This document shows, in pieces, positions 1 to 64,000 of a stretch of 64,000 nt of DNA. The translations under genes and the position numbers were made by a program. The stretch is from contig JAPDFW010000044.1 in the NCBI GenBank assembly GCA_028826165.1, forward strand, positions 594,618-658,617, read 5' to 3'. Numbering within the stretch: position 1 is the stretch's first letter; each line of letters begins with the position of its first letter. The notes below the pieces were generated by a model. That model had not been told where the DNA came from, ran no database searches, and worked only from the letters and a program-made list of their open reading frames with translations. The stretch comes from Anaeramoeba ignava BMAN. Its lineage: Eukaryota; Protista; Anaeramoebae.

Positions 1-180
1 ATTTACTCTCTCGCTTATAATAATAACTAATAATGTTATTATTCCAAGTGTGTAATTTTTCATCAAAATGATATTCTTTTTCTTTTTATTTATTTAAAAT
101 TTAAAAAGTGGAAATGTATAAAAGGAAAAATGATTTTTTTTTCAATTTTTTTTTTTCATTTTATTCATTTTATTCATTTT

Positions 181-1206
181 ATGTTTAAAAAGCAAATGTC
201 AGGTAAATTATATTTATATTTATATTTATATTGATATTTATATTTATATTTATATTTATATTTATATTTATATTTATATTTATATTTATATTTATATTTA
301 TATTTATATTTATATTTATATTTATATTTATATTTATATTTATATTTATATTTATATTTATATTTATATTTATATTTATATTTATATTTATATTTATATT
401 TATATTTATATTTATATTTAAAATTATTTTTATTTCTATATTTATATTTATAATTTATATTTATAATAAAAATAGAACAAGAAAAAGAACAAGAAAAAGA
501 ACAAGAATCAGAAAAAGAATTAGAAAAAGAATTAGAAGAAAAATTTGAAGAAAAAAAACCATTAGAATATATTCCATTATCAGAAATAGTAAGATGGAAC
601 GCACATGCAGGATTATATTTAGCAAAAACACATCCAGATTGGATCAAAGAAAGCAAAAAACTATATGGAAAAAACGAAGAAATCAACCGAAAAATCGGAC
701 TTTTTGCAGCAAATATTTGTCACATTGAATGCGATGCGATCCAAAACTCAGCCAACGGTAATCTTATCCCAGGCGGAGGAGGAATGAACGGTGAGGTTCA
801 CAAAAACGCAGGACCTGAGTTGTCAGAAGCATGCCTAAAAATTGGGCGATGCGATCCAGGAAAAACCAAAATCACCCCAGCATATCATCTGCCTTCAAAA
901 TATATTCTTCATTCTGTTGGGCCTGATGACCAAAATTTAGACCTCCTTAAATCTGCTTATCAAACTGCTTTGAATTATGTTTCTGATAAAACTTTCCAAA
1001 TAAAATCACTCGCTCTTGCTGCTTTGTCAACTGGAACACATTCTATTCCTTACGAGAAAGCCACTCGTGTTGCTTTGTCCGTTGTTCGCGATTGGCTTGA
1101 TGTTAAGGATAATCTTGATAATATTGATTTAGTTATTTTTGTTATGAATTCTCCTCAATTATTCGAAGTTTATGAACGTTTAATGCTTGAATATTTCCCC
1201 ATTTAA
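181..1206 (+). CDS. Macro-domain protein (MACROD/ADP-ribose-binding family), 2 exons
   Basis: ATG at 181 or 196; GT-AG intron 203-475 filled with (TATATT)n. Exon 2 reads in frame through ...[31 protein letters not shown]...[25 protein letters not shown]...LSTGTHSIP, the macro-domain signature. Confidence 0.85.
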
Positions 1207-1596
1207 ATTCAAAAATACCTCAATCGTTTTCTTTTCGTTTTCCTTTTTATTTTAATTAGCAAATTAATTGATTACTTTCTTTTCTTTTTTTTTTGAATTT
1301 TGAATTTTGATTGAATCCAAAAAAAATAAAATCAAAAATTCAATTAAAAATTCAATTTAAAATTTAATTAAAAATTTAAATCAAATTTATCAAATTTCAA
1401 TTAAAAATTTAATTTAAAATTCAATTAAAAAATTTTAATCAAAACTTAATCAAAACTTAATCAAAATTTCAAATCAAAAATTTAATCAAAAACTTAATCA
1501 AAAATTCAATTTAAAATTTAATTTCAAAATTTAATTAAAAATTTATTGCAAAACTTAATTCAAAAATTTAATCAAAAATTCAAATAAAAATAAATC

Positions 1597-4500
1597 TCAA
1601 TTTTCTTTGTTTGTTGATGTTGTTTTTGTAACTTCTGGTTGTATTTCAAGTGATTTTTGATGACAATCTTTATAAGAATGAAATGATAATTTTTCAATTA
1701 AGGAACTCATTTGATAAATTGGTTGAAAATTATAAGGTTTTTGTTGATATTGTTGAAGTTCAAGAATAACAGATGAAATCAATCTTCTTTTTGTAAAATT
1801 AATCAAATTTCCAGTAAAATCCCGATTTCCTTCTTCAATAAAAGTTAAATCAGTCAAATAAACACCAAGAAAAGGAACACAAGGTGGAGTTGCATTATGA
1901 AGTAAATCTCGATATTTTCGATAAGAAGATTCAGAACTCATTTTATTTTTCAAATCCAAATAAAAATCCATTTGCTTTTTTGGTATTTCATTCCAAATAC
2001 TTGTTAATCGAGTTACTGAAGAATCATTCATACCAGAGATCACTGATATTAATCCATGATAATTATTCATTAAATACAAATTTTCTGCAACTCGTATGAA
2101 TTTAATCATTAGTTTAGATCTTGACCTTTGATTTCCACTAAATATAATTGATGATGTGATCCAATTTGAAAGTTGATTAAAATTATATATCATTTTTAAT
2201 ACGTTTGGTGAACGATGTCTTAATTTAGAATTATTCCAGGAAAGATTTAAAAGTTCAGAAGACTAAATTTTAATTTGAATTTTAATTTTGATTTTAATTT
2301 TAATTTGAATTTTAATTTTGATTTTAATTTTAATTTTAATTTTGATTTTAATTTTAATTTTATAAATGAATTTTAATTTTAATTTTAATTTTATAAATGA
2401 ATTTTAATTTTAATTTTAAATTTGATTTTAATTTCAATTTTAATTTTAATTTTAATTTTAATTTTAATTTTAATTTTAATTTTGATTTTAATTTTAATTT
2501 TAATTTTAATTTTAATTTTAATTTTAATTTTAATTTTAATTTTAATTTTAATTTTAATTTTAATTTTGATTTTAATTTTATAAATGAATTTTAATTTTGA
2601 TTTTAATTTACTTCAATTTGACTGTAAATTTTAAATTGAATTAATGTAATTTGACGAGATAATTCTTCTTCATCTGAATCTAAAAGAGAAAATGCTCGAC
2701 TAAAAATATTTTTGGGAACTTTTGGTTCGGGAGGAGATTCTGGGAATAAAATTTCATTCTTTTTTTCCTTTTTTGAAATTTTCTTTGACATTAAATTTCT
2801 GAGTTGAATTGCAAGATTTACTTGATTGTGTTTCACTAATTTTTCATTAATAAAATCTCCAATTTCTTGAATCAAATTTTCATCAAAATCAGAAAAATGT
2901 GATTCAATCCAAGTTTTAATCACATTCACAACTTTTAAATGAATAAAATATCGTTTTTGTTCAAAATCTTCTGTAATAACTGAAGGTTTAGGAACATCAT
3001 ATCTTTTTTTTTATTTTTAAATAAATTTTTTTAGCTGTCAAAAATCGGAAAAAAATTTTTAAATTAAATTTCTTAGTTGTCAATTCAAACCTTTGAATTA
3101 ATTTTGCTAATAATTTTCTTGGTGTTGTAAAAGATTGATAAGTCATTAAAAAGGTTTTCATATATTTGAAATCATGTGTTTCTTCATGTGTTAATTTTTC
3201 GACTAATTTGTTTAAATTTGCTGCTTTAATAAATTCTATTTTTATATTTTTTTTTTTAGTATTTTCAAAATAAAAAAAACTAATTTTGCAAAATTATATC
3301 AAAATGAGAATAATTTACTTCCATCTTCTGTATAAACAATATTAGCTTCAGAATCTTCAAGTTCTTCCCAAAATGGAATATCTGAATTTAATATTTCATC
3401 CTCTCTAAATAAACCAAGGAAAAACAAAAATAATTTTGATTGAATATTAAAATTTCAAATTGAATTTTTCTTTTGAATAAATTACTGAAAATTAAATGTA
3501 TTTTCTGTAATTAAAACTTCTTTATCTTCAGTTTTATCTTCATATTTTGTGATATAATTTTTATCCCATAAATTATTCTTTGATTTGAGAGAAAGACAAA
3601 CCAATCTTTTCAATCGACTATCTTTTTCATAATCAAGTTCATAAGGAATTTGACTTTCAAATTCAAGTGATTCAATTGTTTTATAAAGTCCTTTAAGGTA
3701 TAAATGGTGCATTATTAATTGAATAACTTTTTGTCTTGAAAGTGATTCTTTTGATTCAGTAAAGCCAATTTCATAAAGGGTTCCAAAACTAATTTTGATT
3801 TTGATTTTGATTTTGATTTTTATTTTGATTTTGATTTAAATTTTGATTTTGATTTTGATTTTGATTTTAATTTTGATTTTGATTTTGATTTTGATTTTGA
3901 TTTTGATTTTGATTTTGATTTTGATTTTGATTTTGATTTTGATTTTAATTTTGATTTTGATTTTGATTTTGATTTTGATTTTGATTTTGATTTTAATTTT
4001 GATTTTGATTTTGATTTTAATTTTGATTTTAATTTAAAATATATACCTTTGTTCATTTGTTAAAGGTCTAATTCTTTCCCTTAAATTAAGAATATCTGGA
4101 TTCTTCTTCATTATATGTGCAACCCATTCTGTTTGTGGAATTTCTACCTCTTTTTCAATTGATTCATTCGATTCTTTCCAAATTGGATTTTCTGATTTTT
4201 TATTCAATATTTTTTCATCTTGGATTTCATTATTTTTTTCTAATTTATATTTTTTGATTTTAATTTTTATATATATTTTTATATTTTTATGATTTTTACC
4301 TTGAATATTTGGATTATTTATCATATTAACTTTGGGTTGTTTTTCTTGGTTTGTATTCTTTGAATCATGTATTTCTTCTTGATTTGTTTTTTCAAATTCC
4401 TGAATAACATTTTTTTGAATTTCATGAATTTTTTCAAGATTTCCTGAAATTTTTTGAGAAGTTTTTTCTTGATTTTGTTGAGGAATATAAATTGTTTCTC

Positions 4501-5829
4501 TTTGAACAATTGATTGTTTAATACTTTTTAAAAGTTCTGTTTCATTTGTTAAAATTGGTTTCTTTTTTTTGGATTCTTTATCTTTATCTTTATCTTTATC
4601 TTTATCTTTATCTTTGTTTTTATCTTTATCTTTATCTTTTTTTGATTTTTTTGATTTTGATTTTGATTTTGATTCTTTTTCTTTTTCTTTTTCTTTTTCT
4701 TCCAATGAATGTTTTGGACTTTCTTTTGGAGTTTTTCTTTTTCCTTCAATTAATATTGGTTTAGTTGGAATATTTGTGAATTTAATTGGTGATTTATTGA
4801 TTGAGAATTTTGGTTTTTCATTTGATTCTTGATTTTGCATTTTAAAGAAAGGTCTTGTTGTTTGTTTTTTAATTTGTAAAGGTGGTTTTCCTCTTGGAAA
4901 AATATTATTTCTTTGTAATGTATCAAAATTTGGAATTTTTTCATTTTGATTTGGTGATATTTTTTTTGGAGGTGGTTTTGGTGGTTTTTCTACATTTAGA
5001 TTTCCAATTTTCTCATTTTGTTTTGTTTGAATTGGGGAAATTTTTGGAGGTGGTTTTGGTGGTTTTTCTTCATTTAGATTTCCAATTTTTTCATTTTGAT
5101 TTGGTGATATTTTTTTTGGAGGTGGTTTTGGTGGTTTTTCTTCAGTTAAATTTATAAATTTTTCGTTTTGATTTGTTGGCATTTTTTTTGTTGGTAATTT
5201 TTGTGGTGATTTTTTTAAATTTTCTTCTGATGAATTATTGAATTTTTGAGAAGTTGATCTACCAAAATTCAAAGGAGAATTTTTATGATTAATTATTAAA
5301 GATTTTGGATCGTTTTGAGGATGTGGTAAATTTTGTGAACGATATAAATTGGGTTTATTTGCACTTTTTGATGTTGGAGAAGGTGTTTTGAAAGTTTTAG
5401 AAGGAGTTTTATTGAGATTAGTTTGATTTTGATTTGAATTTCTTAATGAATTTTGATTTTGATTTTGATTTTGATTTTGATTTTTGATTTTGATTTTGAT
5501 TTTGATTTAAATTTTGATTTTGATTTAAATTTTGATTTAAATTTTGATTTAAATTTTGATTTTGATTTAAATTTTGATTTAAATTTGAATTTCTTAATGA
5601 ATTTTGATTTTGATTTTGATTTTGATTTTGATTTTGATTTGAATTTCTTAATGAATTTTGGTTTTGATTTTGATTTTTGATTTTTTAAATTTTCTCTTTT
5701 ATTTGTTCTTGGAATTGTTTTTGGAATTGAAATTGTTTTTTTTAGGTTTGTTTGTTCTGTTTTTTCATTTAAATGAGATGGAATTCTTCCTCTATCAAAA
5801 GTTTTTCTTCCTCGATTTTGTGGGTTCAT
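1597..5829 (-). CDS. Ras guanine-nucleotide exchange factor: Pro-rich N-terminus, LisH motif, REM and CDC25 domains
   Basis: CDC25 motifs (NNYHGLISVISG, PPCVPFLGVYLTDLTFIEEGN, LINFTKRR); REM (IKAANLNKLVEKLT...FLMTYQSFTT); LisH-like VIQLIMHHLYLKGLYKTIESLEFES. Introns at about 4240-4299, 3789-4046, 3405-3485, 3236-3318, 3003-3090 and 2263-2611. Apparent homopolymer frameshifts in the QN repeat at about 5480-5680. Confidence 0.88.
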
Positions 5830-6188
5830 AAATTTTATGAATAATATTTTTTTTTTAAGTTCTGAATTTGATAAATAATTAAAAAAAAAAAGTTTTTAAA
5901 AAATGAAAAATGAAAAAAAAAATGAAAAATTTAATTCTCTCTTTTTTTTTTTACTTTTTCATTTTATTTCCTTTTTTGTTTGTTTTTTGTTTTTTAAATT
6001 TTTTTTTTTGGAAATAAATTGAAGGAAAAATATAAAAAAAAATTAATATTTATTTAAACAAGAACAAAAGAAAAATCACAATCAATTAATTAATTAATCA
6101 ATCAATCAAAAATTAAATTCTTTCTTTCTTTTTTCTTTCTTTTTTTTTCTTTTTTTCATTTTTAAAAATTAAAACATCAATTAATTTA

Positions 6189-9100
6189 TTATACAAGAAA
6201 TTGATTAATTGTAATGTTCTTCACAAAGTTAGAAAGTACAAAATTTGTCAAAAAATAAAAACAAATTCCAATTAAAATTGATAAAGGAAGAGCTGGAAGA
6301 ATTTTTCGATAAAATGCTAAAAGAAATAAAGTTAAAGTCAAACCCTTTTAAAAGAAATTAAACAAAAAAATAATAAATTAAATATAAATCAAATATTAAT
6401 CAAATATTTTAAATATAAATCAAATATAAATCAAATATAAATTAAATATTTTAAATATAAATCAAATATTAATTAAATATAAATTAAATATAAATCAAAT
6501 ATTAATTAAACAAAAAAATAATAAATTAAATATAAATCAAATATTTTAAATATATTTCAAATATAAATCAAATATAAATCAAATATAAATTAAATATTTT
6601 AAATATAAATCAAATATTTTAAATATTAATCAAATATTTTAAATATAAATCAAATATAAATCAAATATTTTAAATATTACCATTAAAATTGCAAAAAAAC
6701 AAGTAAAAACTGTTAAATAGCCATAAAAACAAGCGCGAGAAATAAGTACTGAATAAAAAACAAAATCACCAACTCCTAATTTTACTTCAGCTTTTGATTT
6801 ATATTGTTATGTTAATATATAAAATCAATTTGTTTTTATTAAAAATTTCTTTCTTTTTTTTAAATACCTTTTTCTTGTTCTTTTGTTTTTTCTTTTTCTT
6901 TTGAAATAATTGTATCAGTTTCACTTATAGTTTCTGTTGAAATATTATCAGTTTCAGAAAGTGTTGTAATTTCTGATAAAGTTTCATTTACAGTATTTTC
7001 AATATTTTGAATATTTTTTTCAGGTTTTTTAAAAATTGGATATTTTATTTTAGTGAAGAGCATTAAAGAAGCTATTTTTTTACAATAAAAAATTTTGATT
7101 TTAAATTTAATTTTAATTTTAATTTTAATTTTAATTTTAATTTTAATTTTAATTTTAATTTTAATTTTAATTTTAAATTTTAATTTTAAATTTTAATTTT
7201 AAATTTTAATTTTAAATTTTAATTTTAAATTTTAATTTTAAATTTTAATTTTAAATTTTAATATTAATTTTAATTTTAATTTTAAATTTAATTTCCGATT
7301 TGGATTTTAAATAAATACATGAATAAATTAATGATGGTAAAGGTTGATTTTTTTTGATTGATTCTTGAATTAATATTTGAAGTGGTCCATTTGGTGTTAA
7401 AACTGCAATAAGATCTAAAAAAAAAAAAAGATTTTAAATCAAAAAATTGAAAAAAAATTTAATTTAATAATTAAATATAAATTACCATAAAGAGCAAGAA
7501 CAATCAATAAAATCCAAGTTGTTAATTCAGGTAATTTAGAAATTTCAATTGCAAGTAAAGAACTGAAACAAATTAAATAAAATTGATTGATTCTTTTAGA
7601 TTTTGGAATAAAAATAACGAAAATTCCAACAATAGAAAAATTGAAAACAATAATAAAAAAGCTTATCCAATCAATTCCAAAATTTAAAACTTGGTCAATT
7701 TCACTAATTAATTTTAATTTTGATTTTGATTTTAATTTTAATTTTAAATTTATTTTTAATTTTATTAATTTAAATTTAAATTTTAATTTTAATTTTAATT
7801 TTAATTTAAATTTAATTTTAATTTTGATTTTAATTATAAATTTAATTTTAATTTTAATATTAATTTTAATTTTAATTTTAATTTTAATTTTAATTTTAAT
7901 TTTAATTTTAAATTTAATTTTAATTTTAATTTTAATTTTAATTTTAATTTTAAATTTAAATTTAATTTTAATTTTAATTTTAATTTTAATTTTAATTTTA
8001 ATTTTAATTTTAATTTTAATTTTAATTTTAATTTTAATTTTTAATTTAAATTTAAATTTTAATTTTAATAAATAATTTTAAAACAACAATTTCACTAATT
8101 AATTTTAATTTTGATTTTAATATTAATTTCAATAATAAAATGAAAATTTTAATTTTAATTTTGATTTTAATAACAATATTAATTTTAAAATTTTTAATTT
8201 TAAATTATAAATGAATTTTAAATTTATTTTTAATTTTAAATTATAAATGAATTTTAAATTTAATTTTAATTTTAAATTTAATTTTAATTTTAATTTGAAT
8301 TTTACAGTAAACAATTTGCTGTAAATAACGTTAAAACAACAAAAGTTGTCAAAAGCAACCAAATATATAAAATTTTATTCCAACCAAATTTCAAAAATAA
8401 AATCAAAAGAGCAGTACTACCAAAAATGATACTAATAACAATAATAGCATTTAAAAAGGAACCAAAAAAATATTTCTGAAAAGAATCACTATCATTTTGA
8501 TGATAAACAGTCAAATCACGAATTCCATGTTCTTGACTTGTGATTTGATTTTGTAAGTAAATTGATTGAAGAAAAAATACAACTATAACCATTGATAATG
8601 CAACTGGAACAAGAATACTTTTAGTTGTTCTTGTAAAAAAATCAACATAATCAGCAAATTCAAATTCAGAATATGAATCACTTGGTATTTCAGTTTCACT
8701 TGTTTTTTCAACAAAAGTTTGATAATTATTTGTTTCTTTTTTTTTTTTTAAATTTTTAATTGAATTTGAATTTAATTTTAATTTAATTTTAATTTAATTT
8801 TTAATTTTAATTTAATTTTATAAATTAATTTAATTTAATTTTTAAATTGGATTTTGAATTTAATTTAATTTTTAATTTAATTTAATTTTAATTTGAATTA
8901 AATTTTAATTTTAATTTAGTTTTTTAATTTAAATTTGAATTTAATTTTAATTTAATTTTTAAAGTTGAAAAATGAAAAATTTTAATTTTTAATTTTTGAT
9001 TTGAATTTGAATTTAATTTTAATTTAATTTTTAAATTGAATTTAATTTAATTTTTAATTCAATTTTGAATTTAATTTTGAATTTAATTTTGAATTTAATT

Positions 9101-9265
9101 TTGAATTTAATTTTTAAATTTAATTTATTTTCTTTTTGAATTTAATTCGAATTTAATTGTTATTAATTTTATTTTAATTTTGAATTTAATTTTTAAATTG
9201 GATTAATTGATCTTACTTTCGTTTTTTCTTTCTATTTCAATTTTAAGATTTTCTTCACTTGACAT
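6189..9265 (-). CDS. PSEN: Presenilin (gamma-secretase catalytic subunit, peptidase A22A)
   Basis: The spliced reconstruction gives LPELTTWILLIVLALYDLIAVLTPNGPL (catalytic YD, split by an intron), VKLGVGDFVFYS (GxGD) and ILPALPLSI (PAL motif), with multiple TM segments. ATG at 9265, TAA at 6189-6191. Confidence 0.92.
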
Positions 9266-9631
9266 TTATTTTTTTAATATTAATTCTAATTATAAATATT
9301 TTTATTATTATTATTTTTTGGTTCAGTTTTTTCTCCTTTTCTTTTTTAAATAATTTTAAAATAATATAAAATAAAAAATTAAAATGAAAAAAAATGAAAA
9401 AAAATGAAAAAAAAATTTTTAATTGTTTAATTTTTTTTTTTCTTTATTTTAATTTCTTTGTTTTTGGGGGCATTATTAATAATTTAATTTAATTTAATTT
9501 AATTTAATTTCTTTCATCAAAAAAAAAAATTAAACAATTTATTAAAAAAAATACTTCTTCTTTTATTTTCAATTTGCTTTTTTTTTGTTTTATTTTCTTT
9601 TTTTTAAATTCATTTTTATTTAAGAAATGAA

Positions 9632-10938
9632 TTATTTTTTGAAAAAAAAAGGCCAAATTGAAACTAAAATTGAAATTAAAACTAAAAAAAATCCACCAAT
9701 AAAAAAGAAAGAAAGTCCAAATTGAAAATCAATTTGTGAAGCTGGGATCCAATTATAAAAAACAAGAAGAGTTTCTGGTTGTTCTAAAGTAGAATTTAAT
9801 CGAGTATCTAATTATTTAAAATTTATTTTAATAATAAAAAAAAATAAAGCAATTTTTAAATTAAATTAAAATCGGAAAAAAAAAATGTTAATAATTTTTA
9901 CATTCTTCTTTCCAAGTAATTTTTGTAATTTCTTCGAATTCATATTCGAAATTAAATTCAATACTTGTTAAAGTTTTTCCTGTTTGTCCATCATATATAA
10001 TAAACCAAGGTGTTTCAAATCTTCTGTTATCGAAAGAAAATGATCTAATTTTTAATTTTATAAATCAATTTAATTTTATAAATCATTTTAATTTTATAAA
10101 TAAATTTAATTTTATAAATCAATTTAAATTTATAAATCAATTTAATTTTATAAATCATTTTAATTTTATAAATCAATTTAATTTTACAAATCAATTTAAA
10201 TTTATAAATCAATTTAATTTTATAAATGAATTTAATTTTATAAATGAATTTAATTTTATAAATAATTTTAATTTTATAAATCATTTTAATTTTATAAATC
10301 ATTTTAATTTTATAAATCATTTTAATTTTATAAATAAATTTAATTTTATAAATCAATTTAATTTTATAAATAATTTTAATTTTATAAATCATTTTAATTT
10401 TATAAATCAATTTAAATTTATAAATCAATTTAATTTTATAAATAAATTTAATTTTATAAATAAATTTAATTTTATAAATAATTTTAATTTATAAATCATT
10501 TTAATTTTATAAATAAATTTAATTTTATAAATCAATTTAATTTTATAAATCAATTTAATTTTATAAATCAATTTAATTTTATAAATCATTTTAATTTTAA
10601 ATTATAAATTTCATGTTAATCTTAATTTTGAGTTGAATTTGAGTTGGAATATAAAAAAGATTCATCATTTATAAAAACAAATCAAGATACATTTTATATA
10701 AACTATCTTTTTTCATATTTCTAAGAGTAGCTAATATAGCTTGAGTATTTTGATTAAAACGAGGTCTTTCTCTTCCAGAAACATCTTCCCAAAATGTTCT
10801 TTTATCATTTATTTGATATCTTTTCATCATTTGTTTAATTCTTCCTTCTGTTGAAGGTTTACATTGTGAATCAATTATAAAAAATAAAATAATTGAAAAT
10901 CCAATAAAAAAATTATTTTGTTGATTAAATTTTTGCAT
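9632..10938 (-). CDS. Signal-peptide plus C-terminal TM protein resembling plant NPU (At3g51610 family); 3 exons
   Basis: The spliced product reads ...GRIKQMMKRYQINDKRTFWEDVSGRERPRF...LYKISFSFDNRRFETPWFII...PETLLVFYNWIPASQIDFQFGLSFFFIGGFFLVLISILVSIW. This parallels my recollection of NPU motifs (RTxWHDVIG..PxF; YKI.F..G..F..W; P..LV.Y.W.....ID...G + TM). The 3' end is uncertain because of a T-run near 9642-9650. Confidence 0.6.
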
Positions 10939-11239
10939 CAAATTAAAAATGTTTTTTTTTTATAAATTGAAAAGAATAAAAAAAAAGAAAAAAAAAGAAA
11001 AAATTTCTATTAAAACAATAAAAAGAAAAAAAAAGAAAAAATGAAATTTTGAAAAATTGAAAAATTTCAAAAATTAAAATTGGAAAATAAAACCAAAATT
11101 AAAATTTAAAAAAAATAAAAGGAAAAAACCAAATTTTTTTTTCAATTTAAAAAATTTTTTTTAATTTTTTCTTTTTCATTTTTTTTTTATTCTTTTTTCT
11201 CCTTTTGTTTTTAATAATTTCATTTTTTTTTTAACTAAA

Positions 11240-14200
11240 ATGTCAAGAATAAAAGATTTATTTCAAGAAAAAAAAGCAATCCATAATCTTCTTGGTTATG
11301 ATTTACAACCAAAAGATTATAAATTATTTTTTCGTTCTTCACAAGAAACAATAAAATTAAGAGAATTATGGAATAAAAGACCTGTTCCAAAAAATTTATC
11401 AAATGAGGACCAAGTAAACAAGCAACTTTCACATTCATTTACAAAATTTAATTTATAAAATTTAAATATAAAATTATTTATAAAATTAAATATAAAATTA
11501 TTTATAAAATTATTTATAAAATTATTTATTAAATTATTTATTAAATTAATTATAAAATTATTTATAAAATTATTTATAAAATTATTTATAAAATTATTTA
11601 TAAAATTAAATATAAAATTAAATATAAAATTATTTATAAAATTATTTATTATTTAAATATAATTAAATATAAAATTATTAAATATAAAAAATTAAAATTA
11701 TTTTATAAAATTAAATATAAAATTTAAATATAAAATTATTTATAAAATTATTTATAAAATTATTTATAAAATTATTAATAAAATTATTTATAAAATTATT
11801 TATAAAATTATTTATAAAATTATTTATAAAATTAATTATAAAATTAAATATAAAATTATTTATAAAATTAATTATAAAAATTTTAAAAATTTATAAAATT
11901 TAATATAAAATTAAATATAAATTATTTATAAAATTATTTATAAAATTATTTATAAAATTATTAATAAAATTATTTATAAAATTATTTATAAAATTATTAA
12001 TAAAATTATTTATAAAATTATTTATTAAAATTATTTATAAAATTATTTATAAAATTAAATATAAAATTAATTATAAAATTAAATATAAAATTAATTATAA
12101 AATTAATTACAAAATTATTTATAAAATTAATTATAAAATTAATTATTAAATTTATAAAATTAAATATAAAATTAAATATAAAATTAATTAAAATTAAATA
12201 TAAAATTAATTTAAAATAAAAAAATATAAAATTATTTATAAAATTAATTATTAATTTAAATATAATATTAATTATAAAATTATTTATAAAATTAAATATA
12301 AAATTAAATATTAAATTATTTATAAAATTAAATATTAATTTAAATATAAAAATTATTAAAATTTATAAAATTATTTATAAAATTATTTATAAAATTATTT
12401 ATAAAATTATTTATAAAATTATTTATTAAATTATTTATAAAATTAATTATAAAATTAAATATAAAATTAATTATAAAATTAATTATAAAATTAATTATAA
12501 AATTAATTATAAAATTATTTATAAAATTAATTATAAAATTATTTATAAAATTATTTATAAAATTACTTTAAAAAAAAAATTTCAGATCAATGAATTCCAA
12601 ACTCAAAAAATTAATTGGTTTATGGAATTCACAAATATTTTTTTACTTACTTATCAAAACTGGGATCCACATCCACAATATAACGAAACAATTAATATAA
12701 ATGAAGAAAAAAATAAATCGAAAAATAAATCAAAAAATAAATCAAAAAATAAATCAAAAAATAAATCAGAAATTTTAAACAGAAAATTAAAATCACTCAA
12801 GCAACTCAAACAAATAATTCTTTTAGATCAAGTTCATCCACCTGAATTAATAAAAGATACTTTCTATTTTATAGATAATTTTATAAATAGTATTTCAAAA
12901 GAATTCATTATTTTTTTTTGTCAATTCAAAAAAGAAAAATAATAATGATTTATTTATTAATTTATTTATTTATTTAGTTCTTGATTCACATTTTGATTCA
13001 ACAAAGAAAAAATTCTCTCAAAATTTAAAAGAAATTTATGAAAAAAATTCACATTTAATTGAATCAGGAATTTCTTTAAAAATGCTTGCAATTTTAGCAA
13101 GATCTTTTTATAATCAATTGCAATTTGAATCTTGTTCCATTTTTGAAAAATTAAAAATACTTATTCTTCATGCAACAAATCAACTGATTTTATTTTTTCA
13201 AGATTGCAAAACAAAAGTAATCCACTTTTTTCTTTTCTTTTCTTTTCTTTTCTTTTCTTTTCTTTTTTTCTTTTCTTTTCTTTTTGAATTGAAAATTTAT
13301 ATCGTTTTTTTTTTCTTAATTTAGTTGAAAAAAATTAATCTCAAAATGAATTTTAGAATCAACTTATTCCATTTTATTGTTGAAAATATTCTGGAAACAA
13401 TTTCTTTAACAATTAAATTTAAACCTTTATTTAATCAAAAATTTTCAAAAACAATTCAAGAATCTCGAATGATTGATAATTTAATTCGTAAATTCCATCT
13501 TAATTGATATTCTTTCATTTTTTTTTTTAATTATTTATTTTTATCAATATAAATTTAGATTTACTTGAAATGTATTTAAAAATCTCTCAAAAATTCATCT
13601 TTCCAGAAGAATTTTATCGTTTCCAAGAAAAAATATTCTACATTTTCAACGAATTTATCAACCAAAAAATTTTAACTCTTCATCAAATTTCTTTTTCAAC
13701 TCATATTTATATTCAAATGATTTTTCCTCCCAAAAATAACTTGGAAGAATTTGATTATTTGACAAAAAATATATTTGATTATTTTCCTGAACAAAATTCT
13801 CAAGAAAAAAGACCAAAAATTAATCTTTTAGAAATTCGGAAATGCCAATTTAATAATATGATCCATTTATTCAAAAATATTCAGGAGGTTTTAGTTTCTT
13901 TTCCTTCTATTGAAAAGGAAATTATTGAAAATGAACATTTTCTCAAATTAATTGATTTTGTTCTTTGGACTTCAGTTACTTTTAAAGAATTTACTATTGG
14001 AAATAAAGATTTTGAAAATGAAAATGAAAATGAAAATGAAAATGAAAATGAAAATGAAAATAATTATGAAGGTATTAAAAAAAAAAGGAAATTTTATATA
14101 TTTAACAAAAGGAAATTGAACAAATTGTCTTTTTTTTCCATTTTATAATTGTTTAAATTTCAGTTGAAAATGATTTGCCTTATCCTGTTCCTTGTGATAT

Positions 14201-17200
14201 TCATATCCAATCTTCAGAATACGCCAATATTAAATTTACAAAACTTAATCAAGAATATAAAATTATTGAAACGCAATTTCCACTTAAAATTCCAAGTCAA
14301 ACCATTTCAAATGCATATGTTCAACAACTTTTCTCGGCAATTTTAGCATTTTGTTTAATTAGCATCAAAAATAACAGCAAAATTACAAAAAAGCAAAATG
14401 ATCCAAATAATGAAAATAAAAAAAATATTAATAGCAACAACAATAGCAATAATAATAATAATATGAATATTAATAATACTAATGTTAATATCGAAAAAGC
14501 TAATTCTTTATCAGAAAATAACAGAAAAGAAGACTTAACCCAATTTATTCAACCTTCAAATATCTCAGTTTCATCTTTAGCTGATAAATTGGTTTTCATT
14601 TGTGGTGATATTCTAAATGATTCAGTTCGTCCAAAGAATAGAAACATTGAATTCCGTCAATTTTTATTAGCAAAACAACCAATATTGCAATTTTACTTGA
14701 TTAAATTTTATACAAGTTTATTTTCTTCTTCAAACAGAAATATTTTTTATACAAAGGAATTTTGGAAATCAATTCTTACAAAATATTTCTATTATGATCT
14801 AAATAATGTAAATAATAATAATAATATAAATATAAATATTCATAATAAATAAATGTATTAAAATAATTACTTTCTTTATTAGAATCAAGAAATGGTTCTT
14901 CCAATTTCGAAAATATTGAAGGATGAATTGTTCAATTTACTTTTCTTTTTGGCAACTGAAGATAAGTCTGAAAATTCAAATTTTGTAATAATGTTTGATA
15001 TTGTAAATCAAAATATCGACAACTTGCAAATTGTATATGATTCACTTGTATTAGTTTATCGTATTATTGAGAAAATGCCCAATGAATCGATTCTGCAAAT
15101 GATGAATTCGGAAAGTATCAATTCATTTTGCACAATACTTCTTCATTTCCAAAATTATCCTCAAAAAATTCCTATTCAAAACGAAAAGAAAATCTACTTC
15201 AACAAAGATTCCAAAATACTCATCAAATCAAAATACTTACTTTTCCAAATTTTTAGTCAATTATTGGTTTTACCACAAATTACATTTGACGAAAAGGATT
15301 CAAAGGGAAAAATGGTGATCAATGATCCATTAGTAATGAAAGTATTGAAAAATTTGTTTTATGAATCAAAAGCAACATCGTTTGTTTTGGAGCACATTCG
15401 ATTTCTTTTTAAATACGCAACACAGTATAATATCCAAAAATATGATTTGTTTATCACATCAATCATTCAGTTAATTTTCGAATTATCAATCATAAAATCA
15501 CCCAAAAACGAGATTCAAATCAATTCTAATTATGTAATTGAGGAGGAATATGACATAACCTATTTAACACGAATTCGACAAGTCATTCATGTGTTTGTCG
15601 AAGTTCTTCAAAAAAACACAAGAATTCTTCAATGGCTCTTTTTTGAAAATGGGATTTTTGAAACTTCTTTTCAATTGCTAGACGAAGAACAGATTGGATC
15701 TTTTTTGATCCTTGATATTTTGAAATTGTATTTTGAACTGATGAAGAACAACCAGGAAATTTCCTCTGCATTTGAGGAGAAGTTTTCAAGGCAAGAAATA
15801 AAAGACAAAATATTCCGAATCACAAAAGGAAAACCAGGAAAAGATATTTTGCAAGCCCTTTTTAACTTGCTTGTTGGAATTGGAGAATTTAATATGCAAA
15901 ATAACTTTCTGATCGGCAATTCGGCAACAATTTTGCTTTTGTTTGAAATTTATTCGGATTCAGATATTCAGTTTTTTGAAGAGATGCTGGATATCTACAT
16001 TCAACTTTCCAGAAAATCAATCCATAATTGTTATTGTTCTTGCCAAGTTGGATTGAGTTATTTTTTGCTTCAGTTATTCCCCAAATTTGATTCTAACCAC
16101 GGAATACAGAAAAAATTGATAGAGTTGGTGAATATTTTGGCGTCTGTTCATATCACAACAGTGGAATTGAGAATGCTCATTTCTTTCCTACAAAAAAACT
16201 CTTTTAGAACATCATCATTATTTGTAGAATCTTTGAGAACAATCAGCTCTGTTTTCACTTTTGAACCTAAATATTTATTTGATTTCAACGGAAAAAATTC
16301 AAGCATGAACGTTGGAAATATCAAGAAATGGCCTTCAAATAAAGGATATTCGTTTTCTACATGGCTTCGCTTTGATATTTTTTCTGACCATTTTAATAGC
16401 GAAATCCCCAAAAACAACCCGAAAGAAAAACCGTTTGTTTACAAACCAAGACTTTTCAATTTTATGAATTCCAAAAAAAGTGAGATAGATTGCTATTTTG
16501 TTTTCAAGGGAAGATCGGAAAATAAAAATAAGGAAGAAAATAAAAACATTGAAAAACTAACTTCCCAAAAGGAACAAGATTTGTTCGTGTTTGATTTAAT
16601 TTACAAAGTAGTGATCAAATCAAATACAACTGTAATTGAAAAGGAAATATGTAGCTTAAAAATCCCTCTTCGTAAATGGGTTTTTTTAGTCTTGACGCAT
16701 AATAATTCGCGATGGTCATCAAACTCAGAATTTTCTGTTTATTTGAACTCCAAAAATATTCACAAAGCAAACATAAAATATCCCAAAATAACAGATTTGA
16801 AATATAACAAAATTGGAGCCAAATCAAATGGTAAGCATTCTTTTTATGGACAAATGGGAACAATTTATTTCTTCCAAGATGTTCTTTCAGAAAATCAAAT
16901 ACAAGAAATTTATCGATTGACTCCAACATATTGTTATTCTTTTTCTCAAACAGAATGGGCATTTGATATTCATAAACAAATTAAAAACTCCAAAATTATT
17001 GATGATTCTTTAACAAACAAAATTTTCTTTCATTTTTCAAGTCAAAATTCTTTTGGAAGATATTGTTTTGGATTTGGTCCAAATTTTAATCAAATCCAAG
17101 TTAATGCTGAATTGAATTATGTTCTTTCAACAAAAACAAATAATGTTTTTGAAGCTATTTTCCGAAGTGGAGGAACCAAAATTTTATTTCCATTTTTTTT

Positions 17201-20200
17201 GAAAATCAACAAAATGATTAATTTTGCAGAAAATGAAAATTTAAATCAAAATTTAAATGAAAATCAAAATTTAAATCAAAATCAAAATCAAAATCAAAAT
17301 CAAAATTTAAATCAAAATGAAAATCAAAATGAAAATGAAAATTTAAATCAAAATTTAAATCAAAATTTAAATGAAAATCAAAATTTAAATCAAAATCAAA
17401 ATCAAAATCAAAATCAAAATGAAAATTTAAATCAAAATGAAAATCAAAATCAAAATCAAAATCAAAATCAAAATTTAAATCAAAATCAAAATCAAAATGA
17501 AAATCAAAATGAAAATTTAAATCAAAATTTAAATGAAAATCAAAATGAAAATCAAAATCAAAATTTAAATGAAAATCAAAATCAAAATGAAAATCAAAAT
17601 CAACTTTTTGCAAAACTATTTGATGTTGTAATTATAACATTAACAAATAGTGAGAAAAATGAACAAAAATTCTTAAAAGATGGTGGATTTTCACTTATTG
17701 CTCATATTTTCAAACAAGTTCATTCAAATCAAATTACTGAATCAATTTTTGAACCACTTAAAGAATTAATTGCAGTAACTGAAAATCATGAATTATTAAC
17801 AGATTTATTTGAAAATTTTTTACTTGATTACGATCTGTGGATTTATTGTCCCTTTTCTGTGCAAAATATTCTAGTTCGTCTTTTCCATTTTTTCCTTTTC
17901 ACAAAAAATTATCTTGATTTCAACATCCAATATTTTTCGGATATTATCACTTTGTATTTGTGGAATGAGCCAACAGAATTATCACGCCAAACACAACAAA
18001 TCAAAATTGATCCAACTACTCAAAAGGAAATTGGAAGACGTCCTACTCAAGAACAGATATCCAAACTTAGGAAACTATTTTTCCATTTAATAGAATTGAA
18101 AATTTACGGGAAGATCTTACCAAATGATCTTCCTGCACTTGTAGTTTATTGTCTTAAGGAAAATGAGGATAAATTTATTCTCGAAGTTCTAAAACAAATC
18201 CATTCAATAATCTCAAAGAATGCAATGAATATTTTTTCCGATTTGCAAAAAATTAATTTTTTCGATCCTTTTCTTTATTTAATTACTTATCCAAATGAAG
18301 GAATCCGTTTGATTTGTCTTGATATTATTTTCCTTATTCATAATTTTCTTGTAGATTACCAAAAGAAAAAAACGCCAAATTCTAAAATGGAAACAAATAA
18401 AATGGTTTCACAGACAATACTCAACAGCAGCATAAGTATGAATATGAATACAAATAGCAACATTAATGCAAATAGCAATAATAGCAACAACAATACTAAT
18501 AGCAATAATAATATCACTTCAAATATAACTCAAGATTCTAAAAATGTATCTGTAATATCGGAAACATTCAGAGATCCGCAATCCATATTTTTTTCTGAAG
18601 AAAAATTTGATTTTTTCAATAATTGCATTCTTAAATATGAATTTACAGAGAAAATTTCAACCAAATTATTTAGTTTGTTACTTGGGAAGATGATCAAATT
18701 TTCTAGTTTTCCCAATTTCAACCAATTCACTTTTATTGAAGTATCATCTGTTTTAAAAACATTATTTTATTCGATCCAGAAAAGAAAAAGCAAAACATCA
18801 CTTCATGCACTTGAAATACTAAATAATCTATTCCAAACTCACAGAAGAAATGTTCGAGCACTTTTGCTCTACAAAGATTGGTCTGATTGGATTCTTCGTT
18901 GCTTGGTTTTCTCTGAAATTGATTCTGCAATGAATATTCCACAACAAAAAATAAATATTAATGATGAAAAATTAGAAAATAAACAACAAGAAAAAGAAGA
19001 AAAAGAAAAAGAAAAAGAACAAGAACAAGAATCGAAAGTTAATGATGAAAATCACCAAATCATTCTCAAAATGAACCGTTTATTAATTGAGATTTTGAGG
19101 AAAGTTTTTTCTTATATTTTTGAAATTCGGTCAAATGCAATAACGTATCTTCAACGCACTTTTTTCTATTTAAGGAATATAAGAAACACTTCAGGACTTT
19201 TGAATAAAGAACAAGAAATGCAATTCATTTCGTTACTTTTCACTCAAATTATTGATTGTCTTTGTGATATCGCAGAATCTTTAAGAAGCAAACTGGCAGA
19301 TCCAAAAAGAAAAATTACATCTCAAAAGGATGGAGATATTGATATTAAAAAGAAAAGTGATTATGCTATCATCATTTGCTTGAATCGCTCTGGACAATTA
19401 TTCAACAATATACTTGATTTTATTATTTTGGTATCAAATTTTGTAATTTCCAAAATCACTGAAATAGAAAATGAACAAATTTATCGAAAACAACAAAAAG
19501 ATAATAATGAAAATAACAACGAAAATAATCAAAATCAAAAACACATACAAACATTATATACGCAAACTTATTTCCCTAAATATGTCACAACAATAACAAT
19601 GACAAGACTTTTTTTACAACATGAAATCTCGAATGATTGGAATCAAAAACACAATTTTAATTCTCCAAATAATAAGTCTAGTTTGTGTAGAGATATTGAT
19701 GTTATTAAGGATTTGATTAATTTTCTGAATGTATATGGATTTGTTGAATCAGGAATACTTTTGAATGGAGAAGAAAAAACAAACGAAGCTTTCCAATTTA
19801 TTTTATTTTTGATATTGACAGGAATTTTTGAAGAAGATCCAACAATTTCACAGATATTTTACTTTTTTTTATCACGATTTCTCATATTATCAAATTCAAA
19901 TACGAACCAGAAAAACATACAATCATCGATTTTAGTTGTTCTTTCATTTTTATTCAAGGCTTTATTTCCAAAAACAAATGGGATCCCTAAAGATAAAGAT
20001 AAAGATAAAGATAAAGATAATAATGATATTGATAATAAGGATCAAGATTTGGAGAAAAAAGATGAAAAAAAGAAATTTGAAGAAAATCAACAATTCATTA
20101 TTGCTTTGATTCAGTCATTAATTCAAAGAATTATTATGAATCTTTGCAGCCGATTTTCAAGGATTTAAATACAAAGTTAATATTACCATCTACTTTTGAA

Positions 20201-23200
20201 AAATCAATTTTTATGAATAAAAGTTTTGAGGAAATCAAGCAAATACTTCAAAAAAAAGAGTGGATTGAATGTAGATCATTATATATTGAGAAGGAAGCAC
20301 CTAATTTTATACTCAATATCAAAATGAAAATGCTTCTTTTCATTTCTCAAATGGAAAGTAGTTTTAATAGCTTTCTTGATGTTTTGAAAGACGAAATACC
20401 ACCAAATTTAATTCATCAAAACATACTCAAATGGGTTGAACTTCAAAAAATACAAGATACAGAAAGAATGAATCTTCTCCAAATTGAATACCAAAGGAAA
20501 AGATACGAAATATCTAGATTATCTTTGAAACTTTCGAGAGAGTTGATTCATAAAAAATGGTTTTGGGAAAAGAAGAAAAGCAGAATGATTTATTGGAAAT
20601 GTGATCGTTCTGAAGATTCTTCTCGAAAAAAAAGAAAAATGAAGATTAATTATCATTATATTTCTCATGAAGATGCAGCTTTTAGAAGGGATTTTGGAAC
20701 AAGAAGAAAAGAGAAACAAAATAAACAAATTAAAAATCAGAATAAAATTGAAATTGAAAATGATGAAAATAATAAAAATAATGAAAATAATGAAAATAAT
20801 GAAAATAATGAAAATAATGAAAATAATGAAAATAATGAAATTGAAGAAAATCAAATTGAAATATTACTTGGTTCATATCGAGAAGATCGAGAATGTCGAA
20901 AAGATTTTTCAGATAAAATGGAATTCTTTTTTGAAAAGAAACCAGATTTAGTGATAATTTCAGAAAAATGTCAATTGATATTGCCAATGGAAGAAATTGA
21001 AGGAAATTTGATAGTTACACAAAAATTGATACATTTTATTCCAAATATTCGGAAAAATGAAGAGAAAAAAGCAAAAGAAAAAATTGATTATCCGATTTTA
21101 GTTTCATGCAAACCAATGAAAACATGGAAAATTGAATATATTCGCTATATTTATAAAAGAAGATATACATTATTGCATACAGCGCTAGAAATTTTCTTGG
21201 CAAACAACAAGAATTTCTTTTTGAATTTTCCATCAGGAAAAAGAGATTTTATTCATGATGAAATTATTCGTTTGAATCCAAAATGTAAATATCCTTTTGA
21301 TACAGGAAATCCAAGGAAATGGTTGAAACAATCACAATATACAAAGCAATGGGAAGCTCGACAAATATCTAATTTTGATTATTTAATGAAATTGAACACG
21401 ATTGCAAGTCGTTCTTATAATGATCTTGGTCAATATCCTGTTTTTCCATGGATTCTTACTGATTATACTTCAAATACTATTGATTTAAGCAATCCAAATG
21501 TTTATAGAGATCTTTCGAAACCAATTGGTGCTTTGAATGAAGAAAGAATATCTAAGTTAAGGAATAGATTTAGTGAGTGGAATGATACAGAGAATTCTAT
21601 TCCACCTTTTTTATATGGGACTCATTATTCTACTCCTGGTAGGAATTCAATTCAAAATTTAATTTAATTCAAAATTAATTTAATTCAATTCAAAATTTAA
21701 TTTAATTCAAAATTTAATTTAATTCAATATTCAATTCAATTTAATATTCAATTCAATTTAATTCAATTTAATTCTATTTAATTCAATTCAATTCAATTCA
21801 ATTCAATTCAAAATATTTAATTTAATTTAATTCAATATATTTAATTTAATTTAAAATTCAATTTAATATTCAATTCAATTTAATTTAATATTCAATATTT
21901 AATTCAATTTAATATTTAATTTAATATTCAATTTAATTTAATATTCAATTTAATTTAATATTCAATTTAATATTCAATTCAATTCAATTTAATATTCAAT
22001 TTAATTCAATTCAATATTTAATATTTAAATTTTAATTTAAATTTAATATTTAATTTAATATTTAATTTAATATTTAATTTAATATTCAATTTTAATATTC
22101 AATTTAATTCAATTCAATATTTAAAATATTTAATTCAATATTTAATTTTAATATTCAATTCAATTCAATTCAATATTCAATTCAATTTAATATTCAATTT
22201 AATATTCAATTCAATTTAATTCAATATTCAATTCAAAATTCAATTTAATTCAAAATATTTAATTCAATTTAATTCAATTTAATTTAATTCAATATTTAAT
22301 TTAATTCAATATTCAATTCAAAATTCAATTTAATTTAATATTTAATTCAATTTAATATTTAATTTAATTTAATTCAAAATATTTAATTTAATATTCAATT
22401 CAATATTCAATTCAATATTCAATTTATCTAAAAATTATTAGGAAGCGTATTGTACTTCCTCATTAGATTAGAACCCTTTACAACACTCTCAATTAGAGTT
22501 CACGATGGAAAATTCGATCATGCAGACAGAACATTTGGATCAATCCCAAGAACATGGGAAATTCTAATGGAACAATCATCAAGCGATGTGAAAGAATTGA
22601 TTCCTGAATTCTTTTATCTCCCAGAATTTTTATACAACACAAACAATTTTGATTTGGGAAAAAGACAATCATCAGCAGAAAGAATTGAGGATTGCCAACT
22701 CCCGCCATGGGCATCAACAGCAGAACAATTTATACAAATACATCGTGAAGCGCTAGAAAGCGAATATGTTTCAGAACATCTTCACGAATGGATTGACTTG
22801 ATATTTGGATATAAACAAATAGGACAAAATGCAATTGAAGCAAATAATGTTTTTTATTATCTCACATATGAAGATCAAATTGACTTGAATAAATTATCGC
22901 AGGAGGATATCGATAACATCCTCCCGCAGACAAAGGTGTTCGGACAAACACCGTGCCAACTTTTGCGAAAGCCACATCCAAAGCGTCTGCATTTGGAAGA
23001 CCTTGTTTCGCGGGAAATTACACAAACATTATTTTGGAGAATGGAAAATTTACAATCAACAAAAATATTCTCAACTCAAATAACTGATTCGGAAATTGTT
23101 TTCCTATCGTTATATCGCCCAAATCAATTCCTCACTTTTGTTGACATGCCTTATCAACTCAAAATTGCAACAAAAGATCTTACTGTTTCAAATTACACAG

Positions 23201-24114
23201 TATCTTTCTCAAGCTCTTTTTCTCAATCATATCAAGATTTTTTCTTGAAAACATCAGCAAATCAACCAAATATGGATAAATCCTTAACGAAACAAGAAAT
23301 ATCACCCTTTACGCTTTTGAAGGAAAAATTATTCGCGCCAAAACGCAAAAATATCGGCGTATTTGGCCCATCTTTGCGGAGTATTTCAGACTCAGTATGC
23401 ATGTCTGAAGACGGAGCGTTTTTGATTTCTTGCTGCTATTGCGACGACAGCTTCAAAATATTTCGGTCTAACGGGATGAACCTATTGCAAAGCATTGTGT
23501 ATCATCGGGATATAGTGACCTGTATTAAATACGACTCGGGTTTTCTTGTGACAGGATCACGAGACACTACTGTAATAATTTGGGAATTTGACTCGGCAAA
23601 GGGGAGCATAAATACCCAGCCAAAGCATATAATCCATGGTCATCACGACGAGATCACATCAATTGATATTGATGCCAAATTGGATATTTTGGTGACTGGA
23701 TCCAAAAACGGAATTTGCATGATGCACACTTTATCAACTGGAAGATATGTTCATACTATTATTGATGACAACTCAAGAATTGTGTCCCTAATTCGAATTT
23801 CCCAAGACGGCCACATTGTTGTCTTTACAGAACCTGATTACAAACTCGAAGTTTTTTCCGTTAATTTTAAACTGTTGGTTTCTAAAAAAATTAAAACTAG
23901 AATTCTTTGCTTGTCAATTACAAAAGATTCTGAATTGATTATTTTTGGTACAATTGATGGACATTTGGATCTCTTGAATCTTTATGATCTTTCAATAAAA
24001 AAGGCTTCCAAATTCAATGAACCGATTTATTCATTAGTTTTTCTTGCAAACGATCCATTTATTCTTGCAGGATCTAAATCTGGAAAACTTTATATAATTT
24101 TATTTTATTTTTAA
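11240..24114 (+). CDS. Large BEACH-domain protein (neurobeachin/LRBA/NBEAL/Lvs family): ConA-like, ARM-like, PH, BEACH, WD40
   Basis: ConA-like WPSNKGYSFSTWLRFD...FYGQMG; PH RRYTLLHTALEIF; BEACH WEARQISNFDYLMKLNTIASRSYNDLGQYPVFPWIL, YGTHYS, SDVKELIPEFFYLPEF, FGQTP; WD repeats. Introns at about 11413-12585, 12890-12977, 13217-13324, 13488-13558, 14072-14163, 14808-14882 and 21639-22441. 1-nt frameshift at about 20126. Confidence 0.93.
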
Positions 24115-24197
24115 AAACAAAAATATAATAAAAAAAATTTTTTTTATTTTTTTTCCATTTTTTTTTTTTCATTTTTTTCTTTTCTTCTTTTAATTTA

Positions 24198-24789
24198 ATG
24201 ACAACTTTGGCGAAGAAATTTATAAGTTATGGGGAATTAAACGATAAAAATATAGCGCAACTTGAGAAACTTAATTCTGTTGTTCTTCCAGTGAAATATA
24301 GTTCACAATTCTACAAAAACATACTTTCTGATGCGAACTGTTTTTTAGACATAGCTTTCTATTGCAAAGACATGGTTGTTGGCGGTATTTGTTATCGAAA
24401 AGAGAAATCAAATACAAGTAACTCAGCGAACCCTAAAAAAAGACTTTATATCATGACATTATCAGTTCTTGAAAATTATAGACGTTTAGGAATTGGTAAT
24501 TGATTTTTAATCTGTTAATTGGGAACATGTTTTTATACTAATCTCGTTTTTCTTTATCTGTTGATTTTTTTTATTCTTAGGCTCGCATTTTTTGGAAAAG
24601 GTTATTTCTGCTGCTCAAGATGATGCTTCTATTGAAGATGTTTATTTGCATGTTCATGTTGATAATGATCTTGCTATTAGTTTTTATAAAAATTTTGGTT
24701 TTGAAGTTAAAGAAAGAATTGATGGTTATTATAAAGATGTGAATCCTCCTGATTGTTTTATTTTGAGCAAAGTTATTGAAAGGAAATGA
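24198..24789 (+). CDS. NAA50: N-alpha-acetyltransferase 50 (NatE, GNAT family)
   Basis: LNSVVLPVKYSSQFYK, RLYIMTLSVLENYRRLGIG, VYLHVHVDNDLAISFYKNFGF, YYKDVNPPDC. Intron 24496-24580 with a TACTAAT branch-like sequence. Confidence 0.9.
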
Positions 24790-24799
24790 ATTTTTAAAA

Positions 24800-25360
24800 T
24801 CAATTTAAAAAGAAATTTAGAATTAAATTTAGAATTAAATTTAAAAAGAAATTTAAAAATTTTTAAAGAAATTTAAAAAGAAATTTAAAATTAAATTTAG
24901 AAAGAAATTTAAAAACAAATTTACAAAGAAATTTAAAATTAAATTTAAAAACAAATTTTAAAAGAAATTTAAAAAGAAATTTAGAAAGAAATTTAAAAAG
25001 GAATTTAGAAAGAAATTTAAAAAGAAATTTAGAATTAAATTTAGAATTAAATTTAAAAATAAATTTAAAAAGAAATTTAAAAAGAAATTTAGAAAGAAAT
25101 TTAGAATTAAATTTAGAATTAAATTTAGAAAGAAATTTAAAATCAAATTTAAAAAGAAATTTAAAAAGAAATTTAAAAATTAAATTTAAAATCAAATTTA
25201 GAAAGAAATTTAGAAAGAAATTTAAAATTAAATTTAAAAAGAAATTTAAAAAGAAATTTAAAAAGAAATTTAAAAGCAAATTTAAAATTAAATTTAAAAT
25301 CAAATTTAAAATCAAATTTAAAAGTTTAAAAGTTTAAAAGTTTAAAAGTTTAAAAGTTTA
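24800..25360. repeat. Intergenic ~12-bp degenerate tandem repeat (AAAAGAAATTTA / GAATTAAATTTA)
   Basis: Directly visible. It generates the spurious LNFF/KFL ORFs in the track. Confidence 0.85.
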
Positions 25361-25439
25361 AAAAATTGAAATAAATCTAAAAAATTTTAATTTAATTTTT
25401 TTCATTTTTTTTATTTCTTTTTTCAATTAAGAAAAAATT

Positions 25440-28400
25440 ATGAAAAATCTTTTTAAACTTTTTTTTGAACTTGAAATAACATTTGACTCACAAAAAAAAC
25501 CAGAAATCAAAATTAAAAAACAATTTCCAAATAAACTTGATGAAGAATATATTCAACAAATTGGAGGATTTTGTATTCCAGAATCAATAAGAAATCCTGA
25601 ACCAATAAAAAACAAAAAGTATAATTTGAGAATTTTTTTCAAACTCACTAGATCATTTACTGATTGATTTTATTATATATTAGTATTGTTTTCACTTTTG
25701 CTTTAACAAATATGGAAGGCTTAAGAGATTATGTTATTTGTCATCGAATTTCATCTAAAAACATCATTAAATGTCAATCATTTTTAGCCGAATAGTAAAA
25801 TTTTTTCTCTAATCAACCCCACAAAATCAAATCAATCTTTTTGCTCCCATTTTATCTTATTACTTTTTAATAGTCCTTTTGTTGCTTTTTTTGAGAAAGT
25901 TTTTGCTGAAATCCAAAAACAACCTGAGAATCATTTGGATAATTTTTTACAGTTTATATATTCAAAAAACCCACCTTTAAACGGAAGAAAAATCACTTTC
26001 CAATTTTCTGAGTTGAAATTGAATTCATTTTCTTTATCACTTCCTTCTTCAATTTTTACAAATGTAAGTATTTTTTTTGGATTGTTTTGGATCATCTTAA
26101 TTTCTTGGAAATTTATTTATTTTTTTATTTATTTTTCATAGTTTCATCTTTCTAATTTATTTGAAGCTTTAAATCCAAAGCAGATTGTTTGTTTATTTGC
26201 TTCAATTCTTTTGGAGAAAAACATTATTTTATCTTCTTCAAATTTAAATTTTTTATCTAATTCAATTTTTGCTTGTTGTTTTATGATTCAACCTTTTGTT
26301 TGGCAGGTAAATTTATTTAAATTTTTGAATTGATTTTAAATTTGATTTTAATTTAAATTTTATTTTAAATTTTTGGATTGATTTTTAAATTTGATTTTAA
26401 TTTTAAATTTTAATTTAAATTTTTGGATTGATTTTAATTTAAATTTTATTTTTAAATTTTGGATTGATTTTAATTTAAATTTTTGAATTGATTTTAATTT
26501 AAATTTTAATTTAAATTTTTGAATTGATTTTAATTTAAATTTTTGGATTGATTTTAATTTAAATTTTTGGATTGATTTTAATTTAAATTTTAATTTAAAT
26601 TTTAATTTAAATTTTTGGATTGATTTTTAATTTAAATTTTTGGATTGATTTTAAATTTAATTTTTAAATTTAAATTTTTGGATTGATTTTAATTTAAATT
26701 TGATTTTAAATTTTTGGATTGATTTAATAGAATATTTTTATTCCAGTTTTACCTGAAAATTTATTATTTACAACACGTGCACCTGTTCCTTATATTATTG
26801 GAATTCATTCTAGTTTAATTCCTCAATTAGAAAAAATGTCTTTATCTGGAATTACATATGTTGATTTAGATGCAAAAAGAATTGAATTTGATCCTCAAGA
26901 TGTTAGTTATTTACCTTCACAAAGAGTTAATAAATTAGTTTCTGGATTAAATAAATGTTTAAAAGGTTGGTTATATTAAATAATAATTTAATAAAGGAAT
27001 TTAAAATTGAATTTAAAAAAAAATACTTAAATTAAAAAAGCTAAAAAAGATTTTGATTCAACAAAAATTCTCGAAAAGTTTTTCATTTTTTGGATTAAAA
27101 TTATTGGAGACTATGCAGATTTTATGGAACTAGATCAAGAAAAAAATGAATACACATTTAATTTGAAAAAATTTACATCTTCAAGAAGAAAAAGAACTCA
27201 AAAATTTATTCAGAAATTTTCTTCTGTTCAAATGTTTAGTGAATGGGTTCATAATCATGAAGATATGATGAAAAAACATTTGACAAAAGAAGATCTCGAT
27301 GATTTTGAATCGCATATTATAGAAAATCCAGGATATAAAGTCAAAGAAAAAGTTTCATCAGATGGATTACTTAAAGGATTTTTTAAAAATTTAAAAGGAG
27401 GAAAAAGAAACCAAGAAAATAATACTTCAATTGTATTGCCATCACTTGATCATCCACAATCTGATGGAAAATCAAACATAAAACAAACAAAATCAGAACA
27501 AAATTCAAATATTCTTCGTTCTCTTCCCAAAATTCCAAAAATCATTCGTCCTTATTCAAATGACGAACTATTTATTTTCGATCCAAATATTATTGATTCT
27601 CAAAAAAATATTCAACCAGAAAATATAAAAAATCATTTGACACCAAATCATTCTTCAAAGAAGAAAATTTCAACTCCTCAAAGTTCAAAACAAAAGCTCA
27701 AATTTATAACTGAAAGGGATTTAGAAGATTCTTCTGATTCCAAAATCACTCCAAATCAATCACCTATAGCTCAGGAATTATTCAAGAATTGGGAACTCAA
27801 ATCAAAACAATCTACATTAATTCGAATTCCAACATTTTTTCCTTCTAAAAAAAATTATTCAAATCAAAGTTCAAATCAATTCGATACTTTATTGAGTCGA
27901 TTTTCAGTTGAAAAATCGATTAAAAAAAAGGAAAAAGAAGATATTAACGATCGTAAATTTTATCGATTGATTCAAAATACTTATCAATCTCCTTATAATT
28001 TTAAGTCATTTTCTGCTGCAAATTCAAAACAAAATTTTCTTCAAAAATTACAAAAAAAATTATCAAGTTCAAAAAAGGGAAATCAAAATGAAAATGAAAA
28101 TGAAAATGAAAATGAAAATGAAAATCAAAATGAAAATCAAAATGAAAATCAAAATGAAAATGAAAATGAAAATGAAAATGAAAATGAATTATTAAAAAGA
28201 AAACTTTCTTATGAATCAAAATCAAAATCAAAATCACAATCAAAATCATTTTCAATATCAATTTCAACAACTTCAATTTCTGATATCGATATTGATTTAG
28301 ATTCTTCTGAAAATTATTCAGATGAAGATATCAAAAATATTTTAGATTTAGGTTCTGATTGTTGGACTGAAAATGATGATCTTTTCGAAAATGAACCAAA

Positions 28401-28702
28401 AATTAACTTTAACAATAACGAAAAAAATAACTCAAATATTTCAAATATCCAAATTAATGATAAATTAGATTTTGATGATTTAATTGTAAAAACCAAATAA
28501 TCCAAATGATAATAATAATAATAATAATTCCAACTTGAAATTGAATAAAATCAGTGATTCTCTTTCAAAATTGTTCAAACATATTTATTATAAAAGAAAA
28601 GGAAAATTTAATTGGAAAAAAAGATCCAAAAAAGCTTTAAAACCTCAAATTCATCCAAAATATCCATTTTCTAAATTATTATTTAAAAGAAAAGAAAACT
28701 GA
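25440..28702 (+). CDS. DENN-domain protein (Rab GEF; DENND1/2-like) with low-complexity C-terminus
   Basis: uDENN GFCIPE...FTFALTNMEG; cDENN LFASILLEKNIILSSS...QPFVWQ|NIFIPVLPENL...APVPYIIGIHSS; dDENN FSSVQMFSEW. Five GT-AG introns. The track ORF stops at 28500, but an open frame continues to TGA at 28702 after a 1-nt A-run shift. Confidence 0.85.
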
Positions 28703-28839
28703 AACAAAAACAAAAAGAAATTTTTATTATTTTTTTGAATTTAATTGGAAAAAATCCAAAAAAAAAAAAATGGTTTAATTAGTAAAATATTTGAATGAAA
28801 AAATTCGAAAATTTTAAATGATAAATTCAAAAAGAAAAA

Positions 28840-29786
28840 TTAGTTTTTTTTCAAACAAGAAGAATCCAAATGAAAAATCTTAATTAACAATTGAAAAATT
28901 GAAACAATAATATCTTTTCCAATTAAATCCATAAAAAGTCTCAAAAAACAAACAAGTAAACTTGTATCTAAAGAATAAAATCTCCCAGAACCATTAATAA
29001 TAAAATCAGCAACAGATTCAGAAGACTGAGAAAAAAGAGAAGTTATTCTCATGACCAACGATTTAGGATTTAGTTTTGCAATTGAAAAAAATTGAGTTCC
29101 ATCAACTGGACCTGGATGAATAACTGTAAAATCAATATTGTATTTTTTCGCATGAATTGATGAAGAAATACTAAAATCTGTGATGAATGCTTTGCATGAG
29201 GGATACAAAATCATCCACGGAATTGGAAGATAGTGAGCCATTGAGGATGTAAATACAATCAATGATTTTTTCTTTGATTTAATTAGTTTTTTCATATAAA
29301 TGTGAGTCAATTTTATATTTGTCACAATATTGCATTGAATTTCACTCATGATTTGATTCCAAGAAAAATTCACAAAATCATTCACTTGAGAAAACCCAGC
29401 GTTATTGAAAAAAACTGTGACATCAAGTTCTTCAACTAATTTTTCTAATTTCTCAAATTTTTCATTTTGATCTGAAAAATCAATCACTAATTTTTCAACT
29501 TTGATATTTGGAAAATCAATCAATAATTGAGAAACCATTTCATTTAAATCACTTGTTGTTTTGTTGATCAGAATTAAGTTGTAGTCTTGTTTTGCAAGTT
29601 TGATTGATAATTGCTTTCCAATTCCAGAAGCTGCTCCTGTTACTAATCCCCATTTTCCTCCATATTTTCCTTTTAAATTATTCATTTTTCTTCGTGATAA
29701 TTTAACAACTAAATACGGGATTAAATGTGTCATAAAAATTATCAAAAATATCCAACACAAAAATAATAAATCATTTCAAATATCAT
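28840..29786 (-). CDS. Short-chain dehydrogenase/reductase, 17beta-HSD12 / very-long-chain 3-ketoacyl-CoA reductase-like
   Basis: N-terminal TM, YGGKWGLVTGAASGIG (Rossmann), NNAG, catalytic S and YPSCK (YxxxK). Intronless. The upstream ATG at 29786 is 1 nt out of frame, and the next in-frame ATG is at 29733. Confidence 0.85.
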
Positions 29787-29877
29787 TTTTTAGTTAAATT
29801 GAATTGATTTCAAAAAAAAAAATGAATTCTTTTAAAAAGGAAAAAAAAAATTATATTATATCATCTATTTTTAAATT

Positions 29878-30357
29878 TTAATTCTCGAAAAAATTCTCTT
29901 CATCAAATACATTTAATTGACTTAAAATATCTGTTTTTTTGGGATAAATTTTGAATTTTGTTGCATTTTCTATTTTTTTCTTCATTTCTTTTTCAAGTTT
30001 ATTTTGGATTTTTTGTTGTAAAATTTGAGAAACTTGATTTTCTTCAATATTTTCTTTTGGAATTTTTTCATTTTTTTTAAATTCATTTTGATCTTCGAAA
30101 CTATTTTTCTTCTTATTTAAAATATAATTAACAGAAATTTCATCTTGATCTTTTAAAACTTGATTTGCTTGATATATTGGAACAATTTCAAATCCATTTT
30201 TATTTTTAATTTGTAAAACTGAAATGTTTTTATGATACAAACTTGAATATACTTTTTCAATTTCTTTTGATAAATTTTGAATAGTTGTTTCTTTTTCAAC
30301 GATAATTAAAAATTTTTTATTTTCAATTCCTTTTATAATTAATCTAAATTTTGACAT
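29878..30357 (-). CDS. Small protein with N-terminal ubiquitin-like domain resembling the Net1/Tof2/Dnt1 (Cytokin_check_N) or coilin N-terminus
   Basis: KKFLIIVEKETTIQNLSKEIEKVYSSLY...VLQIKNKNGFEIVPIYQANQVLKDQDEISV follows the pattern KKFL..T....TL.QL..EI...F..LY....I..LQD..G.DL...F.V.DVF....V.V. Confidence 0.5.
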   Translation of the reverse strand: MSKFRLIIKGIENKKFLIIVEKETTIQNLSKEIEKVYSSLYHKNISVLQIKNKNGFEIVPIYQANQVLKDQDEISVNYILNKKKNSFEDQNEFKKNEKIPKENIEENQVSQILQQKIQNKLEKEMKKKIENATKFKIYPKKTDILSQLNVFDEENFFEN

Positions 30358-30646
30358 TTTTTAAAAAAAGAAAAAAATGAAAAATTTTAATTTTTGGTTT
30401 TGATTTTTTATTTGAAATTTTTCTGTGTAAAAAAAAAAAGGAAACAAGTAAAAAATTTAGTAAATTCAAAAAGGAAAGTAAAAAATTGATTCATTTTCAA
30501 TTCATTCATTAATTAATTAATTAATTGTGCAACTAAATAATTTTTAAAAGTAAAAATAAAATAAATGGAAAATGAGTTGATTTTTTTTTTTTGAAGAAAA
30601 AGAAGAATAAAATTTGATTTAATAATTTTTTTTAAAATTAATTAAG

Positions 30647-31965
30647 TTAATACCCTGGTGTATTATGAATCTCGCTAAATTTAATAAATTTAAAAAATTT
30701 AAAAAAAAATATTTAAATAAATAAAATTTCAATCTATTATTTTTTTTTATATAAAATTTACCAACAACCGCCACTAAAAAAATTAATTAAAATTTAAAAA
30801 TGATAAAGAAAATAATTTTTAGTTTAATAATTTTTTTTTTCAATTTTATTAGTTTTATTTTTACCAATCATTTCCACAAGAATTACAACTATCGCATCCA
30901 TTTCCACAATCACAATTTTGGCAATCTCCTATTCCTCCACAATTACAACAATCACAACAATCACAACTTTTAAAATTATTAAATAAATTATTAAATTTTT
31001 AATTATTATTTCTTAATTTTAAAAAAATGTTTTTTCATTCCTATTTTTTTACCAACTAAAATTAAAATTCATTTATAAAATTCATTTATAAAATTAGAAT
31101 TAAAATTCATTTATAAAATTAAAATTAAAATTAAAATTAAAATTAAAATTAAAATTAAAATTAAAATTAAAATTAAAATTAAAATTTAAATTAAAATTAA
31201 AATTAAAATTAAAATTAAAATTAAAATTAAAATTAAAATTAAAATTAAAATTAAAAATTAAAATTAAAATTAAATTTAAAATTAAAATTAAATTGAATTA
31301 AAATTAAAATTAAAATTAAAATTAAAATTAAAATTAAAATTAAAATTGAAATTAAAATTAAAATTAAAATTAAAAATTAAAAATTAAAAATTAAAATTAA
31401 AATTAAAAATAAAAAAAAAAAAATAAAATAAAATTAAAATTAAATTCCCAAAAAGAAATGAGAATCTGAATTAAAAATTAAAATTAAAATTGAATTTAAT
31501 ATTAAAATTAAAATTAAAATTAAAATTAAAATTCATTTATAAAATTCATTTATAAAAATTCATTTATAAAAATTAAAATTAAAATTAAAATTAAAATTAA
31601 AATTAAAATTTAAATTAAAATTAAAATTTTAAAATTAAAATTGAATTTAATAACAAAAATAAAAAGAAGAAAAATAATTAAATGATAATTCTTACTTTGA
31701 ATCATAATCATTTTTCTTCACTTTTTAAATTAAATTGAAAAATTAAAAAATTAAATTAAAAAAATAAAAAAATAAAATAAAATAAACCTGAATTATCCCA
31801 AAAAGATTGAGAATCTGAATTGTTTGATGATGATTTATAAGCAAAAACATTTTCATCTGGAATTGGTAAAGAAGAATCAAAATATTCTGTTTGACTAGGA
31901 TCAGTTGAATAATCATAACTTGGAAAATCCCATTCAAAACTTGGTTCAAAACGGATTATTTGCAT
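30647..31965 (-). CDS. Small acidic/Cys-rich (metallothionein-like) protein encoded by micro-exons
   Basis: Exons 31965-31788, 31720-31696, (31055-31053), 30966-30865, 30773-30762 and 30674-30647, all bounded by GT-AG and phase-consistent. The product ends N(C)CDCCDCCNCGGIGDCQNCDCGNGCDSCNSCGNDCGGCCEIHNTPGY*. Confidence 0.75.
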
Positions 31966-32179
31966 TATTTTTATTTTAAATTTAATAATAACAACAATAA
32001 CAAAAAATAAAAAAAAGAAGAAAAAAAATGAAAAAAAATTTTTTCTTCTTTTTCATTTTTCATTTTTCTTCTTTTTCTTTTTTAAATTAAATTAAATTAA
32101 AAAAAAAGAGGAAAAAAAAAAAACTTTTTAAAAACAACAAAACAACAAAACAAAATTAAAAATTAATCAAAAATTAAAA

Positions 32180-34714
32180 ATGAGCACACAAAATCAAAGT
32201 GATAGACAATTTATCAGAAAAAATCAAAATCAAAATGATAGACAATTTAGCAGAACAAATCAAAATCAAGGTGATAGGCAATTTAACAGACAAAATCAAA
32301 GTGATAGACAATTTAGCAGAACAAACCAAAATCAAAATCAAAATCAAAATCAAAATCATGGACAATTTAACAGACAAAATCAAAATAAAAATGTTATGCA
32401 ATTTAACAGACAAAATGAAAATGATGAATATTCTATTGGAAAAAAGGATTATAAATTAAATACAGGAGAAATTGAAGTTTTTGAACTTGATAAAAAACAA
32501 ATTTATAATTATGTTAAAAATTTTGAAGAAATGGGTGTTCCAAAAAATTTAACTGAAATTTTACATCAAATGGGAATTGAAAAACCATCAAAAATACAAG
32601 GAGTTTCAATACCATATATTTTAGATGGAAGGTAAATATTATATATATTTATATTTATATTTATATTTATATTTATATTTATTTTTATATTTATATTTAT
32701 ATTTATATTTATATTTATATTTATATTTATATTTATATTTATATTTATATTTATATTTATATTTATATTTATATTTATATTTATATTTATATTTATATTT
32801 ATATTTATATTTATAATTATAATTATATTTTGTATTTATATTTATAATTATATTTATATTTATATTTATATTTATATTGATATTTATATTTATATTTATA
32901 TTTATATTTTTATTTTAATTATTTAAATAGAAATGTAATTGGACAATCACAATCAGGAACTGGAAAAACTATTTCATTTTGTATTGGAATTCTTGATAAA
33001 TGTTCACCTGAAAAACATTTTCCTCAAGCAATTTGTGTTGCTCCAACAAGAGAATTAGCAAGACAAATTTCTGAAATTCTTACAATTTTTGCAACAGAAA
33101 TGAATTTAAAAGTTTTTAATGGAATTAAAGGGATTAAATATCAAGAAATGGGAAATATTAATCAACAAATTATTGTTGGAACACCTGGAACAATTCTTTT
33201 CTTAATCAAAAACAAAATTAATTCTCAAAATATCCGAATTTGTGTTTTGGATGAAGCAGATATTATGTTTGATAAACAAGGTCATCTTAAAGAAATTCAA
33301 CAAATTAGAAAATAGTAATTAATTTTAATTTTAATTTTAATTTTAATTTTAATAATAATTTTAATTTTAATTTTAATTTTAATTTTAATTTTAATTTTAA
33401 TTTTAAATTTTAATTTTAATTTTAATTTTAATATTAATTTTAATTTTAATTTTAATTTTAATTTTTAATTTTAATTTTAATTTTAATTTTAATTTTAATT
33501 ATAATTTTAATTGAATTAGTCTTTCAAGAGAAACTCAAATTCTTTTATTCAGTGCAACTTATCGAGAAGATATCAAAGAATTTGTTCAAAATTCAATTTC
33601 AAATCCAGTTCAAATATTTCTCAAAATAGAAGATATTACACTTGATTCAATAAAACAATATTATATTCATTGTGGTAATGAAGAAATGAAACAAAAAGCT
33701 TTATTAGATATGTATGATTTATTAAATCTTGAACAATCAGTTATATTTGTAAACAGAAGATACACAGCAAAACAATTATCACAAATAATGAGAGATGAAG
33801 GACATTCAGTTTCTGTTATTTTTGGAAGTGAAATGACTTTATTTGAAAGAGATCAAGTTACTGATGAATTTAGAAAAGGAGAAAGAAAAATTTTAATTAC
33901 AACTGATGTTTTTTCAAGAGGAATTGATATTACTACTGTTTCTATTGTTGTTAATTATGATATTCCTATTAATGCAAACAGAGAAGCTAATCCAGAAACT
34001 TATATTCATAGAATTGGAAGATCTGGTAGATTTGGTAGAACTGGAATTGCTATTAATATTATTGGTGATGATACTTCACTTGAACATTTACAAAAAATTT
34101 GTAGATATTTTAATATTGAAATAGAACAACTTGAAAAACCTGAAGATCTTGAAAAATTAAAACAAATTATAACAGCTCATGATACTAAACTATTAGATAC
34201 AAAATCTCAAAGGGAAACAGAACAAAAAGAAGTTAAAAATATAGATAATTTGGATAATTTAATTAATGCTATGGATTCCAATCAAAATCAAAATCAAAAT
34301 CAAAATCAAATTGAAGATCAAAACCAAAATCAAAATGAAATTCAAAATCAAAATCAAATTCAAATTCAAAATCAAAATCAAAATTCAAATCAAAATGAAA
34401 GACAATTTCAAAAACCAAATCAAAATCAAAATCAAAATCAAAAACCAAATCAAAATGATAGACAATTTAACAGACAAAATCAAAATGAAAAACCAAATCA
34501 AAATGATAGACAATTTAACAGAACAAACCAAAACCAAAATCAAATTCAAATTCAAAATCAAATTCAAATTCAAAATCAAATTCAAATTCAAATTCAAAAT
34601 CAAATTCAAAATCAATTGAAATCAAAACCAAAATTAAATTTAAAATTAGAATCAAAATCAGAATCAGAATCAGAATCAGAATCAAAATCAGAATCAGAAT
34701 CAGAATCAAATTAA
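32180..34714 (+). CDS. DDX19: DEAD-box mRNA-export helicase DDX19/Dbp5, copy 1
   Basis: Q motif [76 protein letters not shown]. Introns 32632-32930 and 33315-33519. Confidence 0.9.
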
Positions 34715-35163
34715 AATTCAAATTAAAAATCAAATTTATTGAATGTTTGGTTTTGTTTTGTTATAATTTCTTGAAGAAAATTAATTTATGAAAAAAAATT
34801 GATTTTCAAATTATTTTTATTATTTTCATAAGTTAAAAAATATACCAAAATCATCTAAGAATTAAACAATATTTCTTCTCAACTATTTCCATATAATTCA
34901 ATCTATTCCAAATTTTGAAAAGAAAAAAAGTTGGAAAGAGAACGAAAAATATCAAAAAAAAAGAAGAAGTTATTTGCTTTTTTAATTTTAATTTTAATAA
35001 CAAAAAAAATAAAAAAAAATTTTTTCTTCTTTTTCATTTTTCATTTTTCTTCTTTTTCTTTTTTAAATTAATTTAATTTAAAAAAAAAGAAAAAAAAAAT
35101 TTTTTTAAAAAACAAAAGCAACAAAACAACAAAACAAAATTAAAAATTAATCAAAAATTAAAA

Positions 35164-38100
35164 ATGAGCACACAAAATCAAAGTGATAGACAATTTATCA
35201 GAAAAAATCAAAATCAAAATCAAAATCAAGGTGATAGACAATTTAATAGACAAAATCAAAATCAAGGTGATAGACAATTTAACAGACAAAATCAAAATCA
35301 AAATCAAAATCAAAATGATAGACAATTTAATAGACAAAACCAAAATCAAAATCAAAATCAAAATGATAGACAATTTATCAGAACAAATCAAAATCAAAAT
35401 TATAGACAATTTAACAGAACAAACCAAAATCAAGGTGATAGACAATTTAACAGACAAAATCAAAATGAAAATATTAAACAATTTAACAGAAAAAATCAAA
35501 ATCAAAATGATGAATATTCTATTGGAAAAAAGGATTATAAATTAAATACAGGAGAAATTGAAGTTTTTGAACTTGATAAAAAACAAATTTATAATTATGT
35601 TAAAAGTTTTGAAGAAATGGGTGTTCCAAAAAATTTAACTGAAATTTTACATCAAATGGGAATTGAAAAACCATCAAAAATACAAGGAGTTTCAATACCA
35701 TATATTTTAGATGGAAGGTAAATATTATATATATTTATATTTATATTTATATTTATATTTATATTTATATTTATATTTATATTTATATTTATATTTATAT
35801 TTTGTATTTATATTAATATTTATATTTATATTTATATTTATATTTATAATTATATTTAGATTTATATTTATATTTATATTTATATTTATATTTATATTTA
35901 TATTTATATTTATATTTATATTTATATTTATATTTATATTTATATTTATATTTATATTTATATTTATATTTATATTTATATTTATATTTATATTTATATT
36001 TATATTTTTATATTTATAATTATATTTTATATTTATATTTTATAATTTATTATATTTATATTTATATTTTATAATTATATTTATATTTATATTTATATTT
36101 ATATTTATATTTATAATTTATATTTATAATTATATTTATATTTTATATTTATATTTATATTTATATTTATATTTATATTTATATTTATATTTATTTTTAT
36201 ATTTATATTTATATTTTTATATTTATATTTATATTTATTATTATATTTATATTTATATTTATATTTATATTTATAATTATATTTTATATTTTATATTTTA
36301 TATTTAATTTATATTTATTTTATTTATATTTATATTTATATTTTATATTTATATTTATATTTATATTTATATTTATATTTATATTTATATTTATATTTAT
36401 ATTTATATTTATATTTATATTTATATTTATATTTATATTTATATTTATATTTATATTTATATTTATATTTATATTTATATTTATATTTATATTTATATTT
36501 ATATTGATATTTATATTGATATTTATATTTATAATTATACTTATATTTATATTTATAATTATATTTTGTATTTATATTTATATTTATATTTTAATTATTT
36601 AAATAGAAATGTAATTGGACAATCACAATCAGGAACTGGAAAAACTATTTCATTTTGTATTGGAATTCTTGATAAATGTTCACCTGAAAAACATTTTCCT
36701 CAAGCAATTTGTGTTGCTCCAACAAGAGAATTAGCAAGACAAATTTCTGAAATTCTTACAATTTTTGCAACAGAAATGAATTTAAAAGTTTTTAATGGAA
36801 TTAAAGGGATTAAATATCAAGAAATGGGAAATATTAATCAACAAATTATTGTTGGAACACCTGGAACAATTCTTTTCTTAATCAAAAACAAAATTAATTC
36901 TCAAAATATCCGAATTTGTGTTTTGGATGAAGCAGATATTATGTTTGATAAACAAGGTCATCTTCAAGAAGTTCAACAAATTAGACAATAGTAATTATTT
37001 TTAATTTTATTTTTATTTTTAATTTCAATTTTAATTTTAATTTTAATTTTAATTTTAATTTTAATTTTAATTTTAATTTTAATTTTAATTTTAATTTTAA
37101 TTTTAATTTTAATTTAAATTTTAATTTTAATTTTAATTTTAATTTTAATTTTAATTTTAATTTTAATTTTAATTTTAATTTTAATTTTAATTTTAATTTT
37201 AATTTTATTTTTAATTTTATTTTTAATTTTAATTTTAATTTTAATTTTAATTTTAATTTTAATTTTAATTTTAAATTTTAATTTTAATTTTAATTTTAAT
37301 TTTAATTTTAATTTTAATTTTAATTTTAATTTTAATTCTAATTCTAATTTTAATTGAATTAGTCTTTCAAGAGAAACTCAAATTCTTTTATTCAGTGCAA
37401 TTTATCAAGAAGATATCAAAGAATTTATTCAAAATTCAATTCCAAATCCAGTTCAAATATTTCTCAAAATAGAAGATATTACACTTGATTCAATAAAACA
37501 ATTTTATATTCATTGTGGTAATGAAGAAATGAAACATAAAGCTTTATTAGATATGTATGATTTATTAAATCTTGAACAATCAGTTATATTTGTAAACAGA
37601 AGAGACACAGCAAAACAATTATCACAAATAATGAGAGATGAAGGACATTCAGTTTCTGTTATTTTTGGAACTGAAATGACTTTATTTGAAAGAGATCAAG
37701 TTACTGATGAATTTAGAAAAGGAGAAAGAAAAATTTTAATTACAACTGATGTTTTTTCAAGAGGAATTGATTTTACTACTGTTTCTATTGTTGTTAATTA
37801 TGATATTCCTATTAATACAAACAGAGAAGCTAATCCAGAAACTTATGTTCATAGAATTGGAAGATCTGGTAGATTTGGTAGAACTGGAATTGCTATTAAT
37901 ATTATTGGTGATGATACTTCATTTGAACATTTACAACAAATTTGTAGATATTTTAAGATTGAAATAGAACAACTTGAAAAACCTGAAGATCTTGAAAAAT
38001 TAAAACAAATTATAACAGCTCATGATAATAAACAATTAGATAAAAAATCTCAAAGGGAAACAGAACAAAAAGAAGCTAAAAATTTAGATAATTTGGATAA

Positions 38101-38575
38101 TTTAATTAATGCTATGGATTCCAATCAAAATCAAAATCAAAATGATAGACAATTTCAAAAACCAAATCAAAACCAAATTCAAAATGAAAACCAAAATCAA
38201 AATGAAATTCAAAATCAAAATCAAAATCAAAATCAAAATCAAAACCAAAATGATAGACAATTTCAAAAACCAAATCAAAACCAAATTCAAAATGAAAATC
38301 AAAATCAAAATGAAATTCAAAATCAAAATCAAAATCAAAATCAAAATCAAAACCAAAATGATAGACAATTTCAAAAACCAAATCAAAACCAAATTCAAAA
38401 TCAAAACCAAAATCAAAATCAAATTCAAAATCAAAATGAAAAACCAAACCAAAATCAAAATCAAAATCAAAATCAAAATCAAATTCAAAATCAAATTCAA
38501 AATCAATTGAAATCAAAACCAAAATTAAATTTAAAATTAGAATCAGAATCAGAATCAGAATCAGAATCAAATTAA
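35164..38575 (+). CDS. DDX19: DDX19/Dbp5, copy 2 (motif III reads SAI)
   Basis: Near-identical to copy 1. Introns 35718-36606 and 36991-37362. Confidence 0.88.
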
Positions 38576-39027
38576 AAATCAAATTAAAAATCAAATTTAT
38601 TGAATGTTTGGTTTTGTTTTGTTATAATTTCTTGAAGAAAATTAATTTATGAAAAAAAATTGATTTTCAAATTATTTTTATTATTTTCATAAGTTAAAAA
38701 ATATACCAAAATCATCTAAGAATTAAACAATATTTCTTCTCAACTATTTCCATATAATTCAATCTATTCCAAATTTTGAAAAGAAAAAAAGTTGGAAAGA
38801 GAACGAAAAATATCAAAAAAAAAGAAGAAGTTATTTGCTTTTTTAATTTTAATTTTAATAACAAAAAAAATAAAAAAAAATTTTTTCTTCTTTTTTTATT
38901 TTTTCATTTTTCTTCTTTTTCTTTTTTAAATTAAATTAATTTAAAAAAAAAGAAAAAAAAAATTTTTTTAAAAAACACAAAACAACAAAACAACAAAACA
39001 AAATTAAAAATTAATCAAAAATTAAAA

Positions 39028-41942
39028 ATGAGCACACAAAATCAAAGTGATAGACAATTTATCAGAAAAAATCAAAATCAAAATCAAAATCAAGGTGATA
39101 GACAATTTAATAGACAAAATCAAAATCAAGGTGATAGACAATTTAACAGACAAAATCAAAATCAAAATCAAAATCAAAATCAAGGTGATAGACAATTTAA
39201 TAGACAAAATCAAAATCAAGGTGATAGACAATTTAACAGACAAAATCAAAATCAAAATCAAAATGATAGACAATTTAATCAAATCAAAATGATAGACAAT
39301 TTATCAGAACAAATCAAAATCAAAATTATAGACAATTTAACAGAACAAACCAAAATCAAGGTGATAGACAATTTAACAGACAAAATCAAAATGAAAATAT
39401 TAAACAATTTATCAGAAAAAATCAAAATCAAAATGATGAATATTCTATTGGAAAAAAGGATTATAAATTAAATACAGGAGAAATTGAAGTTTTTGAACTT
39501 GATAAAAAACAAATTTATAATTATGTTAAAAGTTTTGAAGAAATGGGTGTTCCAAAAAATTTAACTGAAATTTTACATCAAATGGGAATTGAAAAACCAT
39601 CAAAAATACAAGGAGTTTCAATACCATATATTTTAGATGGAAGGTAAATATTATATATATTTATATTAATATTTATATTTATAATTATATTTATATTTAT
39701 ATTTATATTTATATTTATATTTATATTTATATTTATATTTATATTTATATTTATATTTATATTTATATTTATATTTATATTTATATTTATATTTTATTTT
39801 TATATTTATAATTATTTATATTTATATTTAATTTATATTTATATTTATATTTATATTTATATTTATATTGATATTGATATTGATATTTATATTTATATTT
39901 ATATTTATATTTATATTGATATTTATATTTATATTTATATTTATATTTATATTTATATTTATGTTTATATTTATTTATATTTATATTTATATTTATATTT
40001 ATATTTATATTTATATTTATATTTATAATTATATATTTATATTTATATTTATATTTATATTTATATTTATATTTATATTTATATTTATATTTATATTTAT
40101 ATTTATATTTATATTTATATTTATATTTATATTTATATTTATATTTATATTTATATTTATATTATTATTTATTTAATTATTTAATTATTTAAATAGAAAT
40201 GTAATTGGACAATCACAATCAGGAACTGGAAAAACTATTTCATTTTGTATTGGAATTCTTGATAAATGTTCACCTGAAAAACATTTTCCTCAAGCAATTT
40301 GTGTTGCTCCAACAAGAGAATTAGCAAGACAAATTTCTGAAATTCTTATAATTTTTGCAACAGAAATGAATTTAAAAGTTTTTAATGGAATTAAAGGGAT
40401 TAAATATCAAGAAATGGGAAATATTAATCAACAAATTATTGTTGGAACACCTGGAACAATTCTTTTCTTAATCAAAAACAAATTTAATTCTCAAAATATC
40501 CGAATTTGTGTTTTGGATGAAGCAGATATTATGTTTGATAAACAAGGTCATTTTCAAGAAGTTCAACAAATTAGACAATAGTAATTATTTTTAATTTTAA
40601 TTTTTAATTTTAATTTTAATTTTGATTTTAATTTTAATTTTAATTTTAATTTTAATTTTAATTTTAATTTTAATTTTAATTTTAATTTTAATTTTAATTT
40701 TAATTTTAATTTTAATTTTAATTTTAATTTTTAATTTTAATTTTAATTTTAATTTTAATTTTAATTTTAATTTTAATTTTAATTTTAATTTTAATTTTAA
40801 TTTTAATTTTAATTTTAATTTTAATTTTAATTTCAATTTTAATTTTAATTTTAATTTTAATTTTAATTTTAATTTTAATTTTAATTTTAATTTTTAATTT
40901 TAATTTTAATTTTAATTTTAATTTTAATTTTAATTTTAATTTTAATTTTAATTTTAATTCTAATTTTAATTGAATTAGTCTTTCAAGAGAAACTCAAATT
41001 CTTTTATTCAGTGCAACTTATCGAGAAGATATCAAAGAATTTGTTCAAAATTCAATTCCAAATCCAGTTCAAATATTTCTCAAAATAGAAGATATTAAAC
41101 TTGATTCAATAAAACAATTTTATATTCATTGTGGTAGTGAAGAAATGAAACATAAAGCTTTATTAGATATGTATGATTTATTAAATCTTGAACAATCAGT
41201 TATATTTGTAAACAGAAGAGACACAGCAAAACAATTATCACAAATAATGAGAGATGAAAAACATTCAGTTTCTGTTATTTTTGGAAGTGAAATGACTTTA
41301 TTTGAAAGAGATCAAATTACTGATGAATTTAGAAAAGGAGAAAGAAAAGTTTTAATTACAACTGATGTTTTTTCAAGAGGAATTGATGTTACTAATGTTT
41401 CTATTGTTGTTAATTATGATATTCCTATTAATGCAAACAGAGAAGCTAATCCAGAAACTTATATTCATAGAATTGGAAGATCTGGTAGATTTGGTAGAAC
41501 TGGAATTGCTATTAATATTATTGGTGATGATACTTCATTTGAACATTTACAACAAATTTGTAGATATTTTAAGATTGAAATAGAACAACTTGAAAAACCT
41601 GAAGATCTTGAAAAATTAAAACAAATTATAACAGCTCATGATAATAAACAATTAGATACAAATTCTCAAAAGGAAACAGAACAAAAAGAAGTTAAAAATA
41701 TAGATAATTTGGATAATTTAATTAATGTTATGGATTCCAATCAAAATCAAAATGAAAGACAATTTCAAAAACCAAATCAAAATCAAAATCAAAATCAAAA
41801 TCAAAACCAAAATGAAAGGCAATTTCAAAAACCAAATCAAAATGATAGACAATTTAACAGAACAAACCAAAATTCAAATCAAAATCAAAATCAAAACCAA
41901 AATCAAAATTTAAACCAAAATCAAAATCAAAATCAAAATTAA
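39028..41942 (+). CDS. DDX19: DDX19/Dbp5, copy 3 (frameshift in the N-terminal repeat, garbled 3' end; pseudogene or assembly error)
   Basis: Helicase core intact; introns 39644-40196 and 40581-40978. The frame is lost near 39280 and the C-terminal repeat decays into 41942-42900. Confidence 0.75.
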
Positions 41943-42900
41943 AATTAAAATCAAAAATCAAAATCAAATTCAAATTCAAAAACCAAATCAAATTCAAAAT
42001 CAAAACCAAAATCAAAATCAAAATGAAAGACAATTTCAAAAAAAACCAAAATCAAATTCAAAATCAAAAATCAAAATCAAAATCAAAATCAAAATCAAAA
42101 CCAAAATCAAAATCAAAATTAAAATCAAAATGAAAGACAATTTCAAAAACAAAACCAAAATCAAAATTAAAATTAAAATTAAAATCAAAATCAAAACCAA
42201 AATCAAAATCAAAATCAAAATCAAAATCAAAATCAAAAATCAAATCAAAAAAATCAAAATCAATTTCAAAAACCAAACCAAAAATTAAAATCAAAATCAA
42301 AATCAAAATTAAAATCAAAATCAAAATCAAAATCAAAATCAAAATCAAAATCAAAATCAAAATCAAAATCAAAATCAAAATCAAAATTAAAATCAAAATC
42401 AAAATCAAAATCAAAATCAAAATCAAAATCAAAATCAAAACCAAAATGAAAGACAATTTCAAAAACCAAATCAAAATCAAAATCAAAATTAAAATCAAAA
42501 TTAAAATCAAAATCAAAATTAAAATTAAAATTAAAATTAAAATCAAAATTAAAAATCAAAATAAAATCAAAAATTAAAAATCAAAATCAAAAAAAAAAAT
42601 CAAAATCAAAAACCAAAAATGAAAAAATTTCAAAATCAAAATCAAAAACAAAACCAAAATTAAAATCAAAATTAAAATCAAAATTAAAATTAAAATTAAA
42701 ATTAAAATTAAAATCAAAATTTAAATCAAAATCAAAATTAAAATTAAAATCAAAATCAAAATTAAAATTAAAATTAAAATTAGAATCAAAATTAAAATTA
42801 AAATTAAAATTAAAAATTTAAAATCAAAATTAAAACCAAAATTAAAATTAAAATCAAAATTAAAATTAAAATTAAAATTAAAATCAAAACAAAAATAAAA
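41943..42900. repeat. Degenerate (AAAATC/AAAATT)n tract containing fragments of the DDX19 C-terminal repeat
   Basis: Directly visible, with interspersed GAAAGACAATTTCAAAAAC units. Confidence 0.75.
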
Positions 42901-42960
42901 TTTGAAAGAAAAAAAGAATTGTTTTTGTTTTATTATTTTAGTTTTTGTATTTGATTGAAA

Positions 42961-45900
42961 TTATTTTTTAAATTGAAACCAAAATGGAATTTTATTTTCA
43001 TTCCATTTTCTAATAAGTGGAACAATTTGATCTTTTTCAAGTTCATTTAAATTTGAATTTGAAATCCAAAAAGATAAACAATCAAGTAATTTTTGGAATT
43101 GATTTTGATAATTTTCAAAAAGAGTTTTACTTGAAAAATATAAAAATGATTCAATAATAAAAGGAGTGATTTTATGAATTGGTGAATTTCCAATTATTGA
43201 TAACCATCTCCATGCATCTGAAATTGGAAAAGAATTATGATTATGTGAGAAAAGTGCTCCAAAAAATGATATAATTGAACTCATTCGATTAAAAAAATCT
43301 TTTTCATCTTCATTTTCTTCTATTCCCATTATTCGATTATATTCTTCATCGCTTTGATTTTCATTTGGACTTCCAAATGGAATTGTTAAAAAACATTTTG
43401 CGTTTAACATTCCAATAATAATTTGTGAAAATTCTCCAAATCCTCCATTAATAATTTCAATAACTAATGTTGAAAGATGAAGTCTTGAAATTCTTTCTTT
43501 TTTGTTACATTTTAACTTGATTTTTTGGAAAATATAATATGCAATATAAAGTAATGCTGATGATAATTTTTGAGGATCATTTTTGATTTTATTAAGTTCT
43601 TGTTTAATATTGGAAATTATTAAATTTGCGTTGTCTCCAGTGAACCTATTCAGCAATTTTTCAATTTTTGAATGTTCTTTTTCTGCTTCATTTATATAAA
43701 AATTGGACACTTGATTTTGATATAATTGAATTTGATTTCGGGTTTGTTGATAATATGTTTTAATTTGATTTTGAATTTGATTTTGATCTTCATTTTGATT
43801 TTGGTTTTGATCTTCATTTTGATTTTGATTTTGAATTTGATTTTGATTTTGATCTTCAATTTGATTTTGATCTTGATTTAAATTTTGATTTTGAATTTCA
43901 TTTTGATTTTGGTTTTGATTTTGAATTTCATTTTGATTTTGATTTTGATTTTGATCTTCATTTTGGTTTTGGTTTTGATTTTGAATTTCATTTTGATTTT
44001 GATTTTCAATTTCATTTTGATTTTGATCTTGATTTTGAATTTCAATTTGGTTTTGATTTTCAATTTCATTTTGATTTTGATTTTGATTTAAATTTTGATT
44101 TAAATTTTGATTTTGAATAAATTGTTGGAATTGATTTTGTAATTGATTTATCTGTTGTTGTAATTGGTTAATTGTTTTTTGATTTTCTTGATTTTCTTTT
44201 TCTTTTTGAATGATGAATTTGTTTTCATTTTTAAGTTTGTTTTCTAATTGGATAATTTTTTGTTGTAATTGATTAATCGTTTCTTGATTTGTTTCTTTTT
44301 GAATGATGAATTTATTTTGATTTTTAAGTTGGTTTTCGTGTTGTTTTATCTGTTGTTGTAATTGGTTAATTGTTTTTTGATTTTCTTGATTTTCTTTTTC
44401 TTTTTCATTTTGAAATTGAATCATTTTTTGTTGGAATTCAGATTTGAATTGAATCATCTGTTGTTGAAATTCAATTTCATTTTGATTCTGGGTTTTATCA
44501 TTTTGATTTTGATTTTTTTGTTTTTTTAAATAAGTAACTTGATTTTCTTGAATAATTTCTTGTTGATTTTCTTTTCTTTTATTTTTATTTCTTTCTCTTT
44601 TTGTTTGACTTCTTCTTTCTTTTCTTTTTGGAGTTTCTCTTTTTGGAGTTTTTGTTTTTATTAGTTCTTTTGTTTTTATTGGTTCTTTTGTTTTTATTAC
44701 TTGATTGGTTTTGGTTAAATTGTTTTTTCTTTGCATTGTTTTTTTTTTATCTTTAATATTCTTAATTAATTCATCATTTTCTTTTTGGTTTTGTTTAATT
44801 TCTTGTATTTTTTTTAACATATCATTTTTGTTTTCTTCTTCATTTTTTTGATTGAAAGAATTTGGAACAGATTCTTGAAAAATATTTTCTATTTTATTTT
44901 CTGTTTCAATAATTTCTTTGAATTTTTGATCTAAATTTTTTTTTTTGATCAAAATTTGTGAAATTCTTTTTTTGTTTTGTTCAAAATTAATTTTGTTTTT
45001 ATTTTGTTTTTCATAAATTATTTTTTTCATTTCTTTGAATTTTTGAATTAATTGTTTTAGATGGTTAAATTTATGAACCAATTTTTGAATTTGATTTTCA
45101 TCAACATTTTCTAATTCATTTTGATATTGATATTGATATTGATTTTCATTTTCATTTTCATTTTCATTTTCATTTATAGCTAATTTCTTTATATTATTGA
45201 TTTCTTCATTTTCATCTTCATCTTCATTTTGATTTTCTTTTTCGTTTTCATCTTCATTTTCATCTTCATCTTCAATAATTTTTTGAATTTCTAAAATATT
45301 TTGATTTTCTTTTTCATTATCTGAATAAAAATTTAAATCAATTTGTTTTTGAATTTTTGGTTTTGTTTGTAAATTTTCTGAAATTATTTTCAAAAATTGA
45401 TCTTTGGAATAATTTTGCTGGAATAATTCTTCAATTTTGTTTAAATTTAAATTTAAATTAATAACTGAAAGTACTTTGGAATTATAACAGATAATTTGAT
45501 TCGTAATTGTATTATGAATGGAATTTTTGTTTAATTTTTGTTTGTAATTAATGAAAATATTTGCTATATTTGATTGATTATTATTATTATTTAAAATATA
45601 AGTTAAGTAATGAATTAATTCATTTTTTTCCTTATTTATTTCTTGATTTTGAATATCTTTCCAATTTGGTTCTTGTATTTCATTTTGGAAATAAATTTTC
45701 ATTTCATTTTGAGTGTTTGTAATTAATAATATTCGGAAATGTTCATTTGAAATTGTTGAAATTGTTGAAATTTGATTGAATGAATTCTTAAAATTTTGTA
45801 AACTTTGTTTTTTTTCATGAGAATTGGAAACTTTTAAAGGAATAATAGAAAGTTTTTGAAGAGAAGGAATGAATGAATCTTTTTCAAATTTTGGTTTTTG

Positions 45901-46692
45901 TGTGATAATAAAATCTGTTTTCAGTTGAGAATTTTGTTTCCAATTAGAAATAATTTGAAGCCATTTTTGATTTTGAATTTGATTTTGAATTTGATTTTTA
46001 TTTTGAATTTGATTTTCATTTTGGTTTTCAGAAAATAATTTTTGAATTAAATTTGTTGAAATTTTTGACTTAAAAGGAATAAAAGGAGAAAGAAAAAATA
46101 TTTCATCTTGTGAAGTGCATAAATAAATCCCAAAATTTTCCCATAATCGATCTTCATAATTATTTCCAAAACAAAATCCAGTAACTTGAAATGTTTTTTG
46201 GAAAAAAATATTATTCCCAATTAAATCTTCAAAACGAAGTGATAAAAATTGTTCAGGTTTTTTTGGTTGATTGATTTCATAAATGTAAAGTTCATTAAGT
46301 GAAGTTAAAATAACCAAATGATTTTCAGAAAAAGGATGGAAATCAATTTGAATAATTTTGTTATTGATTTCAATTCCAAATTCTTTAACATAAAATGATT
46401 TTTCTTTTTGTAACATTTTTGATGGAATTTTAAAAATAAAACAATTAGATTCATTATAAAGAAGAACATCAGTTAATAAATCATTTGACTTGATATTTGT
46501 TATTGGTTTTAAAATTTGAGGTTGTTTTTCAAGAAGTAAATTAAATTGTTTTGGATCTTTTTCATTTAAATAAAATATTTTAAGATTTCCTAAAGATTCT
46601 TTTGAAGAAATTGATTCATTAAATAAAATTTGAGCAAATTTATGAATGAATAATAATTTAAAAGTATTTTTTGAATCAATTTCTTGATTCAT
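42961..46692 (-). CDS. Putative Nup88/Nup82 (N-terminal beta-propeller + coiled coil) - Gle1 (C-terminal domain) fusion nucleoporin, 1243 aa, single ORF
   Basis: N-terminal IIQIDFHPFSENHLVILTSLNELYIY and FCFG...WENFGIYLC...EIFFLSPFIP match Nup88/Nup82 propeller motifs. C-terminal GMLNAKCFLTIPF...EEYNRIMG...EDEKDFFNRMSSIISFFGAL...AWRWLS..N....ITPFIIESFL...L...YQNQFQKLL matches the GLE1 domain. Confidence 0.8.
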   Translation of the reverse strand: MNQEIDSKNTFKLLFIHKFAQILFNESISSKESLGNLKIFYLNEKDPKQFNLLLEKQPQILKPITNIKSNDLLTDVLLYNESNCFIFKIPSKMLQKEKSFYVKEFGIEINNKIIQIDFHPFSENHLVILTSLNELYIYEINQPKKPEQFLSLRFEDLIGNNIFFQKTFQVTGFCFGNNYEDRLWENFGIYLCTSQDEIFFLSPFIPFKSKISTNLIQKLFSENQNENQIQNKNQIQNQIQNQKWLQIISNWKQNSQLKTDFIITQKPKFEKDSFIPSLQKLSIIPLKVSNSHEKKQSLQNFKNSFNQISTISTISNEHFRILLITNTQNEMKIYFQNEIQEPNWKDIQNQEINKEKNELIHYLTYILNNNNNQSNIANIFINYKQKLNKNSIHNTITNQIICYNSKVLSVINLNLNLNKIEELFQQNYSKDQFLKIISENLQTKPKIQKQIDLNFYSDNEKENQNILEIQKIIEDEDENEDENEKENQNEDEDENEEINNIKKLAINENENENENENQYQYQYQNELENVDENQIQKLVHKFNHLKQLIQKFKEMKKIIYEKQNKNKINFEQNKKRISQILIKKKNLDQKFKEIIETENKIENIFQESVPNSFNQKNEEENKNDMLKKIQEIKQNQKENDELIKNIKDKKKTMQRKNNLTKTNQVIKTKEPIKTKELIKTKTPKRETPKRKERRSQTKRERNKNKRKENQQEIIQENQVTYLKKQKNQNQNDKTQNQNEIEFQQQMIQFKSEFQQKMIQFQNEKEKENQENQKTINQLQQQIKQHENQLKNQNKFIIQKETNQETINQLQQKIIQLENKLKNENKFIIQKEKENQENQKTINQLQQQINQLQNQFQQFIQNQNLNQNLNQNQNQNEIENQNQIEIQNQDQNQNEIENQNQNEIQNQNQNQNEDQNQNQNQNEIQNQNQNQNEIQNQNLNQDQNQIEDQNQNQIQNQNQNEDQNQNQNEDQNQIQNQIKTYYQQTRNQIQLYQNQVSNFYINEAEKEHSKIEKLLNRFTGDNANLIISNIKQELNKIKNDPQKLSSALLYIAYYIFQKIKLKCNKKERISRLHLSTLVIEIINGGFGEFSQIIIGMLNAKCFLTIPFGSPNENQSDEEYNRIMGIEENEDEKDFFNRMSSIISFFGALFSHNHNSFPISDAWRWLSIIGNSPIHKITPFIIESFLYFSSKTLFENYQNQFQKLLDCLSFWISNSNLNELEKDQIVPLIRKWNENKIPFWFQFKK

Positions 46693-46849
46693 TTTTTATT
46701 TAAAAAAAAATGAAAAAGAAAAAAAATGAAAAAAAATTTTTTATTTATTTTTTATTTATTTTTAATTTTTCTTCTTTTTATTTTTTTTTTCTCCTTTTAA
46801 TAAAAAAAATAATTTTAATCAAAAATATATATATAATAAAATAATAATT

Positions 46850-47905
46850 AATTTATTATTTTGCAATAAAATTAATCAAAAAATAATTTAAAAAAGTATT
46901 TATTATTAATATTAAATAATTATTATTAAAAATAATGAAATAAATTTAATTAAAATATTTTATTTATTAATTTACTTAATTTTTAATAATAATTAATTTA
47001 CTATTTTATAAATAAAATTAATTAACAAACAATTTAAAAAAGTATTTATTATTAATATTAAAATAATTATTATTATAAATAATGAAATAAATTTAATTAA
47101 AATATTTTATTTATTAATTTATTTAATTTTTAATTATAATTAATTTACTATTTTGCAATAAAATTAATTAAAAATAATTTAAAAAGTATTTATTATTAAT
47201 ATTAAATTAATATTATTATAAAAAGGAAATAAAATTAATTAAAATATTTTATTTATTAATTTATTTAATTTTTAATAATAATTAATTTATTATTTTGCAA
47301 TAAAATTAATCAAAAATAATTTAAAAATAATTTATTATTAATATTAAATAAAGAAATTATTATTATTAAGAATAAAAAAGAAATAAAATTAATTAAAATA
47401 TTTTATTTATTAATTTATTTAATTTTTAATTATAATTAATTTATTATTTTGCAATAAAATTAATCAAAAACAATTTAAAAAGTATTTATTATTAATATTA
47501 AATAAATTATTATTAAAAATAATGAAATAAAATTAATTAAAATATTTTATTTATTAATTTATTTAATTTTTAATTATAATTAATTTATTATTTTTAAATA
47601 AAATTAAAAAAAAAAAACAATTAATTAAAAAAGTATTTATTATTAATATTAAATAATTATTATTAAAAATAAAGAAATAAAATTAATTAAAATATTTTAT
47701 TTATTAATTTATTTAATTTTTAATTATAATTAATTTATTATTTTACAATAAAATTAATTAAAAAACAATTTAAAAAAGTATTTATTATTAATATTAAATA
47801 ATTATTATTAAAAATAAAGAAATAAAATTAATTAAAATATTTTATTTATTAATTTACTTAATTTTTAATTATAATTAATTTACTATTTTGCAATAAAATT
47901 AATTA
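46850..47905. repeat. AT-rich tandem minisatellite, ~7 units of ~147 bp, in a divergent intergenic region
   Basis: The anchor TTTTGCAATAAAATTAAT (or variant) recurs at about 46863, 47008, 47155, 47297, 47451, 47595, 47745 and 47890. Confidence 0.85.
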
Positions 47906-47920
47906 GGAAACGTTCTAAAA

Positions 47921-47960
47921 TATTTTTTCATTTTTTTTTTCATTTTTCATTTTTTTTTCT
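47921..47960 (+). promoter_or_regulatory. Initiator-like TTTCATTTT cluster upstream of SF3A1 (example of a window-wide motif)
   Basis: Three TCATTT copies 40-80 nt before the ATG at 48002. The same motif precedes most genes on their sense strand. Confidence 0.55.
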
Positions 47961-48001
47961 ATTTCAAAAATAATAAAAATAAAAATAAAAAGTTAATAAA
48001 T

Positions 48002-51000
48002 ATGTCAGTTGGAATTATTTATCCACCAAAAGATACAAGAAGTAAGTCATTCTTTTTAAAAAATTAAATTAAAAATTAAAATAAATTAAAAAAATTGTTT
48101 TAATTTAGAAATGATTGATACAACAGCAACGTTTGTTGCAAAAAACGGACCGAATTTTGAAAAGAACGTAATAGCAAAACACGCAAGAGATCCTAAATTT
48201 TCATTTTTTAATCAAGCAGATCCTTTTCATGCTTATTATCAAAGACAAGTTGAACTTGAAAAAAAAACTTGAAAACGAACAAAAAACAAAAATTGAAAAA
48301 ATAAAAGGAAATAAAATTGAAACCAATTCAAACAATAATATTATTCAAGAAACAGAAGAAGATTCTCAAAATTTAGAATCTTTTTTAGAAAATGAAAATC
48401 AAAATCAAATTGAAAAAAAACAAGAACAAAAAGTTAAAACGGAATTTGAACAATTAATTGATGAATTTAATGGTAAATTACCTAGATCTTTTCATACTCC
48501 TTCAAAACCTGATTCTAAATTGTTTGGTGTTACTTGTCCTATTCAAACAACAGCAATAACTTTGTAATTATTTTTCATTTTTAAAATTAAAATTAAAATT
48601 AAAATTAAAATTAAAATTAAAATTAAAATTAAAATTAAAATCAAAATTAAAATTTAATATTAAAATTAAAATTAAAATTAAAATTAAAATCAAAATTAAA
48701 ATTAAAATTAAAATTAAAATTAAAATTAAAATTAAAATTAAAATTAAAATTAAAATTAAAATTTAAAATTAAAATTAAAATTAAAATTAAAATTAAAATT
48801 AAAATTAAAATTAAAATTAAAATTAAAATTAAAATTAAAATTAAAATTAAAATTAAAATTAAAATTAATATTAAAATTAAAATTAAAATTAAAATTAATA
48901 TTAAAATTAAATAGAGATTTGATTAAACTTTCTGCTCAATATGTTTGTAGAAATGGAAAAACTTTTTCAACAGGTTTAATAATGAGAGAAAATCAAAATC
49001 CCCAATTTGAATTTTTTACAAAACAATCACCATTATATGGGATTTTTAATACTTTTATTGATCAATATTCGCATTGTTTAAATCCAAGACAAGAAACAAT
49101 TGAAATGTTAAAAAAATATTCAACAGATCCAATTTCAGTTTATAATTCAATTAAGCAACATTCTGATTGGATAAAATATCATGAAAACAAAATCAAACCA
49201 CAAGAAGAAAATGAAGATCGAGGTAAATATTTAATAATAATAATATATTTAATAATAATATAATATTTTTAATAATAATATTTTTAATAATAATATTTAA
49301 TAATAATATTTAATAATAATATTTAATAATAATATTTTTAATAATAATATTTAATAATAATATATTAATAATATTTAATAATAATATTTAATAATAATAT
49401 TTTTAATAATAATTTTTAATATTTTTAATATTTTTAATATTTTTAATAATATTTTTTAATAAAATATTTAATAATAATATTTAATAATAATATTTTTAAT
49501 AATATTTTTTAATATTTTTAGAAATTATGGATTTGATCGATTGGCAGAATTTTGTTATTGTTGATACTTTTGATTTCGAGGAAGATGAAAGTGAAAAGAA
49601 TGCTCAAACAAAATCTCAAGACCAAGAAATACTAGATGATATGGGAGACGATATGGAAATTGAAGATCAAAATAATTCTCAATTAACAACATCAGCATTT
49701 CCAATTGATTATAAAAATATTAAAAAAAAAGAAACACAAACACAAAACCAAAAATCAAACAAATTACCACAACTTTATCAAATCTCTCCAATTACAAACG
49801 AGAAAGTTCCATTAGATGAGTTCACAAAACATTTAAGATTGAGCTTGAAAAACAAAGAACAAGAAAAAATTGATAGAGAAGTTAAAAATCGCCCAATGGA
49901 TTCAAATCTGGCACCTTCAGAACAGATCTCTGGGTATTTGAACAAATTATCAGAAAAACGTCCTGATATTTTTGGTGATGGAGATGATAATTTTGAAGAT
50001 GAGGAAAACAAAGAGAAAAAGAAAGATACAGTTTACTGGGATGGTCACTTAAAAAGTATCCCGATAATTCATGCAAAAATGCAACAAAAAACACTTTCCA
50101 ATTTAGTTTCAAACACACAGCAATTGGGAGGAAATCAAGAGAATCCAGGATTTATTCAGCCTCCAGGAATGCAAGGATATGAACAGGTATCTGATATTTA
50201 CCAACAACAAAAACCAAATACAAATTTAAGTGGAAATTTAAGTGGAAATTTAAGTGGAAATTTAAATACAAATTTAAATACAAATTTAAACCCAATTCCA
50301 ACAAAAATTATAAATCAACCTTTAATTACAAATACACAACCAAACCCTATTCAAAATCCTCATTTTCATTCAAATCCAATAAATCCAATAAATCCAATAA
50401 ATCCAATAAATCCAATAAATCCAATAAATCCAATAAATCCAACATTCCCAAATACAGTTCAAAATCCCCGATTCAAAACACCCTCACAACCAACACCTTT
50501 TAATCCAAACATACAATTTCAACACAATCCAAATACAGCCCAAAATATTCAACAGATTCCAATAAACAGAATGGTTAATCCACAAGGACCTATTCCAGCA
50601 ATTTCTCATCAAGTAAATCAACAGAAACCAACACCTTCATTTAACAATCCAATAAACCAAAATTTTCAACATAATCCAATGATTCAAAATAATCAAGCAC
50701 AAGATAGAGTAGATGATCAAAATAAACGAGCAAGAACACAAAATTCACAACTTCTGCCGGAAAATATTTTTATTGAACAAACTGGAGAAAATATTGATAT
50801 TTCAATTCAAATTCCAAATTCACAAAATTCAAATAATTGGAAACTTAATGGGCAAGTTATTCATTTTGAAAATGTTAATATTAGAAGTAAAATTAGAGAA
50901 ATTAAGGAAATGATTGAAAAGGAAATTTTAATTCCTCCAAATAAACAAAAAATTAAATCACCAACTGGAATTTGGACAAAAGATTCAAAATCATTAGCTT

Positions 51001-51068
51001 TTTATAATTTTCCAAATGGTTCATTGATTCAACTTTCAGAAAAAAAAAGAGGAGGAAGAAAGAATTAA
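48002..51068 (+). CDS. SF3A1: Splicing factor 3A subunit 1 (Prp21/SAP114)
   Basis: MSVGIIYPPKDTR, SURP1 IDTTATFVAKNGPNFE...KFSFFNQADPFHAYY, SURP2 LIKLSAQYVCRNG...NPQFEF, IDWQNFVIVDT, RPDIFG, WDGH, and a C-terminal ubiquitin-like domain ending KKRGGRKN. Three introns; A-run frameshift at about 48260. Confidence 0.93.
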
Positions 51069-52019
51069 ATTTTCCAAATAAAAAATCCATTTTTTTTTTA
51101 TTAAATTTTACGATTAATTTTGAATAAAACATTCATCAAATTTTAATTTAAAAAATCAATTAAAAATAAAAAAAATTTTAAACAATTACTAATTTTGAGA
51201 AAATTTTAATCAAGATTATTTAAATAAATAAAAAAATAAAAAAATAAAAAAAAGATTTCATTTTTTTTCTTTTTCTTTTTCTTTTTACTTTTTCTTTTTG
51301 AATAAAAATAAAAATAAAATAAAAATAAAAAGATTCAAGAAAGAAGAAAAATTTAAGTTTTTTTCTTTTCAACAAATATTTTCAAAATTAAATTCAGAAA
51401 AAGGTTTTTTTAAATCTTTTTCTTTTGAATAATAACTTCTCGAATAATAATAAAAATAATAATAACGGATGGGAGTTTATAAAGATTTATAATTAAAACC
51501 AAATTTAATTAAAATAATTAAAGTACCAAAATCACCTTAAAATTATAAATTTATTAAATTTATAAAAATTTTAATTAAATTTATAATTAAATTTATAATT
51601 AAAAAAGAAGAAAAATTTAAGTTTTTATTTTATTGAATTAAATCTTCAACAAATATTAAAATTTATAATTAAATTTTATATAAAAATTTATAATAAAATT
51701 TATAAAAATTATATAAAAATTATATAAAAATTATATAAAAATTTATAATTCAATTTTTTATTAAAAAAATTTATAAAAAATTAAAAAAATTTATAATAAA
51801 ATTTATAATTAAATTTAAATATTTATAAAAATTATATAAAAATTATATAAAAATTATATAAAAATTATATAAAAAAATTATAATAAAAATTATATAAAAA
51901 ATTATATATAAAAATTATATAAAAAATTATATAAAAAATTATATAAAAAATTATATAAAAATTATATAAAAAATTATATAAAAATTATATAAAAAATTAT
52001 ATAAAAAATTATAAAAAAG

Positions 52020-55000
52020 GCTTTCCAAATTTGGGTTCAAACTAACCTTTCAGATTCTTGTGGAGATTTTAGAAGTGTTATACATGGATTTGAAGATGGA
52101 GCTTGTTTAATTAATTTACTTCAAAATCTTAGTGGACAAAAGTATATCTTGATTTTTATATTCTCTATTTTATTCTTTTATTTTTATTTATATATATTTT
52201 ATTTATTTAGTATGAGAAATTTTATTACAAATCCAACATCTAAAGAAGATAAATTATCAAATGTAAAAATAGCTCTACAATTTGGCAAAAAATTAGGATT
52301 ACCATTACATATTTCTCCAAATGATATTATCGAACACAAAGAGAATAATATATTATTAATGGTATGGGAAATTGCAATGTTTTTCCGAATGAGAGAAATT
52401 CCTTATGGAGATTTCCAACCTGAAGAAATTTTACTTCCATGGTGTCAAATGTGTTCTGAACCTTTTGGTTTGGAAGTTTATGATTTAACTGATGGGTATT
52501 AAGCTTAATTTTTGATTTTTGATTTTTGTTTTCATGTTTATAAAAAAATTTTTATATTTTTTTTTGATTAGTCTTTTGGATGGAAAAATTTTCTGTGCAA
52601 TTATTGCTTTTCATAAACCTGATTTGATCCAAAAATCAATTTTTGAATCTGTATTATTAATTAAAAAAAAATCCATTTTTTTTTCAAATACATGAAATGA
52701 CCAAATTTTATTCAAATAAATTTTATTGAAATAAAATTTTTAATTGTTAATTATTACTAGCAACAAAAAAATGAAACATTTAAAGAAGTTTCTCGAGCTT
52801 GTGAAATATTAAGAATTCCTTTTATAATGGATATAGAAGATTTAGAAAAAGGAAAAATTGATAAAAAAGTCACACTTGTTTTTCTTGCAGATTTATATCA
52901 TAAATTTATAACAGAATCAGAAGTAAAAAAAAAAAAAGGAAAATTTCTTGTAATCGGAAAAAAACAGAATAATTTATTTATTTCTTTTATTTTTGAAAAA
53001 ATAATCAGTTGGAAAAATTGGGAGAATATATTGAAGAATATCAAAATAACCAAATTTTGCCTGATGAAATGCAACAAAAAGTGGCGATTCCACTTTCATT
53101 GAATTTGAAATCTTTTTTAACAAAGCATCCAACAACATTAAAAAAATCCGAAAGAAAATTACAAGAAAAAGTGAAAGAAATTGAAAAAAAGCATGAAGAA
53201 AAAATCATGGAGCTTTTTAACGAACTGAAGGCATCAGAAAAGCAAGTAAATCAACTGCGGGATGAACTTGAGAGACTCAAACAACCGAAACAAATGAAAA
53301 ACGAAGCAAAAATTGAGACACAAGAAGAAAAAGAAAAAAAAGAAGAAATTGAAAGACAAAAAAATGAGATTATCGCAAAAAACAAGGAAAAAATCAGCCA
53401 ATTGACAAAGGAAATCGAGGATCTTGACGAGCAATCGAGAGGCGAATCTTTCCAATATGCGCTTCAAATTGAAGATATGGAAACATCTGCAAAAAAACTT
53501 GAAGAGGAAATTGAGGAGATTGAAAAAAAACAAACAAAAGAAATTGAAGAACTAAAAGAGATTGCTGCAAACGAGCAAAAGCAACTTGAGGCGCAAGTTG
53601 AGGAGCTAAAAACGCAAGCGGAAAAACTGGAGAAAGAACTTGAAGAACAGCCAGAACCAGTTGAGATGGAGGACGATGAGCTGGATCAACTCAGACACAA
53701 CAGAGAGGAATTGGAAAGGCAAATGCAGGATTTGGAGCTGAAAATGCAGAGCACGCAAGAAAGCATGGAGGATTATAAGGAAAGCAGACAGGAACTTGAA
53801 GAGCAAATTGAGGAAAGTGAGAAGAAAAATTTGGGCGAAAAAAATACAATGGAAAATTATCTTCAGGAAATTCGAGAAGAAATTGAGCAATCCAAAGTGG
53901 AGATTATGCAAGAAGAATCTCGCGAGCAAGAATTGAAGCACACGCTTGCGAAGAAAGACGAGGAGCTTGAAGTGCTGAAAAAACAACTTGAAGATAAACT
54001 TGAGAATGAAAGATCAAATGAAAAAGAAGGAAAATTATTTTTGTTTATTCAAAATTTGGAGAAAAAAATTCAAGAGTCGGAATCGCGACTCAAACAATTT
54101 GAAAACTTGCATATGAAAAAGGAGCTTCAGAACCAGATCTTGAATAAAAAGAAAAATCAGATTGAGCAACTCATCCAAAAAAATGCGGAATTCAAATCAT
54201 TTACAGAATTGAACAAGAAAATCTACGAAGAAGAATCATTAAAACTTCAAGAAGAAAACGAACGGTTGAAAAAACAACTTGTTCATCAACGCGAAAAATT
54301 CGAAAAGGAGCTTTCGCAAAAATCCGAAGAAATCAAGCAATACACACGCTTGAATATCGAAAAGGAAGAAAGACAACAGGTTCTTGAAGAGGAAATTTCG
54401 GAAACAAAAAGCAAAATTATTTCGCAAAAAAAAATCCTCGATTCAAATTTGGAGAAATTGGAGGAGAAATTGAAGGAGGAAAGAACTAAATTCGAGCAAC
54501 TCCAAAAAGATAATGTTGCGTTGACTCGAAATCTTGAGGATGTGATTGCAAACTACAACTTCGATCTTGAATCGTTGAAGGAAGTTGTTGATGACACAAA
54601 AACACTTATTGAATCCAAAAAGAAAAAATCAAAGCAAGACAAATTATTACTTGAAAGCATTGATTTAATTTCAATCAAATTGGAGTATGAAAAACAAAAA
54701 TCGCAAGCGCAACAATTGCACACAGATTACGACTCTTTATCGCGAATGTTGAATGCGAAAATTGAGACAATTTCTTCGCATCGCAAACAAATTGCGCGAA
54801 TTGAAGAAAATAAAAAAATCAAATTGCATGATTTGACCCAACTGGAAAATAAATATGATATTCTTAACGAAAATTACCAAAGTTTACTTCGCTCCTCACA
54901 AACAAACTCCAAATCAGACGACAAAGAAAAGGAGCAACTATTGGCGCAATTGAATCAATATGAAGAAGTGATCCAAAAAACTTCGCGTCAGTTGATGTTC

Positions 55001-55309
55001 CTTCAATTAAGAGAAAAAGGCAAAAATTCTCCTCAAGATTCTATTGAAACAAGTGAAAAAGATCAATCCATTATTTTCGACATGAATATTGCAAACCAAC
55101 TTATTGAAAAACTTCGTAAATCCCTTGAAAGATCCCAATCAAAATTGAAGAAAGTTGAACAAGAAAAAGAACAAGTTGATCGTGAACTTCAAATTTCTCA
55201 AATTGAATTGAAACGTTTGGAAGAAATGAAGATCAAAACACAAAAATTGCATCAACAGAATCAACTTCTTGTTATTGAATTGGAAAGATTGGATTCTTTA
55301 ATGTTTTAG
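52020..55309 (+). CDS. Tandem calponin-homology (actin-binding) + long coiled-coil protein (alpha-actinin/cortexillin/interaptin-like); first exon unresolved
   Basis: Spliced AFQIWVQTNL...GFEDGACLINLLQNLSG...KLSNVKIALQF...ISPNDII...ILLMVWEI (CH1); ILLPWCQ...DLTDGLLDGKIFCAIIAFHKPDLI...LRIPFIMDIEDL...IDKKVTLVFLADLY (CH2); then a ~760-aa E/K/Q heptad exon. Confidence 0.8.
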
Positions 55310-55369
55310 AAAAGCAAAATTTTTTTTTTTTTTTTTCAAATGAAGAACCAAATTAAATTCATTTTATAA

Positions 55370-56335
55370 TTTACAATTTACAATTTGAATCGAAATTTAA
55401 TAAAAATCTGTTCCACTTTTTTTTTAAACAAAATTTATTTTAAAATTTGATTTAAAATTTAATTTAAAAATTAATTACAATTTGAATCGAAATTTAATAA
55501 AAATCTATCCAAAATTAATTTAAAATTTAATTACAATTTGAATCGAAATTTAATAAAAATCTATTCAAAATTGATTTAAAATTTAATTACAATTTGATTT
55601 AAAATCTAATTTAAAATTAATTTAAAATTAATTTAAAATTTAATTACAATTTGAATCGAAATTTAATAAAAATCTATTCCACTTTTTTTTAAACAAAATT
55701 TATTTTAAAATTTAATTTAAAATTTAATTAAAATCTAATTACAATTTGAATCGAAATTTAATAAAAATCTATTCCACTTTTTTTTAAACAAAATTTATTT
55801 TAAAATTTAATTTAAAATTTAATTAAAATCTAATTACAATTTGAATCGAAATTTAATAAAAATCTATTCAAAATTAATTTAAAATTTAATTTAAAATTTA
55901 ATAAAAATCTATTCCACTTTTTTTTTAAACAAAAATTAATTTAAAATTTGATTTAAATCTAATTACAAATTTAATTACAATTTGAATCGAAATTTAATTT
56001 AAAATCTATTCCACTTTTTTTTTAAACAAAATCTAATTTAAAAATTTGGTTTAAAATTTAATTACAATTTGAATCGAAATTTAATAAAAATCTATTCCAC
56101 TTTTTTTAAACAAAATTTAATTTAAAATTTGATTTAAAATTTATTACAAAATTAATTACAATTTGAATCGAAATTTAATAAAAATCTGTTCCACTTTTTT
56201 TTTAAACAAAATTTATTTTAAAATCTAATTAAAAATTTAATTTAAAATTTGAATCGAAATTTAATAAAAATCTATTCAAAATTAATTTAAAATCTAATTT
56301 AAAATCTAATAAAAATCTATTCCACTTTTTTTTCT
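55370..56335. repeat. Imperfect tandem array of a ~45-90-bp 3'-flank cassette (ACAATTTGAATCGAAATTTAATAAAAATCTATTCCACTTTTTTT)
   Basis: TTTGAATCGAAATTTAAT recurs about ten times downstream of the CH-protein stop codon. Confidence 0.8.
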
Positions 56336-56469
56336 CCTTTTTTTTTTCTCCTTTTTCTTCTTTAAATTAAAATTTATTAAAAGATTTAAAGCAAACCAAA
56401 CAAAAAATTTTTTTATTTTTCATTTTTCTAATTGATTTTGTTTATTAAAAAAGAAAAAAAGAAAAAAAA

Positions 56470-56628
56470 AGGTGTCCCAAACAAAATAAACAAAATAAAA
56501 CTTGAGATGATAAAAAAAAGAAAAAGAAATTGATTTTAAATTCTTTTTCAGATTTGATCGTCTTATCCAAATATCACATTGTATTATCTGTTGAAGATAC
56601 AATCCGATTCGTTTGCATTTGGATACTT
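56470..56628 (-). ncRNA. Candidate box H/ACA snoRNA
   Basis: On the minus strand: a hairpin with a 9-bp lower stem (TATCCAAAT/ATTTGGATA), an internal pocket and a 7-bp upper stem (ATTGTAT/ATACAAT). Box H AGACGA (56563-56558) lies 14 nt from the upper stem. A weaker second hairpin follows, then ACA (56475-56473), 3 nt and a T-run. Confidence 0.5.
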
Positions 56629-56995
56629 AATTAATAGTATTCAATTTAATTTTAAAAAAAAAAACAAAAGCAAAAACAAAAACAATAACAAAAGCCGAAC
56701 AAAAACAAATTCTTTTTTCTTTATTCTCTTCTTTTTTTTTCTTTTTCTTTTTAATAAACAAAATAAAATTAGATCAAAAAATCTTATTAATTTGTTTTGA
56801 AAATGTTTATTTTTAGTTTATAATTAATTTATAATCCCCTTTTTCTTTTTTTTTTTTTTACTTTTTTTTATAATTAACTCAAAAAATTGATCAAGATTCT
56901 CTTTTTCTCTTTTTTTGATTTCATTTCAATTTTCATTTTTCATTTCAATTTTCATTTTTCATTTTTTTTCTTCTTTTCAAAAAATTAAAATTAAA

Positions 56996-58929
56996 ATGAA
57001 TAAAATTGAAGATTTATTAAAAAATTATTCCAACTTAAATTACAAACAATCTCGAGATATTTATCCATCACATCAAAAATCAAACAAAAATAATGAAACA
57101 ACAGAAGCAACAGAATCAGAAAATTTACCTAAAAATAGATATTCAGATGTTTTACCAAATAATAAATTTCGAGTTCATTTAAAAAATTCTGTTAATGATT
57201 ATATTAATGCCAGTTTTATATTTGATAATGAAAACACTGACATTGATAACCCAAAATATATTGCTTGTCAATGTCCATTATTAAGAACTCAAAATGATTT
57301 TTGGCAAATGATTCTAGAACAAAATGCTTTTGTTATTGTTTCTTTAACTGATGCTCAACGTATTTCTCATCGAAATATTCGAACTAAATGTGAAAAATTT
57401 TGGCCAAAGAAAAATTCTCCTTTAAAACTTAATAATATAATAATCGAACATGTAAAAAATCAAAATTTTAAAATTAAAAAAAAAAATTAAAATTAAAATT
57501 AAAATTAAAACTTAATAAAATATAAGGTTTAAAATTAAAATCAAAATTAAAATTAAAAATTAAAATTAAAATTAAAATAAAATTAAAATTAAAATTAAAA
57601 TTAAAATTAAAATTAAAATTAAAATTAAAATTAAAATTAAAATTAAAATTAAAATTAAAATTTAAAATTAAAATTAAAATTAAAATTAAAATTAAAATTA
57701 AAAAAATCCAAATAAAATTAAAATCAAAATTAAAAATCAAAATCAAAATCAAAATTAAAATCAAAATTAAAATCAAAATCAAAATCAAAATTAAAATTAA
57801 AATTAAAAAAAAATCAAAATTAAAATCAAAATCAAAATTCAAAATTAAAATTAAAAATTAAAATTAAAATAAAAAAAATTAAAAAAAATTAAAAAAATTA
57901 AAAAAATGAAAATTGTAAAATTAAAAATTAAAAGAAAATTAAAAACTAAAATTAAATAAAAAAAAAACAAATTAAAAATAATATCAAAATAAAATCAAAA
58001 TTAAAATCTTGGAAAATCAAAGATTTTCAAAAGTTCCAAAATCAAAACAAAACAGAAAATTAAAATCCAAATTAAAATTTTGTAAATGAAAATTGAAAAG
58101 GTTCAATAGTAGTTCATTAAAATCCAAATTAAAATTAAAATTAAATTTAATATTTTAAAATTAAAATTAAAATTAAAATTAAAATTAAAATCAAAATCAA
58201 AATTAAAATTTAAAATCAAAATATAAAGAAAGAAACAAGAATAATATCACATATTATATTTATTAATATTTTTTAATTTTAATTTTTTAAATTAAAATTT
58301 ATTAATATTTTATTAATATTTGATAATTAATATTTAATATTTTATTAATATTTAATTATTTAATTAATATTTTATTAATATTTTAATAATATTTGAAATT
58401 AATATTTTTATTAATATTTTATTAATATTTGATTAATATTTTATTAATATTTAATTAATATTTTATTAATATTTTGATTTATTTTATTTATATTTTTTAT
58501 ATTTGATTTATATTTTTTTTATATTTGATTAATATTTTTAATTAATATTTGATTTATATTTGATTTATATTTAATTAATATTTGATTAATATTTTATTTA
58601 TATTTTATTTATATTTTATTAATATTTGATTAATATTTAATTAATATTTGATTAATATTTGATTAATATTTTATTTATATTTTAAAAAGGCTGGAATTGG
58701 AAGAACTGGTGTTTTTATTTTAGTTGATTTAATTTTAAAAAGACTTAAAAATGCAATTATTCAACAAAAAGAAAAAGGAATTGAAATTCCAAAACAAATT
58801 TTAGACATTCCAGAAACATTAATTGAACTTAGGAAATATAGATATGGCTTAGTTCAAACAGTTCCACAATTTCAATTTGCTATTCATATGATTGGAAAAG
58901 TTGGATTAGAAATGTTAAAAAAAATCTAA
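56996..58929 (+). pseudogene. Classical protein tyrosine phosphatase, copy 1; middle exon only present as shreds (pseudogene or mis-assembly)
   Basis: Exon 1 has KNRYSDVLP, DYINAS, YIACQCPL, DFWQMI, KCEKFWP. The last exon has AGIGRTG...LRKYRYGLVQTVPQFQF. The WPD/HC exon is not intact in 57452-58689. Confidence 0.7.
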
Positions 58930-59105
58930 AAAATAAAATAAAATTTTTTTTGTTCCACTTTTTTTAATTTGATTTCTTTTTTTCTTTTATTCAATTCAAA
59001 TTAAATCAATTCAAAAATAAACAATATTTTCACTTCTTCAATTTAATTTTCATTTCAATTTTCATTTTTCATTTTTTTTCTTCTTTTCAAAAAATTAAAA
59101 TTAAA

Positions 59106-61165
59106 ATGAATAAAATTGAAGATTTATTAAAAAATTATTCCAACTTAAATTACAAAAATCTCAAGATATTTATCCATCATATCAAAAATCAAACAAAAAT
59201 AATGAAACAACAGAAGCAGAAAAACCAGAAAATATGCTTAAAAATAGACATTCAGATGTTTTACCAAATAATAAATTTCGAGTTCATTTAAAAAATTCTG
59301 TTAATGATTATATCAATGCCAGTTTTATATTTGATAATGAAAACACTGACATTGATAACCCAAAATATATTGCTTGTCAATGTCCATTATTAAGAACTCA
59401 AAATGATTTTTGGCAAATGATTTTAGAACAAAATGTTTTTGTTATTGTTTCTTTAACTGATGCTGAACATCTTTCTACTGATGAAAATAATAGACATAAA
59501 TGTGGAAAATTTTGGCCAAAGAAAAATTCTCTTTTAAAATTTAATAATATAATAATCGAAAAGGTTTAAAATCCAAATCAAAATCCAAATTAAAATTAAA
59601 ATCCAAATTAAAATTAAAATTAAAATTAAAATTAAAATCAAAATCAAAATTAAAATTAAAATTAAAATTAAAATTAAAATTAAAATTAAAATTAAAATTA
59701 AAATTAAAATCAAAATTAAAATCCAAATTAAAATCCAAATTAAAATCAAAATCAAAATTAAAATCAAAATAAAAATTAAAATAAAAATCAAAATCAAAAT
59801 TAAAAATCAAAATATAAAGAGATCAAAAGATTTTCATGAAAATTGTAAGAATTTAGTTATCAGAAAACTAGAAATTAAATATGAAAAAGAAACAAGAATA
59901 ATATCACATATTCAATATCTTGGATGGCCAGATTTTGGAGTTCCAGAAACAACAGAAGAATTTGAATTATTAAGAAATTTTGTAAATGAAAATTGTGAAA
60001 AAGTTCCAATAGTAGTTCATTGTTGTGTATGTTATATTTAATATTTTATTAATATTTAATATTTTATTAATATTTTATTTATATTTAATTAATATTTTAT
60101 TAATATTTTATTAATATTTTATATTTGATTTATATTTGATTTATATTTAATTAATATTTTATTAATATTTTATTAATATTTTATTAATATTTTATTAATA
60201 TTTAATTAATATTTGATTAATATTTAATTTATATTTTATTAATATTTTATTAATATTTGATTTATATTTGATTAATATTTTATTAATATTTGATTTATAT
60301 TTTATTAATATTTGATTTATATTTGATTAATATTTTATTAATATTTTATTAATATTTGATTTATATTTGATTTATATTTGATTTATATTTGATTTATATT
60401 TAATTAATATTTTATTAATATTTTGATTTATATTTGATTTATATTTGATTTATATTTTATTATATTTAATTTTATTAATATTTGATTAATATTTTAATTT
60501 ATATTTTATATTTGATTAATATTTGATTAATATTTAATTAATATTTGATTAATATTTAATTAATATTTAATTAATATTTGATTAATATTTGATTAATATT
60601 TTATTAATATTTTATTAATATTTGATTAATATTTTATTAATATTTTATTAATATTTTATTTATATTTGATTAATATTTAATTAATATTTGATTAATATTT
60701 TAATTAATATTTAATTAATATTTTATTAATATTTTATTAATATTTAATTAATATTTGATTAATATTTAATTTATATTTTATTTATATTTGATTAATATTT
60801 GATTAATATTTGATTAATATTTAATTAATATTTAATTAATATTTGATTAATATTTTATTAATATTTGATTAATATTTTATTTATATTTGATTAATATTTA
60901 ATTAATATTTTATTTATATTTTAAAAAGGCTGGAGTTGGAAGAACTGGTGTTTTTATTTTAGTTGATTTAATTTTAAAAAGACTTAAAAATGCAATTATT
61001 CAACAAAAAGAAAAAGGAATTGAAATTCCAAAACAAATTTTAGACATTCCAGAAACATTAATTGAAATTTGGAAATATAAATATGTGCTTCAATCAATTC
61101 CACAATTTCAATTTGCTATTCATACGATTGGAAAAGTTGGATTAGAAATGTTAAAAAAAATCTAA
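59106..61165 (+). CDS. Classical protein tyrosine phosphatase, copy 2 (3 exons)
   Basis: KNRHSDVLP, DYINAS, DFWQMI, HIQYLGWPDFGVP, PIVVHCC|AGVGRTG. 1-nt frameshift near 59155. Confidence 0.85.
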
Positions 61166-61302
61166 AAAATAAAAAAATAAAATTTTTTTTGTTCCACTTT
61201 TTTTAATTTGATTTTTTTTTTATTCAATTCAAATTAAATCAATTCAAAAATAAAAAAACAAAAAGCAAAAAACAAAAGCAAAAAACAAAAAGAAAAAGAA
61301 AA

Positions 61303-61715
61303 ATTGAATTGAATTGAATTGATTTAAAATGAAATTGAATTGAATTAAAATGAATTGAATTAAAATGAAATGAATTAAATTGAAATTGAATTGAAATTGA
61401 ATTGAAATTGAATTGAATTGAAATTGAAATTGAATTAAATGAATTGAAATTGAATTGAATTAAATTGAATTGAATTGAATTAAAATGAATTGAAATTGAA
61501 TTAAATTGAATTGATTTGAATTGAATTAAAATGAATTGAATTGAATTGAATTGAAATTGAATTGAAATTGAATTAAATTGAATTGGATTGAATTGAATTG
61601 ATTTAAAATGAAATTGAATTGAATTGAATTGAATTGAAATTGAATTGAAATTAAATTAAATGAATTGAAATTGAATTGAAATTGAATTGAAATTGAATTG
61701 AATTGAATTGGAAAT
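61303..61715. repeat. (TTGAA/TTGAAA)n microsatellite between convergent PTP and LIM genes
   Basis: Directly visible. Confidence 0.85.
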
Positions 61716-61731
61716 TTGAAAATTAACTTTT

Positions 61732-63317
61732 TCAAACATATTTTTTCTTTCCTGTTCTTGGATCAACAACAAATCCTCTTCTTCTTATTGTTGTAACAAC
61801 AATTTCTTTTGGTTCTTGAGGAATACAACTTGGACAATAAGGTTTTCCATTTTTTTCAATATATGCACCATCAGAAAAAGTTGAATGACATCTTAAAATA
61901 CAAATTTTAATTTTGATTTTAAATTTAAATTTAAATTTTAATTTTAATTTTGATTTTAATTTTAATTTTAATTTTGAATTTTAATTTTAAATTAAATTTT
62001 GATTTTAATTTTAATTTTAATTTAAATTTTAATTTTAATTTTGATTTTAATTTTGATTTTAATTTTAATTTTAATTTTAAATTTAATTTTAATTTTGATT
62101 TTAATTTTAATTTTAAATTTTGATTTTAATTTTAATTTTGATTTTAAATTTAATTTTAATTTTAATTTTGATTTTGATTTTAATTTTAATTATAATTTTA
62201 TAAATGAATTTTAATTTTAAATTTTAAATCTACTTTGTGCATCTAAAACAAGAAGGATGCCAATCAGAACCCATTGCTTGAATTACTTTTCCAACAATTT
62301 CTTTTCCACATCCTGTACAAAATTTTCCAAATTTTTTTGAATGACAATTTGGATGATAAGGAAATCCATCAACCATTTGAAATTGTGATTCTGAAAAAGG
62401 AAGACCACAACTATTACCAAATTCAATACAAAAACAATTTCAATTAATTTTTATTTTGATTTTTATCTTAATTTTAATTTTGATTTTGATTTTAATTTTA
62501 ATTTTAATTTTAATTTTAATTTTAATTTTAATTTTAATTTTAATTTTAATTTGGATTTTAATTTTAATTTTAATTTTAAATTTTAATTTTAATTTTAATT
62601 TTAATTTTGATTTTAATTTTGATTTTAATTTTTATTTTAGTTTTAATTTTTATTTTAATTTTAATTTTAATTTTTATTTTAATTTTTAATCCGATTTTTA
62701 TTTTAATTTTGATTTTAATTTTAATTTTGATTTTAATTTTTAATTTTTATCCGATTTTTATTTTTATTTTAATTTTAATCTAAATTTTTATCCGATTTTT
62801 ATTTTAATTTTAATTTTAATTTTGATTTTGATTTTAATTTTGATTTTAATTTTAATTTTTATTTTAATTTTTATTTTAATTTTAATTTTAATTAATTTTA
62901 ATTTTAATTTTAATTTTAATTATGATTTTAATTTTAATTTTGATTTTGATTTTAATTTTAATTTTATCTTAATTTTTATTTTAATTTTTATTTTAATTTT
63001 ATAAATGAATTTAAATAAGAATTTACGCTTTGCAAACAAAACATTTTCTATGAAACATAACATCCAAAGCAATTACAGCATCATTTGTAATAATTTTACC
63101 ACAAGCAGCACATATTTCTTTTCCTTTTTGTTGATTTTTAATAAATTCATCACGATCTCGAATTTGTTGTTCTCTTTTTTGTTGTATTTTTTCTATTTGT
63201 ACTTTTTTATCCTCTTTAATTTGTGATGCACATTTTGTACAAAGAAGTCTTCCTCCTTTTTCAATATAATTTCGATCAGGATTTAATTTCAGTCCACAAT
63301 GTCCACAAGTAAAACAT
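61732..63317 (-). CDS. Multi-LIM-domain zinc-finger protein (paxillin/Lim-like); 5' part lies beyond the window
   Basis: Spliced CFTCGHC...LCTKC; CAACGK...FHRKCFVCKACG...YHPNCH; CTGCGKEI...WHPSCFRCTKCH...PYCPSC; ends GFVVDPRTGKKKYV*. 63318-64000 is a repeat-filled intron. Confidence 0.88.
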
Positions 63318-64000
63318 CTTTTTTTATTTATATAATTATTTGTAAAATTATTTATATAATTATTTGTAAAATTATTTATATAATTATTTAAGTAAATTTA
63401 TAAGTAAATTTATAAATAAATTTGTAAATAAATTTTATAAATAAATTTTTAAATAAATTTTATAAATAAATTTTTATATAAATTTATAAATAAATTTTTA
63501 AATAAATTTCTAAATAAATTTTGTAAATAAATTTATAAATAATTTTATAAATAATTTTGTAAATAATTTTATAAATAAATTTATAAATAATTTTTGTAAA
63601 TAATTTTTAAATTTTATAAATTTATAAATAAATTTTTAAATAAATTTGTAAATAAATTTATAAATAAATTTTTAAATAAATTTTTAAATAAATTTTTAAA
63701 TAATTTCTATAAATAAATTTATAAATAATTTGTAAATAAATTTTATAAATAAATTTCTAAATAATTTTTATAAATAATTTTATAAATAATTTTTTGTAAA
63801 TAAATTTTGTAAATAAATTTTAAATAATTTTTATAAATAATTTTATAAATAATTTTATAAATAAATTTATAAATAAATTTGTAAATAAATTTATAAATAA
63901 ATTTGTAAATAAATTTATAAATAATTTTTTAAATAATTTTATAAATAAATTTTATAAATAATTTTGTAAATAAATTTTATAAATAAATTTATAAATAAAT

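Follow-up and report, generated by a model that had tools for sequence, protein, structure and literature searches.

Why should three nearly identical genes for an mRNA-export helicase lie directly beside the gene for the activator of that helicase? In the window, by which we mean the whole 64,000-nt stretch of Anaeramoeba ignava DNA analysed here, three copies of a Dbp5/DDX19-type helicase gene (c1, c2 and c3) converge on a long open reading frame (ORF) of the opposite strand, which appears to join a Nup88-like region to a GLE1 domain (Table 1). The arrangement itself, three DDX19 copies running towards a Nup88-Gle1 ORF, was found as the original prediction had described it, with the end of the helicase array and the stop codon of the fusion ORF about 1 kb apart and tail-to-tail. 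The question is therefore whether this neighbourhood was selected or is an accident of gene order.

Beyond the fusion ORF lies a divergent gene, about 1.4 kb away, which had been named SF3A1. The assignment holds, with a Surp module match of E 4e-13, a second Surp-like ORF read by eye at 48111-48272, a PRP21_like_P score of 27.1 bits (slightly below the cut-off of 28.2) and a C-terminal ubiquitin-like domain, also read by eye. Together these give the layout expected of SF3A1/Prp21, namely two Surp modules, a PRP21-like region and a ubiquitin-like C-terminus. The rest of the window contains RasGEF, neurobeachin, DENN, short-chain dehydrogenase and tyrosine phosphatase genes.

Table 1. Features of the helicase array, the fusion ORF and its divergent neighbour, in window positions.
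Feature	Position	Strand	Basis
Tandem unit 1 (Dbp5/DDX19 copy c1)	32021..35001	+	exon structure, Pfam, PDB matches, tree
c1 exons	32180-32631, 32931-33314, 33520-34714	+
Tandem unit 2 (copy c2)	35002..38864	+	exon structure, copy comparison
c2 exons	35164-35717, 36607-36990, 37363-38575	+
Tandem unit 3 (copy c3)	38865..41942	+	exon structure, copy comparison, direct sequence reading
c3 exons	39028-39643, 40197-40580, 40979-41942	+
Degenerate (AATCAA)n stretch	41943..42900	+	sequence read directly
Fusion ORF, 1243 codons/aa	42961-46692	-	open frame; convergent with helicase array
Fusion ORF aa 1-460, Nup82/Nup88-type beta-propeller	45313..46692	-	phmmer, motifs, fold search
Fusion ORF aa 461-967, K/E/N/Q-rich middle	43792..45312	-	open frame; AF2 helices
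Fusion ORF aa 968-1205, GLE1 domain	43078..43791	-	Pfam PF07817, PDB matches
SF3A1/Prp21-like gene	~48111..51068	+	Surp modules, PRP21-like region, ubiquitin-like end

Identity and state of the helicase copies

Each helicase copy consists of three exons separated by GT..AG introns made purely of microsatellite, the first intron being 299, 889 and 553 nt long and the second 205, 372 and 398 nt long in c1, c2 and c3, respectively. Single exons, rather than a joined spliced protein, were used as queries for the helicase searches and the tree. Pfam DEAD and Helicase_C were matched in these exons, and their best PDB matches were Dbp5/DDX19 proteins, with exon 3 scoring 186.6 bits against Dbp5 compared with 162 against eIF4A, and exon 2 scoring 94 compared with 74 bits. 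In a large protein database the top matches carried the names DDX19 or DBP5, and the best Dbp5 match was 47-48% identical in collections that hold no Anaeramoeba protein. Furthermore, no other Dbp5-type locus occurs in the genome, where the nearest further paralogue is 37% identical. Sequence comparison thus supports the helicases as Dbp5/DDX19 orthologues. An eIF4A or eIF4A-III identity was rejected in view of the tree, in which the helicases fall inside the Dbp5/DDX19 clade with support of 99/95, and of the presence of separate eIF4A and eIF4A-III genes on other contigs (C103 and C13); the predicted placement with DDX19/25 rather than eIF4A/DDX48 was upheld by the same two results.

The exon cores of the three copies share 97-99% identity and between the two duplicated spacers 5 of 449 sites vary, hence the tandem array is of recent origin. 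The DEAD-box Q motif and motifs I (SGTGKT), II (DEAD), III (SAT) and VI (HRIGRxGR) are all present in c1 and c3, and in c2 all except motif III, which reads SAI (codon 37400-37402). The most canonical copy is c1, which retains SAT and EGH as well as the remaining conserved positions and shows no departure of its own, I124 being common to c1 and c2. The ORF of c2 is intact, with I137F and I162V as further departures from conserved residues. In c3 an A-run at about 39281-39283 has lost 1 nt, which frameshifts exon 1, a conserved glycine is replaced (G94K) and the tail stops early, at TAA 41940. This copy is also without the last 15 residues of the tail and the 3' flank of 287 nt that are common to c1 and c2. 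Homopolymer indels such as the one behind this frameshift are typical long-read errors. Judged from their sequences, c1 seems to be the functional copy, and c3 is probably being lost.

The copies differ at 35 coding sites, and every one of these differences is nonsynonymous, where 4.5 synonymous changes would be expected (P = 0.005 under one null model and about 0.08 under a stricter one), and there is no sign of purifying selection among them. Exon 3, which encodes the RecA2 domain, holds 28 of the 35; this domain is the part that contacts Gle1 in solved complexes. The pattern suggests that the copies are drifting or diversifying, and the all-nonsynonymous divergence could mean that they are adapting rather than drifting.

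The (AATCAA)n stretch that separates c3 from the fusion ORF is degenerate, with many CAA-to-TAA changes, and holds three relics of a ten-residue motif of the helicase tail. Since these tail motifs persist, we read the stretch as a decayed or expanded c3 tail and not as foreign sequence. The earlier caveat of a low-complexity, garbled junction is therefore correct in that about 1 kb of degenerate microsatellite is present, but this sequence continues c3.

A single reading frame with Nup88-like and GLE1 regions

In this very AT-rich genome the DNA at the fusion ORF is 19% GC, and in random sequence of that composition about every tenth codon would be a stop; none occurs in the 1243 codons of the ORF. 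The GLE1 domain was matched by PF07817 at E 3e-25 (89.3 bits against a cut-off of 24, profile positions 12-248 of 250), and a scan of the organism's own genome returned this match as the only one. In the PDB it matched human GLE1 (E 8e-10) and yeast Gle1 (E 6e-6). In the HMMER alignment the yeast segment R..KK, which belongs to the basic pocket for inositol hexakisphosphate (IP6) that Gle1 and Dbp5 share, reads M..AK here, so that one of the two adjacent lysines of the putative pocket is retained.

No Pfam match was obtained with the N-terminal 500 residues or with the middle of the ORF, and the PF10168 (Nup88) model matched neither the fusion protein nor anything else in the whole genome; we counted PF10168 as a detector and not as a defining trait of Nup82/Nup88. 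Because the region is invisible to Pfam, the Nup88 label needed deeper searches. Using phmmer with the N-terminus against 1.8 billion representatives gave 30 matches (E 1e-7 to 1e-3), and nine of the ten best matches tested contain PF10168 Nup88. A Nup88 profile matched only the fusion locus in the genome, extending to aa 549 (model position 555 of 699), and the Nup82/Nup88 motif columns HP 119-120, E147, F173, W184, P203, P206 and P285 are retained. The AF2 model of the propeller has a pTM of 0.81, and in a Foldseek search of the PDB the top 13 matches were NPC chain W, the Nup82 NTD and the NUP88 NTD (E 2e-20 to 2e-9), generic WD40 proteins ranking below them. The ESM Atlas gave TM-scores of 0.74-0.76 to Nup88/Nup82 clusters and ESM features gave Nup88 at 0.91; with the entire ORF as query the ESM Atlas returned no usable match. 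The model, the fold matches and the conserved motifs support aa 1-460 as a seven-bladed propeller of the Nup82/88 type.

In Nup82/Nup88 proteins a C-terminal coiled coil forms a bundle with Nup62/Nsp1 and Nup214/Nup159. Here long helices are predicted in the middle of the protein, including aa 532-662 (pLDDT about 50), although the AF2 run on aa 451-1243 used a single sequence, gave a pLDDT of 48 and was taken only as a hint of helicity. A basic segment without helix, at about aa 663-700, may be the place where two genes once met. Next come tandem repeats (about aa 770-880) and an NQ run (about aa 880-955); over aa 470-880 the linker is not a simple repeat.

The prediction that Nup88 and Gle1 are joined in one ORF was thus borne out, the propeller and the GLE1 domain each being the sole detectable copy in the genome, and on these sequences the fusion looks both real and unusual. 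No Nup88-Gle1 fusion was described in the literature that we searched. A word-index search with the N-terminal piece and the Gle1 region of the full-length protein gave no match and is uninformative on fusion in other species. An earlier survey (PMC2951903) did not detect Nup88 in excavates; this would be explained if the fusion were old in metamonads, which is a speculative possibility.

Chance and selection in the gene order

Our favoured explanation, which we consider probable, is that the only Dbp5 gene of this genome was recently triplicated beside its single Nup88-Gle1 gene, that the adjacency is accidental and that Gle1 is held at the pore. As the genes converge, each from a promoter of its own, and no other pathway gene lies nearby, an accident of gene order is the most likely reason for the helicase array and the activator gene being neighbours. 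Indeed, Dbp5 and Nup88-Gle1 are the only adjacent members of the pathway: Nsp1/Nup62 (Nsp1_C) is on contig C88 and the Nup98 autoproteolytic domain on C147, and the search for Nup214 gave no candidate on the contig of the window. Matches to the Nup214/Nup159 propeller HMM were discarded, being weak hits to generic WD40 proteins with bacterial controls also positive.

In the mechanism that we envisage, the Nup88 part would seat the fusion protein in the cytoplasmic-filament scaffold, and the Dbp5 activator Gle1 would thereby be covalently held at the pore exit. Dbp5 made from the neighbouring genes would be switched on there, with export factors being stripped from the mRNA as a result. In yeast and human Gle1 is placed via separate adaptors (Nup42, Nup155). 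That Gle1 became fused to Nup88 in this lineage implies that selection for physical coupling of the machinery acted at least once. A single transcript for the fusion is predicted from the assembly, from which the number of helicase copies and the frameshift in c3 are likewise read.

Besides this coupling, two observations count against an accident. With a gene count of 15,022 (PMC11550330) the chance of direct adjacency for this particular pair is about 2/15,022, or 1.3e-4, and the exclusively nonsynonymous differences could reflect adaptation.

The alternative is a selected cluster, in which linkage is kept for co-regulation in one chromatin domain, for co-adapted alleles or for matched copy number. 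The low odds for adjacency of direct partners favour it, as do the fusion, which shows a lineage-specific drive to coupling, the concentration of the all-nonsynonymous divergence in exon 3 and RecA2, and the presence of SF3A1, an RNA-processing gene, on the other side of the fusion ORF. Nevertheless we hold it to be unlikely. The convergent orientation means that the array and the fusion gene share no promoter, c3, the copy beside Gle1, is the degraded one, and Nup62 and Nup98 are on other contigs, with Nup214 having no candidate on this one. On five Dbp5-bearing contigs of other eukaryotes no GLE1 was found within 10 kb, and by our rough estimate chance alone would place known partners side by side once or twice in any genome of this size. 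The functional gene cluster put forward originally is therefore not supported, given the orientation, the degradation of the adjoining copy and the dispersal of Nup62 and Nup98. Dosage matching, proposed alongside it, is a poor fit with copies in which purifying selection is not apparent, and this speaks against a role in dosage. We would give still less weight to a co-evolving mRNA-export 'supergene', in which the activator is fused to the scaffold, the helicase is amplified, RecA2 is under positive selection and linkage keeps matched alleles together; this we regard as quite improbable.

It is also conceivable, but distinctly improbable, that the one frame gives two products, the Nup88-like and Gle1 parts being split by a promoter or start inside the ORF, or by a 3' end within it, and the linker representing low-complexity read-through. 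The middle 500 residues are of low complexity with a low-confidence model, and the basic segment could mark an old gene boundary; against this stand the stop-free frame, the absence of a simple repeat from aa 470-880 of the linker and a genome without any other Nup88 or Gle1. An assembly artefact, whether a false join in the microsatellite of about 1 kb, an inflated array or an indel error that alters a frame, appears very improbable, even though the two genes meet in a long degenerate microsatellite, c3 is frameshifted by 1 nt in a homopolymer and the public DNA runs, which are probably the assembly's own source, contain 73-77% of the words sampled from 41000-46900. The 35 coding-site differences, the differing lengths of both introns and the spacer present twice mark distinct loci, and the helicase tail motifs make the microsatellite a continuation of c3. 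Moreover, the window is located about 600 kb into its contig, and the assembly was built from Nanopore plus Illumina data (PMC11550330). The coding-site differences together with the twice-present spacer led us to reject duplication of a single gene by the assembler as the source of the three copies.

Comparison with known systems

Like the functional clusters of eukaryotes, such as the metabolic clusters of fungi and plants, the locus brings together functionally linked, non-homologous genes; in contrast to them it comprises only two loci, which are convergent, and other members of the pathway are dispersed. The gene neighbourhood is a curiosity and not yet a principle, resembling the one or two chance pairs expected per 15,000-gene genome.

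Human DDX19A and DDX19B are tandem duplicates of the Dbp5 orthologue. The helicase array is likewise a recent tandem duplication giving near-identical neighbouring paralogues, but it numbers three copies, of which one has an altered motif III and another is frameshifted, and it adjoins the activator gene. The purely amino-acid-changing differences among such young Dbp5 copies present a separate small puzzle.

As in Rosetta-stone fusions, proteins that are partners in one assembly elsewhere form one chain here, each being single-copy, whereas the Nup88-Gle1 fusion is known here from one species. Orthologues in the relative Anaeramoeba flamelloides are about 37% identical. Gle1 and Nup88 of yeast and human are separate proteins with genes on different chromosomes, and the way in which Gle1 comes to lie beside Dbp5 at the pore exit, which is not the same in yeast as in human, is a matter of continuing debate. 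Compared with the yeast and human Dbp5/DDX19-Gle1-Nup159/Nup214-Nup82/Nup88 platform (3RRM, 3PBP, 6B4I, 7MNI), the same three protein families are found at this locus, with Gle1 and Nup88 in one polypeptide and with a Nup88 part too divergent for the Pfam model. A natural Gle1-in-Nup88 chain would provide a ready-made test of whether it suffices to tether the activator to the cytoplasmic-filament scaffold, and the fusion would show another way to build an export platform in a deep-branching anaerobe.

The helicase array and its identity

Three tandem Dbp5/DDX19 copies, c1 to c3 in array order, lie on the + strand and face a convergent open reading frame, as the original prediction had it; the landmarks recur three times and the gene identities were right. 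Single exons served as queries in all searches and as input to the tree. Against solved structures, exon 3 scored 186.6 bits with yeast Dbp5, 182 with DDX19B and 162 with eIF4A, and exon 2 scored 94 bits with Dbp5/DDX19 and 74 with eIF4A. The best matches in an index of 5.8 billion proteins were named DDX19/DBP5 by JGI (214-190 bits, 44-48% identity), followed by eIF4A and FAL1 proteins (165-172 bits). Maximum-likelihood phylogeny of exon 3 placed all three copies within the DDX19-type group with 99/95 support, separate from eIF4A/FAL1. An eIF4A-type identity (eIF4A/DDX48 or FAL1), which would have undone the earlier assignment, is thus excluded by the tree, the scores and the separate genes for eIF4A (two nearby copies, contig C103) and eIF4A-III (contig C13). 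The next helicase paralogue in the genome is only 37% identical. By these sequence comparisons c1-c3 are the Dbp5 orthologues of this genome.

The repeat unit of the array begins about 160 nt 5' of every ATG and includes a 287-nt 3' flank common to c1 and c2. The conserved cores are 97-99% identical, and 5 of 449 sites (1.1%) differ between the two copies of the spacer. Intron lengths are unequal (first intron 299/889/553 and second 205/372/398 in c1/c2/c3), so these are three loci; a single gene written three times in the assembly is ruled out.

Nearly the whole of each helicase intron is one microsatellite, of TATATT or TAATTT type, varying up to three-fold in length between copies. The two protein ends have a low-complexity repeat in common, NQNQ interspersed with DRQF(N/Q) inserts; at the DNA level it is an (AATCAA)n microsatellite into which GATAGACAATTT is inserted. 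The eIF4A-type matches on C103 lie about 3.8 kb apart, the spacing of the Dbp5 array, which suggests that another DEAD-box gene has been duplicated in tandem. On L012, a metagenome contig of another eukaryote, an open reading frame with Hom_end_hint and Hom_end domains sits directly 5' of a Dbp5 fragment whose only domain is Helicase_C, and may represent an intein or homing endonuclease within a Dbp5 gene.

Features of the locus and of other contigs
Feature	Position	Strand	Remarks
Dbp5 copy c1	exons 32180-32631 / 32931-33314 / 33520-34714	+	introns GT..AG, 32632-32930 and 33315-33519
Dbp5 copy c2	exons 35164-35717 / 36607-36990 / 37363-38575	+	introns GT..AG
Dbp5 copy c3	exons 39028-39643 / 40197-40580 / 40979-41942	+	introns GT..AG; stop 41940-41942
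Helicase N-end repeat	exons 1: 32180-32631, 35164-35717, 39028-39643	+	repeat number differs by copy
Helicase C-end repeat	exon 3 tails: 34270-34714, 38113-38575, 41729-41942	+	repeat number differs by copy
Conserved coding parts compared	32432-34270, 35518-38113, 39444-41729	+	c1, c2, c3
Fusion ORF	42961-46692	-	1243 codons without a stop; Gle1 stop 42961-42963
Basic stretch of fusion ORF	44593-44706	-	aa ~663-700
SF3A1		+	start ~1.4 kb from fusion ORF's ATG, opposite strand; two Surp modules, PRP21-like region, ubiquitin-like end
Neurobeachin/BEACH-WD40 gene	14892-24114		long ORFs 14892-20168, 20144-21667, 22450-24114
Open frame	53009-55309	+	766 aa; no Pfam match
eIF4A-type matches	C103:123089-123373, C103:126869-127141		
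Hom_end ORF and adjoining Dbp5 fragment	L012:7873-10690		ORF 565 aa

State and divergence of the copies

Comparison with 11 Dbp5 relatives revealed no change at a conserved position that is unique to c1. Copy c2 carries a T-to-I change in motif III (SAT is invariant in all 11 relatives) together with I137F and I162V at further conserved positions. In c3, exon 1 (616 nt; 452 in c1, 554 in c2) gives frame 1, and in c1 and c2 frame 2; the shift stems from one A missing in an A-run at ~39281-39283 within the NQ/DRQF repeat, and either a genuine slip or a long-read error may account for it. This copy also bears G94K, at a glycine conserved in 10 of the 11 relatives, and stops at a premature TAA within its tail, so that neither the end of the tail nor the 3' flank common to c1 and c2 is present.

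Across 443 conserved codons we counted 35-36 nucleotide differences among the copies, distributed 17/16/3 over the codon positions and none of them synonymous; 28 of 35 differing sites fall in exon 3 (RecA2 and C-terminus). A mutation spectrum with the observed GC-to-AT bias would be expected to yield 4.5 synonymous changes (P(0) = 0.005); a hand calculation taking third-position AT-to-GC changes as forbidden by codon bias gave P ~0.08. At a minimum, these counts show no purifying selection among c1-c3, and positive selection may have acted.

The fusion frame

The GLE1 domain occupies aa 968-1205 of the fusion ORF, as comparison to human and yeast Gle1 confirms, and the genome has no other GLE1 match. 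The first 470 residues found no match in Pfam or a word-index search. ESM features of the N-terminus pointed towards Nup88, and phmmer, run exhaustively over 1.8 billion representatives, returned 30 matches with E from 1e-7 to 1e-3, most of them 700-780 aa in length; PF10168 (Nup88) scored above cut-off in nine of the ten best tested, and the family's signature columns are kept in the alignment. An AF2 model from the Nup88 alignment (pLDDT 72.5, pTM 0.81) matched, at E 2e-20 to 2e-9, fungal Nup82 NTD, human NUP88 NTD and, in the pore models of Dictyostelium and Arabidopsis, chain W, which from chain lengths we infer to be Nup88; generic propellers ranked worse. An Atlas search gave TM-scores of 0.74-0.76 to Nup88/Nup82 clusters. 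Homology and fold therefore both bear out the Nup88 label originally given to this frame. With the family profile, the fusion ORF was the sole locus in the genome (aa 1-549 matched), and it holds both the only detectable Nup88 and the only detectable Gle1.

Between these parts, aa 461-967 are K/E/N/Q-rich, with long helices predicted at low confidence by a single-sequence model, so that the frame can be read as a Nup88 propeller followed by a helical rod and then a Gle1 domain. The helices fall into two sets separated by a strongly basic, K/R/T/P-rich stretch predicted to be non-helical, which may be a seam of two ancestral genes or a nuclear-localisation-like signal.

Functional cluster or chance neighbourhood

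The source assembly comprises 42.8 Mb in 147 contigs, with the window at C35:594618-658617 and GC across it of 10-30%; the published genome, sequenced by Nanopore and Illumina, is 80.65% A+T (introns 91.9%) and has 15,022 predicted proteins (PMC11550330). Words of 41000-46900 were present at 73-77% in three DNA sequencing runs of one sample, and the runs on record include none of RNA. Between the c3 and Gle1 stops lies ~1 kb of degenerate (AATCAA)n, confirming the low-complexity junction described earlier; TAA codons are frequent in it and the helicase tail motif survives there as three relics, so the stretch continues c3. The rest of the window carries unrelated genes, which encode RasGEF, neurobeachin and DENN proteins, a short-chain dehydrogenase, a tyrosine phosphatase and a protein of Cdc14-binding type. 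The three long ORFs of the neurobeachin gene are presumably divided by introns.

The original prediction took the Dbp5 triplet facing Nup88-Gle1 as a functional eukaryotic mRNA-export gene cluster, a proposal that is unproven. In its favour, the chance of direct adjacency for this particular pair is ~2/15,022, and the fusion shows that coupling of the export machinery was favoured in this lineage. However, the array and the fusion ORF are convergent, the helicase copy adjoining Gle1 (c3) is the decaying one, and Nsp1/Nup62 (contig C88) and Nup98 (contig C147) lie away from the locus; a search for Nup214 identified none. GLE1 was absent within 10 kb of Dbp5 on all five Dbp5-bearing contigs from other eukaryotes. 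Moreover, given thousands of known partner pairs, we estimate that one or two chance neighbour pairs are expected per genome. A chance neighbourhood is the more likely explanation of the adjacency.

The two described Anaeramoeba species share only 37% protein identity (PMC11550330). For excavates, a 2010 survey lists Gle1 and no Nup88 (PMC2951903), which is consistent with a Nup88 that has diverged beyond the reach of standard models. Full-text literature searches found no description of a natural Nup88-Gle1 fusion or of Dbp5-Gle1 linkage; the fusion is a new architecture of known nucleoporins.
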